DNA of 64,000 bases from Guillardia theta CCMP2712 (taxonomy: Eukaryota > Protista > Cryptophyta). The translations under genes and the position numbers were made by a program. The stretch's first letter is position 1, and every line of letters begins with the position of its first letter. This document shows, piece after piece, positions 1-64,000 of the stretch. The stretch is taken from contig NW_005434558.1 of NCBI RefSeq assembly GCF_000315625.1, forward strand, positions 84,002 through 148,001, read 5' to 3'. The notes beneath the pieces are model-generated. The model was not told the origin of the DNA and searched no databases. It saw nothing but the letters and a program-made list of their open reading frames with translations.

Positions 1-67
1 TCCCCCCTCCTCACTTCCTCCTTCCCTCATCCCTCGGCTTACATCATTGGCGATCAACGCGTCCAGG

Positions 68-292
68 CTCGTGAAGGTGCCGGGGAAAAGCGAGGAGGAT
101 CTTTGGATGATCGAGTGTCCCATCACCGGGGTACCCACATACGTGCCAGGTGGATACGCAAAGTTGCAGGTGGGAGGAAACGCTATCATCATCAGCATCA
201 TTATCATCATCATCACCACCACCGTCTCCATCATCATCTGCTTCGTCTCCATCATCACCACCATCTTCTTCATCATCATCATCTTCTTCTAC

Positions 293-352
<60 letters not shown>

Positions 353-1595
353 TCCATTATCTCCATCTTCATCTCCATGTTCACCACCACCACAAGTGCA
401 TCGCCATGAACATTGTCCTCTGCAGAAGATGGTTGATCCTGCCATGAAGAAACTAGTGGAGAGGTGATCGTCTCCTCCTCCTCCCTTCCTCCCTCACCTC
501 CTTCTCAGCGTCAAACTCTCCCTCCGGGAGCAGCCAGCCCATGATCCGCCCCTTTCCCTCCTGCTCAATCATCAGCTGGGAGGTCAGCTGGAGGCAGAGC
601 AGGGGGAGTGCAGGTGGCTGCGCCCTTCCCGCGAAGCTGCTCTAGAGGATCTCCAGCTCTACGACCAAGACTCCGGCATGCCGGTCAGCGCCAGGGACAT
701 GGCAGAGAGACTGGCAAAGATAGGGCTGAAGCCGCTGAACTCTGCTTGCCGGGACCTGAGGAAGGAGCTGGAGGAGAAGTGGGAGAGGCTGCAGGGCCAC
801 GAGCTGGAGGCTGAGTCGCTGCTCATCCTGCTCCAGAGCATCTGCGGGGAAGTGTCGCAGCGGAGCATCGGGCTGCAGAAGAATGTGCTGAAGGAGGTGG
901 AGGAGCTGAAGGACATGCTGGACACGCGCGCCATGGCGATGGTGCATACGGTGAGGGAGCAGGAAAGGCTCAAGCTCTCGACGCTGCACGCGCAGATCGC
1001 CACGGTGGAGAAGGAGTACGAGAGCATGAAGCGCTCCTCTGCCTCGCTCAAGTCGGTACTCAAGGACTCTTCCTCCGACCCCCTCGAGTTCGTCCAGTCC
1101 TACCGCAACATCGAGAGCAGGGTCGTCAGGGTCCTCCAGTCCGCCGAGAGTTTGCGGTACCAGCCGGAGGAGAGCTCGGCGTTCCAGCTGGACTTGAACG
1201 TGGAGCCGCAGCGGGCAGTGCTGGCGCAGACTAACTTCTTCCAGCTCAAGACTCCTCCCTTCCCCCCCTCGCTCCGGTTCGTCCGGGAGGACCATGGCGC
1301 GATCCTCCTCGCCTGGACCGAAGTCTCCCTTCCCGCCCTCCTCGACATCTCTCCTGTCATCCACTACTGCCTGCATGCCCGGAAGCTTGCATCCTCCTCC
1401 TTGTCTCCTCAGGGACCTGGTAAGGGAGGGGAGGAGGAAGAGGCGAAGGGACAATGGGAGGTTGTGTTCGAGGGGAAGGAGCGGCAGTACTTGATGAGCA
1501 AGGCGAGGGGAGGAGAGAGATGGAGTTTCCGAGTTTGTGCGTGCAATCAGTTTGGAACGGGTGTGTTCAGCAGCGAGGTTGAGGTGAAGACGTGA
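68..1595 (+). CDS. TRIM-like protein (5'-partial): tail of a RING-like finger, coiled coil, C-terminal fibronectin type III domain
   Basis: Exon ~68-169 reads LVKVPGKSEEDLWMIECPITGVPTYVPGGYAKLQ, resembling the end of a RING finger. ORF 678-1595 has a long coiled coil, then FN3 hallmarks (PPFPPSL..ILLAW..Y..W..V.EG....Y.....W.FRVCACNQFGTGVFS). Confidence 0.65.
183..392. repeat. intronic (CAT)n/(CAC)n microsatellite
   Basis: Long run of catcatcat; it generates spurious poly-H/I/S/D ORFs. Confidence 0.9.
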
Positions 1596-1751
1596 GGTTG
1601 TGAAGGGTGATAATGAGCAGAAGGAGGAGAAGGAGGAGAAGGAGGAGGAGGAGGAAAGCGAGAAAGGAGCATAACGATGCGATAAAATCTGTTAATGAGA
1701 TCTGTCCGTTGGTTTTCTAACATGAGAATCAGTTGGAACACACTCAATCAG

Positions 1752-1801
<50 letters not shown>

Positions 1802-1949
1802 TCCTCCTCCTCCTCCTCCTCCTTTCTCCTTGCCTCTCTGACCCTGCTTTCCTCCTGTCCCCTGCCTCTCAGTACCTCCCTGGTCTCTTGTCTCTCCTCC
1901 TCCTCCTCGCCCCGTTTCCTCCTGTTCCCACCTCGAATGTATCCAAGAG

Positions 1950-2556
1950 CTTTAAGGCCGGTCTTCCTTCCTCCCCTTTCTCGTTGAGAATCTTTCTAGC
2001 CTTAGGACCCACGCTTGCGGCATGTCAGAGATGAGCAGAGGATGGAAAGAGGAGAAAGGATGGAACGAAGGTGGTGGTGGAGGAGGAGCTGGAGGAGGAG
2101 GAGGAGGAGGAGGAGGAGGAGGAGGCATCAGTGCTTCACCTCTCCCCCCTCATACTCGCGAGGAAGATGAACTGGAAGAAAGTCTTGAGGTCCTGAGGGT
2201 CACCTGCATGCAGACCCATCAGTCCAACCCATCTCCAGCTGGACTTTTGGTCAACTTTCAAGGGCTAAGAGAAACAGCTCCTCCGCCCGGCTGAAGTTTC
2301 CACCTGTCAGCTGGACAACAGCTCAGGGTCAGCTAAGGTCAAGCTGGACTGGGCCCTTGTCTCCTCGCACCACAAGGAAGGCAGAGTACTGCTTCAGGGT
2401 AGGAAGGAAATCTTCGTCCGCCTGCAGCGCCTGCGCCATGCTCAGCTGGCTGACCGCACACGCCACGGGCTCTGACCTCCTCGTACATCCTTCCTGCCTC
2501 CTCAACCCTGCCCTGTTGAAAGCAGTCAGGAAGATGAAATCTCGTACGGGAGAGGG

Positions 2557-2594
<38 letters not shown>

Positions 2595-4001
2595 AGGAGG
2601 AGGAGGAGGAGGAGCTTCGACCTGTATCTGAAGGCTCTGAGCTAAGCTATGTTTGACCGGCGCACTTAAAGGACTGATTTCATGAGCGAATCTAGATGGC
2701 GTCAATGATAGAGGGAGGAGAAAAAGCGATGGGTGCTGGAGAACGAGGAGGGGCAGGGGCAGGGGCAGTGGCACGCGCAGGAGCAGCAGAAGAAGCATGT
2801 GCAGGGGCAGGGGCAGGGGCAGGGGCAGGGGCAGGGGCACGAGCAGGAGGCTAGGAGCAGGAGGCTAGGAGCAGGAGGCTAGGAGCAGGAGGCTAGGAGC
2901 AGGTGCGGAGAAGCAGGAGCAGGAGCAGGACCTGAAAAGACTTTCCGATGACTTCGCATCTTGCTTGAATTCTTCAAGCAGAACTCCTGCAGAGCTACCT
3001 CAGATGACCTCGTTCCCATCCTTTTCTTCCTCTTCCCCTTCCCCTTCCCCTTCCCCTTCCCCTTCCCCTTCCCCTTCCCCTTCCCCTTCCCCTTCCCCTC
3101 CCTACCTTCTTCCTCTCTCGCCCCTCCTCCTTCACCTTCTCCTCGTCCTCCCCCCTTCTTCCCCCTCACCGTAGTTGCACAGGGCCCCAACATGATACGG
3201 ATTCTCCCTTATGCACCTGTACAGGATCTCATTGCTCCACACACCTTTCTCCCGCTCTTGGTCACATTCGGTAAAGAGTTTCTGCAGCCCTGTGCTCGTT
3301 CTTGTTGATCTGCACCCCAGGTCACCGCGCAAGAGGAACAGCAGAGCTGCTTGCCCTACATGCAATCTCTTTGCAAGGTTGAACAAGTCTTGGTCGTTGA
3401 GCTGCGATCTTTCTTTCAGAGACAGTCCAGATTGGTTCCCAGCAAGCTGCCCGAGCTGTTTGTGCAAAGAAGAAAGATCAGCACATTCATGGCCGTTGAC
3501 AACATTCAGGCACACCAACAAATTCTTTCTCAATAACAAATGAACGCATCAAAAATTTCTCTCGCAAACACCAAGAAACGCATCAACCAGCAACAGCCCT
3601 CTTACACGCGTCCACACACATCTGCTACCCCTCCACTCATGCATCAACAACCCCCACTCGCTCCCTCCCCTCACCTTGACCGCAAGCTCCTGCACCGACT
3701 CGTCGTCCACGGTGACCTGGTGCTCGAGGACCCCAGCAGCTCTGTTCCAGTGCGAAGTTTCCTTGAGCGACTTCCAGTAGAGCATCTCCACATCGTCGGG
3801 TCGTCCTCCTTTCAGCCTTAGCACCGCCCTCCTCGCCCGATAGCTCCTCCTCCTCTCCCTCGGCGCTGTTCCAGCCATCGCTCTTCTTTCCTCCATGAGC
3901 TGAGCTGCTCCAGCTTCTACCGTCGCCCCCTGCCATGCCACAGCAGGGAGGGAGAGGAGCAATAAGATCTTGACGAGCTCAGAGAGGCGCAGCATCGCCA
4001 T
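1950..4001 (-). CDS. spliced gene, predicted signal peptide plus TPR-like repeats; 3' boundary approximate
   Basis: N-terminus MAMLRLSELVKILLLLSLPAVAW is hydrophobic. Later exons read ILYRCIRENPYHVGALCNYG, GRVEEAGRMYEE and ALQADEDFLPTLKQYSAFL (TPR-like helices), separated by repeat-filled GT-AG introns. Confidence 0.45.
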
Positions 4002-4706
4002 CCTCCATCACATCAGCTGCTGATCTGCCAGCATGTGAGAAGCGACCGAGATGGTTTGCGGATAAGAGAAGCGAGAAAGGGAGGGAGAAGACTTCGACTC
4101 TCTTCATCTCTTCATCATAAACTTGTTTCTTCTCCCTTTCATGTCTTCCTCTGTGCCATGCCTTATCTTCGCTACCTGCCCCCCCCCCTTCCTCCCTCTC
4201 TTTCCCCTCCCTCCCTCCTCCCTCTTGTTAAAATTCCCCTCACGACCGGTCGCAATAATAAAAATAGGGGCAGGCAAACGCGATGCCACCACTGCCCGTC
4301 TCCTGCTCCCCTGATGTCCGTCTCTCCCCCCCCCCCCTCCCTCCTCTCTCACTCCTACCTGGTCCTGCCTGCTGCAAGCAGCTGGGGTTGGAGATGCGGG
4401 TCTAGGATCGACAACTTTTGACTTTCAAGACTCGGGGTCAGGCATGAGCTAGGCTACTCAGCTAGCTACTCCTCTGCGCTGCATTTCAAGACAGGTAGCA
4501 GCAGGAAATCTCGTCCAGTCAAGAAACCGATCATGAGAACGGGAATGAGAAGGAGGAGGAGGAGGCGGAGGCGGAGGCAGAGGAGGAGGAGGAGGAGGAG
4601 GCTCTACAACGTCCATGATTCGGACATTGTCAAGGATCAGGATCAAACAAGGCCATCCACGTAAGTGAAGATTTCAATGAATAGGTTCGAGCGCCTGCTG
4701 CTCCAA

Positions 4707-5922
4707 TCACCAGTCGTCGTCGATGCGCCGCCGTTGGAACGTGACCTGGAGGTCAGCAGCCCGTCAGCGGCCCCGGAGGGAGGAGACAGCGACGGGAGGA
4801 AGCAGACGACTGACCTTAGTCTCCTTCTCCGTCTGCTCGTTGATGGATTCCAGCATCTCTATGAGCTGGGCCTCGTCGATCTGCCCCCCGATCGCCCCGC
4901 GCTGAGCGTTCATGATGAGCATGTCCTCCACCTTCCTCGCCTTGTCCTTCTTTACCATCGCGATGTTCGACACTGACAGTTCGAGTTCAGCACAGGCACC
5001 TTCACCTTCCACCAGCTACTCACGTCGCTCGCGCGCCTGCGGGGAAAGGATCGCTTTCAGGATCTGAGTCCTCTGATCCTCCGCAGCCTTCTGACGCTCC
5101 TGGGCAGAACAGTCAGCACAAGAGCAAGAGACTGCAAAACATTCGATGAGCAAACATCACGAGCAAACACCACAACATATCTCATCACATTACATCCCAT
5201 CATCCCATCAGCTCATCACATACAACTAGACATCACAGCCAGTCACAATTCAAACTACTTCTTCCACACCTGCTGTGCCTTCTGCTGCTCAGGGTCCATC
5301 TGCTGATATCCTCCTGCCACAGTCTCAGCATGTTGCCAACAAGCTCCGAGGATCTCCGACCGTATCCTCCCACTCCTCCCATCCCGGCTTGACCGCCGCC
5401 CTTGCCCCGAAGCTGTGCCATCCTCCTCGCCCTGATAGCGGCGAGTTCGGGATCTGTCAGAGACTTCAGCGGGGATCAAGGGATGCTTGCGAGCATGTCG
5501 TTCAATCTGATCGTCAGCTGCAGGCTGAGCTATGACGGTTGGAATCAAAACCCATCTCGATATCAATCATTTGCAAAATTCTCTTGTTCGCAGCAGAGCA
5601 TATCAACTCTCGCCCGTTATGAACATCGATCTTAGTCCACCACTCATTGAATGTTCTTAGAACAGTAGAGCTCAAATATTCTCATAAAAATCCTCTTTCC
5701 TACATCATCACAACCATTTCCTCCCCCTTCCCAAGCTCGCGTCTTTCTTGCCTGTCCCCTTTCTTGCTCCTTCTTGCTCCTCCTGCTCCTGCTCCTGCCC
5801 CTGCTCCTGCTCCTGCCCCTGCCCCTGCCCCTGCTCCTGCCTCTCGCTCCTCGCTCCAGCCCCTGCTCCTTCTGCTCCTGCTCCTGCTCCTGCTCATACT
5901 CCTGCTCCAGCCCCTGCTCCTT

Positions 5923-5956
<34 letters not shown>

Positions 5957-6081
5957 CTCTGCTCCTGCTGCTCCTGCCTCTGCTCATGCTGCTCATGCTG
6001 CTTCTCCTGCTGCTCATGCTGCTGCTGCTCCTGCTTACCTTCATCGAGATCGTTGACATGCACCCCGAGTGGGTCCGCCAT
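4707..6081 (-). CDS. PDCD5: programmed cell death protein 5 / TFAR19 DNA-binding protein (spliced)
   Basis: Exons give MADPLGVHVNDLDE|DPELAAIRARRMAQL...QILKAILSPQARER..SNIAMVKKDKARKVEDMLIMNAQRGAIGGQIDEAQLIEMLESINEQTEKETK|VTFQRRRIDDDW*. The first intron contains the (CTGCTC)n repeat. Exon 1 is inferred. Confidence 0.9.
5765..6033. repeat. (CTGCTC/CTGCCC)n hexamer repeat in PDCD5 intron 1
   Basis: Visible tandem hexamers starting right after the GTAAGC donor on the minus strand. Confidence 0.85.
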
Positions 6082-7094
6082 TGCTGCAGGCAGAAATTCT
6101 TTTGATGGAGAAGGGGTAGGGTACCTCGAAGATAGAATTCAGTACACAAATATATCTTCAAAATTTGCAATTTTTATAACAATAATTTGAGCAGTGAACA
6201 GGAAATAATTTGAGATAAGGGTGAGTGAGAAAAAAGGCGGGAGAAGGGTGATCTGAATGAGGGTGGTGGGGGTGATAACCCTACCCTGTAATGAAGGCTC
6301 CATAACCCCACCCCTGATAGGAATATTCAAAATCATGCAAAATGTACTACCCCTCCAGGCGTTCTAGTCCCTGCGGTTTCCGTTGTGATACCGTTACATC
6401 AACCGTTGAGGCGGTAATAATCGGAAGATGGCGGAGGAAGAGGGAGGGAGGAAGGGGAAAGGAGGACTGAGAGCAGTAGGATGAAGACTAGAGGTTCAGA
6501 GAGATTGACAAACACGCGAGGATCAGCGCAGTAGATCACGAGGGCAAGGATAGAAGAAGGGAGGGAGGGAAGGAGAGAAAGGAATGGAGGGAATTGGGCA
6601 ATGAGCTATAGGAATTATGAATGTGAATCAAGAGTGGTTGGGGTGCTGGAGAAAGTGAGGAGCATGCAGAAAGTAGAAGCTAAGGAAGAGGGAGCATAGA
6701 CATTTGGAGGAGGACGCTGTGGTGCTGGGGATGTAAAACCGAACGTATCATTGCTAGTAACGCTCCAAGGGGCGAGGTCTTGGGATAATCGGGAGCTTCG
6801 AAACAAAAGAAGAGGGTGAGTAGAGTAGCTGAACAAGACGTGACATCTGATGCCGTTGAGAACATTGTGGAGGCAAGGCCGTCGCTTTTTCTCTGCTTGT
6901 TCTGCATTGGTGATGTCAGATGAACGAGTTGAGAATTCGTTTTTGTGCTTTGAGTTGAGTGGAAGTGCTGGGTTTAGGAACTTGGGAGGTTCTGAACTAG
7001 CTTGCAGGTGGCTGGTGTTGCTCAACAAACTCGTAGGGATCTCTTGACAGCCTTGCCAGCCTGGTGTGATCCTGTGGACGAGTGAAGCGACACT

Positions 7095-10060
7095 ATGGCT
7101 GCTTTCCCCGGCGACTTCGACCCAGGGAGCGACCTGCTCTCGGGTCTTCCTCCGGGAGTGGTGGACGACTACGTGAAGCGGGTGGACGGGGACATCAAGG
7201 AGAAGAACAACAGGATCGAGCATGTTGAGACGCAGATCAAGGAGTACAAGGAGAGGATGGGGGTCATGGTGGAGCACTTGAAGAATGTGCAGCAGGAGTT
7301 GAACAACACGCAGCAGCTGATCGATGCCAAGAACAAGGAGCTGGACACGGAGGAACATCTGCAGCAGCTGGCTCAGAGGGAGGTGGGGAGGATCATCCAG
7401 GAGATCGGGAAGTCGGAGAGGAAAGTGTTCGATCTGCAGGACAGGCTGAACTTGACTCAGAACTACATCTTCCGCGGCAACGAGAAGATGGACCAGTTTA
7501 AGATCCAGATGAACTGGAACCAGGAGGAGATCGAGCAGTGGGCGCTGGCAGCGAAGCAGAAGGAGGAGGACAACCTTGCTCTCGAGAAGTACAAGCGGGC
7601 AGACGACCTGAAGATCAAGGAGATGAATCTCAACCTCGAGAAGCTGACCAAGCAAGTGTCCACCAAGGAGCAGGAGCTGGAGAACGAGGTGACGGAGACG
7701 CAGACAGCTCAGATCATGCTGGACAAGACAGCGGCCGACTTCAAGATCCTCCACAGCGAGCGGCAGGAGCTGGTGAACCAATGGGAGCAGGCGATCGAGG
7801 CCATGAAGAGGAGAGACGAGATGATACAGCAGGTGGGGGAGGCGCTGCTGGCCAAGAAGGCGGACCTGGCAGAGCAGGAGAGGATCCTTGAAGAGAAGAA
7901 GCTCTTCCTCAGCGAGCAGGAGCAGGAGAACGAGGCCGTGCAGAAGCAGACAGTGGAGGCAGAGAAGGTGGTGCAGAGGTATCGGGCGATGCTGCAGCAG
8001 AGACGCAGAACAAGCAGAACCTGCAGGACGAGCTGGAAATAGTCCGCACGACCCTGGCCAAAGTCGCGTCCGAGCTCTCCCTCAAGAGGGTCCATGTTGC
8101 GAACGGGAAGGCAGAGCTGGAGCAGAAAAGGGACCGGCTGGAGGTGGTCAGGAGGAAGCAGGCGGAGACGAAGAAGCGGCTGGAGAACGAGTACCTCGCC
8201 ACCAACGACCTGGAGAAGTCGGCACACCAGATTGAGATGATCAACAGGGAGCAGGAGAAGACGCTCAAGAGCACGGAGAAGGAGCTGGTGGCGCTGAAGC
8301 AAGAGATGTTCAAGCAGTCGCAGGAGCTCTTCAACCTGCGCAAGGATGAGGCGAACCTGATCGCTGAGATCTCGGGGGCTCAGAGTGCGGACAGGAACCT
8401 GAGGGACAAGATCAAGTCGTTGGATGCGGAGTCTCAGAAGCAGCAGGAGCACATCTACAACGCTGACTTTGCGCTCCAGCAGATGGAGAGGAAAGTGTCG
8501 AGAGCTCAGGTGGAGATCCTTGTGTCCCATGCCCATCCCCACCCCACTTGATCTGACGCCATCCTTGTTACCTTTCTTCCTCCTCCTCTCCTCCTCTCCT
8601 CTCCTCTCCTCTCCTCTCCTCTTCTCCTCTCCTCTCCTCTCCTCTCCTCTCCTCTCCTTCTCTCCCTTTCCCCTTCCCATCCAACACCCTCCCCTCCCTT
8701 CTCTTCTCTCCGTCGTCATCGCAGATTGCTCATGATGGCCTCCTAACCTTGTCACAGGGCGAGTACCGAGCTGACGAGAAGGAGGCGCTGCAGTCGAAGA
8801 TCTCTCAGCTGGAGCAGATGCTGACGGCGACGGATCAGGAGGAGAGGATGCTGAAGAAGCAGCTGAAGAAGGTCAACGACGACTACAGGCAGGCGAAGCG
8901 GCAGGTCGACGACCTCAACAACGAGAAGTCCTCGCTCGACGACAAGGCGCACGAGCTGCAGCTGGAGAACGAGGTGGTGGCCCGGACCTGGAGGACGTGC
9001 ATCAAGCAGAAGGAGGAGTACATAGTCCAGCACGACCTGCTCAAGTTGGAGGTCAAGAAGCTGCGGGACAGGCTCAATGACAGGGCAGACGAGGTGTCTG
9101 GCCTGCAGAACCGTAAGTTCCAGCTGCAGAAGACGATGGAGGAGAGGACGCTGGAGGTCAAAGCACAGCAGGAGGTCCTTCGGTCGGACTTGAAGATGGC
9201 GCAGGAGGAGCTGCATACGGTGGTGATGGAGCTGAGGGACAGGGAGATGAAAGCTGGGACGCTGCAGAAGAAGCTTGACCTTCTCAACGACAAGATGCGC
9301 GCGGAGCTGGGGGGTGAGGAGGAGAGGAAGAGCCCAGCGTACTACGTGGTCCTTCGGGCGCAGGAGAGGGAGGAGCTGCAGAAGGAGGGGGACGAGCTGG
9401 ATGCTAGGATCCAGAAGGCGGAGAAGGAGATCCGAGCGCTGGAGAACACTCTGGCGAAGTTCAACGCCAAGAACGACAAGTTGCGATCCTCCTTCAGGCA
9501 GTCGGATGGCTCGGGAGCAGACTCAGAGGCGAAGCTTGAGCTGGAGGCGAAGCTGGAGAGGCTGCTGGAAAGGAAGAGGCAGAAGAAGGCTGAGGCTGAC
9601 ACTCTGGCCGCCGACGTCTCGGAGATGCGGCAGAGGCTGTCGAACCTGCTGGCGGAGGAGGAGGGGATGAGGAGGCACGTGAAGCTGGTGCAGGGGAAGG
9701 CGAAGCAGTTCGACAAGGAGAGGGAGGAGCTGCTGGCCAAGAGGGACCGGGCGAGGGCATCGCTGGACAGGCACTCCAAGAGGCTGCGGCAGGCAAGGGG
9801 GGCGTCGGGGGAGACGGAAGAGGAGCGCTCGTTCAGGCTGGCATCGATGAGGGAAGAGAACAAGAACATGCTCTACGTGATTATGTCGCTCAAGGACGAG
9901 TTCCCCGACCTCGCTGGAATCATCGACGATGCCGTGCAGAGCAACGGCATTGCACCCCCTTCCCGTCCTCCCAGCGCCCGATCGGAGGTAAGAGACGGAG
10001 GTGTCGAGACGCAGGTTAAATTTATTGCAGGTTTCCTCTATTGGAAGCACGACTTCGTGA
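7095..10060 (+). CDS. CCDC39: coiled-coil domain-containing protein 39 (axonemal 96-nm ruler subunit, FAP59)
   Basis: Family motifs MVEHLKNVQQEL..TQQL..AK..E..TEEHL.QLA.RE.GR, IFRGNEKMDQFK.QMNWNQEE.EQW, S.AYYV..AQEREELQ.EGDELDA.I.KAEKEIRALENTL. Introns ~8509-8756 and ~9988-10030; frame break near 8000. Confidence 0.92.
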
Positions 10061-10342
10061 AGGTCTGGGAAGGAGAGCGAGAGGAGAGGGAGGCAGTTGA
10101 GGAGAGGAGAGTGATTTTATTCATCAGTACATTTGCTCAAAACGGAAGACAAACGAAACAAGTCTCCATACCGCCATCTCAGCCTCATCGCCAATGCTCA
10201 TCTCTGTTTTTTCATTCGTATTCCCCTCCTCCATCCTCATGCCATCAACACCAAGCAAAGCAAAATGCACCCACCGACTTAGTTGCGACCAAAGCGTTGC
10301 CCGCCTGTTGAGCTATCTAGCCTCTAGTCCTCGGCCTGTTCT

Positions 10343-10932
10343 CTACTCCTCCTGATCATCCCGCTGCACTCTGGGCTTTGCCATGTTCACCATAATCTTC
10401 CTTCCCTGCAGTGAGTCCGTTAGCCTGCCGTGTCTCCAGACTCTAGGACAACATACCATGAACTCTTCCTGGTCGCACTTCTCAACAGCATTCTGAGCCT
10501 GCTCAGCGTTTGCGAACCCGACTGGAGGAACACGATCAGCCGCAAGTTCACGAGCCGGCAACACAGCAGCCCTACCAAAGCCAAATCCTCGGGAGCGAAA
10601 GGGGTTCTCGCGATCCATGACCACCTTGGCGAACTTGACCTGCAACTGGCGCATCAACATGGAAGGAGGCAGGCGGAGGTTGTTACGTCTCCGAATTCCC
10701 CGAAAAAGTTCTTCAGGTCCTCGTTGGAGACCTGAGCATGCCGAAGTCAGCGCTTGCCTCTCCAGATGAATCCCCCAACTCCTCCACGCACCTTCCAGTT
10801 AAGGTTTCCAACATAAATCTGAAATTCCTTTGGCAACAGACCAGTGCGGCCCGAATAGTTGTTCGATGCAGGCCTCGATCCTTCTTGCCCCGCAGAGGAG
10901 TTGTCCGGGTTCTCAGTTTGCATAGAGAACAT
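10343..10932 (-). CDS. single-RRM RNA-binding protein (spliced; N-terminus may extend upstream)
   Basis: RNP2 IYVGNLNW, then VSNEDLKNFFGEFG, VKFAKVVMDRENPFRSRGFGF (RNP1), VGFANAEQAQNAV and GRKIMVNMAKPR across short introns. Confidence 0.88.
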
Positions 10933-11349
10933 GCGAGCCTGCGAAAAGTAGGATCAAGACGTGCGAGCCTGCGAGAAGTAGGAACAAGATCTTTGCTGCA
11001 TATCATCAGTCATCCATCACAATTCGACATTATATCTGAATCAACAGCACATCTCCATACACCCAAATATTTGAGCGCTGCATCAGCGTGGTTCCAATCA
11101 TACCTGCGCGGGGAAAGAGCACGCGCGCGAGCGCACGTGAAGCGAACTCGTTTGCAAGGATGCCGGGAGAAACGACATGCGAGCAAGAGAGTGCATGGAG
11201 GAAGCTGCGGGAACTGATTTGAAGCATGAAGAAGGGGCTGAAAGAAGCGATAGCGCGTTCGTCCTTGATGTTTCGACAACAGGGCGGAAGAAGCGAAGCA
11301 CAAAGGTTGAGCGCATGGCAGCGGCGGGGGAGGACAAGTAACCGGTAGT

Positions 11350-12920
11350 TCCTCCCTAAAAAGTGAGGGTGGGGGTATTTGGGTCTTAATCTCGCACGGG
11401 TGGAGTTTTTTCATGTTAGGGTAGTAGATTTGGGGGGGTACTAAGTACCCCACCCTCATCTATACATTCATGGGGTATAGATCCAATACCACAAAAGTGA
11501 GGGGGTTATGCAAATCCCTGACTTTATGTCAAGGGGGTGGGTGGTATGAAGGTTCGCTCTAGGGCGATAGGGTGCAAAGGACTTGCAGGAATTTATCGGG
11601 GGTACAAGGATGTGAGGGGGTATGTAGAATCAAGAGCCGCAAAGCTAAAATCAGACCTCAAGGTTGAGATTTTTATAGTTGGATTACGGTATATAATGCA
11701 GTACATCGATGCTAAAGCCAGTTTTGATAGCACAAGTTATGGAAATATTTCAATAGTAGGGTAGGGTACAACAATCGCGGTGTCCCGTAGGGGTGGACAC
11801 CCCACGTGGGTCCAAGGGAATCGTGCAGGGTGGAGGTAGTGGAGTACGGGTGTTAATCCCTACCAAAGAGGGGGTGATTCCGTATTGGCGTTGGGTCCCC
11901 TTTCTCCGCTGCACAGTAGTACCCGGGTATGACTTCACCTGCGAATAAGTACCCCTGTTACGACATGGATTAGGTACCCCTCTTCCTGGCCAATTCAACC
12001 ACCCCACCCTTCATCTGATAGAGAAGGGTCAGCAATGGCTCAAGTAAGCGTGCCCGGGTCAAACCACCCCCCATTCTGACCGGAATTGAGTGGGTGTAAA
12101 CTATGCTGGGCCCGGCTGGCCCGGCCCGCATAGCGGCCTAGTGCCCGGCGGGTAGTACAGCGGTGCCAGACTCACCGGGTGGCAGAGTCACGGAGTCACC
12201 GGGTAGTCCGGCCGCCGGGCCGGCCTTACCAAGTCACTGCTCAAGTTGCCAAGTTGGCAAGTTGATACCGACGTCGCCACGCCGGCCGTGACTCCGCTAG
12301 GTCAGTGGCAAGCCTGAGGGCCTCAGCCAGCGCCGGGATCCGATCGGACTCCGCCGATCATATCGGTGGCAGCCCATCGCCGGCCCGGGATGATCGGCCG
12401 GGCCGCGCGCCGCGCGCCGCCGGCCCTCACGGTCAACTGGCAACAGTGAAGCCTGTCACGCACTGGCCGGGCCGACTCCGAGCGTGAGCCTCGAAATGCC
12501 GCTGGGGGCCGCGGGCCGCCACTAGTAGCGGCCGCGCGGCTGGCACACTGATTCTCTAAAGCGCCGGGCTTGAACTTGAGCCCGCTGACTCCGGCCTTCG
12601 GCCCATCATCGGAACCAGGGGACTGAGGAGCAGTCACCGGGTCACCGACGGCGTGTACCGAGGCCCCTTGGCACTCAGTGAACTTGTGACTTCGGCCGCC
12701 GGGCGTAAGGCGTTCAGCGTCTAGTTCACTGACCGTACTCTGGATCAGTGGCAGTGTTCCCGGCCTGGCCCGGCGGCGCGTCAGCCCGGCTCAGCGGCTG
12801 CACTGAGCGCGGCCGGCCGCGCATGGCAACGGGCCGGCCGGCCGCCCGGGTGACTGCGCGCGGCGGCCCGGTTAGTACGCGCGGGCCGGGCCGCCGGGCC
12901 CCCGGCGGCCTGGGCTGAGG
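11350..12920. repeat. intergenic composite: TACCCCACCC-motif segment plus very GC/CpG-rich low-complexity island
   Basis: A ggggt/accccaccc-rich stretch is followed by a ggccggcccgg-rich stretch. Similar blocks recur elsewhere in the window. Confidence 0.5.
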
Positions 12921-13481
12921 TGTTTCCTTGCTTGCAGAGAAACCCAATGGCCGCAATGGGGAGGGGAGACGGGGAGGGAGAGGAGAGGAAGGGAGGGAGT
13001 GAGCAAAGGAGAGGAAAATCTCTTGCGCAGGATACTCGAGCCAGTGCCAGAGGGGAAGGGAATGATGAACAGAGTTTTGGTTGAGTGTCAACAGCTGGAA
13101 AATGCAGAGGTAGGGGAGGTAGATGTGCTGGGTGGATGGGGTGTCGCTGGGGTGTCGCTGAGGGAGGAAGACGACGACGAAGATGGCGATGTAACCAAAG
13201 AGTCGAGAAACTAGAAAACAAGGTAGAGGGGGTAGGTTATTGGGGCGAGAGCCGAGATGAAGGGGAACGAAAGTGTTTGAGAATGGAATTGGAGCAGGTA
13301 GCGGTACTGACATGAGCAAATCAAGAATTCATCTCAGCAAAAGATAATTCCAGATATCTCAAGATGATGCTGATTGTTCCTCAATCGGCCGATAGCACAG
13401 CGGAAGCCTTTTCCCTATGCTTATGAATCATTTTCTCAGAGTCAACAATCCTTCATAGCATTGACGAATTCATGATAGTTT

Positions 13482-14836
13482 GTGGAGGAGACGACGTCGA
13501 CAGTTCCCAGGGCTCTTGCCCTGCTCAGCTGGTTGTGGCGCTTCCTCCTGCTCCTGCTGGTCACTAGCGCGTCAGGACAGTTCGAGCCCTCGAGACTTCT
13601 GTTTCTCCGGACTCACACCCCACCTTCCTTTGCTGGGCCCTGGAGGGCAAGGAAGGCTCCGTTCCCTCCTTCAGGCGATCGTCTGCTCCGCAAGAAACTT
13701 TGGACTCGTCCTGCCATGTGGGAGGACGAGGATACGGAGCATGACTTCGAACCCTGCGTTCCAATGCACCTGCGAAGGTGGAAGAGGATGAGCAGGGGCG
13801 GGAAAGAGCCCCGGGGCAGCCAGCAGCAAGGCACGGAGGACGTGAAGGGAGTCGAGACGCTCAAGGTGGTCAGTTACAACGTGCTAGCGGAGTCCCTGGA
13901 GGAAATCACGACTAGCGGCCTTGACTGTCGGATTGCGTGTTGGAAGCACAGGAGTCGTCTTATCAAGGACGAGCTGAAGCGGTGGGTAGCGCGGACGAGC
14001 CCTTGACGATGCAGGATAGCTGACGACCAAGGCAACAGGTGGGATGCAGACATCGTATGCCTGCAAGAAGTAGACCACTTCGACGATTTCTTCATGAAGG
14101 TCTTGGGAAAGTGGTCAGGATCTCGGAGTTTACCGAGAGGCCTTAGTCTTACCCTTGTCTCCAGGGGGTACGAGGGGAGGTTTCTGAAGCGGACGGGGGA
14201 CAAGCGCGATGGGTGTGCGATCTTCTGGAGGTAGACGACGGCAAGGCGCTGATAGTTTCATGACGTCGTTCCTTCAGGCAGAGCAAGTTGCGCCTGAACA
14301 GAGTCCACAACCTACAGTTCAACGTCTCTCCTTACTTTGACAGGCATGCGGAGGCAGTGTGGCGCGGTGTTGTGTGCTCCGACTGAAGTTGGCCCAGGGA
14401 TAACATAGCTATCATCGTCGACCTCTCCATTATCTCGACTTCAGCCAACCTTGTACCTTCCATCCTCCTTCTGAGCTACCCATTGATGTCTCTCCCTCTC
14501 TTCCTCCCTTCAGCTCGTTGCCAACACCCATCTTCTCTTCAATCCTCGTCGCGGAGACATCAAACTGCAGCAGGCAAGATCTGAGCACTTGCCCCCTCCC
14601 TCCCTCCCTCCCTCCCTCCCTCCCTCCCTCCCTCCTCGCTGAACGCGCTTCCAGATTTCGATGATCCTTGACACCCTATGGCATTTGAGCTCGGTGACGA
14701 GGTGGATTTCTTGTCCCGAAGTGTAAAGGGTTCGAATCAGAATGAGGAAAACCAGAAGCAAAAGCCTGTTATCTTCTGTGGCGATTTCAACTCTTCCCCC
14801 TTCAGCCCTCTCTATGACTTCATCGGTGAAAGCCTT

Positions 14837-14870
<34 letters not shown>

Positions 14871-16731
14871 TCCTGCTCCTGCTCCTGCTCTTACATGAGC
14901 CGTGTCGCAGCCACTGGCTCGCTGCTACTCGACAAGAAGCAGTGTCCTACGCTCCTATCTGGGCAGGTCTGCAATCTAGATTCTCACTCCCCCTCCTCCT
15001 CATCTCTCTCATCTCCTCTCTGCTCACTGCTCATGGCAGGTGACATGGGATCACTGGCGGAAGATGAATTGTCTTCCTATCATCCCCTCGGCTCGAAACA
15101 GGAGGTAAAGCTCCCTGGTCCCTCTCGCTCCTCCCTCCTGCTCCTCTTCCCTGTTAGCTTCAACTCGGCTCTCGCCCCATCCCAGTACCTTCACCAAGAA
15201 TCGACTGTGATCTCCGACTGCTAAGTTTTACCAACAGTGGTGGAACTATCAGATCCTCTGACTTCAGTGCAAGGGTAATCCTTCATGTCGACTATTTCCC
15301 CTCAGCCTCGTCCTCCTTTTCTTCCTCCATCCCATCCACCACCACCACTTTCCTCTTCCTCTGCTCAGTCTTTCCTTGCAAGGTTCCATCCAACTCTCTA
15401 GTCTGTCGCTTCTTTGCCGAAGGAAATTGTCGACGGGCCGATTGTCATTTCCTGCACATTCGATCGCCCACCAAGTACATGCCGCAGCCCAGGAGCCGAA
15501 TAACCCACGGTGTTACTCGTTTGTTTGACCCTTTCCTCCTCTTCTCTGCTGCCTCCTCGCCTCTCCTTACCTCCCTATCAGTCTCGGTCTTCTTTTGCGT
15601 GATTTGTCCACTCCATGCTCATCCCCTTCCCTCGTCTCCTTGCTCTTACCCTCTCAGCCTCCTCCTCGTCCTCGTCATCATACTTCTCCTCTTACTTTTG
15701 CTCCCTCTTCTCCTCCTCTTACGCTTGCTCCTGAAGTCTGGCCGGACTGGTGGAGAGAGCTGCAGACATATCTCAACCACTCCCACGTCAAGACAGAGCG
15801 ACTAGACCTTGTTGTCAAGGTTTGCAGGCAGGCGTCAGCGTCAAACTGACCGGCTCGGCAGTCTCCCGACCCTAAGAAACGATTGCTGGAGCAGGAGGGA
15901 CTGCAAGAGAGGAAAGATGAGTGGGCTTTGACGGCGAGGGGTAGGGAGGAGGAGGAGCAGCAACAGGGTCCTCAAGCAAGAGAAGGAGCTGCCAAGGTAG
16001 AGCTGCCAAGGACGAGGATCGGCTGCTGAACGATGTCGCCTCCCAGGTTGTGGGAGACAAGAAGCGCGGGCCTCCACAGAGAGGTAGCGAGGAGGACGCG
16101 GAGTTCCTCCTGAAGCATCCCTTCCAAGTAAGAGGTCACTGCCATGGCAGCTCTTACATGTCATCGTGCCTCAGTTTTCAAGTGCGTACTCCTGCCTCTC
16201 CGAGGGAGCCAGAAACGTAGGTAGTGGCCATTACAAGGCTTCAAACTAAGGTCCCTGACAGAAGGTCCCCTCCGAGCCAGCCTGCACAACCTTCCATGGA
16301 GGGTCCAAGCTCACAGTCGATTACATATGGGTCACTCCAGAGATTGAGGTTTCATCCCCTAGCTGCTCCTCTTGCGCTTCCACATGCTCCCCTCTGCTCC
16401 TCTTGTCTTTGCATCCTCCTGTCTCAGCTACATACACTCTTCTCCTCCTCCTGCCTGCTGCATGCAAATTTCTTTGACTTGAAATGAAGGTTCTTGGCGT
16501 ATGGGAGATGCTTCCGGTGAGAGATGTCTATTTCTTCCTCCCCCTCCTCCTCCTCCTCACTTCCACCTAGCTGTCCATCCTAGATGCTCCGCATTCTATC
16601 CTAGACGAGAAGAGGTTCTACGGTGAGCAGACTCCCATGCACGCTATGAGCTGAGAGCTTGTCCAGGGCTGCCAAGTCATCACTGGGGCTCAGACCATAT
16701 GGCTCTAGCGTGTGTTGTGCGGTTAGGTTGA
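13482..16731 (+). CDS. Angel/CCR4-family exonuclease-endonuclease-phosphatase (EEP) protein with internal CCCH zinc finger (many introns; start uncertain)
   Basis: Exons VVSYNVLA, WKHRSRLI, ADIVCLQEVDHF, KRTGDKRDGCAIFW, VANTHLLFNPRRGDIKLQQ (Angel-typical), IFCGDFNSSP.SPLY, GLPSHHWGSDHMAL. Confidence 0.88.
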
Positions 16732-16829
16732 GGAGGAGGAGCAACGGGAGGAGGCGGCAGGGTGAGCGCATGCATTCTTGTCATTCTTTGAAGGGGATAG
16801 GCAGCTCGTAGGGGCTGATCTTGGGCTTG

Positions 16830-18875
16830 AACCGAGCCTTGGTCATAGCAGAAGCTCGCATGTCCGCCTGTGGCCCCGTCAGCTGCCGCCCAGCAACTTT
16901 CTCACCTACTCACCTCCTCGTAGAAGTACTGGATCCACTCTCTGACGTTCTTGGGGTTCATGACGAGGTTCTTGGACGGAGTGATGGTCGTCGCCCCAGA
17001 CCTCAGCGAGAGGTTCGCGATGTTGCCGATGCTGGCGTCAAAGTCAGCACGAGAGCCCGAAGCATGTCTGGCACTTCTCACGTCTTGGACGACATAGGCG
17101 TCGCACCCTCGCTGGTGTCGAGAGAGCTTTGAGGCCTCACCGAGCCTTCCGTCTTGCTCTTCTTGTTGCCCTCCGCCCTTCCAATGCCCAGAGCAGATTT
17201 TGATCGCTATCAAGGACGTCAGATGACAACTTGTACGCTACAAAAACCAAACATGAAGAGGAAATACCAGGGTTTCTTTGTGTTTGATCTTCGGGAGGAT
17301 TGGTTGGGATCTTTCAATCTTTAGCTGCGATTTTGAGAAAGAGAGAGTTGACGAAGACTGTATCATCCTCGAGAGACTTCCAAATCTGATCCGACTTTTG
17401 CTTGCTGTCATGCTCTCTGTTGGCCCCACAACTAGCTTGCTCATTTCCAAGCACATGTTGTCGTCTGCACTGGCGTTGAACTTCATGCAACATGCGTCGC
17501 ACACTTTCATCTTTCTTTCGAGGAACTCCGGATCCTTCACGACAACATTATGAAAGAATCTTCGAAAGTCTGCCAAATCCTGTTTGGAATAATCATTCAA
17601 ATGGTGTGCTTGTATAACTTTGCCGTCAACAATTGCTAGCTTTGAGAGGAACTTAAATACAAGGGAGTCAGCGTTAGAAACCGGCAGAGGAGGGATCTGT
17701 TTCCATCCTGAGAGCTCTGTGACAAACTCCTTGTTTCTTGGCATTTGATAGACCAGCGATCCATTCTTTAGCTCATACGCCTTCACGTCTGAGTTCTCTT
17801 TGAACTTTATCATTTCATCCTCCTCAATCCATTTTTGTCTGTACGGGCTCAGCTTGCTATATTCATCATCTTCTGGTATCTTGACATCTTTGTCGATCGG
17901 ATGTTGGTTCTGATGGTACAGGATCATGTACCGATAGGAAGTTATTTTCATCTGCGAGATATCATGTAGTCCATTGACTTGATCGCAGTGGTGATCTATG
18001 TTGTAACCAGCACACGGGCATTTGAAGTACTCCTTCTTCAAGTTGCTCTTCTCATACTTGTGCTTGGACGCGACATGAGCAGCAATTGGGGGCGTGAGGA
18101 AGGCCTCGAGCTTGGGGGGCTCGTTGGTGTTGAAAACTTTCAGGTCGTTACACCATAAGAAGAGTAGCTTGTTCTTTCCTGTCAACTTGAAGAAGCATTC
18201 CATCGTCCATAGGGTGTAAGAGGATGGCAGCAGCTTCTTTACATGCTCGACGATGCTCTTAACATATTCTTCCAACCTTGCCTTGAGCTTGTATGACTTG
18301 ATATCAAACTCTGTTGACAAGTGCTCTTGCCCGTCAAATGTTGAGAGTCGATCATTCATAACTACACGAAGGTCTGATATCTCAGCCTTGTTTACTCTCT
18401 GTTGCATTTGTAGCTTGTGCGGAGTCCAATATGCACGTATCATGCTGTTATATGGACTGTTGGGTTTCTCAAACTTCTGTACAATGCCATTGTTCTCTTT
18501 CGGACGATTCAACAGAAAGTTCTCAAGTCCAGTATCATCGAAATATTCCACCTTGGCTACCTTGGCCCCTCTCGCTGTCTTTGTGTATGATACATAGTAA
18601 GCAACACAGTCGTGCTTGCGAGTTCCTTCACAGAACTGCCTTCGGATGACATGCGGGTCCAACTCCTTGGTGTCAGACCGCTTGATGAGCTCCCCGTCTG
18701 GATTGCTAGTGAACCACGCGCATGGCCGCTGGTACTTAAGCATGACAGTGCTGCATGACGAGTCAAGAGAGTTTGTGTCATCGCAGAATTACCTTGGGAT
18801 AAAGACCGGCGGGGGAGGATCGTTTCCTTTCTGCGTATAGAGATAGTTGTAGATGTCCTCCAGCCATATCACCTG
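16830..18875 (-). CDS. uncharacterised protein (large 501-aa exon 17238-18743 plus small flanking exons)
   Basis: Long complex ORF (VEYFD...L.NFL......NGI.QKF...) with GT-AG introns on both sides. No domain recognised. Confidence 0.65.
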
Positions 18876-19686
18876 AACCAGAGCAAGTCATGGTGATGTC
18901 TCTTCTGCTCCTTCATTCCTCGTGTCCTCCTCCTCCTCCTCCTCCTCTGATGTCAGTTGCACGGGCTGGTCCGACTGCTCCAGCCATCTCTCACCTTCTC
19001 CACGCTCTTGTCCTTGGGAACCGCTCCGCTCGCCATAACGGCGGGGGGACTTTGTTGGAGGGGTGGGGGTAGAGTCAGGTGGGGTGGCTTACGAACAAAA
19101 GGGGGGGTGTGTAAAGCCGGGCGCTCCAAAGCAGGGGTACATTTCCTTGTTACTACCAGTAAAATGAGGGGTAATCCGTGGTGAGGGACATGTCGGTTGG
19201 AATCTACTAGCTGGCGGGGTGATCAGCCCTAAGAAACCGGGGGCACTAGGGTAGGCCTGCACTGGTGATCGCGAGGGTGGGGTAGTTTTAGGTCCGTTGG
19301 AGTGCGACAAGCTGCGCTGAGGGAGGGAGCAGGCAAGGGAGGGGAGGAAGGAGAGGGAGGGGGAGGGAGAGGATGAAGAAGATGTTAGAGAACGAGATGG
19401 CTGTGCTTCAATTTCAGCACATGAGAAGCTGAGTAAGATATTCAAAAGAGATTGCATGTGAGAGGCAGGGAACCGTAGAGATCGACGTGAATGGTTACCA
19501 AGGATCGAGAGTTGGGAGTTTCGCCGAGCAGACTCTTTTTCATCCTTAACATGAGATTTTCTTGTTGTGTGGTAGTGAAGAAGATGAGAATGACGACTCT
19601 TAGCTTAGAATGAGTGAATGCGTCACGAGTCTTGCAAATTTGGACATCTAGGGATCGCTTAGTCAATATGACGATCTAAGGATCCT

Positions 19687-21407
19687 TCAGCATATTTGGA
19701 TCAGTACATCTCTCCGAGGCTGTTCCTGTCTTTTGATGTTTCTTTCTCCTCGCTTGAGTTTGCTTCCTCCTCTTCTCAACGAGCTTGCCTGCGACAAGTT
19801 ACCGCGGCTCTCCCTGGACAGCCCTCCCTGACCTGGTCCATCCCAAAGTCTCTGGGGGCAGGCGTGGAGCATCGAGTCGAGCAGGAAGTTCATGACAACG
19901 ATGCAGTGGCTCGCAAGAAGCATCGAACTCCCGAGAGCGACTTTGTGATATCTACCTCGTACCTTGCTCGCCATCTCCTGTATCAACGAGGAGTCCTCGT
20001 TCTCAAGGCCCTTGTCATCCCCGAGGAAGACGAGAAACTCCTTGCGGCTGCTGGTCGTGTCTCCCTCCCCGTCCCCTCCCGACCATTCCTTTCTCAGCCT
20101 TTGCAGGAATGAATCGACCGGCTCTCCATCTGGGTGTAGTTCGACCATGATAGCCGACCCGTCTTGCATATCGTTCCCCTCCTCCTGTCCAACTTTCTCT
20201 CAGACTCTGTTTGGTGGACATGATTCAACATCAATCACCTCTGATTTCATCTTGTAGCTCAGAGCATCGTAGACTGCGTTGGCTAAGTTTCGATCAGAGG
20301 GTGACAGCATGATAAGAATGTGAGGACCCAAATCAGACCGGCGACATTCAATCCCTCGACTGTTCTGCGCTTCCTTTGCGGCAAGTTGCCTTTCTTTTTG
20401 TTTCGAGATCTTCCCGACGTCAACAGAAGCCCAGGAAATAACTTGCGAGTACCTTCATGGTGGGATCATTCACATTCTCATAGGGCTCGTCGCGCGACAG
20501 GAGAAACTTGTCGATGCATTGCTTCAGTCGCAGCGAACAATGATTCTCGTCCGGCTGTCAGAGTGCAATCAGTTTTTTCTTTTGCCTGACAAGAAGACGC
20601 TGTATCGTCTCCATTACCATCAGGTTTCTGACGAGCCCTCCACTTATCCTCACCGTGAGAGGTTCTTCACCAGCACCCACACCTCCGAAGCAGAGACTGA
20701 TCTCAGTGTTGTGCCTCAGACTTTGGGAGCGGAAAAGCGAGCCTTGACGTTGATCAGTGCAAGAGAGCCGTTGAGCTCTTCACCTCCCACCTGTGATGCA
20801 CCTGCAGCCGACGTCCACTCTCCCCTCTCTGAGATTCGAGAGGTCGAACTTAGGACTAGCTCGCTTCAATGGCACGAAGTATCGCCGGATGAAGCATGGG
20901 CAGGGCCGGGGATTCGCATCTACCTAACGGGAAAGGAATAGGACAGTGTAATGAGCTATTCAGACTCATGCAAAATGAAACAAACACACCGCTTCCTCAC
21001 AAAATATGAACGTGGAAGCCGGATCGTTGCTGTATCCCATGGCACAAGTCTGTCAACATAACACGATCAGCGTCGGAGGGCCCTGCCCTTCCTGAGAGGA
21101 AGCGAATTGTACGGTGGGAACCTTCGCTATATGTCCTGTCTTCCCACAGTAATGGCATCTTGTCTTGAGACAATCTCTACGTGCGAAAGGCGTCATTATC
21201 CATTCATGGGACCTTGTGAACATACCTTGCTAGGTGACCAACCTGCCCGCAAGTGTAGCAAGGAACATCTTTCTTCTTCTTGCTCGAGGTCTGACTCGAG
21301 CTTCCCTCCAAACCTTCATCCCTCCGATGACCTTCCTCCTCGCTTCTCTCCTCCTGCTTCCTGGCTCCTTCCCCTTCCTCAGGCGGCCCCATCATCAGCT
21401 CCATCAT
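19687..21407 (-). CDS. TrmY-like (tRNA m1Psi54-type) SPOUT methyltransferase with two N-terminal CCHC zinc knuckles (spliced)
   Basis: Exons CYTCGQVGHLAR|DCLKTRCHYCGKTGHIAK|TC..., IRRYFVPLKRASPKFDLSNLREGRVDVGCRCIT|GSLFRSQSLRHN, PSDRNLA, VFLGDDKGL, VALGSSMLLASHCIVVMNFLLD. These match TrmY motifs GRxDxxCRC, LGDHxG and SLG..LHASHCI. Confidence 0.75.
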
Positions 21408-22055
21408 CTCATCTCTTGCACAAATGCAAAATTACAGCCGGCCACCCAGCTAGCTTGCGCAATGGACGCAACGATGGGTAGCACGATGGCACCCACGATG
21501 GCTCGAGGAGATTGAAGATGATGAGGGAGGGAGGCAGTGGGAAGATGGTATCTCGAGACGGGGGAGGGGAACACGAGATGGTTGTTGTAGCGAGAAGGTA
21601 ACGTAGTGAGAGGATAGTATGGGGTTTAGATCGAGAAAGGGATTGGAAGAGTGAGCAGAAAGAGTTTATGCGACATGTAAGGTGTAGGATGCGAGTTTTG
21701 CATGAGCCAATTGTAGAGATAGTTTAGGATTCCATACCATTGAGGCGAAAGAATCTTGACAGAGATGAAGGGGGTCACTAGTCTCACTGCAAGGAGGATC
21801 GAGGCACAGGGCAAGGAAACCAAGGGTGATGATAAGCAGGGAGGCGGGAAGGATGGGAAGGAGGAGAAGGAGGAGAAGCAGGAGAAGCAGGAGAAGCAGG
21901 AGAAGGAGAGAAAGGGATGGTAAATTTCATTACTTCATCATGCTTTGACTGTGAATTCATGTACAGCAATATGTCATAGAGAAGTCAAAATGATCTTGGA
22001 GTCACAACATTCTGCAAGACAAAGTCGGGAGGTCGGGGTTTATTGATGGGACCCC

Positions 22056-23954
22056 ATGAGGAACACAGGACGACTTGTAGAGGTGCTGCTGCTCCTGTGC
22101 TCAGCAGACCTGCTTCTCAGCGGGCAGCAGCCTGTCAGCGTGAGGAGATGCTGCCTGCAGCTACGGGGAGGGTTCAAGCGAGGTTGGAAGGGGCGTGACC
22201 CAGTGCTGAAGAAAGATTACAGGCCCGAAGTCTCACTCACCAAGAGGATACAGAAGGAGCAAGATGAAATCGAGTACTATCACGAGTACGTCCACAAGTC
22301 CAAGCAGGCTGACCGTCTGAGAGAGCAGATGATGTCTCTCGGTAGTGATCTCCTCAAATTTCCCAGTCACAACGCAAGCTCAGCAGACAGCCAGACCGCT
22401 GAAGCTCGAGCGCTGTACCTGAGCACCCTCCAGAGCCTTGTTGGGCATCAGTTTGGGAACAACCAGCATGGGGCTGAGGCAAAGAGCGCACTGAGCAAGA
22501 GGCAAGAGGAGCTGATGCAGGAGCCGACGATACAGCGCAAGAGGCACTACAAGGAGGAGGAAGCGAGCTCTCACAAGAGAAAGAGGTTGCAGTATCGGGT
22601 CGAGAATTCAAGTCGTACAAGGGAGGTCGAAGGTTGCCTTGCTACGATCATCCCCTGCTCTGACTGACGATTGTCATGCAAGGCCCGGAGACGAGGTTGT
22701 TGGACTTTGTGGAGCCTGCGAAGCAGCCTACGGTGGTAATGACCTGATGTGATGGATATGTTCTCCTCCTCCTCCTCTTCTACCTTCTTAGTCTCTTTGT
22801 CCCTGTTCCCCCCCCCCCCTGTTACCTCTCCTCCTCCTCCTCCTCCTCCTCCTCGTCGTTGTTATTCTCCTTCTTTGCTGTGATTGAGAATGATCTTCTT
22901 TTCCTCTGTATCTAACTTTAAGATTGGAAGACAGCTGTGGTTCGCGTTAGCGAGGAGACGCTCAAAGAAATCACATCCCAAGCTGCCGCTGGATCCCTCA
23001 GTGCTCAGGTTTTCGACTAGATGTCAGATTCCTTGCTCGAAATTACTTTGCCCCCTTGTTCTTCTCCTCTTCCTCTCTCCTTCTTGTCCTCCTTTCCACG
23101 TACACGCCTGACTGCTCTTGCTGCTCCTGCTCTCCTCCTCGTCCTCCTCTCTCCTCTTGCCTTAACTCTGTTTGCATCATCAGGTAGAGCTGGGGGAGAT
23201 GTACGTGAATGGATCCCTTCCCAGCGACCCGATGAAGGCGGTGGCATGTTTTATGACGGTAACGGAAGCTACAAGGGTGGCGCGAGGAGACGCGGGAGAA
23301 GGAAGGGAGAAGGGGAGAGGAGGAGAGGGGAGGGGAGGGGAGGGGAGAAGAGGCCAGGTGGGGAGAGGAGACGGGGGGAGAGAGGAGAGGAGGAGAGAGG
23401 AGAGGAGAGGAGAGGAGAGGAGATGACTTCTTTTGCCTTCAGGGTGTGGATGAGCGTCATCCTCCTGCTCTGCACAACATGGCAAAGGTAAGTCACAAGT
23501 GGAGAGATTGACTTTCATGTTCATCAGAACATTCAAATATTGACATCCATCCTGTCAAACTCGATCTTCATTCTCATCTCTCACTTTGTTATCGATACCG
23601 ACACCATTCTATACTTCTTCTACCTTCCTCAGCTGCTGCTACTGTTGCTGCTCTCCTCCTCTCCTTCCTTCCCCCTCCTTATGGCAGCATCGGCCCCACA
23701 CACTTTCATGTTTTGCACGTGTTGGTTCTTCATTCACGAACTTCTCTAGTGTCTGGCTCGAGGCATTGGAGTCGATGTCGATGAGAAGAAAGCCTTTCAG
23801 TTGTGGTATGAAGCTTGCGACCTTGGGTAAGAGGAGGAAGAGGACAAAGAAAAAGATGGACAGAGCGATGACGGAGGATGTGGATGATGATGATGGTGAT
23901 GATGGTGACGTAGAAGGAGGAGGAGGAGGAGGAGGAGGAGGAGGAGAAGAACAA

Positions 23955-24050
<96 letters not shown>

Positions 24051-24229
24051 AAGGAAGAGGCGATGGTGATGGTCGTGTTGGGTTGAAAGGGGGAGTGATG
24101 CACGATGAGCCTCGAGGACGGTTCATTGTCACTTGAGCTTGTTGACGATGATGCAAGGTATTCAGTTTCCTATTATGAACTTGGATATTGTTATCTTCGG
24201 TGAGTTCATACCCTCATCCTCTTCCTGCG

Positions 24230-24328
<99 letters not shown>

Positions 24329-25288
24329 CTGACCGTCTTTTACTTGGTCTTGACGGTGTTCTGCAGAGGTATCGGCGTTCCCAAGGATGAGGAGCTTGCG
24401 TTAGATTCTTTCAAGAAGTAAGCTCTTGATCTCCTTCTGCATTTGTCTCAAGTCCTCCCTCGCTTTCTTGCTTCTAACCATTCCCTTCCCCTGCCATCTC
24501 GCGCCGTCGCTATCGTTTACCCCGACCTCTGCTACTCTCTCCTCCTCCTGCTCCTCCTGACCCTTCTTCTCTTCGTATACCTTCCTCTTCTTCTCCATTA
24601 TCTCCTCCTCTGGGGCTACTGTTGCTTCTCCTGCTCCTCCTCCTGCTCCTCCTCCTGACCCTCTGACTTTGCGCTAGGGGAGGAGACCTGGGAGATCCTC
24701 GCTGTGTGTATAACGCGGGTGTGATGATCTTCATGGGGTGGGGCCATGGGACGTCAGACCACAAAGAATCTCTCCGATGGCTCAAGAGAGCTGCAAGGTC
24801 AACTTCCTCTTCCTCTTCCTCTTCCTCTTCTGCTGCTGCTGCCCCCTCTTCCATTGCCCCCCCTCCCCTCCCCTCTCCTCTCCTTGACCTATCGAACTTG
24901 TCTCTTTCATTACCGAGAGCATGTATCCACTGCTCTTCCCTTGCCTTTCCTTGACCTCGTCTTCCCTTTACTCGCTCCATTATCGCTCTGCTTCTCTCAC
25001 TCTCCACTTCCTTCGCTCCCGTCTCTTACCGCTGTCTCGCCTTCATCTCATCTCATCTGTAGCTTCGGCCTTCCTCATGCGCAGTTCCTGTACGCCATGT
25101 TGGGGATGAAGTCAGGGGAACGTTCCCTTAGAAATCCGATGTTCCCTTCCTCGGAAGTCCAAGACAACATGGACAACTCGACAAGCGACTTGTTTCTCGA
25201 TTTATCTGGGTCCATCAAACTCTTGCGGAGAGCAGCCCTGCAGGTCTTCCTTGCTCCTACTGCTCCTGCTCGTGCTCCTTCTTCCTCC

Positions 25289-25329
<41 letters not shown>

Positions 25330-25646
25330 CTCCTGCGTCTGCGCCTGCTCCTGCGCCTGCTCCTGCTCCTGCTCCTGCTCCTTTCTCTCCCTCTCCTCAC
25401 GTCCCGCCCCGTCGTCCTTCCTCTGCTCCCTCGTCCTCACTCTCCTCATGCTCGCCTGCCTTCATGGCGCTTGCTTGATCGCCTTGTGTGCAGGGACACC
25501 TCGAGGCCATGAACCACCTCGCGCTCGCGTACGCGCAAGGCACTCCTCCACCCAAGAAGCCTCTGAGAGCGATGAGATGGTGGAAGAAGGCAGCAAGAAT
25601 GGGGAGCACAACGGTGAAGCTCCTTATCGTCCTGTCCCTGGGGTTG

Positions 25647-25698
<52 letters not shown>

Positions 25699-26898
25699 CT
25701 CGTCCCTCTCCTCTTCCTCTTCCTCCTCCCTGAGCGGCTTCTGGGCAGGCCATGTGCAACCTTGTCAAAGGACACTTTGAGAATCACTTTGGGGAGAGTT
25801 CGAGCATCGGCACGGGGGTGAAGTTGTGCAAGAAGGCAGCAAAGCTCAAGAACCCGAGCGCGATCTTCATGTTGTCAGGGCTCTATCGGACAGGTGCGAG
25901 ACGAGGAGGAGGACAGAAAGTCGGGGAGGAGTTGACTTGCCGTGCAGGTGTCAAGGGATACATCAAGAAGGACGAGCAAGTTTCTGTGCGACTGCTCAAG
26001 AGATCTGCAAGGTGAGCCGATCGAGTCGTTCGGTCTCAGTGACTTTCAGCATACAGTCTTGGACACTCGATGTCTCTGTATGCGCTCGGAAAGGCATGTT
26101 GCAAGGTGAGCTGGTAGAGGTTCAAGCTCGATCAAAACGTCTGAATCTCAAGCGTGATAGGGAGCTGGAACAGAGATTGATTACAAGAGAGGATTCAGGT
26201 GGAATCGTTGGGAATGATGGAAACGTTGATGCTGCTGCTGCTGCTGCTGCTGCTGCTGATGGTTGTGAGATTGTTGATATGATTGCGATGATTATTATGG
26301 TAATGGTTGCCTGTTGTTTGTGATTGTAGGCATCGATTTTGTGATATTGTCTATCAGTGAAATTGTTCTGTTTACAGGAGTTATATGAAAGCGGCAAGAG
26401 AAGGTTTCATACCGGCAATGTTCCAGGTAGAGAGAAATGAAGAAGCACGAAAGGAGAGAAGGGGAGAGGAAGGAAGAAAAGGAGGGGAGAAGGACGTTAT
26501 CGGTTGTTGGCTGTAGATTGAATCTTGTTGCTTCAACTCCTCTCAGGTATCCAAGTGTTATTCCATTGGCATGGGAGTAGAGCTCAATGACATCGACAGC
26601 GACAAATGGTTTGATGAGACATCCCTCTCTTACCCTCAACAGTTTCCAACAGGTTGCAGCGAGCTCTGTTTCATTCGCAGAAAAGCTCCAAGCTCGAGAA
26701 CAGGGTTTGCCTCATTGCTGACCTGTGCATCTCTGTGATTGTTTTCTTTCCTTGAAAACCTTCTCTCTGTCCGGCCCGACAGAATCCTCTTTGTCATTGG
26801 CGCATCAAGGAAGACACTGAGCGATATCAAGCTGCTGTCGATTATGAGCTAAAAGTCGAGGCCTCGAGCTCTGACGAGATTGGTTCCCTTCCTTCTTG

Positions 26899-26930
<32 letters not shown>

Positions 26931-27305
26931 CTGCCCCCACCCTTCTCTCCGTCCCTCTGTCCTCCCCTCCCCTCCCTCCCTTCCTTCTCTCTCTGTCTCT
27001 CGTTCCTCTCCCTTCTACTCGTTTCCTCGCCCCCCCCNNNNNNNNNNNNNNNNNNNNNNNNNNNNNNNNNNNNNNNNNNNNNNNNNNNNNNNNNNNNNNN
27101 NNNNNNNNNNNNNNNNNNNNNNNNNNNNNNNNNNNNNCCCCCCCCCCATCCCCCCCCTCCTCATTCCTTGAGACTTTTCTGACGATTCATCAGAGTACGA
27201 TGACCCTAAGGCTCAAGCAGAAAAGCTGGAAGAGTGGAAGAAAGTGGTAAGACAACGATAATGAAAGGATTGCCGATAATGCTGCTGCTGCTGCTGCTGC
27301 TGATT

Positions 27306-27357
<52 letters not shown>

Positions 27358-27585
27358 CGCTGCTGCTGCTGCTGCTGCTGATTAGGATGATGATGATGAT
27401 GATGATGATGGAGAGAATGAAGTATTGATGATGGAGCAAGGGATCAGTGTCTTTTAGCCATACCGTGTGCTTTTGGAAGGCAGAAGGTGATAATGACGAT
27501 TGAATCTTCTCAGGCTACACCGGACCAAGTGAAAATGTTCTACGAGATTGAGTCCAATCTCCAAGAATTCTCTCAACGACTGTAG
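22056..27585 (+). CDS. Sel1-like repeat protein with N-terminal signal-like sequence (spliced, spans a 100-N gap)
   Basis: Repeats: LGEMYVNG...DPMKA; GIGVDVDEKKAFQLW; GIGVPKDEELA; YNAGVMIFMGWG...KESLRWLKRAA; GHLEAMNHLALAYAQG...AMRWWKKAARMG; AIFMLSGLYRTG. Confidence 0.8.
23880..24050. repeat. intronic (GAT)n and (GGA)n microsatellites
   Basis: Direct inspection. Confidence 0.9.
27038..27137. other. assembly gap (N run)
   Basis: 100 Ns flanked by poly-C. Confidence 0.99.
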
Positions 27586-28249
27586 AGATGAAAGAAACAA
27601 ACACGATAAGGCGATGAGTAGAAATGTGTCGATACCAATAATCTGCATCAGTTCAAGTTCATTTCATGTTGCTCCTCCTTTCTCCCACTCCTTGTCTCAT
27701 AGTCCCGCGTTTTCACCACGAGCGGCTGGCGGAGGAGAAGTAGGGGGCCTGCAGTTACAGAATCCATCACCAGCACCTCCTCTTGCTCCTTTCACTGCTC
27801 CTCCTCCTCCTCCTTCGTCCCCTCTCTCTCCCTCCTCCTCCTCCTCCTCCTTCAGCTGCTGCTGTCTCCTCCTTCTCTCATTCCTTCTCCTCCTCTCTCT
27901 CCAGCTGCTGCTGCTATCTCTTGCTCACCTCGTTCGTGCATCTGCTGGTTCGATCTCTTCCAGCCGGAGAGGAAGGTTCGTCAGCTCCTCGTGCTCGGTT
28001 GCATTTTGTGAAGTTTCGTCAGGCAGAGCTGAGTTGCTCCCGTCCTGTTCATCTCAATCAAGAGGGTAAAACTATGTGAACGACACATGAAATGATGATC
28101 ATCCACCGCTAGTGATGATGATGGAAGCATGATTAATGGTGATGGTGGTGATGGTGGTGATGGTGATGATGAACATGTTGACATACATGAAAGGACAGGA
28201 GGGTCTTTTTGAGCTCGTTCGCCAGATCTTCTCTCGTTCTTCCCCCAAT

Positions 28250-31200
28250 CAGTGGCTTGATGTACCTTGAAACACATCAGCTGGATGGCAATACTTTTTC
28301 CTCGCTCACTTGTCGTCTAATCTCCTCCATATGCGATGCAGTTTGCTTCTGTGCGCTTTTGAACTCTCTTGACTCATCAACTGCACAAGAACCAAGAAAA
28401 AGAAGGAGGAGAAGGGGGCAGGATGAGAAAGAAGGAGCAGAAGGGGGAGAAAGAAGAAGGAAAGAGGAGGAGGGAGGAGGAGGGAGGAAGAGACGCGCTG
28501 TGAGAGGGCTTGAGAAACAAGGAAATCATTCTTATCAACATGATGCGCAAGGTCCAAATGTTCCCTTTCAATGCCTGCAATGTTCTGTTTCAGCTTCATC
28601 GCGTATCTCTCACTCCCATTTCAATCCTCATCCTCCTCCTCCTCCTCCTCCTCCTCCTCCTCCTCCTCATTATCATGTGTGTTATGCAATCACCTGAGTT
28701 TGGAGTCTCATGTTGATACGTGATGAGCGAGTCGATACGGAGAAAGATCGAGCCTCTGCATACGTTCGCATCCCATCACTCGCAACTCGACAAGTTGAGG
28801 TGCAACCTTGTGATTGGCTGAAGGAAGGAAGCGACGAGTCCGCACGGCACCAGTCGCAGGAAGCATGGCGGGAGGAGGAAGTGAGATCGCGTTGCACATG
28901 ACACGCATGATAGAGGAACTCACGTTCGCCCCGTGATCCTGACTGACGAAGGTTGGAATCTTGAGCAGTCGCAGCACAGGAGCTGTTAGCTGTGAGCACA
29001 GGGAGGTCAATCAAGGCAAGAAGGTAGCACGGGAGGAATGTTTCTGACCTGGCCGAGGAACACGTTGGTGAAGAGGATAATAACGACGACGCAAGGGATG
29101 ATGTAAGTTCGGTTGGGGCCTTGGAAGGTGAGGGAGAGGGCGAAGGCAATGGCTCCCCTATTGAACATGACGATGGTCAGCTGATGGATGGAGAATGAGG
29201 GAAAGTGCAAGAGAGAAGCCAGAAGAACATTTTGTTGTTGCTGTTGCTTTTGCTGTTGTTATGAATGGTGGTGGTGGTGGTGGTGGTGGTAATATGATAA
29301 CAATGATGATTTTTTTTTTACCTCAACCCAGCAAACCAGATCATCAACATGTTCTTGAAGCTGATACGAGTTTCTTGTGCGTGACCTGACCTGTGAAGCA
29401 ATGCATAGAATAAGTTGTCTTCTTTTCGGGTTTGGAGTTTGCTCCTGCTCCTGCTCCTGTTACTGCTCCTGCTCCTGCTTCTGCTCCTGCTCCTGCTCCT
29501 GCTCCTGCACCCTTTGCTCTCGTTCCCGCCCTTGCTCTTCCTTCCTTTCTCTTCCGCTCCTCACCTCTTGCAAGTATTGAGCAACCAGCACAAGAAAAAC
29601 ACGTTCGCTCCTGCAACACGTCAATCTCCTCACCTCTCCTCGTCAAGACCGGCACGCAATGACTCACTTGATATCAAACAGAGCACGATTGACCAGCCCA
29701 CGAAGCACCAGTCCAAGACAAACTTCGGTTCTCCCTATGAAATCAAATGGCGTTAGTATCAGTAAACTTTCCTCCTCCTGACTCGCCAACAACCACTCTT
29801 AGCCTTCCTCCCGTTGCTCTCTTCTCCTACCTGCTTGTTGCTGTTGCAGTGAGGTAAGATGGTCGGCAGGATGTTGAAACCAAAGAAGATGAAAACAGAT
29901 GTCTCACTGCGCCGATGAGCTTTCATCATGATCTCCTCAACAGTCATTTTTGCATGCTGTCAACCTCAAGTACGCTAATGTTCGAGCGACGTTGTGAGCT
30001 GTCTCTTTGCCGTCATGGCTGTCGTTGCAAGAATGCAATGCATTCAATTTCACCAACAGAAGTGAAAGTGTTGTATGATTGACAAGATAGAGGGTAGACG
30101 ATGAGAAGTACAATCGTATCATTCATGAGAGAACGAGTAGATGAAAGAAGAGGTAAATGAGGGAACAAGGTGATAAGAAAGAGTTGTGAATGGTCACACC
30201 TGAGGTTGTATTTGGTGTAATGTGACATTATCACTCCGCAGAAGAAGATGCTCATGAGTCCAGAAACCTGACAACACACGTCAGAGGAGCGACGAGAGGA
30301 CAATCAGGACCTTGATAGCGTCGGCAAAGATGAAACTGAGATATGCGACGCTCAACACGATTGTGACCTGCCAGTTGGAGGGGGAGCAATTAACGCAGCG
30401 GTAGAAACAACATTGAAAGCAACACATTGGATGTACACAACTAATGTTCGGAATAAGATTGACAAACACCTCGAGTAGAGATGGATCTTTAGTACAGACG
30501 TCTCAAACACAAAATCTGGCATAAACAAGGAGGCGATCATATCCAGAACAAACTTCATGCTCATCCAAAACAATCTTCCCACTTAAAAACATCTCACTCA
30601 CACTGGTATGTTCACGTCCTTACCTCACTGTGCGGAGCTCCATCCTTGATGACCCTCTTTGTGATAAATGCCGACAGCATCCCAAACAAGGCCCCGACCA
30701 CCACAGATCCGATAGACTGAAGGCTGGCGGTCAACGAGACTGACACTGAAGCTAGCAAGCGACAGAGCAGGGAGTCTCACAACGATAAGGAAGTTGACGA
30801 AAGCGTCCAAGGCCTGCCAATGGCGGGATAAGCTCAAGACAACTGAAATGATCCCTGGCTGACATCCTCGTCTCTAGAGCTACAGAATCGTGCAATGACT
30901 CTTTCCTTCTGTGACAAATTCTCCCACCCACCCTCCCACCCTCTTCCTTTCCTGCTCCTCACCTCCCATTCATTCTCTCTCTCTCTCTCTCTCTCTNNNN
31001 NNNNNNNNNNNNNNNNNNNNNNNNNNNNNNNNNNNNNNNNNNNNNNNNNNNNNNNNNNNNNNNNNNNNNNNNNNNNNNNNNNNNNNNNNNNNNNNNNNNN
31101 NNNNNNNNNNNNNNNNNNNNNNNNNNNNNNNNNNNNNNNNNNNNNNNNNNNNNNNNNNNNNNNNNNNNNNNNNNNNNNNNNNNNNNNNNNNNNNNNNNNN

Positions 31201-33215
31201 NNNNNNNNNNNNNNNNNNNNNNNNNNNNNNNNNNNNNNNNNNNNNNNNNNNNNNNNNNNNNNNNNNNNNNNNNNNNNNNNNNNNNNNNNNNNNNNNNNNN
31301 NNNNNNNNNNNNNNNNNNNNNNNNNNNNNNNNNNNNNNNNNNNNNNNNNNNNNNNNNNNNNNNNNNNNNNNNNNNNNNNNNNNNNNNNNNNNNNNNNNNN
31401 NNNNNNNNNNNNNNNNNNNNNNNNNNNNNNNNNNNNNNNNNNNNNNNNNNNNNNNNNNNNNNNNNNNNNNNNNNNNNNNNNNNNNNNNNNNNNNNNNNNN
31501 NNNNNNNNNNNNNNNNNNNNNNNNNNNNNNNNNNNNNNNNNNNNNNNNNNNNNNNNNNNNNNNNNNNNNNNNNNNNNNNNNNNNNNNNNNNNNNNNNNNN
31601 NNNNNNNNNNNNNNNNNNNNNNNNNNNNNNNNNNNNNNNNNNNNNNNNNNNNNNNNNNNNNNNNNNNNNNNNNNNNNNNNNNNNNNNNNNNNNNNNNNNN
31701 NNNNNNNNNNNNNNNNNNNNNNNNNNNNNNNNNNNNNNNNNNNNNNNNNNNNNNNNNNNNNNNNNNNNNNNNNNNNNNNNNNNNNNNNNNNNNNNNNNNN
31801 NNNNNNNNNNNNNNNNNNNNNNNNNNNNNNNNNNNNNNNNNNNNNNNNNNNNNNNNNTCTCTCTCTCTCTCTCACTAGCTTGCCAGCCAGCCAGCCTTCT
31901 CCCCCAACCTGTCTCTGTCTCCGTTTCTATTTCTGTCTAAAAGTCTTCCAACCCTCGCGGTTTCCTTGGACCTCACTGCCTCTGTCTCTCGTCTCTCAAC
32001 TCACCTGCGAGGAGGAGATTGAGATGTCATTCCCGTCCGGCAGGCTCAAAAACCTTCATCGCACATCAGCACACTCGGCCGAAATGACAGGCGGCAAGGC
32101 ACACACGTCTGAAACAGCACCACCGCTACAGCATCGTTGATCACGCTCTCCCCGAACACAATGGAGTACAACTGTGTATCGACGTCTAGAGATCCCATCA
32201 CTGCCAGCGTGCCTGTCGACACGAGTCACTCTGGAGCCTTAGGGAAACATGTAAGAATCTCAACCGATCGGGTCAGTAGCGCTCATCATACTACCAAACA
32301 ACAACCCTTCCTTAGGGTTCTGGCCGTTGATGCCCTTGATGTAGTTTTCCTTGGCCAAGAAAAACAGCCCTGCGTTGATGCGCAGACCTTAACAAGAGCA
32401 CGCGAATAAATCGAGCAACAAACCCAATCCAAGGATGAAGGTAGAAAGCAGAGTCCCACACACAGCCAGCGTGCAGATCGCAGCGAAGTTCTTGAAAAAG
32501 TCTTTCTGATTGAGAGCGAAACTGCTTCAATGTCATCGCAGAAGACACAGGGGAGCAAGATCCCACCCTGCTTCAAAGAGGATGGGAGGCACGAGGAATA
32601 AGAAGAAAACAGTGTCGAAGGACCCTGAAGGTAATCCCGATCAACAGCCCCGCACGTTCAAGTGGAAGCTTGCACCATGTATGGACGAGTAGTTCTCTCC
32701 ACACAGAGGAAGTGAGGCCAGAAATCCCAGGGAGATTGCGATCAGAGAATCATTCGTGTACCTGCACTCCCGTTATCAAACAATCCATCCACCCTCTCTC
32801 CTCACCAGTAGTCATTGTTCAATTTCTGGTTAGGAGACAATTTTCGTGCATCGCATCACAATCAGCACAGAGATTTGATGCACAGGACCATGGGTTCAGC
32901 ACCTGCGCCAGGTTCCCCAGGATCGTTGATAGGAGCACAAGGGAAGTAAATCCAGCCGTCACCTGCCAACCATTCTCATGACCTCCTCGTGCCATCCCCA
33001 TCGCGGACCTTGCTCGTGTTGATATCAATCACATCGTCACCTCCAGGGGCTGGTGTTGCTCCGGGCGTTTGTTGCAGCCAATCAAGCATAGGTTGTGCAG
33101 AGAGAGACAAAAAGACAGTGAAGTTTCTCAAGGTACTACCCTGCACCCTGCGTGCCCATGTGTCAGGGATTACGACTATTTGCTGGTCTGGAGGCGGGAG
33201 CCAAGGCATTCGCAA
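28250..33215 (-). CDS. Na+/H+ exchanger, CPA1 (NHX/NHE) family (many introns; boundaries approximate)
   Basis: Exons FTSLVLLSTILGNL, FFLFLVPPILFEAG, YSIVFGESVIND, SGLMSIFFCGVIMSHYTKYNL, RGAIAFALSL...VVVIILFTNVFLGQ. Confidence 0.88.
30997..31857. other. assembly gap (N run) at an intronic (CT)n repeat
   Basis: N run flanked by ctctct. Confidence 0.99.
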
Positions 33216-33599
33216 ATGTGAAAGGGAGAATCATCTTTCAAAGTATAGATCACACACAATCATATCAAGAGTTATTGTGATCTTTCCTGTGCAATCGATT
33301 TGTTGGAACACACACATAGCAATGGTACTTCCATTGATAAGATATTCCACGCACAGCTACTCGATGAGTTTGTCTTTCAACGGGTACGGATCTGAAATGT
33401 TTTTCAAGATTGCTCCTTGTATCATTGCCTTCGTCTTCTTTCCTACCGGGACATCGGTATATCTCGCTATGCTCTCGTTCCCTGTACTTCTCTTTCACCC
33501 TAAATTCGCTGCTCTTCCTCCCTTCGAACCTCTCTTTAATGTATGTTTCTATCCTCATTCTTCTTTGAATGTGTCATTCTGCCTCTGCAGTTTCAGAAT

Positions 33600-36500
33600 C
33601 TCCTCGCGTCTCTACCCACCACCGACACACTCCCTGAGGACCTTGCATTGATTCCGTCCCACCAAAGCAGAGCACCCCTACCCCCATCGCCCCCCAAAAC
33701 GACGATCCCCTACATCCTTTCCCACACCCCACCCCTGGGATGCCCAGTTCTAACATTCTTCGACTCTTTTCAGTACACAGAATCAATAGTTTTATTTTGA
33801 AAATAGAACTATAATTTATTTCTCATATTCAATGTACCCACCATTCGAGACATGATTTATCAAGACCACCACTACTTCAATGACCCCACCCCCTCATTTC
33901 CCTACGTCTGCTCATACGGAAACTGGTGCCTCATCCCCTCCTGCACCCGGCGAAAGATTGTACCTGTGACCACATCCCCGCGCACAATTGAAATTTGACT
34001 CAAACAATTTCAAGCTCGCCTCAGGGTTTCCAGTACACAGAAATGGCTTCCTGGCAGCAGCGGAAAGCTGAATCATCCTGTCTTGAACACCACACCCACG
34101 ACTATGGCCAGTATGAAACAATTCCTCTTGTAGAGAGAATTGATTCTATTCGCTTCCAACTGCAACTGGATCGGACAGTCTCGATGAATGAGGTGATTCG
34201 TCAAGGGTACTCTCTTCTTGATGAGCCCGTTTGCGACACTACACCGTTATTCATCAGGGTGAACAAGCTGTATTGCACTTTGTGTCCTACCACTGCTTCC
34301 AGGCGGCTTGCAAAACCACGTGACCTCCTGCATACTTCAGATTCTACTGCCAAACCCTCGGGGTCACCCCTTGGAGTCGCCGAAAGCAGGCCCTCCGCCT
34401 TATTGACGCCGACAACAGACATTATCGTTCATGATACTGCTTCCATGGGTCATGAAAAACCTCGTGACGTTCAGCAGCAGATGTCAGCATCGACTGCTGG
34501 CTCCCCGGAAATCACATTCTCCGACGGTTCCTCCTCGATCTTCAACGATCACCCTGAGTGCTCATCTCCTTCTGGTCGGCACAGCACGGCGGATTCAGGG
34601 CAGGGTGTTGACGCAGTTTCCCAAGGCAGCCTGCTTCTGAATCATGCTGACTTGTTCACCGGCAAGGTATGGGAGAGTAGGCAACAATGCACTGCTTACA
34701 TCAAAGGTGTAAACTTCGAGTTCTGCAACAGAGGGGTTCGTTGCATTCCAAATTTTCAGGCGCTCTTTGAAACATATACCCTACAGTGCCTTTCGCCCAA
34801 GTGCAGGTAAATTTCCACCGTCCTTCATTGCAAAAGCTTGACCAACATGGCACCACCTTTGCAGATACAGAGTCGTAGTGAAAAAATCGCGCAGTACAGT
34901 ACCTCTTTTCACTGTCAACATTCAAGATAGCCATCTGCAGCACGATGAGTACATGTGCACGTTCTCTGGCAAAGCTTCTGTGAAGTTCCTGCTTGAATTC
35001 CATCCCTTTCGAGAAATGATCTCAATGTCATCTGGAAGCACAAGTGGTGGTAGCAAGAGAATGACGGTGAAGGAACTATTGCGTCAGCTCAAAGCATCCC
35101 ATGGTATTGATTCCTCCCCTGCCAACGTTTCGAAAGCACGGTATCTCCTCGAATATGGTACTTGGGAACAGTACGAAGAAACCTTCAAAATCTTACCGAA
35201 TTCTTCAAGTGATAAAAGCTTTCGAGGAGCTTTCCAAGCAAACGGTGCCATACTTCGCATGCCATCGCACGGGGAAAAAGGCAAGGAAATCTCAAAAAGA
35301 CAAGGATCGAAAAGAAAACGGGTCCATGATGGCAAACAAGTTGTCCTTCGCAACGAAGAAGGAACGATCCGACTTCAAGGGGAAGCAGTGCCAGGGTTTG
35401 TGGATGGCAAATTTTACACAGTCAATGGAAACTTGAAGAAGACGTGTAAAAGATGTAAAGCTATCGGACATAACAAGCGTTCGTGCATAACAGACGATGC
35501 TGAGATCTCTTGACTGGCAATGACGGTATGCCGACAGCAGAATGCGCATATCTGCAGGAAATATTCATTGGATTGGATCCCGTGGTGGTAAACCAAGTGA
35601 AGACCATGGTCTCTTCGGGCAAACACAAGATTTCCAAGACGGACATGACATCGGAAGACCTGGATGCAGTGATGGATGGCAGATGGTTGAAAGGAGACAT
35701 CATAGATGCATTTTTGTGCGTCATCGAGGCACGACAGGCATCAGGAATCAGGGTGCACTGCTGTGGGACATACTTGTACACCAAATTGATTCAGGAAATC
35801 GCCCACTCTGGAGATGCAGATAAGGTGCGCGAACAAAGTGACGTGCCGGTGATGATTGGAGTATGCCAGATCACATCCTTGCAGGTGACAAATTCCATGC
35901 ACGCTGATTGCCGCAAGTGGATGAATCATATATGGTGGCCAACCACGGACATCGTGTTGATTCCTATATTCTCTGTGCAACTGGCGAGCAGGATGGAAGG
36001 TGACGTTAGAGGCAGCGAACTCCCAAGTAAGGAGAGAAGGGGAGGAGTACTCCGAGAACAGGAGCATTGGGGTCTCGTTGCCATAGATCTGAGATCAGCT
36101 TGTCATGTGGCAATCACGTAATGAAACTATCACTGAGCAGCAACATAGAGTATCATTGATTGTTGTTACCAGGTTATATGACTCTATGAAAGTCATGCAC
36201 AAGGATTGTACCAAGGACATAGAAAGTGAGACATGTATGTTGTACGCATCGGATTGTCGCTGATGCAAGTACGTGCAACGCGCAGGTTTTGTGGTAATGG
36301 AATGGCAGCGTCAAATGAATGAAGCTGAATCTACCGGAAACCAGCTATTGGCAGCATGGATGAAACTGAAACTGAGTGTTGAGTGGAAACATGAGTACTC
36401 GTTTACGTCAGATAAGGTGACAAGCTGAGTTGCCGAATGGCGAGTTGTACACACTGATCCCGGACACAGGTACCGCAACAGTCAGACGGATCGTCGTGCG

Positions 36501-37020
36501 GAGTATTTGTATGTGCGATAGCGGATTGTATAGCATCGGGCCGCAACCCAGCGACGAGTTTTTGTCAGAAGGATATACCTAACATTCGCATGCGAATAGG
36601 CAGTCTGCTGAGAGAAGTGTATCGTAGCGGTGGCGGTGCAAGTATACAGTGAAACGCAACTTGACGCAAGCAAGAAATTTCGATCATAGTTTGACGGGCC
36701 CATCGATGTCAGAGGAGAGTCTGTCAAGTTTTCTCTCACAAGTCAATCATGTGGAATGGAGGCTGAGCAAGAATATAGAGGAGGGTGGGGTGATTATCAT
36801 AGAAAATAGGGGGTATCCGAAACTGGGGGTAGTGCTGGTTACGTGTTGCGGACGTAGAAGGGGACAGGGGTGGGGGTCCTACTTTTTCATACCAATTTAC
36901 TGGACAACCAGGGGTAGGCTAGCGGGAGTTGGCTTTTGGCGGAGAAAGGGGGGTGGGGGGTTGCATTACCTGGATCAAAGGGGCGGATACAAAATGGGCG
37001 AGCTATGAGCTGGGAGGGAG
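33600..37020 (+). mobile_element. putative Mutator-like (MULE) element, probably non-autonomous, carrying a Ulp1 protease
   Basis: MuDR-like N-terminal segment (LFTGKVWESRQQCTAYIK...C...C...H..MC; WEQYEETFKILP), C-terminal CX2CX4HX4C knuckle (CKRCKAIGHNKRSC), then a Ulp1/C48 domain. C-rich left and G-rich right flanks. Confidence 0.55.
35510..36690 (+). CDS. Ulp1/SENP-family (C48) cysteine protease domain (spliced)
   Basis: EDLDAVMDGRWLKGDIIDAFL, IVLIPI, EHWGLVAID (catalytic His), YDSM, VPQQSDGSSCGVFVC (Gln oxyanion residue and catalytic Cys). Confidence 0.82.
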
Positions 37021-37241
37021 GGATCTACAGGGAGGAGTGGGCGGAGCAGGAGCAGGCAGACAGGCGGGAAGCAAGGCACAAAACCAATTCTTGAAGAGAT
37101 AGAAAGGACGCGAAACAGGAAGAAAAGATCAAGGCCGTCTTTGATCAGTCTTGATGCTTCACAGAAATGTGTTTTATCCTACCGAGAGAAATACATGCCC
37201 TTGATTTTCCTTGCTTTGACGGAATTGTTTCAGAGTCAATC

Positions 37242-38200
37242 ATGTCGGATGCTCCAATGGATCCTTCTCCTTCAGGAGGAAACTCAGCTCTTCTATTCCT
37301 GACAAGTAACTAGTCAATGTGTGTGTTTGACGTTGTCTTGATATAGGCTTGTCCAATGTTTTTGTATCAGATTCTAGGTCAACTTGTTTGTGCAGACTTT
37401 CCCCCTTCTTGTAGTTGCGATATCATGCTGATTTGCACCTTAGGTCCCATCCTCAAGTTTCTTGTGGATCGTCAGCAAGCTGATCAAGGTGTAGCGGGCA
37501 TACTGCGACTTGAAACCTTACATGGCTCACTGCAGCCAATACCCACCAAAGCCAAGAGGATAAAAAGATAGTGTTCTGGCCTTTTGCAGTGGCTGGTGGT
37601 GTGCTCTTTGGCCTTGGAATCTACGGCAAGCAGAAGCCCCGTGTTTGAATAAGATTGTTTGACTTCAATCGCAGGAGGACATGCTTTTATGAGCGGAAAG
37701 ATCAATTCTTCAGCAGCCGAAAGCGAAGCTCCGGTCGCTAGCCACAAGGTACTTCATTGCTACCCTAAGAAAGCCCTGTAACCGGCCATGTTCACATGGT
37801 ATAGAAACTGAACTTCCAGTCCAAACTTGCTGAAAAGCCGATTAGTCCTGAAAACCGTCGGTTGGCTCTCCGAACAGCCTCTGCCGCGTGAGCGAATTAT
37901 CTTTTACCATAATCCTATTCCTCTCTTACTTTCGAAAAGGCTTGGTCTTGGCACCCTCCTCGCTTGTAGTGGCGCATTTGTCTGTGTCAAGCTCACGTAC
38001 TGGTACCTTGGCATCAATAATGCACAGGATTTTGCCGCATACATGCGAAGGTGAATGCTTTCATATTTCTCTATGCGAACGTCTCCTCTTGTGACGATTC
38101 TCGACGTCCAGCCGTCTGCCGTCTCAGCTAGGACAAGTAACATCATACACGAAGATAGTGGAGAAGAAAGAGTCCCTCACTACCTGGTTCAGAGAAGGTC
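37242..38200 (+). CDS. small spliced membrane protein, possibly TMEM242/DUF1358-like
   Basis: Exons ..RRLALRTASAA|LGLGTLLACSGAFVCVKLTYWYLGINNAQDFAAYMR resemble the ALRALGWGTL.A....W..LGV.S..DF motif. Weak, by-eye match. Confidence 0.35.
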
Positions 38201-38809
38201 AGACAAGTCTAAGCCTTCGTGCTGCGGTGATGTGCATCGTAGTTGACTTATTGTCAGAGCTAGGAATGGGAAAGTATCTGGATGATAAAGAATGTCAGAG
38301 GAGAGTCAATGAAGCAAAGGTAATGCACGGGGAGGAGGGGCAACCAGATCCTTTGCAGCTGCTTGGTATGGTGATGCTGTTGTGCAGGCCATACATAAAA
38401 AGGGGCTCATCACTGAGCGAGAACTGGAGATTGAGATATCAAAAATCATGTTGAAGCAGGATGCATGAAAAAACGGTTTCCGATTGAGGGGATCACGATG
38501 CTCGACTAGGTTTATAGTGATCGGAAAAATGAGGAGCGTGACATGGCCCTTCCCTTCAAGGCTTGGATTGCTGGACTACAGACTTTGGCAGGATCCCCCG
38601 GCCGCCGATCGCAAAGTGGGAAGTGGTTGGCAACCTCGGCTCCTCGGATTGTCGCGGTAGTGACGTGGGCCCGCTCTTCCGTCAGTGCGGGGAGTTGGCC
38701 TTGCAACACCGGACGGAACGCCCGGGCCATTGTTCCGAGGCTAATATTTCTGAGACTGCATCGCCGAATTCAAGTGTCCGATCCTGTGCATCATAATTGA
38801 TTCAAGTGA

Positions 38810-39620
38810 CTTCGATCGGATGCTGTAGACCGGCGAGCCGGGGGTTCACTCAGTCTCAGTCACGGGCCTGCCAGGCTGGGGACGGTGGCTTTACTAGCCG
38901 CCAATTGATCATCATCGGAACCTGACCGACCTGGAACTTGCGTGACCGTACACTTAAGTTAGAGTCGCTCAGCCTGCGTTTTACTTGTGCAACTTACATT
39001 CATGGAATGATTGAAATGTTTCTCGCTTCTGTATCCTGAAGAGTCTGACAGTGAGCCGCCTGAGCTGAGCCGCCGCCGTTCCAGTCACGGTAACATTTGG
39101 TCGGCACTTCAAGCAGTTCCTGATGATGGACCTGCTGCTGAGGTCTTGGCTCGCAAACTTGAACGCGCGGCCACCTCGGAGTACCAGCCGCTGAGCGCCT
39201 CACCGTATGGCTGGCAGCTGACGCTGGACTCGAGGCGCTCCTGTCTGGTGCGAGGCGCATGACTCCCTTACCGTGAAACTTGCCAGGTCGGACAGCCTGC
39301 CGGCACTGCGGCGCCGCGGTCATCCGATCGATGTCGCCGGGACAATTTCGTGATTTGGAACTCGGAGGCTGAAAATTGTATGGGGGATCGGAGAGTCGGA
39401 GACATTTTCAGATTTTCGCCTTGGGTAGTAATAAGTAGTACCACCCCACCCTTTCGACAGATTTACCTTAAGCACCCCCACTATCTATTCCTCAATATCT
39501 TCATGCACGGGTCCATTTGTATTCCAAGTACCTACCGCTTGAACCCTTTTGAGGACCCCTTCCTTTGATACTACCCCTGAAGTAGGACTCCGGTTTGTAC
39601 CTAATCGACTTTCTTTACCA
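38810..39620. repeat. GC-rich island plus TACCACCCCACCC-motif segment
   Basis: Same composition and motifs as 11350-12920 and 60760-61660. Confidence 0.45.
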
Positions 39621-41799
39621 CGAGCTGACAGCAGATGTACCCGAAAGTACTCCTTTTCACAATGACCACGAGAAGAAACAATGTTAAAAAATTCAAGAAT
39701 TTACATAAAATTGTTTTAGAATCTATAGTATTTATTGAATTTCTACCATGATTCCTTCGGAGCCCGGAAAATCCCGCCTCCTTCAGTACGGCCTATATTG
39801 AAAAGTCTTTATATTAGTGGGACTGGTACATGGTGATTTGGCTCACCACGTATGTATTACTCCTTTTGTGGCAGCTCATTATAATCTGTACCCCACTTCG
39901 GGATTTGGAAGTCATTTACAAACTTTTATATCCTATATAATATTATTTTTCGTCTATACATGTTTGTTGAGTATTTGTATAATTGCATTTACGTAAAAAA
40001 GGTTGTCGGACGGACCCCGAACTCCTGCCGCAGCCTCCCCATCTCCACCATCGCTTCTCCCTCCTCTCCCCCCTCCCTTCCCTCCTCCCTCCTCCTCCTC
40101 CTCGTCGATCACTGCTCGATCGCTTTCTGAGTCGCTCCGTGTGAACTCCCATTGGACTCTGCTGTCCTGTTTGCTGTACTCGTTATCGACTTTGCAGCGA
40201 ATTGAAGGACTGCTCGTAGACATAGTCGCATATCATTTCGAGACCCTTTAAGGGGCAGTCAACGCGGAAATTCCACAGTTTCAAGGACTAAATAATATTC
40301 GGACGTGTGTTTCGAGAATTTCCTACGCAGTGTATAGAACTCTTCAATCTTCTTCATACCAGATCGTTAATTGAACCTCACAAATAGAAACCTTACTTCG
40401 GACAAATAAGATGCAGAGCACAAACATATCTTTTCCTCCAGAATTTGTCAAAAAAGTCGGGCTTTCAAGATTGCCCAAAACTTCCTTGAATTTTGAAATC
40501 AATGTGATGGATCAGTGGGATTCATATCAGACTGAACGAGAGCAGCCACCGAGGAATGTGCAGAATTCTTCCATGGAGCTTTGCAAGTGTGGGAGCAGTA
40601 CGATGTTATATGACGATTCTGATGATGAGCTGGAAAGTTGTGCGAGTATTTACAGAAAGCAGAAACTGTAGCAAAATATCTTCTCTTGATGCTGTTATAG
40701 GGGGTTGCCGCCATTGCAATATTCTTTCGAATGTCTATAGATTTTTTCTCATGTTGATAAAAGCACTTCTATCGTGGCTTGCGTTCAAGTCCATGTCTCC
40801 TAGACCTTTGTTCGTATTTCCTACAACTTCATCACAGCCCCTCTCCCTCTCAGTCGTCCCGAAGCCTCTGCAGAGGTTGCTTTCAAGTGAAGAAAACTCA
40901 AACAAGGTCATCGAATTGTTGAATTACTCGTTTCTCCCGCTTGCCCCTGGCTGCTTGTTACTCATTTTCCTCTCCTTCCCTAAGTCCCTCAGTCTTCTCA
41001 ACTCTACGATATCGTCCACATCTCCTGTTTCCTTTCTCAGCCTCCTCCCCAGACCGCTCTTTCCCTTTCCCCTTTGCGCCGTCCACAGTTCCCCACTCCC
41101 CTCATCCGATCACCCGGATCCTCATCTCACCTCACCTCATCTCACCTCATCTCATCTCACCTCATCTCATCTCATCTCACCTCTCTTCTCCTCCGATCAT
41201 GATGTATGGTTCCTCACGTACACCAGAACAAGTCATGAAGGCAGTACTAGCACTACTTGCGACGGCAGTGCCCGAACGCCTCTGTAGCGATTTCATAGCA
41301 TCTTCGAAGTTTTAAATTAGACAGGGAATTTTCAGGAACTTGGGTTGAAAATGCCGCAAAGTATCCTATGCAATGCGAGGGGCGGCGATGACGCTGGCGG
41401 GCGGCCTGCATGGATCATGTGAAGATATGCTAACGCGTTTCCACCTCTACATGCTTTATCCTCATTCTTTTCAATTCCTTCCCTCTTCTCTCCCCTCCGT
41501 CATCCTCCTTTGCCCGTGCTGTCCTACTCCTTACTCCCATTTCTGCTATTTGCCATCCTTCTCCGTCCGTTCTACTACTTCTCCAAGGCATTTAATGATC
41601 TTTTCCTTCCACTGCCATTCACCAGCCTTTTTCTCCCTTTCTCTCCCAGCCCTTGTCTCGCAAGCTCCAATCCGTACGACCCTTTGTTCCCTCTTTCGCA
41701 CACCGACAACCTCCAAGATACCCCCTGACCCTGCTCCATCTCGCATGGCAGCCTTTGAAGTCCTTCCCATTCATTAGGAAACTGATCTCTTCAACCTTG

Positions 41800-43808
41800 A
41801 TCATCCATATCAGGCTTTTAGCCCTTCCTCCTCCATCCCTTCCCTCATCTGACCTCATACCCATTCGGTGCTCAGTGCTGCTTGACCCTGCCCTCGTCCT
41901 CTGCCGTCGACTATCGAGCCTGCCACAGGCAAGCAGCAAGAGGACAACCAGCTCGCCTGCGCTGAGAATGACCGGTGCTGCAAGCACGGCGAGGCCAGCG
42001 GATGACGTGTGGGGTGGCAGGAGGAGGCGACATGGCTTCGGGGGCGCCGAGGAGCAAGACATTCGAGAGACCATGTACGGAACAAGGACGGGGGGGGGAA
42101 GGGGGGAGGGTGGTGGGAGGGCAAGCGAGGGCGCTGACGGCGTGTGACAGTGATCGTCGGGGTGCTGGGATATCTGCAGCTGCTTCCCAGTAGGATGAGC
42201 GATGGAGCATGCGAGGGGGCTGACTGTGACGGCGTAACGCACCAGGAGCGACCGGACTGCGAGTGCTCAACGACAAGACGAGCGCGGGAAAAGCCGCGGG
42301 CGAGCAGGAGGGCGACCTGTCGGCTGCTCTGCGCCGGAGCATGACGACGCTGTACGGGAGGCATCTGTCAGGTATGGCGATAGGCTTGAGGGTGGTTGGG
42401 GATCCGGGCGGGCTGACAGAGGAGCAGAGGACGGGACCCAGCTCGACTACGGGGGGATGGCGGCGAGCGAAGAGTACGCGGGGTACAAGGCGCTGGCGGA
42501 AGGGCTGAGGGAGGTAGACACAAGGAGCATGGGAGAAGAGGAGCGGGTAGCCTTCTTCATCAACGTGTACAACTGCCTTGTGATCGACGCGATCATCTCT
42601 CTCGGGGAGCCCAAGGACCTGCTGTCGCGGCTGAGGATGTATGCGGAAGCCGCTTACAACATCGGGGGGGCGAACTTCTCCCTCAACGACATCGAGAACG
42701 GGGTGCTGAGAGGGAACCAGGTGATCGCCCATGCTGCATGCTTGGTGTACCGTGGTGCTGGAGGCGGCTGGGGGCTTGTGAGTCAGGGCGCCGTTGCGGG
42801 CTTGGTGTGGGAGTTGGCGTGGGAGAGGTCTAAGTCGTGCGCTCCTACCAGAGTCCGCCGACCATCAACCCCTTCGCTCAGGTGGGGCAGGGCAGTGGGG
42901 GAGGAAAGCGCGAGGCTGACTGGGAGGATGCAGAAGCCTTTCGGGGAGGGAGACGCCCGTGCGGGCATTGCGTGCAAGAAGCCAGGTAGAGAGAGTGCGA
43001 GGAGGGTCGAGGAGGGGGTACTAGGGGTACACGGAGGGAGCAAGAGGCAGGCAAAGAGGAGGGGTGGGGTGGGGGTGTCGGGGGCATGGCTGCTTTGGGA
43101 GAGGAGGTGACGGCTGTCACAACAGACCCCCGGATCCACTTCGCGCTCAACTGCGGGGCTAGAGGATGCCCGCCGATCAGGTTCTACCGAGGCGAAGAGC
43201 TGGACGCGATGCTGGACAAGGCGGCGAGGTCTTTCTGCAAGTCGATAGAGGTGAGCCGGGCTCCATGGCGAGGCAGGGGAGACGAGACTGGGAGGAGGCC
43301 TGAGGGGGAGCGGGAGAGGTGGAGATCAGGGAAGCGAGGGGTGATGACAGCTGACTGGGGGGATGCGATGGCAGGTGGACCAAGACAAGGGAGTGGTGTA
43401 CATGTCTCAGATATTCAAATGGTGCCTCGAGCCTGTCGGGGACTGGTACCAACTCGTTGCTTGGCAGGTATGAGAACGACTTCCAGTCAGACTCGACCGA
43501 CAAGCCTCCCGTTTCCACCTTGAGGTGTTTCTTGATACCAGCTGCCTGGCCTGGAAGCGCAAGCTGACGGCATCTGCTCTACTGTGACCGCTTAGGTTTG
43601 TCGAGAAGTACCTGGACGAGGATAAGAAGGATGCTCTCTCTCGCTTCCTCGAGTCTGGCAAGGTGGAGTATGCTTTCCTTCTGTTGTACTGTTCATCTCT
43701 GGCGCTGCTTCTACTTTGATCTCATCAGATCGTGCTCTGTGTGACATCCTGCAAAGGTTCCGGAGTTGAAATTTCAACCGTATGACTGGGGCCTTAACTC
43801 GAAGTGAA
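41800..43808 (+). CDS. DUF547-domain protein, copy 1 (spliced; start uncertain)
   Basis: ERVAFFINVYNCLVIDAII, YNIGG.NFSLNDIENGVLRGN, DPRIHFALNCGARGCPPIRFY, MSQIFKWY..DF; last exon ...QPYDWGLNSK*. Confidence 0.88.
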
Positions 43809-43841
43809 GTTGAACTTCTTCCTCAAGCCTCGCAGGATCCC

Positions 43842-45065
43842 TTACTGCATCCACTCCTTCACAACCTTGACGACTTCTGTCGGTTTCGTCAAGTGCGCGT
43901 AGTGAGCCCCTCCCGCCATCGTCGCTACTGTCAACCCCTTCGCCTGGCGGTAACGACACAAGAGCATGTACATGGAGACTATCCTGGCGCTGAAAGAAGC
44001 CTTCTCTGTGAAATTGATCCGTTTAGGGGCCCCCCGTATGACGGAGAAGATTCGTGTGACCCAGTATGCCAGAAAGACAAGGGTGCACCATCGCCTCGAG
44101 AAGGGCTGAAGTCCGAAAAAGAAGGCCTGCTGGAACAGACCATCACGAGCAATGAGCACCAGGTGAGGGCAGCGGATCGACTTGAGAATCTCCAGCACAA
44201 GAGCCTCCGAGCAGCGCAACCTCGGCACCATGATCTGAGGGTCTGCGGTCCACACGTAGCCCTTCCCATCCTCCAAGGCCCTGGCTCCTCTCGACACCAG
44301 CACCATGGCATCTTTGGGTTCCATCACCCCGATCATGTTCTGCTTCGCCCTGCGCTGTGCGCATGCCTCCAAGCTCTCGTAGGGAGTCCACTGTCGGGAT
44401 CCTATCTTGGAGGAGCACATGGTTTTGAGAGCATCAAGCTGCTTCCTGCCTCCTTCCTGACTGTACCACCCGAACGACTCAAAGCCAACCACTTGAACAA
44501 CTCGCTCAGGAGCAGCAGCAGCGATGGCCTGGGCGACGCAGCCACCGAGAGAATGGCCCATGAGCGAGAAGTTCGACCATCCGAGGAGCTCAGCCACTTG
44601 CAGGACATCCGCTACATGGTCGATGTCATGGTAGAAGCTGCGATGGTCCGATAGTCCATGGCCAGCACAATCCAGGCAGACGATGGAAGATGCTCCAGCA
44701 GACAAGAGCATCGGAGCTATTCGGTCGAACGATGCTGCGTTGTCAGCCCAACCATGGAGAGCGATCCAGAGCTTGCTGGGGTCCGTCATCTTCGTGTCTC
44801 CCCACACTCTTGCTGCAACATTGAAATCCTTCCTGAGCTTGAAGAACTTCTCCTCGGCTGCCACCATCCTTGGGGCCAGCCCATTCCTACCCCTCGCACG
44901 GGATGCCTTGACACAGGGGTATCCATGTGGCTGTGAGGATGGCGTGCACCGGAGGTTGATGTTGAAGCAGTCAGCTTGGAATGCAGACAAGAGGACGGGG
45001 GGGAGGAGAAGGAAGAGGGGGAGGGGGAGACATCGACTGTCCCGCATCTCCTTCGCTAGCGTCAC
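43842..45065 (-). CDS. alpha/beta hydrolase (serine hydrolase-like) with predicted N-terminal targeting peptide
   Basis: IALHGWADNAASF, LDCAGHGLSDH, nucleophile elbow GHSLGG, C-terminal GGAHYAHL; intronless ORF. Confidence 0.9.
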   Translation of the reverse strand: MTLAKEMRDSRCLPLPLFLLLPPVLLSAFQADCFNINLRCTPSSQPHGYPCVKASRARGRNGLAPRMVAAEEKFFKLRKDFNVAARVWGDTKMTDPSKLWIALHGWADNAASFDRIAPMLLSAGASSIVCLDCAGHGLSDHRSFYHDIDHVADVLQVAELLGWSNFSLMGHSLGGCVAQAIAAAAPERVVQVVGFESFGWYSQEGGRKQLDALKTMCSSKIGSRQWTPYESLEACAQRRAKQNMIGVMEPKDAMVLVSRGARALEDGKGYVWTADPQIMVPRLRCSEALVLEILKSIRCPHLVLIARDGLFQQAFFFGLQPFSRRWCTLVFLAYWVTRIFSVIRGAPKRINFTEKASFSARIVSMYMLLCRYRQAKGLTVATMAGGAHYAHLTKPTEVVKVVKEWMQ

Positions 45066-45658
45066 TGGTGACTGCTGACCTTACCACGAGGCCATGGACC
45101 GTCTGACATTGTTGGGCCCGCCTCACTGGGAGGACAAGGAGACGGCGGCGTGGCCAGTGGGCCGCCGAGAGGGCCGCCGCCGGGCGGCGGGCCCTCAGCC
45201 GCGCCGTTCAAGTTCAACCGAATGACCCCGGCCACCAGGCGACACCCACCCCCGGGCCTGTCGTCGTCAGTCCGATCGGCCGGGTCACGTCACACGGCGA
45301 CCGTACGGCAGAACTGGAAGTCCGGCGCGGCCCACTGACTCATCAGCCGCATGACTCAGGCTCGCCCGGAGTGCAGTGCCCGCCGATAAAGAAGAGGCCC
45401 GATCGGACCGTACGGTCACTGCGGCACCGGGCACCGTGTGGCCACTGGCACTGACACTAATCAGAAAGCGCAAAGGTTTCACTCTGAGGCGGTTTGGACA
45501 AGTCGTTAATGATCCCTCTTGCCCTACCCCACCAACCCGCGCCTTTCCACCTCCCCCCACCTCCCGTCCTCTACTACCCCCCACTACATCCACCCGACCC
45601 CTCTACCCCTCCCCCCACCTCACCCTCGTTCTGTCCACAGACAGCCCCGCCGACGACC

Positions 45659-48600
45659 ATGTTCTCGCGATGTTGGCATTGCAAGGCAAGCGAGGAGCGA
45701 GGAGGCGCCTCTGTTGTTGTGCTTGTTGCATCGGATCTTCTGACTCGGTACTCATCAGATTCACATGGTTCCTGGCACCGGAGATCGCTCGAAATGCGTA
45801 CGATTGATTGATTCATCTTTGTTCGACACGTAACTCCTCTTTTTCCAAATGCGTCAAACCTGTTTTCACTCAAGGCGGTAAGCAAAGTTGTATCATTCTC
45901 AATAGAATATGCAAGGCAAAAATAATGTTGTGATCTTATGACTTGGGTTCGGAACGCCTTGTATGGATTGTTGATGGTCCTTCAGAGGGTGAGTAATGCG
46001 GAAGAGTACGATTGTAAAGGATGGGACTGACGGATATTGTTTTCAACTTTGATCATCGTTTGACGGGGCTGAGCGGGTGGATGAGGACAGCCGGTAAGAG
46101 AGGGAGAGAGAAGAGAGGAAAGAATAGGGAGTGACTCAGAGCATTTTCAACTTCGAAATTGACTTTGTCTCCTACGGTCTGGGGTGATGGGGCATGAGCA
46201 GCGGGTAAGAGAGAAGGGAGGGAGAGAAACGAGGATAGGGATTGACGGAGGGCGTTTGCAACTTGTATCGGAAATACTCTCTGGGAAAATTTTGGGATGT
46301 GGCGCTGGCATGAGCAGAAGGTAAGGAGCGAGAGGAAGAGACGGCGGGCTGACATTCGATGTTTGCAACTTCGATTGGGGATGGCCGGATGATGGTGGGG
46401 GACACGGTGCTTGACGAGGACAGCTGGTAAGTAACGGGCAGAAGAAGAGGGAGAGGGTGGAAGAGATGGAAATTGACGATGCGTGTTTGCAAATTTCATT
46501 GGGGATGGCTACATGATTGTTGGGCTTATGGTGGCAGTGGGTAAGTAATAAGAAGAGAAGAGATGGAGAGAAACATCGAAGCTGACGGATGATGTTTGCA
46601 ACTTTGATCGGAAATTGGTGGATGACTGCGGGTGGGGGGACGGGGGCTCTTGTGGGGAAAGCTTGTAAGTGACAGAGGTGGGGGAAAGGAACTGATGTTG
46701 TACGTTTGCCACTTCGATCGGGTACGGCTCCGGGGATGTGGGGGGACATGCGGCGCCGAAATAGTGGGTAAGTGACCAAGAGAGAGGAGGTAGGAAGTGA
46801 CTTTTGATGTTGCAACTCCCGACGGGGGCGCATGGGACGTTTTGTTGATCGATTGTTCTAGAGTGTAAGTAGAGAGAGAGATGAAGCAGAGAGGGGAGGA
46901 TGGGGGCTGACAGAGGGTGTTTGCAACTCTATTTCTCAATCATCGCATGACTTGTATAGCTGGTGAGTGACGAGGGGAGGAGGAGGAGGAGGAGGAGGAG
47001 GAGGAGAGAGAAACTGAAAGTACTGAACGTGGTTGCTTACAACCTTGGTTGGTGGTGATCTGGCCACTGATGGGGGGATCTGGGCCGCTGACGACGATAG
47101 ATGGTATGTAATCAGAGGATGGGAGAGAAAGCAATACACGAGGGCTGATGATGGATAAACTATCGGTGATGGCTTCGGTGCTTTGCGGGAATATGGGGCT
47201 GACGCGGACAGAGAGTAAGTGACGACGAGAGGAGGGGGCGGGAGAGAAGGATCTCTGCTGACGATGGATCTTTGCAACTTGAACCTGGGACGCTTTGGGG
47301 TGCGGTCAACGCTCTCATGGGAGTAGTGGGTGAGTCATGAGAGGGGAGGGGTTGCGAAACCGAAGGACAGGATCTGACGGTGGGTCTGTGCAACTTGGAT
47401 TGTGAATGGGCGAACGGGGGGCTGGAGGAGCTAGCTGGTGAGTGAGGAGGGAGTGCGAGGGAGAAGGAATAGGGGCTGACCGAGGGCCGTTGTTGGATCG
47501 GGGACGGCGGGGATGTTTGATGTGGACACGGTGACCTGCGAGGACAGTGGGTGAGTGACAAAGAGAGAGGAGAGTTGTGGGAACGAATATAGTCTGATGA
47601 TGGTTGGTTTCAACTCGGACTCGACTTGGAATTCTTGGATTCTCGTTTTCGATCCTTTAGGATGTAAGTTTCAAGGAGAGAGGAGGGAGGAGAAGATACT
47701 GACAAAGGAACTTTGCTTCTTGGATCGGGTGTTGGCTCGGGTTTGGGTTTGTCTTCTCAGCGGGTAAGTATCTAGGGGAGAGGATGGAAACGACATGGAC
47801 AAGGGCTGACCGATGGCCTTTGCATCTTGGATCGGGTATGGCCGGGGGCCTGGATCTAATGAGGATAGCTTGTAAGTAAGGAGGGAGAGGATAAAGAAGA
47901 GAAAAGATGTTGACTAATGCGATACCTTTTCAACTTGGATCTGGCGCACGATATACCAAACATCAATCATCTTTGATAGTTGGTGAGTGATGACAAGAGA
48001 AGAGGAGGAGGGAAGAGACGAAGGGAGCAAAGGAAGAACGAAAGGATTGGGACTGACTGGAGATTTCGCATTACAACTTGATTCGGTAAACCATGGGACT
48101 CTTGACAAGTGCAGTGGGTAAGATAAAACAACAGAGAGAGAGTGGAGGATGATAGGAGCTGACTGTGGGTCTATGCTATCTTGATGCGGCACTCATTACC
48201 TGGTCTCTACATCTGTTTGTATAGAGTGTGAGTATGGAGGAGAGACAAGGGTGGGATCGAGCAGATTAGCAAGCTGACGCTGCGTCTATGCAACTTCGAT
48301 CGGGGATCTGTCTCGTCGGCTGCTATGCGGGGCGGTGGGATCATCGGACCTTGGGCTTGCGGGCACAGCTGGTTAGTAACCAGGATAGCGGAGGAGTGGC
48401 TAGGCTAGGGGCTGACGGTGGATGGTTTGCAACTTCCATCGGCTGGGCTATGTGGAACACATATGGCATATGGGGACAGTGGGTAAGTGTCAAGGAGGGA
48501 GACACGGGGGGGGGGGGAAGGGAATAGGGAGCTGACGAAGGGTGTTTGAAACTTGGATCGGATCGGGGACGGCTGGGGCCATGGGGACTGACGAGGACAG

Positions 48601-51600
48601 CCTGTAAGTAGGGAGGAGGGAGGAGGGAGGAGGGAGGAGGGAGGAGGGAGGAGGATAGCGTGCTGACGGAGGATGTTTGCTTCTTGGATCGGGGACGCGG
48701 GGGCTTACGTGGACAGTGGGTGAGTGCGGAGCAGAGAGAGGGGGAGAGAGGAAGGATGGCGAGCTGACTGAGGACGTTTGAAACTTGGATCGGGGACTGG
48801 CGCTTGTGGTTTGGACACGGAACATGGGGCTATGAGGACAGCTTGTGAGTATAGAGGGGAGAGGATGTAGGAGGGCAGGGGCTGACGATGGTGTTTGCAA
48901 CTTGGATCGGGGGCGGTCGCACGGCAATGTTGGGGGCCGCTTGAGGATAGCTTGTGAGTATTGAGGAGAGAAGAAGGGAGCGAGGAGGGAAGGGACTGAC
49001 AGAGGGTGTTTGCATCATGGATCTGGGCCGACTTGTCATGGGGCTAACGGTGGTAGCTCGTAAGTGTGAGCACGATTCAAGGAAGAAAGGGGCTGACGAC
49101 GTATGTTTGCGACTTGTATCGGGGATGGGCGCGTCGGGGGACATGGGACTGACAGGGACAGCTTGTAAGTAACGAGGAGGGAGAAAGGGAGTCAGGAGAG
49201 TGCAAGCTGACAATGGATGTTTACACACTTTGATTGTGGACGAATCGATGATGGGTTGGATGTTTCGAATACGAGGACAGCTGGTACGTAAGGAGGAGAG
49301 GAGAAAGGAGAGAGAAGGAATGGCGCTTATTTTGGCGTTTCCAACTTGGGTCGGGGACTGACGCGTGGGCGGGGGACATTGGATGATAACATGGACAGTT
49401 GGTAAGTAAAGGAGAGGCGAGGAGACGAGACGAGACGAGACGAGACGAGACGAGACGAGAGGAGAGGAGAGGATAATGTAGGCTGACCATGACTGTTGGA
49501 TTTTGGATCGGGAACGACTGGATCACGGGCTGGGAATGGGCTACGAGAATAGCTGGTATGCAAGGAGGAGAGAGATGGAATAAGCTAAGCTAGCGGGAGC
49601 TGACGGAGGGTTCGCAATTTGCACGATCGGAACTATGGGGACGGGGACAATGCTTGATGGCGCGGACAGCTGGTGAGTAAAGGAGAGAGTAGAGAGGAAA
49701 GAAGAAGAGAGGATTTCTAATGATTTGATATTTACATCTTGGATCGGGAAATGCCGGCGTTGCGGGGAACTTGGGGTTTACGAGGATAGCCCAATGTAAG
49801 TATCGAGAAAGGAAAGTGGGAGAGGCAACGATAGGTTGACTGTTGGTGTTGCCAATTTGATTCGGGGCGGCTGGGGTGATGGAAACATGGACCGACATGG
49901 TTAGCTGGTATGTGATGAGGGGAGAGGGCGGAGAAAGAGAAGGATAGGAGCTTACATGAAATCTTCATAACTCGGCTTGGGATGGCACTTGGGTCGATAA
50001 ATTTGCATTGGGCTGACGAGGACAGCGGGTAAGTGGCGAGGAGAGAAGAGGCCTCAGATGGAAGGAAATTGACTGAGGGTTTTTGTTCAAATGGTACGGA
50101 ATCTTCGCAGTGCTGTGTAAGTTGTTCGTGTCTTGATATTCTGTCACTGTGATATTGATTTTTTGGGGGTTCGCTACCATGATGACAGCAAGTAAGTTCG
50201 TCGGCTGATCTTTGGCTATTCGTCTCCTTAGATTGCCTTTCAGTGCTCCAAGTGGAATTGGTTGCCGTTACAACTCCAGGTCTGTTGCCATACCGGTCTG
50301 CTCTATCAGCTGATGGATCCTGTTGGTAGCGAGGGTGCGACCAGTGTGAAGAACGGCAAAGTCAACAAATACCAAGGGCGAGGCAGGGAGTCGAGATTCG
50401 AAGCCAGCAGGGAACAAGTCAGAGCCAGAATGCAGCTGGTAAAAAATTGGATTGGAGAGAGAAAAAACTGTTGGAAGACAGGCAGAAATCAATCGACAGG
50501 GAAAGGGAGCATAAAAGGATAAACCAGGAAGAGGAAAGGCGGCGGCGGCAGCAACAGCCTTGGAAGCAGCAGCCGCCACAACGGCAGCCGCCGCCGCCGC
50601 CGCAAACACCGCCGCCGCCAACACCGCCAACACCGCCAATACCGCCGCTACAACAGCAGCAGGAGCAGCTGTGGTTGCAGCGGCTACTTAGTCAGCTGGT
50701 GCCGGAGCCGAGATTGGACGAGCGAAGGGATCACAACAACGTCATGCAGCAGGTCATCACTAACATCTCTAGAGCCTCGAAGTATCTTGACATTCCTTGT
50801 TTCAGCCCGATGCCATTCCATGGGTAGACTTTCGAGTCTTCAACATTGTGAAGTATTTCAACTCTGGTTCTTTCAAGACTGTGTTCCATGGTCAATGGAA
50901 GAAGTCTTGTGGATACACTGATGTTGCCATCCTTCAAATCAGAAACAGTAGAGCTGCTGGAAGAAGAGAGGAGTTCGAGCGGGAGGTGCAGACATTCAAG
51001 ACTCTGGGCCTTCATTCCAACCTCCTTCGACTCCTCGCCATCACCACCGAGCCGAAATCTGGTGACTTCTGCATGGTAACAGAGTTTGCTTCCATGGGTT
51101 CGTTGGACACACATTTGTCGGAACTTGCCGAAAGGAAGACGACGATCAGTCCGTTGGTGCAGCTGCAAGTGGCCATGCAGATTTGTGAAGGGATGGTACA
51201 GCTTGCCCTGTATGAGGTGGTGCATCGAGACCTCGCAGCAAGGAACGTGCTTGTCTTCAGTCTAGTCCCGCAGGATCACCTCAGGGTGAACGTCAAGATA
51301 GCCGACTATGGGCTGTCGATCATGGCCTCCCGCGGGTATGGAGAAGGAGCTGGGGGCGTGAGCACGGCAGGATCGACAATTCGACCAGTCCGATGGTTGG
51401 CACCAGAATGTATTCAGCGACGACGTTACTCGGAGAAGAGCGATGTGTGGGCGTTCGGCGTTACCCTATGGGAGGTGTGGACATACGCTAAAGTTCCGTT
51501 CTACAACACTTCAGATGAAGAAGTGGAACAGAAGGTGCTCACGGGCTCGCGACTTTCTCAGCCCCAGTCATGCCCTGATCAAGTATACAGCATCATGCAG

Positions 51601-51924
51601 GAATGCTGGAAGGAGAAGCAGTCAGACCGGCCAGAATTCAAAGATTTGAAGTTGAAGCTACAAGGGCAATATGATGAAGCCCTTAGAAGTCAAGCAATAG
51701 AGAGCGTCATGAAAGATAGCAACAGATGCAAGAGACCGCGAGAGGACGACGGAGCTGGAGAAGACGACGACAACATGTGCGTCATCTGCAATGAAAGAGA
51801 GCGCAGGTGGGCCTTCCTGCCCTGCGGTCACAGGTGCCTCTGCGATCTGTGCAATACCGCAGCGGCTACGAGGCTTTGTCCCATGTGTCGCGCGCCCCCT
51901 AGCAGCATGCACAGGATCTACTGA
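45659..51924 (+). CDS. micro-exon gene: Cys-rich/hydrophobic N-terminus built from 39 micro-exons, Q/P-rich linker, tyrosine-kinase-type domain, C-terminal RING-HC
   Basis: Model: 45659-45685 (MFSRCWHCK; GC donor), 45759-45797, 39 micro-exons 45875-50191, 50232-50279, 50330-50752, 50806-51924. All junctions are phase 0 and the frame stays open throughout. Confidence 0.7.
45875..50191 (+). repeat. tandem array of ~115-bp degenerate intron + micro-exon units
   Basis: Typical unit: GT(A/G)AGT - purine tract - GCTGAC - tttgcaacttggatcggg - G-rich - (ggac)AG|NNN|GT. Confidence 0.92.
50806..51924 (+). CDS. protein kinase exon with tyrosine-kinase signatures plus C3HC4 RING
   Basis: HRDLAARN, KIADYGLS, RPVRWLAPE, SDVWAFGVTLWE, CW...RP.F; RING CVIC...FLPCGHRCLCDLC.......CPMCR. 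Confidence 0.95.
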   Translation, partial: PDAIPWVDFRVFNIVKYFNSGSFKTVFHGQWKKSCGYTDVAILQIRNSRAAGRREEFEREVQTFKTLGLHSNLLRLLAITTEPKSGDFCMVTEFASMGSLDTHLSELAERKTTISPLVQLQVAMQICEGMVQLALYEVVHRDLAARNVLVFSLVPQDHLRVNVKIADYGLSIMASRGYGEGAGGVSTAGSTIRPVRWLAPECIQRRRYSEKSDVWAFGVTLWEVWTYAKVPFYNTSDEEVEQKVLTGSRLSQPQSCPDQVYSIMQECWKEKQSDRPEFKDLKLKLQGQYDEALRSQAIESVMKDSNRCKRPREDDGAGEDDDNMCVICNERERRWAFLPCGHRCLCDLCNTAAATRLCPMCRAPPSSMHRIY

Positions 51925-52700
51925 AGATATCGAATTTGTTGTCAAGCTCTCAACGTGAAGCAGCGAATTCACGGCAGGAAATGTTTTTTGGTATCCAACA
52001 AGCACGAGCAACAAGACGAGCATGAGCAGCAAGAATATTCTTAAATCACAAGCAATAAGGATGATAGTGCTTAGTCTAGTTCTTCCACATCGCTGTTTTG
52101 TTGTCGTTTCCTCCCGCTGTTTGTAGTTGTACAAGCTGAATCGAGGACGATACCAGAATTACCTCAAACCAGCTAAAACTTGCAGCCTATCAGTACGAGT
52201 CGATTGAAAGTGCCAGTCAAGTAAGCTATTGAGGCCCAGTAGTAGGCCGACTACCCCGCAAACTCCCACAGTGACGCTACTAGGCTAGGCCGCTCAGAAG
52301 CTCTCTTGTCCTCGGACTCGCCGGCCAGCCAGTGATGGGTCAGTCACTGTCGCCGGGCCCGACCGGGCCCGGTGCGGCCAGGCCTCAGTACCGTCGGAGG
52401 GAGATCCGTCCCTGCCATATTCCCCAGGCAGTAAAGAGAAAAGATAAGATGTAAACGGCTGTAAAGTCGGCTATGCTGTGATGATGCCTGCAGCGATCAA
52501 GCCTGAGTAATGTACCAACTGCGAGGCTGAGATAACAGAGAAGGAGATGAAGTGAGAAAACAAGTTGACACTGTCAACTCACCATGGCAGTGAGAGTAGC
52601 GGAAAGGAAAAATTACGAGCAAGATGCATTATAAACAGCGATGATATGAAATACTGCATAATGTGGAAAAATAGGCCAAAACAAATCATCATCCATACAT

Positions 52701-54408
52701 GACCTGTCGGCTGCTCTGCGCCGGAGCATGACGACGCTGTACGGGAGGCATCTGTCAGGTATGGCGATAGGCTTGAGGGTGGTTGGGGATCCGGGCGGCT
52801 GACAGAGGAGCAGAGGACGGGACCCAGCTCGACTACGGGGGGATGGCGGCGAGCGAAGAGTACGCGGGGTACAAGGCGCTGGCAGAAGGGCTGAGGGAGG
52901 TAGACACAAGGAGCATGGGAGAAGAGGAGCGGGTAGCCTTCTTCATCAACGTGTACAACTGCCTTGTGATCGACGCGATCATCTCTCTCGGGAAGCCCAA
53001 GGACCTGCTGTCGCGGCTGAGGATGTACGCGGAAGCCGCTTACAATATCGGGGGGGCGACCTTCTCCCTCAACGACATCGAGAACGGGGTGCTGAGAGGG
53101 AACCAGGTGATCGCCCATGCTGCATGCTTGGTGTACCGTGGTGCTGGAGGCGGCTGGGGGCTTGTGAGTCAGGGCGTCGTTGCGGGCTTGGTGTGGGAGT
53201 TGGTGTGGGAGAGGTCTAAGTCGTGCGCTCCTACCAGAGTCCGCCGACCATCAACCCCTTCGCTCAGGTGGGGCAGGGCAGTGGGGGAGGAAAGCGCGAG
53301 GCTGACTGGGAGGATGCAGAAGCCTTTCGGGGAGGGAGACGCCCGTGCGGGCATTGCGTGCAAGAAGCCAGGTAGAGAGAGTGCGAGGAGGGTCGAGGAG
53401 GGGGTACTAGGGGTACACGGAGGGAGCAAGAGGCAGGCAAAGAGGAGGGGTGGGGTGGTAGTGTCGGGGGCATGGCTGCTTTGGGAGAGGAGGTGATGGC
53501 TGTCACAACAGACCCCCGGATCCACTTCGCGCTCAACTGCGGGGCTAGAGGATGCCCGCCGATCAGGTTCTACCGAGGCGAAGAGCTGGACGCGATGCTG
53601 GACAAGGCGGCGAGGTCTTTCTGCAGGTCGATAGAGGTGAGCCGGGCTCCATGGCGAGGCAGGGGAGACGAGACTGGGAGGAGGCCTGAGGGGGAGCGGG
53701 AGAGGTGGAGATCAGGGAAGCGAGGGGTGATGACAGCTGACTGGGGGGATGCGATGGCAGGTGGACCAAGACAAGGGAGTGGTGTACATGTCTCAGATAT
53801 TCGAATGGTGCCTCGAGCCTGTCTGGGACTGGTACCAACTCGTTGCTTGGCAGGTATGAGAACGACTTCCAGTCAGACTCGACCGACAAGCCTCTCGTCT
53901 CAGCTATGAGCTGCAACGATGAACTAGACAAGAAAGCTTCTTGTGTCTGCGCGTGTGGATGTTTGGTTTCACGCCGCAAACGACCTCCTATCTCCACCTT
54001 GAGGTGTTTCTTGATACCAGCTGCCTGGCCTGGAAGCGCAAGCTGACGGCATCTGCTCTACTGTGACCGCTTAGGTTTGTGAAGAAGTACCTGGACGAGG
54101 ATAAGAAGGATGCTCTCTCTCGCTTCCTCGAGTCTGGCAAGGTGGAGGATCCGAGTTTATGCTCGTCTTCTCAGTTAGTGGTAGCCTCAGGATACCGTGA
54201 CTAGTCCAATGCTGCTGCAGTGCCGCTGTGTGGCTCACGAAAGCTTCATCCCGGCCAGTGACTCACAGTCAGCGAGACTTGACGAGGCTTGTCGGCCGCT
54301 AGTCCTCATCGCCTGACTTGATGTTTGAGTTTCCAGCACAGTACTGACTTCTTGGCAGGAGCTCGAAGTTCGCTATCAACAGTATGACTGGGGTCTTAAC
54401 TCATCTTG
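52701..54408 (+). CDS. DUF547-domain protein, copy 2 (5'-truncated duplicate, possibly pseudogene)
   Basis: Near-identical to 42314-43670, including introns. It lacks the 5' part of copy 1 and has its own last exon ...VRYQQYDWGLNSS*. Confidence 0.8.
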
Positions 54409-54659
54409 ATCCGAGACTGAGGGCGGCAGGGGCACATTCAAAGCCTGAATCATGATATTATTGAAGTAGTCTGACACTAGTTAGGCTGTTATGAATATTA
54501 TTGAAATCAGTGCCTTAAATCCTGCAAAGTTAAGTGAAAATCAGAAGGTAGTGCCGAGTTGTCTTTATTGGGGTATGGGGGGGCAGGGAAGTTTATGGCA
54601 GTGAAGAAGGCGAGTGGCGATGGCAGCGGTCGGCGAGCAACCGGCGATAAGAAGGAAAG

Positions 54660-57150
54660 AATGTCGACAATGAGGAGACGAACCCAATCACTGATAGAGC
54701 ACACGATGAGTTGCTCTTAGTCTTGGACAGCAGTTCGATTGATGTCCGGCCCTCAACAGGCGGCCCTATGAGTACAGCGAAGCGACTCTGCCTCTTGATC
54801 ACTTGTGAACAATCAACCTTGCCTCCTGGTGCAAAACCAAGACAGCGAAATGATGACATGGAAAACTAAATCGAGTCGTCAAGAGCTCTGGAATGCTGAG
54901 CTGCATCGTTGCAAAATAGACGTGTTGTTGTTTGGCTGACCGGTTGGCGATGGGCTAGGGGAGGGAAGGTCACAAGAAATCTAGTTCGATGTTTGAGCTT
55001 TAGACGATACCATTGACAGACTACAAGACGATCCCTCAACGATTCTACAGATTGGCGACCTCGCAAACGATTCGAATCTGTGACTTTCTGTGATTTTGTG
55101 GATATCAAAGGTGTCAAAGCGATGGAAGTTCAACACCAGCTGCATGGAGTTTCGCAGCGCCTCTATGTTCTGCCCATGTCGTCGATCCCTCGAACAGCAG
55201 ACGATTTCAGATCTGAAAGAACGCCTCGTCCTACCTTGCCAAGAATCAGCACAAGCGATACGGCAATGAGTTCCATGTTCAGAAACCACGAGGCAAAACT
55301 TAGAAGAAGATTCAGTGACAAGGAGTTTTTGATCCACGGAAATGCAATCTTGTCTCAGAATGCAACATCGCAGAAGCCGAGGAAAGTCAAGCCTGTGGAG
55401 ATCGAATCTACTTGGAGTCAGCAAGTCAAATTTATCAACGAGAGAAGATCCAGGTTTGTGGAGAAAAAGCAGCCAGGTGTTTCAGAAAATATGACAGAAT
55501 AAGATTTAACAAATGAGTGTCTTTTTGTTCTTAGATGTTGCTGATGAATACGGAAATGCTTCAAGACAGATCAATGTATTTTCAATCCTTAACAAATCCG
55601 CCTTCTTCTTGATTACTTGACTCAAACTAGATCATTCTGAATGGAAAGCTATATGATGGAGCAGGGGACGTTCTGAGAACAAGGTCGGAAGTTATAACAT
55701 ATTTGTTCTCTAGACGTGGTCACGATTTCGTTTTATTCAGAAAACTACAGCAGATTTCACCAGGGAAGAGCAAGCGATTATTCTCCATCACTCGTTCCAA
55801 TGGCAAGAAAACAGGGGAGATGCAAGTTGCAGGGGTATCGTGCAAGCTTCCTGAGGTGAGAAAATGCATGCTACATGTTCCGGTCGATGACAAGTGTCAT
55901 TACAGCACAGAGTTGAGCACACGTTTGTAACGAGCGAGGAATCTTTCAAGGCACTGAAGAGCTACATCCCCACCCTCGAAGACATAGTGAACAAGGAGCT
56001 AGACGACATGAGACTCGAAACTCGAGTGACCGGAAACTCCTCGCTTGTTCGCCAGATGAAAACTCAGGCGCTCAAGTTTAGAAGGTGAGAGTCGATCACG
56101 AGAGCTGTCTGTTGGCGTGAGGCAACAAAACAGGTTCTTGGAAAGCGTGATTACATCTTCCGAGAGACTAGGAGAGGTGGCATTCCGTGAATGCTGGTTT
56201 GCGGAGCATGTGTCTGCAAAGACAAGGAGAAAGATTCTGAGCGATACGTGGAGCACGTTGACATCCAACGACTTTCGGATCGCAGAAGACTTCTTCCGAA
56301 TGTTCGTTCCAGACCTTGCGGAGCTGAGCACTAAGTGAGGGGAGGCGAAGCTGCCGGGGCCGCCTGATTCGGTGACTGGCCCTGCCGCAGGGCTGAGGAT
56401 GACGATGAGGAAAGCGGTGAACTGCTCGTCAAGATGTTCGAGACCTTGACAGGAAGGTAACTTGATCCTCCAGTCTCCTCCTGTGTTTATCCTGTGTTTG
56501 TTCAAATTTGCTGTTCAAGGCCGTTGCAAGCCCTGGAGGACGACGATGCGATTGTATCTCAACACCCGGAGACTGCGAACAGATATGAGAGACTGAAAGA
56601 GCTCGACTCCGAGCTTGCTCAGGTCAGTGAAGGGCGCGAGTGCTGTGATTGAGCTCACATCCCCGTGACTGGATTCCAGACATGTCTCCTGTGCCGAGCG
56701 ATGATTGTTCCTCATTTCTTCTTGATCCTCTTGTCGTCTCATGGCAAGCAAATCTCAGTCTCCGTCAACTGCCCACAGGTAACACGAACGCCTCTCCGCC
56801 AGGGCGATCAGACGCCTTGCCTGAAGAGTTTTGTGAACAGAGCGAGCACCAGAAGCTTTGGGTCAAGACTTGCTTGTTGATCAAAGTTCAGGTGCGGCAT
56901 CACGTGTTGTGTGCATGTTTGCATGTTTGCATGTTTGCATGTGCTGCTGATGATGTTGGAGTCTCGATTCGACATGAAACTCGATGTCGTTGACTTGCGA
57001 TGCTCCAGCAAGTGCTCGAGTCCTTGCTCAACTGTCTTCCCCGTCGCATCGTCAACTCGTCTTGTCCTGTAGTCCCATGTGGGATCCCTAGAACGGCGAT
57101 CGGCTGACCCGACCCAGAAGTGTTACGGGGAGGCAGCGAATATAAAGTAA
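54660..57150 (+). CDS. spliced gene of unknown function (boundaries approximate)
   Basis: Series of complex-sequence exons (55080-55502, 55930-56084, 56130-56335 etc.) separated by ~50-nt GT-AG introns. Confidence 0.45.
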
Positions 57151-57591
57151 ATTTAAAGTTAATAAATGCCGTTTGTGTCTTCCACCTCGGATCTATCTTT
57201 TATCTGAGGCGGGTTTCTCAAAGTGATCGCATTGAAGTTTCATCACCCCTGTCAAGATGACCCTACCTGGGCTGTAGCACTATTGCAAGCCTTCTCCAAA
57301 CACCGGTACTCTTACCACCCCTACCCCTGCAAGAGTATATGCTCCCTCTCGTGGCCGCCGCGACATAGCATTCAACCCGCCTCTCCTCCTCCTCCTCCTC
57401 CTCCTCCCCTTCCCACGTCAGACATCTCGTCCCTTCTTCTCTCCTCCTCCTCCTGATCAACCCATCTATCTGCAGTGCCCATCTCGCTCCTGGGTGCAGG
57501 GGAGATCAAGCCACCCGAAGCAACGGTTGTGACGCTCGCCTGAAACCCGCAAGCAGCAGCCACAGGCACTTCATCCTCATCTTCTCTTAGG

Positions 57592-58612
57592 ATGCACTCT
57601 TGGACTTTCCGACTCAACGCTCTGTTCACCTTCACCGTGACAGTTCTTGCCTTTCTGTCTGCCCTGAACGCGCTCTCGGTACGAACCTGCCGAACTCTTC
57701 GATCTTCAAGTCGTGATGCCCTGTGAGACTCATGGTATGTTGTCAGGTTGCCTTCTACAAGCCTGTTCCCGTCGCAACCATTGAAAATGTCAAGTTGAAT
57801 CGCCTTCCTGGCTCAGGGTAAGGCTTCTCTATCGCTCCTCTTCCTCCAATCCTCTGCCATTGACCCGGCAAAACAGTCCCAAGAGGCCGAATGCAGAAGC
57901 TCGAGTCATGTTCGACATGAGTGCAGATCTGCGATCCCTTTTCACGTGGAACACAAAGCTAGTCTTCCTCTACGTCACTGCCGAATACAGCACGGAGCTG
58001 AATCGCCTGAACCAAGTTGTCATCTGGGATTATGTGATTGAGAACGTCAAGGTGGGAGGGTCGTCTAGCTTCCAGCAAGTCTCCTTCTCACCCTTGGCGT
58101 TCAGGACGCTCAGCTGACTGTCGGAAAGTCACAAACTCTGCTGTTGCCCCGGCATCACAACGAGTATCCTCTAGTTGATCAGGTGCGATTTGTTAATTGG
58201 TGGCGTTTTTCTTTCATCAATTTTCTTTTCCCGGTTTCCCGGTGAATTGTTGACCAATATTTCTTGCATGGATTCGTGCCTAAGTCTAGCATGCTGTAGA
58301 TATTCTCTCCTCTCCTCTGTTGATCGTGTTGCTGTTTCTTTTCGTGTCATGTACTCTTTGCAAGCCCGCCTGCTTCTTCCGCTCATCATCACGCTGACAT
58401 CTGGAGCAGGGTCGAGGCATCCGAAGCTCTGCGGACAACGTCACTTTGTACCTCAACTGGTCGGATCTTCTTGTGCCTCAGGAAGGGAAGGGAAGTGACG
58501 GGCGAGCAGGTGTACCATGCCGGTTGTGGGCTTCATCTCTCGTCAGAGGGAGGGAAAGACGGAGTTCAAGTTCCCCGAGACGTGGGAGAAACTTGCTGCT
58601 GCTTCCAAGTGA
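57592..58612 (+). CDS. SPCS3: signal peptidase complex subunit 3 (SPC22/23)
   Basis: MHSWTFRLNALFTFTVTVL..., FDMSADLRSLFTWNTKLVFLYVTAEY....NQVVIWD, EYPLVDQG.G...NVTLYLNW.TMPVVG. Confidence 0.93.
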
Positions 58613-58932
58613 TGTGGTGGGTGATGCAAGGAAGAATAAACTACAGCCTGATGATCACAAGCTTCGGAATCATCAATGGTCTTTCTTCTTTCATTTGTCG
58701 AGCAAACTGCTCTCTTTGTCCAAAGGTTGTAACTGGTTACCATTCAACGATTGCTTAGTTTGTTCGCGGCACAGTCTGTTTGAACCCGTGATGAAAGACA
58801 CGAAATATGGGACATTAGCACTTGAATGTTGATGTATTGCAATCACTGGGGTATGGACACAGTAGTTGAAGTTATGTTGACAAGATATTGGCCGTCTCAT
58901 GAGGACGACATGTAAAGTTGAGCAGAGAAGAA

Positions 58933-60018
58933 TCACTGCAAGCTTGACTCGCAGACCATCTTCTGCTTGTTGGCGACGAGATTGCAAGCGCAGGCCTTGT
59001 TGACGCATTGAGTTTCGACCTGTTAACTTGAGTCAGAACCATCACCAGTGCAAGGGTCGAACAGCAACAAGAGCAAAGACAACGACTCCCAACACGTTCA
59101 AGACAGGGGAGAGGAAAGACTGAGACGCATCTCTAAACTCACCACGTCCTCCGTCTTGCCGCTGACAAAGAGGATGTCACCGAAGTAGATGTTCTGGTAG
59201 GTCTGGCAGCGTGGGCACTGGACGGAGGTCACGAATGGCTTCTGGAAGAGGAGGAAGTTTGTGATGGCCCAGGTGAAGCCCGCGATGAAGGGAGAGTTGA
59301 TGACCAGAGAGGTGAGGGGGTTGGGCGATCCTCCTTGCAGGGTGGTGAACCAGTAGGCGAGCTCCGACCACACGATGGTGACGACAATGAGGGCAGGGAA
59401 GTAGAGCACCGCGTTCTTGGTGGTGTCGGGGATGAGATCGGACTTGCACGTCTGTCCATCTACCTTGCAGGTCGGGACCTCGTGGATCACAGCACGGCTG
59501 TTCTGCTGCTTCAGCTTCCTTCGCAGCGAGTCGAACTCTTCGTCAGACATGATGGGCTTCCCCTCCTGGTATCGGTTCGCCGCGACCATGAATTTGACCT
59601 CCTCACGGCTCATCAGCCCCACGTAGCTTCCCTCGAAGGCCAAGTCTGACTTGAGCTTGTCGTACTCGGCATCTGAGAGGATCGACTTGCCGTCATTGTG
59701 GAAGGCGCTGGTGGCGTCGAGGTAGAGCTTCTCCTTGGCAGCGAGGGTCAGCTTGACAGGATTTCCCTCCTTGTCCACTCCGAAGAACTCGCTCTCTCCC
59801 CCGAGCTCCTTCACCATGATATTGGAAGCGTCACTCCCGCTCTCCTGCATCCTCAGTGACAGCGAGGCCTTGGGCCTGGAAGCCCTGAGTGCTCTGGACA
59901 AGGGCTGTACCGCTGCCCTTCCACCCATACGGGAGGGGAGGACAGAGGAGGGAGAGAAAGCGGAAGAGGAGGAAATGCCGGCAAGGGCAACAACTCCAGC
60001 TGCAACTTTGGCGTACAT
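58933..60018 (-). CDS. PGRL1: PGR5-like protein 1 (cyclic electron flow), plastid-targeted
   Basis: KEKLYLDA..AF...GKSILSDAEYDKLK.DL.FEGS..., GKPIMSDEEFDSLR.KLK, Cys pairs (TCK...TC; CPRC; C...C). Presequence MYAKVAAGVVALAGISSSSAF is signal peptide + AF motif. Last exon ends 58933. Confidence 0.92.
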
Positions 60019-60759
60019 CTTCAAACGGTTGGAAAGTGTAGAAGTACCAGCGCCTGGCACACGAACCGTCACAAAAATGTTACGCGACTTGTTGGAGCAT
60101 GAATGTGAAACTGGAAGTAAGAGTTGTGGTTGCTCCGCCATCACACAATCAGATGAAAAAACAGATACGAGTGCAAGACACGCTCACTGCTGAAGAGAAC
60201 AAATCGTGCTCGATCGACATTTCACCCACTTTTACAGCTGCCCGGGTAGAGGCACACGAGGGTTGTGAACACATCGAGACATCAGAACAATATCAGAAAG
60301 CAAAGAAACGAATGAGAACAGAACCGAACAAAACCAGATTGACCATGACCAATGTTCCAACACTTGATCTCAATGCTGTCGTAGATCAAGTATTTGATGG
60401 GTTGAGTGAGACATCAAGATGAAAGTGGCAGGTAAAGACAAGGTTCAAGCAAGACATTGATGTACTCAAGCACTTGAGCTGATGGCAAAGAGAATAATAA
60501 GTTGCTGTCAGAGGTCTATCCTGGTTGGTTTCAAACAAAAAGACAGAGGATCTGGACCAAGGACCAATGTCCCTAGGATCATTCCAGAGAACATATCCTT
60601 CCATCACTGGTTTTCACTCTAGGTGAGGGTAGACTATATTCTCGATACTGGCAACCCTGTCTAACTAAGAATGTTATCAGCACGATCTCCCTCCTCTTCC
60701 TCCTCTCGCTCCCCCCCCGCCCCAGCTTCCATGTTCTTTCGTCATTCGGCATAGACCCA

Positions 60760-61660
60760 GCGCACCACGCAACGACCCCCTTGGATAATAACCCCCACAT
60801 ACATACCCAATACCTACCTCCCTTTCGTTCGAACGATTCAATATAAAAATATTTTATATTTGAAATATATTTCTCAGATATTGAAACTTACTCGAAAGAA
60901 ATCGTACAAAGCTCACAATAGGCGAGCCTACAAGATCTTGATTAATACTACCACCCCACCCCACCCCACCCATCAGCACCCACCCTTTGAAAAGCTGTGC
61001 ACCCCGAAGGATGGAAGGAATGATGAGACTATCAAAATTATTTCAGTTAATAATTGTCAGTATAGCGGGTACTACCCCACCCCCATTTATGCTTTCGTCT
61101 TCATTGTAACTACCCCGTAAAATCTGCTGCGCCTGTGTCTTTACAGGACCTTTATATGTGGCGGGCCCAATCAGCCGCCGGCCGCCGGGTAGCGATGATC
61201 GCGGCATCCGATCTGATCGGATGCCGGCATGCCGCAGTGCGGCCGGAGACGCCCGGCCGGTACCGTCGGCGGCCGCCCGCGGCCGCCGGGGCCGGGCCCG
61301 GAGGGCCATCCGGTCCTGATCATCCGCCGGACGGCCCCGGACTGACGCGGCCGTCGGCGGCCCGGATCATCGGATGGGGCCTCAGCCTTCAAGTTCGGGC
61401 CTCCGACGGACTCGGGTCGGGCCGGCCCGGCGGGCGGGCCGCCACCGTCCGTCCGGGAGTCAAAGTGTGGCGCGGCACCGTGACTGGTCGCGTGACCAGG
61501 GCGGGGCGGCCCGGCCGGGCGCCGGGCACTCCGAGTCGGTCCGAGGCTCAGCGGGACTCCCGCCCGGCCGGCCCCCGGTGCCGTCAGCCCCGGGCCGGCG
61601 GCCCCACGGACCGGCGCCGCCGGCGTACGGGCCGTAACCGTTCAACGGCCGCCTCCTGGC
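60760..61660. repeat. TACCACCCCACCC-motif segment plus GC/CpG-rich island
   Basis: tactaccaccccacccc at ~60946 and ~61070, followed by a ggccggcccgg-rich block. Confidence 0.5.
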
Positions 61661-61946
61661 AAGCTGCTGCAGTTGGATTGCAATCAGGGAATATGAACGG
61701 AACAAGAAATACGATATATCCTTTAGATGATTCACCCGACGCTTCGCACACTGCTGAGAACAGAAGACCTATAACCGAGCTCTGTAAAGACCAGGGTATT
61801 CCTGGAGCGCCCATTGCCCTTCCGCCCCTCAACTCAGGTAACAACACGCTAAACATGTCTGTTCTCGTCCTGTTTCGTCCTGACTTTAACTTGCTTCAGG
61901 AGGACAGCAAGACATTGCTGATCTATCGAACTTCGTCTCTTCAACC

Positions 61947-63875
61947 TTGAACCGTTACAACCTGATGACATCCGCATGCATCAGTGCTTTGGCAAGAACG
62001 GAGTTGTCGTTGGAGGACTGCATGCAGAGGGAAGTGTTTCACCTCAAGAGCACCCCTTCCGACAGCATCTTCTTCACAGCGAAACCCTTCTCCAGCGGGT
62101 TGTCGAAGGCACCGTTGAGAGCCTACATCTTCCTGTGCACTTTATCGTTCGCTATCTCTGCCATCATGCTGTGTCAAGGCGTTGTCTATCCGCTTGTAGG
62201 ATACGAAGGCCAGTCGTTCAACTGTAGCAGGCCCCGGTTCTGGAGGAGAATGGCATCCGACGAGTTTCAACTGGAGGTGGAGAGTTTTGGGATTGCATGG
62301 GGAGATGGGCCACGGCTGTACGAGAAGAGTACAACTTTACACAGCTTCACGACTGCTAGCACCTCCTTCAGCGTTGAAACCTACGGAGAACCTATGAAAT
62401 TCAATGGGATTTATTTTATTCTGAAGGAGCCATTTCAAGGCGAACCATACATTTGGTCTGAATTTACACTGCACTACACAAGGGACAACATCACATTCAC
62501 AAAGCAGAGTTGGCGAGGATGGATTGATATCATTGACAGCGCGCGCAGGATTGCACTTTTCCGGTGGGGCCCGGTAACAACAGTCAACATGGATTTTTTC
62601 TTGTGGATTTTTTGCTATACGATTGTTGCAATACTGTTTACATTTTCCATCGTCTTCATTCTGATCCAAAAGGAGCATTACGTAAAGCCTTTAGTGTTAG
62701 CCGGCATCGTCGTACTTATGATCATATCAATATGCGATGTTCCTGTCAGGGCAACCACATGGCATATGGAGAACAATGTGGACGACATCGTATCAATTGT
62801 CCTGCAAGGGCTGATGGGCGCATTGCTTTTCATTCTTTTTCTTGCAATCTGGGCAGAAAAGAATCTACTATTGAGTATCATGCTCTATGGCTGCTGTAAT
62901 ATTGCGTCGAGTGCGGCAACGTATAAAGGGAAAGGAAGTTTTGACGTTCTCGCACTTTTGGGGTATGGCATCCTCCCCTGCTGTTTTGTGTTATATAATG
63001 TAATCAGAATGAGGCTTCTGACTACTTCAGCTCATCGGCTCATGAATGAAGACCTGGTCAAATACAATGACGTTTTCCTCTCGATGATAGAAGGATCAAG
63101 CTCATCAGATTTAACTGATCTAGAGAACACTTCAATCAAGATTCACCAAGAAATCTCAACTACTTCCAAGCAAGCTAGGCAAATGTTGAATGTCAAAAAT
63201 GTTCACGAAGTAGCGAAGCAATTGAAATTGCCTAATGCCAAAGCTGTCGAAGGACGTTTGAAATCATTTCTATCTCAGCAGCTCAGGCTTGGAAGCAAAA
63301 ATGGAGAAGAGTTTGTACCACTGACCAACTTGGATTTTTTGTATACGCAGGCTTGCATGGTGTATCCGCTGATGAGAGAGGTGGTATTGGGGTGGGCAAA
63401 GGCTTCAGGGGGGGCTCTTAGCCATGGTGCACATGAAATCGAGGACTTGGAAGAGCACATGTCAAATTCTAGCGAGCATCTTCTCGCACAAAGACTCAAA
63501 GCTCCGAGCAGAGCCATCGAGAAGGTGATACGTTGCTACGGAGGAGACGCCTCCTTTCTTTTGGACATCTGCAGAGAGTCGATTGTGTTCAGCGACACGG
63601 CAAGCCTTGTCAAGTGCCTGCAGATCATTCATGCAGATAGCAACGTCCGTATCTGCCGTATCAAGAATCGATACTCTAGCAGCTTCAATGCGTACGAGAC
63701 TGGAGGATACCGAGACGTGGCCTTGAACCTGCAGCTCAAGACAGGGGACGCTGAGCTTCTGGGGGTCGATCATCATACTTTCGAGCTGCTTCTGATCCAT
63801 GAGCATTTCTATGCAATCAAGGACAAAGACGGGCATGAGCGATATGTGCGATGGAGGAATATGAGGGGGCGATGA
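61947..63875 (+). CDS. multi-pass membrane protein with C-terminal RelA/SpoT-like nucleotidyltransferase domain (5' exons probably from ~61694)
   Basis: About 6 hydrophobic segments, then RLKAPSRAIEK, LLDICR, RIKNRY, GGYRDVALNL, FELLL, GHERY. Confidence 0.72.
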   Translation: MNRYNLMTSACISALARTELSLEDCMQREVFHLKSTPSDSIFFTAKPFSSGLSKAPLRAYIFLCTLSFAISAIMLCQGVVYPLVGYEGQSFNCSRPRFWRRMASDEFQLEVESFGIAWGDGPRLYEKSTTLHSFTTASTSFSVETYGEPMKFNGIYFILKEPFQGEPYIWSEFTLHYTRDNITFTKQSWRGWIDIIDSARRIALFRWGPVTTVNMDFFLWIFCYTIVAILFTFSIVFILIQKEHYVKPLVLAGIVVLMIISICDVPVRATTWHMENNVDDIVSIVLQGLMGALLFILFLAIWAEKNLLLSIMLYGCCNIASSAATYKGKGSFDVLALLGYGILPCCFVLYNVIRMRLLTTSAHRLMNEDLVKYNDVFLSMIEGSSSSDLTDLENTSIKIHQEISTTSKQARQMLNVKNVHEVAKQLKLPNAKAVEGRLKSFLSQQLRLGSKNGEEFVPLTNLDFLYTQACMVYPLMREVVLGWAKASGGALSHGAHEIEDLEEHMSNSSEHLLAQRLKAPSRAIEKVIRCYGGDASFLLDICRESIVFSDTASLVKCLQIIHADSNVRICRIKNRYSSSFNAYETGGYRDVALNLQLKTGDAELLGVDHHTFELLLIHEHFYAIKDKDGHERYVRWRNMRGR

Positions 63876-64000
63876 CAGTAAAATGATTGAATCACTCAAG
63901 GCTTCTGACTTCAATGACAAATCATGCCGGCCACCCGGACGGAGCCTCGGAGGCTACACTGAAGTAGTACCGTAGTACCACCGTCGCCAGTGGGCCGCGC

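What the first reader, a model, noticed from the sequence alone, without database searches (positions are those of the whole stretch)
45875..50191. Array of 39 micro-exons, 37 of them a single codon (3 nt), feeding a kinase-RING gene
Seen in sequence: about every 115 bp there is AG|NNN|GT, mostly with strong GTAAGT/GTGAGT donors. Exon starts: gcg45875, agg45986, ccg46091, cgg46202, aag46318, ctg46424, tgg46538, ctt46662, tgg46765, agt46862, ctg46960, atg47101, aga47212, tgg47327, ctg47435, tgg47548, gat47661, cgg47761, ctt47869, ttg47980, tgg48115, agt48225, ctg48369, tgg48480, cct48601, tgg48717, ctt48842, ctt48951, ctc49057, ctt49162, ctg49281, ttg49399, ctg49553, ctg49670, cccaat49790, ctg49905, cgg50026, tgctgt50111, caa50189. 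All lengths are multiples of 3 (two are 6 nt) and none is a stop codon. Joined, they read ARPRKLWLWSLMRWLWDRLLWSLWPWLLLLLLLLPNLRCCQ. This continues in phase 0 through 50232-50279 and 50330-50752 into the kinase at 50806. Inference: about 4.3 kb of DNA encodes 41 residues almost one codon at a time. Any subset can be skipped without frameshift, giving a potential combinatorial splice-diversification system. It is conceptually like Schistosoma micro-exon genes, but at single-codon resolution and on a signalling kinase. ORF and gene predictors would miss it.
Basis: partly seen in the sequence, partly recalled or inferred. Interest (0 to 1): 0.97.

Follow-up and report, generated by a model that had tools for sequence, protein, structure and literature searches.

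The report
Thirty-nine single-codon exons, really spliced
A 4.3 kb run of about 38 look-alike introns separated by exons only one codon long is really spliced codon by codon into the mRNA of a kinase-RING gene. The same odd gene layout recurs at 20 or more other places in this alga's genome, where gene predictors missed it.

Summary
Window 45875-50191 holds 39 AG|NNN|GT junction pairs, 37 of 3 nt and 2 of 6 nt, spaced 78-154 bp apart.

The core inference is supported. RNA-derived contigs from three studies carry the codons joined in genomic order (ME1-8, ME10-23, ME23-30, ME31-39). The joined strings are absent from the genome DNA. With RNA-corrected flanks (next exon starts 50244, not 50232; an extra GC-AG intron 45686-45758), one ORF of 588 codons runs from ATG 45659 to the stop at 51924.

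The array is not unique. The pattern AG-NNN-GTAAGT repeated at about 100 bp occurs 162 times genome-wide, against 8 for the control and 2-4 for 2-, 4- or 6-nt spacers. Sampled arrays sit at the same position in paralogues, inside an N-terminal Cys-rich module of kinase-RING or Roc-COR-TIR proteins. By its paralogues the genome is Guillardia theta.

Each intron has a mid-intron CTGAC followed by about 60 nt strongly depleted of AG. That fits a distal branch point with first-YAG acceptor choice.

I saw only in-frame alternative acceptors and frequent retention of single introns. No paper describing this was found. First readers of this scan noted similar arrays elsewhere in this genome, unverified.

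The parts
45659..45685 (+). Exon 1: ATG..., encodes MFSRCWHCK (first CxxC knuckle)
   Evidence: The X3 contig joins 45685 to 45759 (listed as joint 45683->45757, which may lie up to 2 places further on). Paralogues have the same exon, M..C..C[QK], followed by GCAAG.
45686..45758 (+). GC-AG intron (73 nt)
   Evidence: Joint in X3 at depth 125.6. The sequence reads AAG|GCAAGC...ATCAG|ATT. A GC donor stands at the same place in paralogues.
45759..45797 (+). Exon 2: IHMVPGTGDRSKC
   Evidence: The loose end at 45798 in X3 runs straight into the micro-exon chain. It is homologous to paralogue exon 2, I.V....T.D..KC.
45798..45874 (+). Ordinary intron before the first micro-exon
   Evidence: Sequence GT...AAG. 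RNA joins 45797 to GCG.
45875..50191 (+). Array of 39 micro-exons (37 of 3 nt; CCCAAT at 49790 and TGCTGT at 50111 are 6 nt) separated by 38 introns of 72-151 nt. Micro-exon starts: 45875, 45986, 46091, 46202, 46318, 46424, 46538, 46662, 46765, 46862, 46960, 47101, 47212, 47327, 47435, 47548, 47661, 47761, 47869, 47980, 48115, 48225, 48369, 48480, 48601, 48717, 48842, 48951, 49057, 49162, 49281, 49399, 49553, 49670, 49790, 49905, 50026, 50111, 50189
   Evidence: Sites checked and unit alignment. RNA contigs join the codons in order (tables 5, 5c, 7). The joined strings are absent from genome DNA.
49153..49161 (+). Alternative or real acceptor of intron 29: the upstream CAG at 49153-49155 is used, adding GGACAG in frame
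   Evidence: X3 and X4 contigs resume at 49156 after ...CTT CTT CTC. This is the first YAG after the mid-intron CTGAC, and it lies 2 nt after the proximal CTGAC's A.
48372..48479 (+). Intron 23 (weak donor GTTAGT). In X1 and X3 the RNA resumes at about 48447 (+33 nt, in frame). X4 shows the 48371->48480 form
   Evidence: loose end at 48446; the letters between joint 48371 and 49156 start with TGG. The boundary as assembled is not AG, so a strain difference is suspected.
50117..50188 (+). Intron 38 (72 nt, not of the repeat type), often retained; retention gives an in-frame TGA
   Evidence: The X4 contig 50110-50191 is collinear and then spliced to 50244 at depth 31.7, against 5.8 for the fully spliced form. 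In X3 the corresponding depth is 955.
50244..50279 (+). Exon CSKWNWLPLQLQ. Together with TGCTGT|CAA it completes the CCxC motif
   Evidence: Joints 50191->50244 and 50279->50330 appear in X1, X3 and X4. Paralogues carry CC.C-x13/14-C..C in a single exon.
50330..50752 (+). Exon: CDQC knuckle, then a charged and Pro-rich linker; has no in-frame ATG until 50741
   Evidence: Joints, sequence, no Pfam domain.
50806..51924 (+). Exon: protein kinase (PK_Tyr_Ser-Thr) plus C3HC4 RING, then the stop
   Evidence: Pfam E=3e-68 and 3.5e-13. Joint 50752->50806 in all three runs. A protein fragment 100% identical to it spans that joint.

Best explanation
This is a genuine tandem array of about 38 U2-type spliceosomal introns, each about 100-150 nt, separated by exons one codon long. 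It lies inside the coding region of a kinase-RING gene of a cryptophyte alga. By its paralogues the genome is Guillardia theta CCMP2712.

Shown:
- Each intron is an independent splicing unit.
- The codons end up joined in genomic order in RNA.
- Units are removed in no fixed order, and single units are often retained.

Inferred:
- Recognition is by intron definition. It uses the strong GTRAGT donor, a branch point at the mid-intron CTGAC about 60 nt upstream of the acceptor, and an AG-free zone, so that the first YAG downstream is taken as acceptor.
- The long distance from branch point to acceptor keeps U2 assembly on one intron away from U1 binding on the next donor, which lies only 3 nt beyond the acceptor.
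- The array arose by tandem amplification of an 'intron + one codon' unit at an intron position conserved across a paralogous gene family. That position is inside the second Cys knuckle of an N-terminal Cys-rich module (C..C - x13 - C-A-[array]-CC.C - x13/14 - C..C).
- Only a 3 nt spacer survives because both inclusion and exclusion keep the frame.
- In this gene the codons are mostly CTG, CTT and TGG. They encode a Leu/Trp-rich segment that looks like a membrane span, placed between the knuckles and ahead of the kinase.
For: Sequence anatomy: 39 AG|NNN|GT sites, with units that align to one another.

RNA:
- Letters between joints: X3 46864->47761 = CTG ATG AGA TGG CTG TGG GAT; X1 47103->47761 = AGA TGG CTG TGG GAT; X3 48482->48951 = CCT TGG CTT; X4 48371->49156 = TGG CCT TGG CTT CTT CTC.
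- Loose ends: X3 after 45798 = CG AGG CCG CGG AAG CTG TGG CT; X1 and X3 after 49283 = TTG CTG CTG CCCAAT CTG CGG TGCTGT; X4 after 49555 = ...TGCTGT CAA TG.
- An X1 contig links 45798 to 48446 across the chain.
- Partly spliced contigs are mosaic. One has intron 11 retained, introns 12-17 spliced and introns 18-20 retained. Units therefore splice independently.

The joined strings are not in the genome DNA at up to 2 mismatches.

A single ORF of 588 codons results. Homology on both sides of the array fixes the frame.

AG-exclusion zone: in the window AG is 21 against 88 expected and YAG 2 against 40. In other arrays AG is 27 against 199.5 and YAG 10 against 111. Where a CAG does occur in the zone (intron 29), RNA uses it.

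Genome-wide, a 3 nt spacer gives 162 matches against 8 for the control, while 2, 4 and 6 nt spacers give 2, 4 and 3.

Paralogues with arrays at the same position carry Roc-COR-TIR.

The Kyte-Doolittle mean is 1.86 over LLWSLWPWLLLLLLLLPNL.
Against: - Runs X1, X3 and X4 are labelled RNA only by a guess, although their GT-AG joints show they derive from cDNA. The one raw RNA run (X16) gave 5 reads.
- Contig depth falls about 10- to 50-fold from the kinase exons to the 5' chain. Intron 38 is retained in most transcripts and brings a stop. The fully spliced full-length mRNA may therefore be a minority, and translation of the chain is not shown.
- No branch point was mapped. Many window units also carry a second CTRAC 9 nt before the acceptor.
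- The RNA differs from the assembly at micro-exon 21 (ATG rather than TGG). One chain, CCT TGG CTT CTT CTT CCG CTT CTG TGG AGT, cannot be derived from the assembled order.
- A profile of the main family's units does not significantly hit the window's units. Common origin therefore rests on gene structure, not on unit sequence.
- Simple tandem duplication does not by itself explain why intron units elsewhere are more alike than their flanking codons.
Confidence: 0.85

Rival explanations
1. Programmed combinatorial diversification. Subsets of the single-codon exons are skipped or chosen at random, so that one gene yields many N-terminal peptide variants, as proposed for Schistosoma micro-exon genes.
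For: - Every unit is symmetric, so any subset keeps the frame.
- In-frame alternative acceptors exist, +6 nt and +33 nt.
- The paralogues are immune-like Roc-COR-TIR proteins, and the encoded segment differs greatly between paralogues.
- Depth of chain contigs falls towards the 5' end, as would happen if many isoforms split the k-mers.
Against: - None of the 15 listed joints or 17 listed loose ends skips a micro-exon. All chains follow the genomic order.
- The depth decline is equally explained by partial splicing, because a 31-mer spans about 10 junctions.
- Contigs drop rare variants, so the test is weak in both directions.
Confidence: 0.12
2. A neutral by-product with little or no protein role. 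A minisatellite of intron units expanded inside a 5' intron. The spliceosome removes the units because they carry good signals, but most transcripts are non-productive, and the working protein is the kinase-RING made from a downstream start (ATG 50741).
For: - Intron 38 is retained in most transcripts and gives a TGA.
- 5' exon depth is 2-11% of kinase exon depth.
- A related database protein (P0002) starts just before the kinase domain.
- The Leu/Trp bias follows from the repeat consensus CAG|CTG|GT.
Against: - There are 153 open codons (50244-50752) with no in-frame ATG upstream of 50741, so a start in or before the array is needed.
- The CC.C...C..C motif, conserved in paralogues, is only formed when introns 38 and 39 are spliced.
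- Stop codons are rare among micro-exons genome-wide: 1 of 113 against about 5 expected.
- The strong AG-exclusion zone shows selection for accurate splicing.
Confidence: 0.2
3. A tandem-intron host locus for small RNAs, like SNORD115/116. The conserved core of each intron is the product, and the tiny exons are mere spacers.
For: - Intron cores are more conserved than the codons between them.
- Many family units carry TGATG...CTGA motifs that resemble C/D boxes.
- Tandem intron-hosted snoRNA arrays are known (PMC11608373, found).
Against: - No Rfam match reached significance.
- Folding energies equal those of shuffled sequence, mean z about 0.
- The window's units lack the C-box-like part.
- Spacers are strictly 3 nt and in frame with conserved coding exons on both sides.
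- The conserved CTGAC plus the AG-free zone is explained by splicing itself.
Confidence: 0.05
4. An introner-type mobile element that has inserted repeatedly, rather than local tandem amplification.
For: - Unit subtypes recur at different positions and loci with unrelated flanking codons. Low-information intron columns are 77-88% identical, against 28-37% for the flanking NNN.
- There are 20 or more loci.
Against: - Core-motif copies occur only inside arrays of one paralogous gene family, with no dispersed solo copies at up to 3 mismatches.
- The sampled arrays sit at the same gene position.
- Block duplications are visible within arrays.
- Positional homologues between the C23 and C184 arrays keep their codons.
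- No terminal inverted repeats or target duplications are evident in the unit consensus.
- No known insertion mechanism gives an exact 3 nt spacing.
Confidence: 0.07

Closest known systems
Isolated 3-nt micro-exons of animals and plants (e.g. cytohesin-1, Drosophila homothorax, MAP4K5; PMC6314551, PMC7392893, PMC8632122)
   Same: A 3 nt exon flanked by canonical GT-AG introns, included in frame, adds one residue.
   Different: Those are single exons flanked by long introns and often need special factors. Here up to 39 stand in a row, about 110 nt apart, and the introns are copies of one another.
Schistosoma micro-exon genes (MEGs); comparison from my own knowledge, not tested here
   Same: Runs of symmetric micro-exons whose lengths are multiples of 3, so any subset keeps the frame. 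Gene finders miss them.
   Different: MEG exons are 6-36 nt, their introns are unrelated and long, and the products are secreted. Here the exons are 3 nt, the introns are tandem copies, and the host genes encode intracellular-type signalling proteins. No sequence relationship is known. Skipping is not shown here.
Introners / introner-like elements (Micromonas, fungi; PMC4540971, PMC3609843)
   Same: Families of look-alike spliceosomal introns within one genome; introner-like elements are about 100-120 nt.
   Different: Introners are dispersed in unrelated genes, and introner-like elements have stable predicted structure. These units are confined to tandem arrays in one gene family and have no excess structure.
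Recursive splicing at zero-length exons (Drosophila Ubx-type ratchet points); from my own knowledge
   Same: An acceptor directly abuts the next donor, so removal must be stepwise.
   Different: There nothing remains in the mRNA. Here 3 nt remain from every step.
Distal branch point introns with an AG-exclusion zone; from my own knowledge of mammalian alternative exons
   Same: A long AG-free stretch lies between the branch point and the acceptor, and the first AG downstream is used.
   Different: Here it is a constitutive design feature of every unit of a repeat. Its likely role is to separate neighbouring spliceosomes. No branch point has been mapped.
SNORD115/116 tandem intron arrays (PMC11608373)
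   Same: Dozens of tandem, homologous introns separated by short exons.
   Different: Those exons are non-coding and tens to hundreds of nt long, and each intron yields a snoRNA. Here there is no snoRNA evidence and the exons are in-frame codons.

Membership tests
U2-type GT-AG spliceosomal introns | GT (or GC) donor and AG acceptor at the boundaries, with removal seen in RNA | tested here: met
   joints with GT..AG ends, and the codons are joined in contigs of three studies.
U2-type GT-AG spliceosomal introns | Branch-point motif upstream of the acceptor | tested here: inconclusive
   A CTRAY motif is present mid-intron in 23 of 27 window units and 85 of 92 other units, followed by an AG-free zone. 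No lariat was mapped.
Micro-exon genes (Schistosoma MEG type) | Tandem symmetric micro-exons (length a multiple of 3) forming a coding stretch | tested here: met
   37 of 3 nt and 2 of 6 nt, all in frame.
Micro-exon genes (Schistosoma MEG type) | Protein variation produced by skipping micro-exons | tested here: inconclusive
   One search lists no skipped form, but contigs drop rare variants.
Micro-exon genes (Schistosoma MEG type) | Secreted product with a signal peptide; flatworm lineage | not tested
   The host is an alga, and the products carry kinase-RING or Roc-COR-TIR domains. No signal-peptide prediction was run.
Introners / introner-like elements | Many near-identical copies dispersed as introns of unrelated genes | tested here: not met
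   all 43 core-motif matches lie in clusters on 13 contigs; the sampled arrays sit at one homologous gene position.
Introners / introner-like elements | Stable predicted secondary structure (fungal introner-like elements) | tested here: not met
   mean z = 0.00 (family units) and 0.18 (window units) against dinucleotide shuffles.
Recursive splicing (zero-length exons) | Acceptor and regenerated donor juxtaposed with nothing retained in the mRNA | tested here: not met
   3 nt per unit are retained.
Intronic box C/D snoRNA host arrays | Match to a snoRNA family, or boxed and structured RNA in each intron | tested here: not met
   no hit near the gathering score. Window units lack the C-box-like part. 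Small-RNA data were not examined.

The most novel reading that the evidence does not exclude
The arrays are a diversity device of an algal innate-immune-like receptor family (Roc-COR-TIR and kinase-RING proteins). A loop between two zinc knuckles is encoded one codon per exon. Two processes would then diversify it. Unequal recombination between the conserved introns would add, delete and shuffle residues between generations. Stochastic splicing (skipping, alternative first-YAG acceptors, detained introns) would vary or gate the product within a cell. The introns would be kept alike while the codons are free to diverge, which is the reverse of normal exon/intron conservation.
Probability: 0.12. 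Interest if true: 0.97.

Novelty: new variant of a known kind. Interest (0 to 1): 0.9.

Why it matters
Splicing theory holds that very short internal exons are hard to recognise and that a donor and an acceptor a few nucleotides apart clash sterically. Here nature offers dozens of consecutive 3 nt exons that are spliced, in a culturable alga with public RNA data.

It is a ready-made system for several questions:
- What is the minimum exon size?
- How do intron definition and the order of intron removal work?
- How do distal branch points and first-AG scanning work?
- How do tandem duplications create introns and coding sequence?

It also shows that a whole N-terminal module of a family of Roc-COR-TIR and kinase-RING signalling proteins is missing from the reference annotation. 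Standard spliced aligners and gene finders are blind to this architecture, so similar arrays may be hidden in other protist genomes.

Tried and rejected
- Rfam scans of the window array and five other arrays gave nothing near threshold.
- Folding of units showed no excess structure.
- Tandem Repeats Finder reported only small internal purine repeats and missed the roughly 112 bp period, because the units are too diverged.
- BLAST of four units against the genome found only the array itself.
- A profile HMM of the main family's units did not significantly match the window's units. I therefore do not claim unit-level sequence homology. The link rests on the homologous flanking exons and the shared architecture.
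- The raw RNA run X16 gave only 5 reads.
- A protein search for a full-length transcript-derived product returned only an N-terminally truncated fragment (P0001). Hanusia phi and annotated Guillardia models of the paralogues start downstream of the module.
- An exact-pattern scan of metagenome contigs for the family core found nothing.
The unit statistics therefore rest on 10 other loci.
- Eight literature searches found no description of this architecture. The genome paper itself is not held.
- A processed-copy (DNA) origin of the joined strings is rejected.
- An assembly artefact is unlikely. Probable DNA runs of 2011 hold 50-71% of the stretch's words.

Full report
**1.
Reading window 45600-51000 and checking each listed coordinate shows all 39 sites as [C/T/A]AG | NNN | GT. 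37 have 3 nt between acceptor and donor. Two have 6 nt: CCCAAT at 49790 and TGCTGT at 50111. Donors are mostly GTAAGT or GTGAGT, and spacing is 78-154 bp.

In the whole 64 kb window the motif YAG-NNN-GTRAG occurs 34 times on the plus strand, 29 of them inside this 4.3 kb stretch, and twice on the minus strand. The 38 intervening pieces align with one another as a degenerate tandem repeat. Each piece reads GTRAGT, a purine-rich stretch, GCTGAC, a core GTTTGCAACTTGGATCGGGGA, a G-rich stretch, often a second CTRAC, then YAG. The plus strand has a GC skew near +0.5 across the array. Tandem Repeats Finder missed the period because the units are only about 60-70% alike.

**2. RNA shows the codons joined one after another.**
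I laid contigs of three likely RNA runs from three studies (X1, X3, X4) and one raw RNA run (X16) on window 45100-51050. X16 gave only 5 reads. The three contig sets show the ordinary downstream joints 50279->50330 and 50752->50806, so they derive from spliced RNA.

Inside the array the aligner cannot place 3 nt exons. It reports them as letters between two anchors, or as loose ends, and these letters are exactly the predicted codons in genomic order:
- X3 46864->47761: CTG ATG AGA TGG CTG TGG GAT (micro-exons 11-17).
- X1 47103->47761: AGA TGG CTG TGG GAT.
- X3 48482->48951: CCT TGG CTT.
- X4 48371->49156: TGG CCT TGG CTT CTT CTC.
- X3 after 45798: CG AGG CCG CGG AAG CTG TGG CT (exon 2 joined to micro-exons 1-8).
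- X1 and X3 after 49283: TTG CTG CTG CCCAAT CTG CGG TGCTGT.
- X4 after 49555: CTG CCCAAT CTG CGG TGCTGT CAA TG (into the next exon).

An X1 contig bridges 45798 to 48446, and the X3 counterpart has 75 unplaced letters ending ...GAT CGG CTT TTG ATG AGT CT. Together this covers micro-exons 1-8, 10-23, 23-30 and 31-39. Two of the joined strings are absent from the 87 Mb assembly at up to 2 mismatches. They are therefore not copied from a processed DNA copy.

Partly spliced contigs are mosaics. One has intron 11 retained, introns 12-17 spliced and introns 18-20 retained. Another has intron 9 retained and introns 10-17 spliced. The units are therefore removed independently and in no fixed order.

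**3. Corrections and the gene model.**
- RNA places the exon after the array at 50244-50279, not 50232. It is still in frame.
- RNA reveals a GC-AG intron at 45686-45758 upstream.
- With these junctions, ATG 45659 opens a single ORF of 588 codons ending at 51924. It reads MFSRCWHCK | IHMVPGTGDRSKC | the 41 array-encoded residues | CSKWNWLPLQLQ | a 141-residue linker | kinase plus RING (Pfam PK_Tyr_Ser-Thr 3e-68, zf-C3HC4_3 3.5e-13).
- The stretch 50244-50752 is open for 153 codons with no in-frame ATG before 50741. A start in or before the array is therefore needed to translate it.
- The array-encoded part contains LLWSLWPWLLLLLLLLPNL, with a Kyte-Doolittle mean of 1.86, which is like a membrane span (the function is inferred).

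**4. Limits of the RNA evidence.**
- Contig depth falls from about 1150-1550 (kinase exons, X3) to 955 at the CAA|50244 joint, 341 at CGG|TGCTGT, 134 at CTG|CCCAAT, 36-53 mid-chain and 26-126 at exons 1-2.
- A 31-letter word in the chain spans about ten junctions, so incomplete splicing alone can cause much of this fall. Internal starts or many isoforms cannot be excluded.
- Intron 38 (50117-50188, not of the repeat type) is retained in most transcripts. In X4 its depth is 31.7 against 5.8 for the spliced form. Retention gives an in-frame TGA, so fully productive mRNA may be a minority.
- No listed joint skips a micro-exon. The variation seen is an upstream CAG acceptor in intron 29 (49153-49155, +6 nt, X3 and X4) and a +33 nt form of intron 23 (X1, X3), whose boundary is not AG in the assembly.
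- The RNA also reads ATG where the assembly has TGG at micro-exon 21.
- One chain, CCT TGG CTT CTT CTT CCG CTT CTG TGG AGT, cannot be derived from the assembled order. An allele, a collapsed repeat or a paralogue is likely. This remains unexplained.

**5. It is a genome-wide architecture, not a one-off.**
The pattern AGNNNGTAAGT-N{85,115}-AGNNNGTAAGT has 162 matches in the genome against 8 for the reversed control. The same pattern with a 2, 4 or 6 nt spacer has 2, 4 and 3 matches. Matches lie in arrays on at least 20 contigs, and four further contigs appear.

In the ten other loci I could read, chains of 4-13 consecutive 3 nt exons were parsed. Only 1 of 113 micro-exons there is a stop codon, against about 5 expected.

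Most of these arrays share a unit consensus: GTAAGT..ATGCGGTCAGGGAACGATTGGCTGACAT..TTTTGCAA..GCTCGGATGGA..GGATAG. A 29 nt core of it occurs 43 times, always in clusters, never alone, with a control count of 0. A profile of these units does not significantly hit the window's purine-rich units, so the window array is a diverged lineage.

**6. The arrays sit at one homologous position of a gene family.**
At six other loci (two further loci match one of these exons) the arrays are preceded by exon 1 (M..C..C[Q/K], followed by a GC donor) and exon 2 (I.[VI]....T.D..KC). The first micro-exon is GCG in most of them. In four of the loci the array is followed by an exon starting CC.C-x13/14-C..C. The window gene has the same parts. 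Its CCQC is split as TGCTGT|CAA|TGC, so the conserved motif is formed only after splicing.

The array therefore lies inside the second Cys knuckle of an N-terminal Cys-rich module. An earlier first-reader note (s1-431662) suggested this, and the paralogue comparison here supports it.

Downstream, the C184 paralogue encodes Roc, COR-A/B and TIR domains in one 1311-codon exon. The C92 paralogue is alike. Database hits name the paralogues as Guillardia theta CCMP2712 proteins. One of them lies on a contig of 322,415 bp, the length of C92, which identifies the genome. The annotated models start at or after the CC.C exon, so the module and its arrays are missing from the annotation.

**7. How the units are probably spliced.**
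Between the mid-intron CTRAY motif and the acceptor (median 59-64 nt), AG and especially YAG are strongly depleted:

| Set | AG seen | AG expected | YAG seen | YAG expected |
|---|---|---|---|---|
| Other arrays | 27 | 199.5 | 10 | 111 |
| Window array | 21 | 88 | 2 | 40 |

One of the two window YAGs is the CAG of intron 29, and RNA uses it. It lies 2 nt after the proximal CTGAC's A. At least there, the branch point must be the distal one.

Ordinary introns of this gene are 50-77 nt, with CTRAY about 15 nt before the acceptor. In the array units, CTGAC is followed after about 13 nt by TTTGCAA, which looks like an acceptor with its G lost. First-reader note s1-431730 made the same point.

My inference is that each unit is an ordinary intron whose acceptor moved about 55 nt downstream to the first YAG. 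The long AG-free spacer would let U2 assemble on one intron without colliding with U1 on the next donor, which is 3 nt beyond the acceptor. This part has not been shown experimentally.

**8. Origin.**
Block duplications are visible within arrays: identical two-unit blocks in C70 and diagonal similarity in C72. The window's codons are alike (CTG, CTT, TGG), as expected if intron plus codon were amplified together.

The other arrays show a puzzle. Unit pairs with 78-95% identical introns are 77-88% identical even at the least conserved intron columns. Their flanking codons are only 28-37% identical. Yet positional homologues between the C23 and C184 arrays keep their codons: CAT/GAT, CCG/CCG, TCG/TCG, GTT/GTG. 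Either sequence is exchanged between introns without the codons (intron-restricted gene conversion), or the codons diversify under selection after duplication. I cannot decide between these.

**9. Rivals.**
- A small-RNA host locus is unlikely. There is no Rfam match, no excess structure, a strict 3 nt in-frame spacing, and the window units lack the C-box-like part.
- A dispersed introner is unlikely, because copies occur only in arrays at one gene position.
- A neutral, largely non-productive array remains possible as to function.
- Combinatorial diversification remains possible but has no direct support.

**10. Novelty.**
Single 3 nt micro-exons, micro-exon genes, introner families, recursive splicing and tandem snoRNA-host introns are all known. 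I found no report of tandem arrays of look-alike introns separated by single-codon exons, nor anything of the kind for cryptophytes, in eight full-text searches. The genome paper is not in the library. First readers of this scan noted similar arrays on other pieces of this genome (s1-431592, s1-431721, s1-431709). Those notes are unverified and are not independent evidence.

Noticed in passing
window 42457-43523 and 52783-53909: A DUF547 gene segment is present twice, nearly identical, on either side of the hydrolase and kinase-RING genes. This is a segmental duplication of about 1 kb or more, roughly 10 kb apart.
   Followed up: no
window 31001-32000: GC fraction is 0.076 in this 1 kb bin. 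It is most likely a run of N, that is a scaffold gap.
   Followed up: no
L013 (C184:47000-56000) 3650-4750; C72:414688-416600; C70:335300-338100 (minus strand): In the Roc-COR-TIR paralogues a normal 29-codon exon sits in the middle of the array. It encodes another CxxC...C knuckle (e.g. ATFQAGAEGKCKICSKLEKDHYGSSKFCY). In C70 this exon and its neighbouring units are duplicated.
   Followed up: partly
window 45662 (X3 loose end): One X3 contig carries the reverse complement of the exon 2 plus micro-exon 1-8 chain, joined to 45662. It is probably a strand-switch cDNA or assembly artefact.
   Followed up: no
G000 C75:36993-38272: Another array whose units have a G-rich 5' half (GGGATGGGATGATGGG...), like the window's purine-rich units and unlike the main family consensus.
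   Followed up: no
G000 C9:401141-401249 and 404666-404774; C207:65582-65743: Unrelated short tandem repeats containing GTAAGT (AGTTCCGTAAGTTC..., AGTCCAACGTAAGTGCATG...) turned up in the control patterns with 4 and 6 nt spacers.
   Followed up: no
window 43842-45065 (minus strand): A 407-codon ORF with an alpha/beta-hydrolase fold lies directly upstream of the kinase-RING gene and is divergently oriented to it.
   Followed up: no

What the first reader, a model, noticed from the sequence alone, without database searches (positions are those of the whole stretch)
45659..50350. The micro-exon array sits inside a CxxC knuckle of a putative double zinc ribbon: possible zinc-finger vs membrane-anchor switch
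Flanking exons give C-W-H-C-KIHMVPGTGDRSK-C|[array]|C-C-Q-IAFQ-C-S-K-W-NWLPLQLQRG-C-D-Q-C. If only two codons are taken between the Cys at 45795 and the tgctgt exon (e.g. gcg+agg = CARC), a double-zinc-ribbon-like pattern CxxC..CxxC..CxxW..CxxC appears. If all are included, a Trp/Leu-rich hydrophobic helix (WSLWPWLLLLLLLL) is inserted instead. Inference: the exons could be near mutually exclusive single-residue alternatives (Dscam-like), or inclusion level could toggle soluble vs membrane-bound kinase. This depends on a by-eye GC-AG first intron (45686-45758).
Basis: inference. Interest (0 to 1): 0.8.

Follow-up and report, generated by a model that had tools for sequence, protein, structure and literature searches.

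The report
Single-codon exon array splitting a cysteine motif
In a Guillardia theta kinase-RING gene, about 40 to 50 one-codon exons are all spliced together in the transcripts seen, placing a Trp/Leu-rich hydrophobic stretch at the junction of a conserved double cysteine motif, so it looks like a permanent insert, not the proposed zinc-finger/membrane switch.

Summary
Public transcript contigs of Guillardia theta confirm the GC-AG first intron, exon 2 and every predicted micro-exon, joined in genomic order.

One correction: the exon after CAA starts at 50244, not 50232. 'IAFQ' is therefore intronic and the protein reads CCQC-x13-CDQC.

A metagenomic cryptophyte homologue (L007) has the same exon layout and an uninterrupted CTIC-x13-C-YPR-CCNC-x13-CSHC, with only two one-codon exons at that spot. 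Hanusia P0033 also has an unbroken double motif. The G. theta array sits where those homologues have 0-3 residues.

The switch idea is not supported. Assembled contigs cannot exclude a rare isoform.

Transcripts carry 69 more in-frame bases than the window, probably a collapsed or copy-variable block. The insert is then about 62 residues: two predicted helices, the second transmembrane-like.

Retention of intron 40 (50117-50188, in-frame TGA) is the commoner RNA form and a likelier control point.

The scan noted this same array in other first-stage notes. I found no paper describing it.

The parts
45659..45685 (+). Exon 1: ATG plus the first Cys pair (M-F-S-R-C-W-H-C-K)
   Evidence: L002 starts at CDS nt 9 and reads through it.
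45686..45758 (+). Intron 1, GC-AG, 73 nt
   Evidence: Removed in L002. An X5 contig has the loose end TGGCATTGCA before 45757.
45759..45797 (+). Exon 2 (I-H-M-V-P-G-T-G-D-R-S-K-C): the 13-residue spacer and the third Cys of the first half-motif
   Evidence: L002 20-58 is identical.
45798..45988 (+). Two AT-richer introns not of the array type (77 and 108 nt), and micro-exons GCG (45875-45877) and AGG (45986-45988)
   Evidence: both codons are in L002.
45989..50028 (+). Array proper: 35 G-rich introns of 94-151 nt from one diverged family, each followed by one codon (once 6 nt, CCCAAT at 49790-49795; once 9 nt at 49156-49164). These are micro-exons 3-37, CCG at 46091 to CGG at 50026.
   Evidence: Mean pairwise intron identity is 51% and the maximum 73%. 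All units keep GT..AG and the 3n spacing. All codons are present in order in L002.
49156..49164 (+). 9-nt form of micro-exon 30 (GGACAGCTT), using the acceptor 6 nt upstream of the one predicted
   Evidence: Seen in L001, L002, X4 and X8.
50111..50116 (+). 6-nt exon TGCTGT (Cys-Cys), start of the second half-motif; homologous to TGCTGC in L007
50117..50188 (+). Intron 40, 72 nt, with an in-frame TGA; retained in the commoner RNA form
   Evidence: Retained in L001 and L002. Contig depth retained vs spliced: X4 31.7 vs 5.8, X8 4 vs 2.7.
50189..50191 (+). 3-nt exon CAA (Gln); counterpart of AAT in L007
50244..50279 (+). 36-nt exon (C-S-K-W-N-W-L-P-L-Q-L-Q); counterpart of the 36-nt exon of L007. 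It starts at 50244, not 50232.
   Evidence: Joint 50191>50244 in X4, X5 and X8; L001 and L002; L007 model.
50330..50752 (+). Exon with R-G-C-D-Q-C (last Cys pair), then a charged coiled-coil-like stretch and a Pro/Gln-rich linker
   Evidence: Joints. No Pfam family and no word-search relatives.
50806..51924 (+). Kinase (PK_Tyr_Ser-Thr) plus C-terminal C3HC4 RING, then the stop codon
   Evidence: Pfam E-values 3e-68 and 3.4e-13; transcript identity 100%. The 3' UTR reaches at least 52179.

Best explanation
This is the 5' coding region of a Guillardia theta kinase-RING gene.

The family has an N-terminal two-part cysteine motif: C-x2-C-x13-C, then 0-3 residues, then CC-x-C-x13-C-x2-C. In a related cryptophyte, the short linker between the two halves is already encoded by two one-codon exons flanked by introns of about 100 nt.

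In G. theta that spot grew by repeated duplication of the unit 'one intron + one codon'. Each duplication adds exactly one residue and cannot break the frame. The assembly holds 37 such exons before the Cys-Cys exon; the transcripts hold about 12 more codons plus 33 nt.

The introns are removed one by one, apparently in no fixed order, since partly spliced RNAs keep scattered single introns. All codons stay in the mRNA. This builds a Trp/Leu-rich insert of about 62 residues (A-R-P-R-K...P-N-L-R).

Steps that are inferred: the insert forms two helices, the second transmembrane-like, so it acts as a constitutive membrane-anchoring or membrane-associated segment next to a juxtamembrane Cys-Cys. 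Paralogues with ordinary transmembrane segments have a comparable layout.

It is not an on/off choice between a zinc finger and an anchor. If the gene is regulated by splicing, the likelier point is intron 40, whose retention puts a stop codon in front of the kinase.
For: Shown.
- All 39 predicted micro-exons are present in order in transcript L002, with the GC-AG intron removed. Segments of the same chain appear in L001 and in contigs of three runs from three studies.
- No joint skips the array.
- The frame is unbroken from the ATG to the kinase stop.
- Array introns average 51% identity with no neighbour effect, yet all 35 keep GT..AG, a GTRAGT-like donor and 3n spacing. This points to long-term selection for correct splicing and frame.
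- Codon positions depart strongly from intron base composition. C or T is at position 1 in 28 of 34 codons. A at position 2 occurs in only 2 of 34. Hydrophobic codons are 24 of 34, against 24% expected.
- L007 has the same 6|3|36-nt exon layout and an uninterrupted double motif. Its introns share the composite motif TGAC-N5-10-TTTGC-like: 3 hits in about 350 nt, against 6 in about 255 kb of control sequence counted on both strands.
- P0033 and P0011 carry the motif without any insert.

Inferred.
- Hydropathy gives a transmembrane-like stretch at about residues 58-82: Kyte-Doolittle 1.64 and Wimley-White octanol -17 kcal/mol per 19 residues.
- AlphaFold2 on the single sequence gives two helices, mean pLDDT 67.8.
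- Paralogue L003 has a hydrophobic segment just before the kinase. Hanusia P0014 has a transmembrane segment followed by Y-C-C.
Against: - The RNA evidence is assembled contigs at low depth (2-37x), not counted molecules. Contigs drop rare variants, so a minor skipping isoform is not excluded.
- The JGI contigs and run X4 may come from the same raw data.
- The only raw-read RNA run (X16) gave 4 reads.
- The commoner RNA form keeps intron 40 with a stop, so much of the RNA cannot make the anchor-kinase fusion.
- The first half of the insert holds Arg and Asp residues and is a poor transmembrane helix.
- The units share ancestry, so the composition p-values are inflated.
- Neither membrane location, zinc binding nor acylation was tested.
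Confidence: 0.65

Rival explanations
1. Regulated skipping of most or all array exons gives a short isoform (C-A-R-C-C-Q-C) with an intact double zinc-binding motif. Full inclusion gives a membrane-anchored isoform.
For: The short form would recreate the spacing seen in homologues: L007 C-Y-P-R-C-C and P0033 C-C. Any subset of the 3n exons keeps the frame. Contigs cannot exclude rare forms.
Against: No skipping joint appears in any of five contig sets, and all show serial inclusion. Skipping would need a 4.1-kb intron in a gene whose introns are 50-151 nt. The hydrophobic codon bias and the 35 of 35 intact splice sites argue that the included form is the selected one.
Confidence: 0.08
2. Tolerated runaway expansion. 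The array is a frame-neutral minisatellite of 'intron + codon' with no function of its own. The N-terminal fusion is dispensable, and the kinase is mostly made from RNAs that start or re-initiate downstream.
For: Duplication of a unit that leaves 3 nt is frame-neutral by construction. The transcripts differ from the assembly by a block of about 12 units, so copy number is still changing. Intron 40 retention with a stop is the commoner form, and depth rises 5- to 10-fold 3' of the array. Leu and Trp codons could partly reflect descent from CTG and TGG ancestors.
Against: Neutral intron positions are at compositional saturation (about 50% identity), while splice sites, 3n spacing and the hydrophobic codon set are all kept. 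A is rare at exon position -2, where donor consensus usually favours A; that consensus is general knowledge and was not tested for G. theta.
Confidence: 0.2
3. The chain is read in the other open frame, from the ATG at 45669. This gives a short Ala/Val/Ser/Glu-rich peptide not joined to the kinase, acting as an upstream ORF.
For: JGI's gene caller called L002 1-273 as a 90-residue ORF in that frame. The A-poor micro-exons leave several frames free of stops.
Against: The first ATG (45659) opens the frame that runs unbroken into the kinase. That frame also carries the Cys motif shared with L007, P0011 and P0033.
Confidence: 0.05

Closest known systems
Constitutive ultra-short micro-exons (1-15 nt) of plants and animals, e.g. 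the 1-nt exons of APC11 and VPS55, adjacent 5-nt and 12-nt exons in rice, and three consecutive micro-exons (3, 18, 22 bp) in human RPS24
   Same: Exons far below the size for exon definition are nevertheless included. They are flanked by strong GTRAGT donors and are routinely missed by annotation (PMC8831610; RPS24 abstracts). Here the NCBI model is a 212-residue kinase fragment.
   Different: Known cases in the papers I found are single exons or runs of two or three. Here 39 (window) to about 50 (transcripts) lie in an unbroken series, 37 of them one codon, made by tandem duplication of one intron family.
Dscam-type arrays of mutually exclusive exons
   Same: A tandem array of duplicated exon-plus-intron units inside one gene.
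   Different: In Dscam one variant is chosen per transcript. Here all units are included in series, so the defining behaviour is not met.
Introners and introner-like elements (multi-copy introns spread through genomes)
   Same: Many introns come from one sequence family, with conserved internal motifs and similar length.
   Different: Introners are dispersed in many genes. This family was found only in tandem at one locus. nhmmer found no copy in the rest of the window or in three paralogue loci, and related introns were seen only at the same spot in the homologue L007.
Recursive splicing (zero-length exons, AG|GT ratchet points)
   Same: Acceptor and donor lie almost back to back, so neighbouring introns must be handled stepwise. 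Partly spliced intermediates are abundant.
   Different: Three nucleotides remain in the mRNA at each site and are translated. The sites do not serve to remove one long intron.
Zinc ribbon and other CxxC...CxxC zinc knuckle modules
   Same: Paired Cys knuckles are spaced by 13 residues, doubled in tandem, and conserved in four family members.
   Different: No Pfam, PDB-sequence or Foldseek match. One knuckle is CxC or CC. The Cys-Cys next to a hydrophobic segment could instead be an S-acylation site. Metal binding is untested.

Membership tests
Micro-exons, constitutive | Internal exon of 30 nt or less, flanked by spliceosomal introns | tested here: met
   There are 39 exons of 3, 6 or 9 nt between GT(GC)..AG introns.
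Micro-exons, constitutive | Present in mature or maturing RNA | tested here: met
   All are in L002 in order. Segments are in L001 and in X4, X5 and X8.
Mutually exclusive or cassette exon array (Dscam-like switch) | Transcripts carry one unit, or a varying subset, of the array | tested here: not met
   Only serial inclusion was seen, with no skipping joint. Rare isoforms cannot be excluded from contigs.
Zinc ribbon / double zinc knuckle | Two pairs of Cys (CxxC-like) separated by about 10-20 residues, conserved among relatives | tested here: met
   The second half is CCQC-x13-CDQC, matching P0011 CCNC-x13-CRHC and L007 CCNC-x13-CSHC. The first half is CWHC-x13-C, matching L007 CTIC-x13-C.
Zinc ribbon / double zinc knuckle | Fourth ligand of the first module within a few residues of the third | tested here: not met
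   In the transcripts the next Cys is about 62 residues after Cys22. In L007 the gap is 3 residues.
Zinc ribbon / double zinc knuckle | Recognised fold or profile | tested here: inconclusive
   No Pfam hit and no PDB sequence hit. The AF2 model of P0033:1-48 has pLDDT 64.9, and the best Foldseek E-value is 5.7.
Zinc ribbon / double zinc knuckle | Binds zinc | not testable with these tools
   Needs metal analysis of recombinant protein.
Introner-like elements | Near-identical intron copies dispersed in many unrelated genes | tested here: not met
   A profile of the 35 units found nothing in about 59 kb of the window outside the locus or in 63 kb of paralogue loci. The units are only 51% alike. 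The whole genome was not searchable.
Membrane-anchored (receptor-like) kinase | Hydrophobic segment of about 19 or more residues N-terminal to the kinase | tested here: met
   Residues about 58-82 score Kyte-Doolittle 1.64 and Wimley-White -17 kcal/mol; helix in the AF2 model.
Membrane-anchored (receptor-like) kinase | Actual membrane insertion and topology | not testable with these tools
   Needs fractionation, or tagging and imaging.
Protein kinase (PK_Tyr_Ser-Thr) with C3HC4 RING | Pfam domains above the gathering score | tested here: met
   PF07714 scores 230 bits and PF13920 scores 49.6 bits.

The most novel reading that the evidence does not exclude
Two readings together.

(1) The spliceosome of G. 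theta handles about 50 back-to-back one-codon exons. It may be helped by a dedicated intronic element, CTGAC-N8-TTTGCAACTTGGATCGGGG, that is conserved with another cryptophyte at the same gene position. The array would then be a codon-by-codon, copy-number-variable way to grow a hydrophobic protein segment.

(2) The two predicted helices form a membrane hairpin that brings Cys22 back next to the Cys-Cys pair. The split metal-binding motif could then still close around a membrane-embedded insert.
Probability: 0.2. Interest if true: 0.9.

Novelty: new variant of a known kind. Interest (0 to 1): 0.75.

Why it matters
One-codon exons are known as rare single oddities. A series of 40 to 50 of them, all included, would be by far the longest run I could find in the literature.

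- It gives a natural test bed for how acceptor and donor sites 3 nt apart can both be used.
- It lets one ask whether intron removal has an order, and what the conserved intronic motif does.
- It shows a route of protein evolution that cannot frameshift: duplicating 'intron + codon'. Here that route turned a 0-3-residue linker inside a Cys motif into a hydrophobic segment of about 62 residues.
- It is a warning for annotation. The public gene model is a fragment, and the assembly seems to lack about 12 units.

Tried and rejected
- Tandem Repeats Finder does not see the roughly 110-nt period, because the units are too diverged.
- The raw-read RNA run X16 gave only 4 reads.
- The word search with the linker exon (50330-50749) found no relatives. 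The search with the P0011 N-terminus found only itself.
- Pfam found nothing on the N-terminal pieces. The PDB sequence search found nothing. Foldseek on a weak model of P0033:1-48 gave no match.
- Three G. theta paralogue loci (L003-L005) have no array. They have other N-termini, one with an LRR-like region and a hydrophobic segment.
- An exact scan of JGI metagenome contigs for exon 2 gave 0 hits.
- The scan for the intron motif gave 8 single hits without arrays, about the number expected by chance by my own estimate.
- An nhmmer profile of the array units did not reach L007's introns. Only the composite motif count links them.
- Exon repetition or trans-splicing from the window's own DNA was rejected as the source of the extra 69 nt. 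The extra block has variant codons (ATG for TGG, CTT for CTC, CCG) that the window lacks at those places.
Full report
**Organism and gene**

The kinase-RING exon (50806-51924) has Pfam PK_Tyr_Ser-Thr (E 3e-68) and zf-C3HC4_3 (E 3.4e-13). Its 100%-identical protein cluster holds a UniRef entry named for Guillardia theta and a 212-residue NCBI fragment on a 213,589-nt scaffold. The window is therefore G. theta nuclear DNA, and the public gene model covers only part of the kinase. The nearest relatives are G. theta paralogues and Hanusia phi proteins at 55-66% identity.

**The observation**

Between 45797 and 50244 the + strand holds 40 introns and 39 exons of 3 nt (37 cases) or 6 nt (2 cases).
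- The pattern AG+NNN+GTRAGT occurs 37 times on the + strand in the array. It occurs twice on the - strand of the whole window and nowhere else on the + strand.
- Thirty-five introns (45989-50025) belong to one G-rich family of 94-151 nt. The consensus is GTAAGT, a purine-rich tract, GCTGAC, about 8 nt, TTTGCAACTTGGATCGGGG, a G-rich tract, then often CTGACGAGGACAG.
- The units are only 51% alike on average (maximum 73%), with no extra likeness between neighbours. This explains why Tandem Repeats Finder misses the period.
- The first two introns and the last three are of other kinds.

**RNA evidence**

I had one read-laying run. Three runs from three studies (X4, X5, X8; Logan contigs) show ordinary spliced joints at 50191>50244, 50279>50330 and 50752>50806, so they are RNA.

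They also show joints whose 'letters between' are exactly the predicted micro-exon codons in order:
- X4: 48371 to 49156, with TGG CCT TGG CTT CTT CTC between.
- X8 and X4: after 49555, CTG CCC AAT CTG CGG TGC TGT CAA TG.
- X5: after 47214, TGG CTG TGG GAT CGG CTT TTG, followed by further codons that are not the window's next micro-exons (see the extra block below).

Two transcript contigs from JGI sample 3300017164 match the gene at 100%.
- L002 starts at CDS nt 9 and lacks the GC-AG intron.
- It holds exon 2 and then micro-exons 1-20 exactly.
- Next comes an extra 69 nt, then micro-exons 21-38 as one exact block, with exon 30 in its 9-nt form.
- Then follow intron 40 unspliced, CAA, and the rest of the gene to the 3' UTR.
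- L001 is a less spliced form that keeps introns 32, 35, 38 and 40 while their neighbours are gone. Intron removal is therefore not strictly 5' to 3'.

No contig joins exon 2, or AGG, to TGCTGT.

- The acceptor in use is at 50243, so 'IAFQ' is intronic and the peptide is CCQC-SKWNWLPLQLQRG-CDQC.
- Micro-exon 30 is 9 nt (G-Q-L).
- The extra 69 nt is ATG AGT CTG, then 33 nt equal to window 48447-48479, then TGG CCT TGG CTT CTT CTT CCG CTT CTG. It parallels micro-exons 21-31 but with variant codons. It must come from DNA that the window lacks: a recent duplication of about 12 units collapsed in the assembly, or a copy-number difference.
- The 75-nt gap (48372-48446) is not GT-AG, so it is probably a deletion in that copy.

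**The protein**

The window model gives 588 codons in one frame. The transcript-based form gives 613. The N-terminus has this order:
1. M-F-S-R-CWHC, a 13-residue spacer, then Cys22.
2. An insert of about 62 residues, rich in Trp and Leu.
3. CCQC, 13 residues, CDQC.
4. A charged and a Pro-rich linker, then the kinase and the RING.

Hydropathy marks residues about 58-82 as transmembrane-like: Kyte-Doolittle 1.64 and Wimley-White octanol -17 kcal/mol per 19 residues. Residues about 28-46 are weaker and carry Arg and Asp. AlphaFold2 on the single sequence gives two helices, 24-48 and 54-82 of the 84-residue piece, with mean pLDDT 67.8. This is weak evidence.

**Is the double Cys motif real?**

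- P0011 starts M-M-G-E-P-M-A-M-M-P-L-CCNC-x13-CRHC, followed by a coiled coil, the kinase and the RING.
- Hanusia P0033 has CKC-x10-CC-x11-CACQHC.
- L007, a 2.9-kb genomic contig from an ENA metagenome, is the most telling.
  - Its exon layout is ..CTIC-x13-C-Y | CCG | CGC | TGCTGC | AAT | a 36-nt exon | KACSHC.., all with GT..AG introns of 57-109 nt.
  - The 6|3|36-nt layout is the same as in the window (TGCTGT | CAA | 36 nt).
  - The encoded motif is CTIC-x13-C-Y-P-R-CCNC-x13-CSHC.
  - Its introns share the array's composite motif TGAC-N5-10-TTTGC-like: 3 hits in about 350 nt, 14 in the array, and 6 in about 255 kb of control sequence counted on both strands. An nhmmer profile did not reach them.

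The short, uninterrupted state exists in relatives, already with two one-codon exons.

Whether the motif binds zinc is open. The Cys-Cys next to a hydrophobic segment also fits S-acylation. That is an inference from general knowledge, and Hanusia P0014 has a transmembrane segment followed by Y-C-C.

**Switch or constant insert?**

All RNA seen includes the codons in series.

Selection also points to the included form.
- Intron positions away from the splice signals are near the background base composition.
- Yet 35 of 35 units keep their splice sites and 3n spacing.
- The three exon positions depart strongly from intron composition (chi-square p from 2e-12 to 6e-4).
- Only 2 of 34 codons have A at position 2.
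- Hydrophobic codons are 24 of 34, against 24% expected.

The units share descent, so these p-values are overstated.

A minor skipping isoform cannot be excluded from contigs. I give it 0.08.

**A likelier control point**

Intron 40 (72 nt) carries an in-frame TGA. It is retained in both JGI contigs and is the deeper contig form: X4 31.7 against 5.8, X8 4 against 2.7, and X5 retained only. Much of the RNA therefore ends the upstream frame before the kinase.

**Known or new**

Full-text searches found no paper joining Guillardia with micro-exons, and none on long runs of one-codon exons. Known cases are single exons down to 1 nt, two adjacent exons in rice (PMC8831610), and three in RPS24.

Other first-stage notes of this scan describe the same array. 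I confirm it with RNA, and I contradict the note that proposes combinatorial skipping.

**Limits**

- The RNA evidence is contigs, not counts, and the JGI contigs and X4 may share raw data.
- No whole-genome search of G. theta was possible.
- Membrane location, metal binding and acylation are untested.

Noticed in passing
window 48115-49283; L002 119-187: Transcripts hold an extra in-frame 69 nt (12 codons plus 33 nt equal to 48447-48479) between micro-exons 20 and 21. The block parallels micro-exons 21-31 but has variant codons. The assembly probably collapsed a recent duplication of about 12 units, or strains differ in copy number.
   Followed up: partly
window 50117-50188: Intron 40 (72 nt, in-frame TGA) is retained in both JGI transcript contigs and is the deeper contig form in X4, X5 and X8. 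It may be a detained intron that gates production of the full-length protein.
   Followed up: partly
window 45989-50025; L007 127-530: The array introns have a conserved internal element, GCTGAC-N8-TTTGCAACTTGGATCGGGG, about 60-70 nt upstream of the acceptor. A related form occurs in the introns flanking the one-codon exons of the metagenomic homologue L007.
   Followed up: partly
window 45669 onward; L002 1-273: A second frame, from the ATG at 45669, stays open through the whole micro-exon chain. JGI called it as a 90-residue ORF. The cause is that the micro-exons are almost free of A.
   Followed up: partly
window 50944-50964: The kinase has V-A-I-L-Q-I-R where the usual V-A-I-K strand lysine would be, while the catalytic loop is HRDLAARN. 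Another first-stage note covers this.
   Followed up: no
L003 about 9700-10000: The G. theta paralogue P0005 is annotated as kinase only. In frame just upstream it has an LRR-like stretch and a hydrophobic segment, so the public model looks truncated.
   Followed up: no
window 50587-50628: The CCG/CAA-rich Pro-coding repeat also matches much deeper unrelated contigs in X5 and X8 (depth 36-100). This is a low-complexity cross-match that inflates depth in that bin.
   Followed up: no
window 30001-32000: GC content drops to 0.27 in this 2-kb bin, against 0.47-0.61 in the rest of the window.
   Followed up: no
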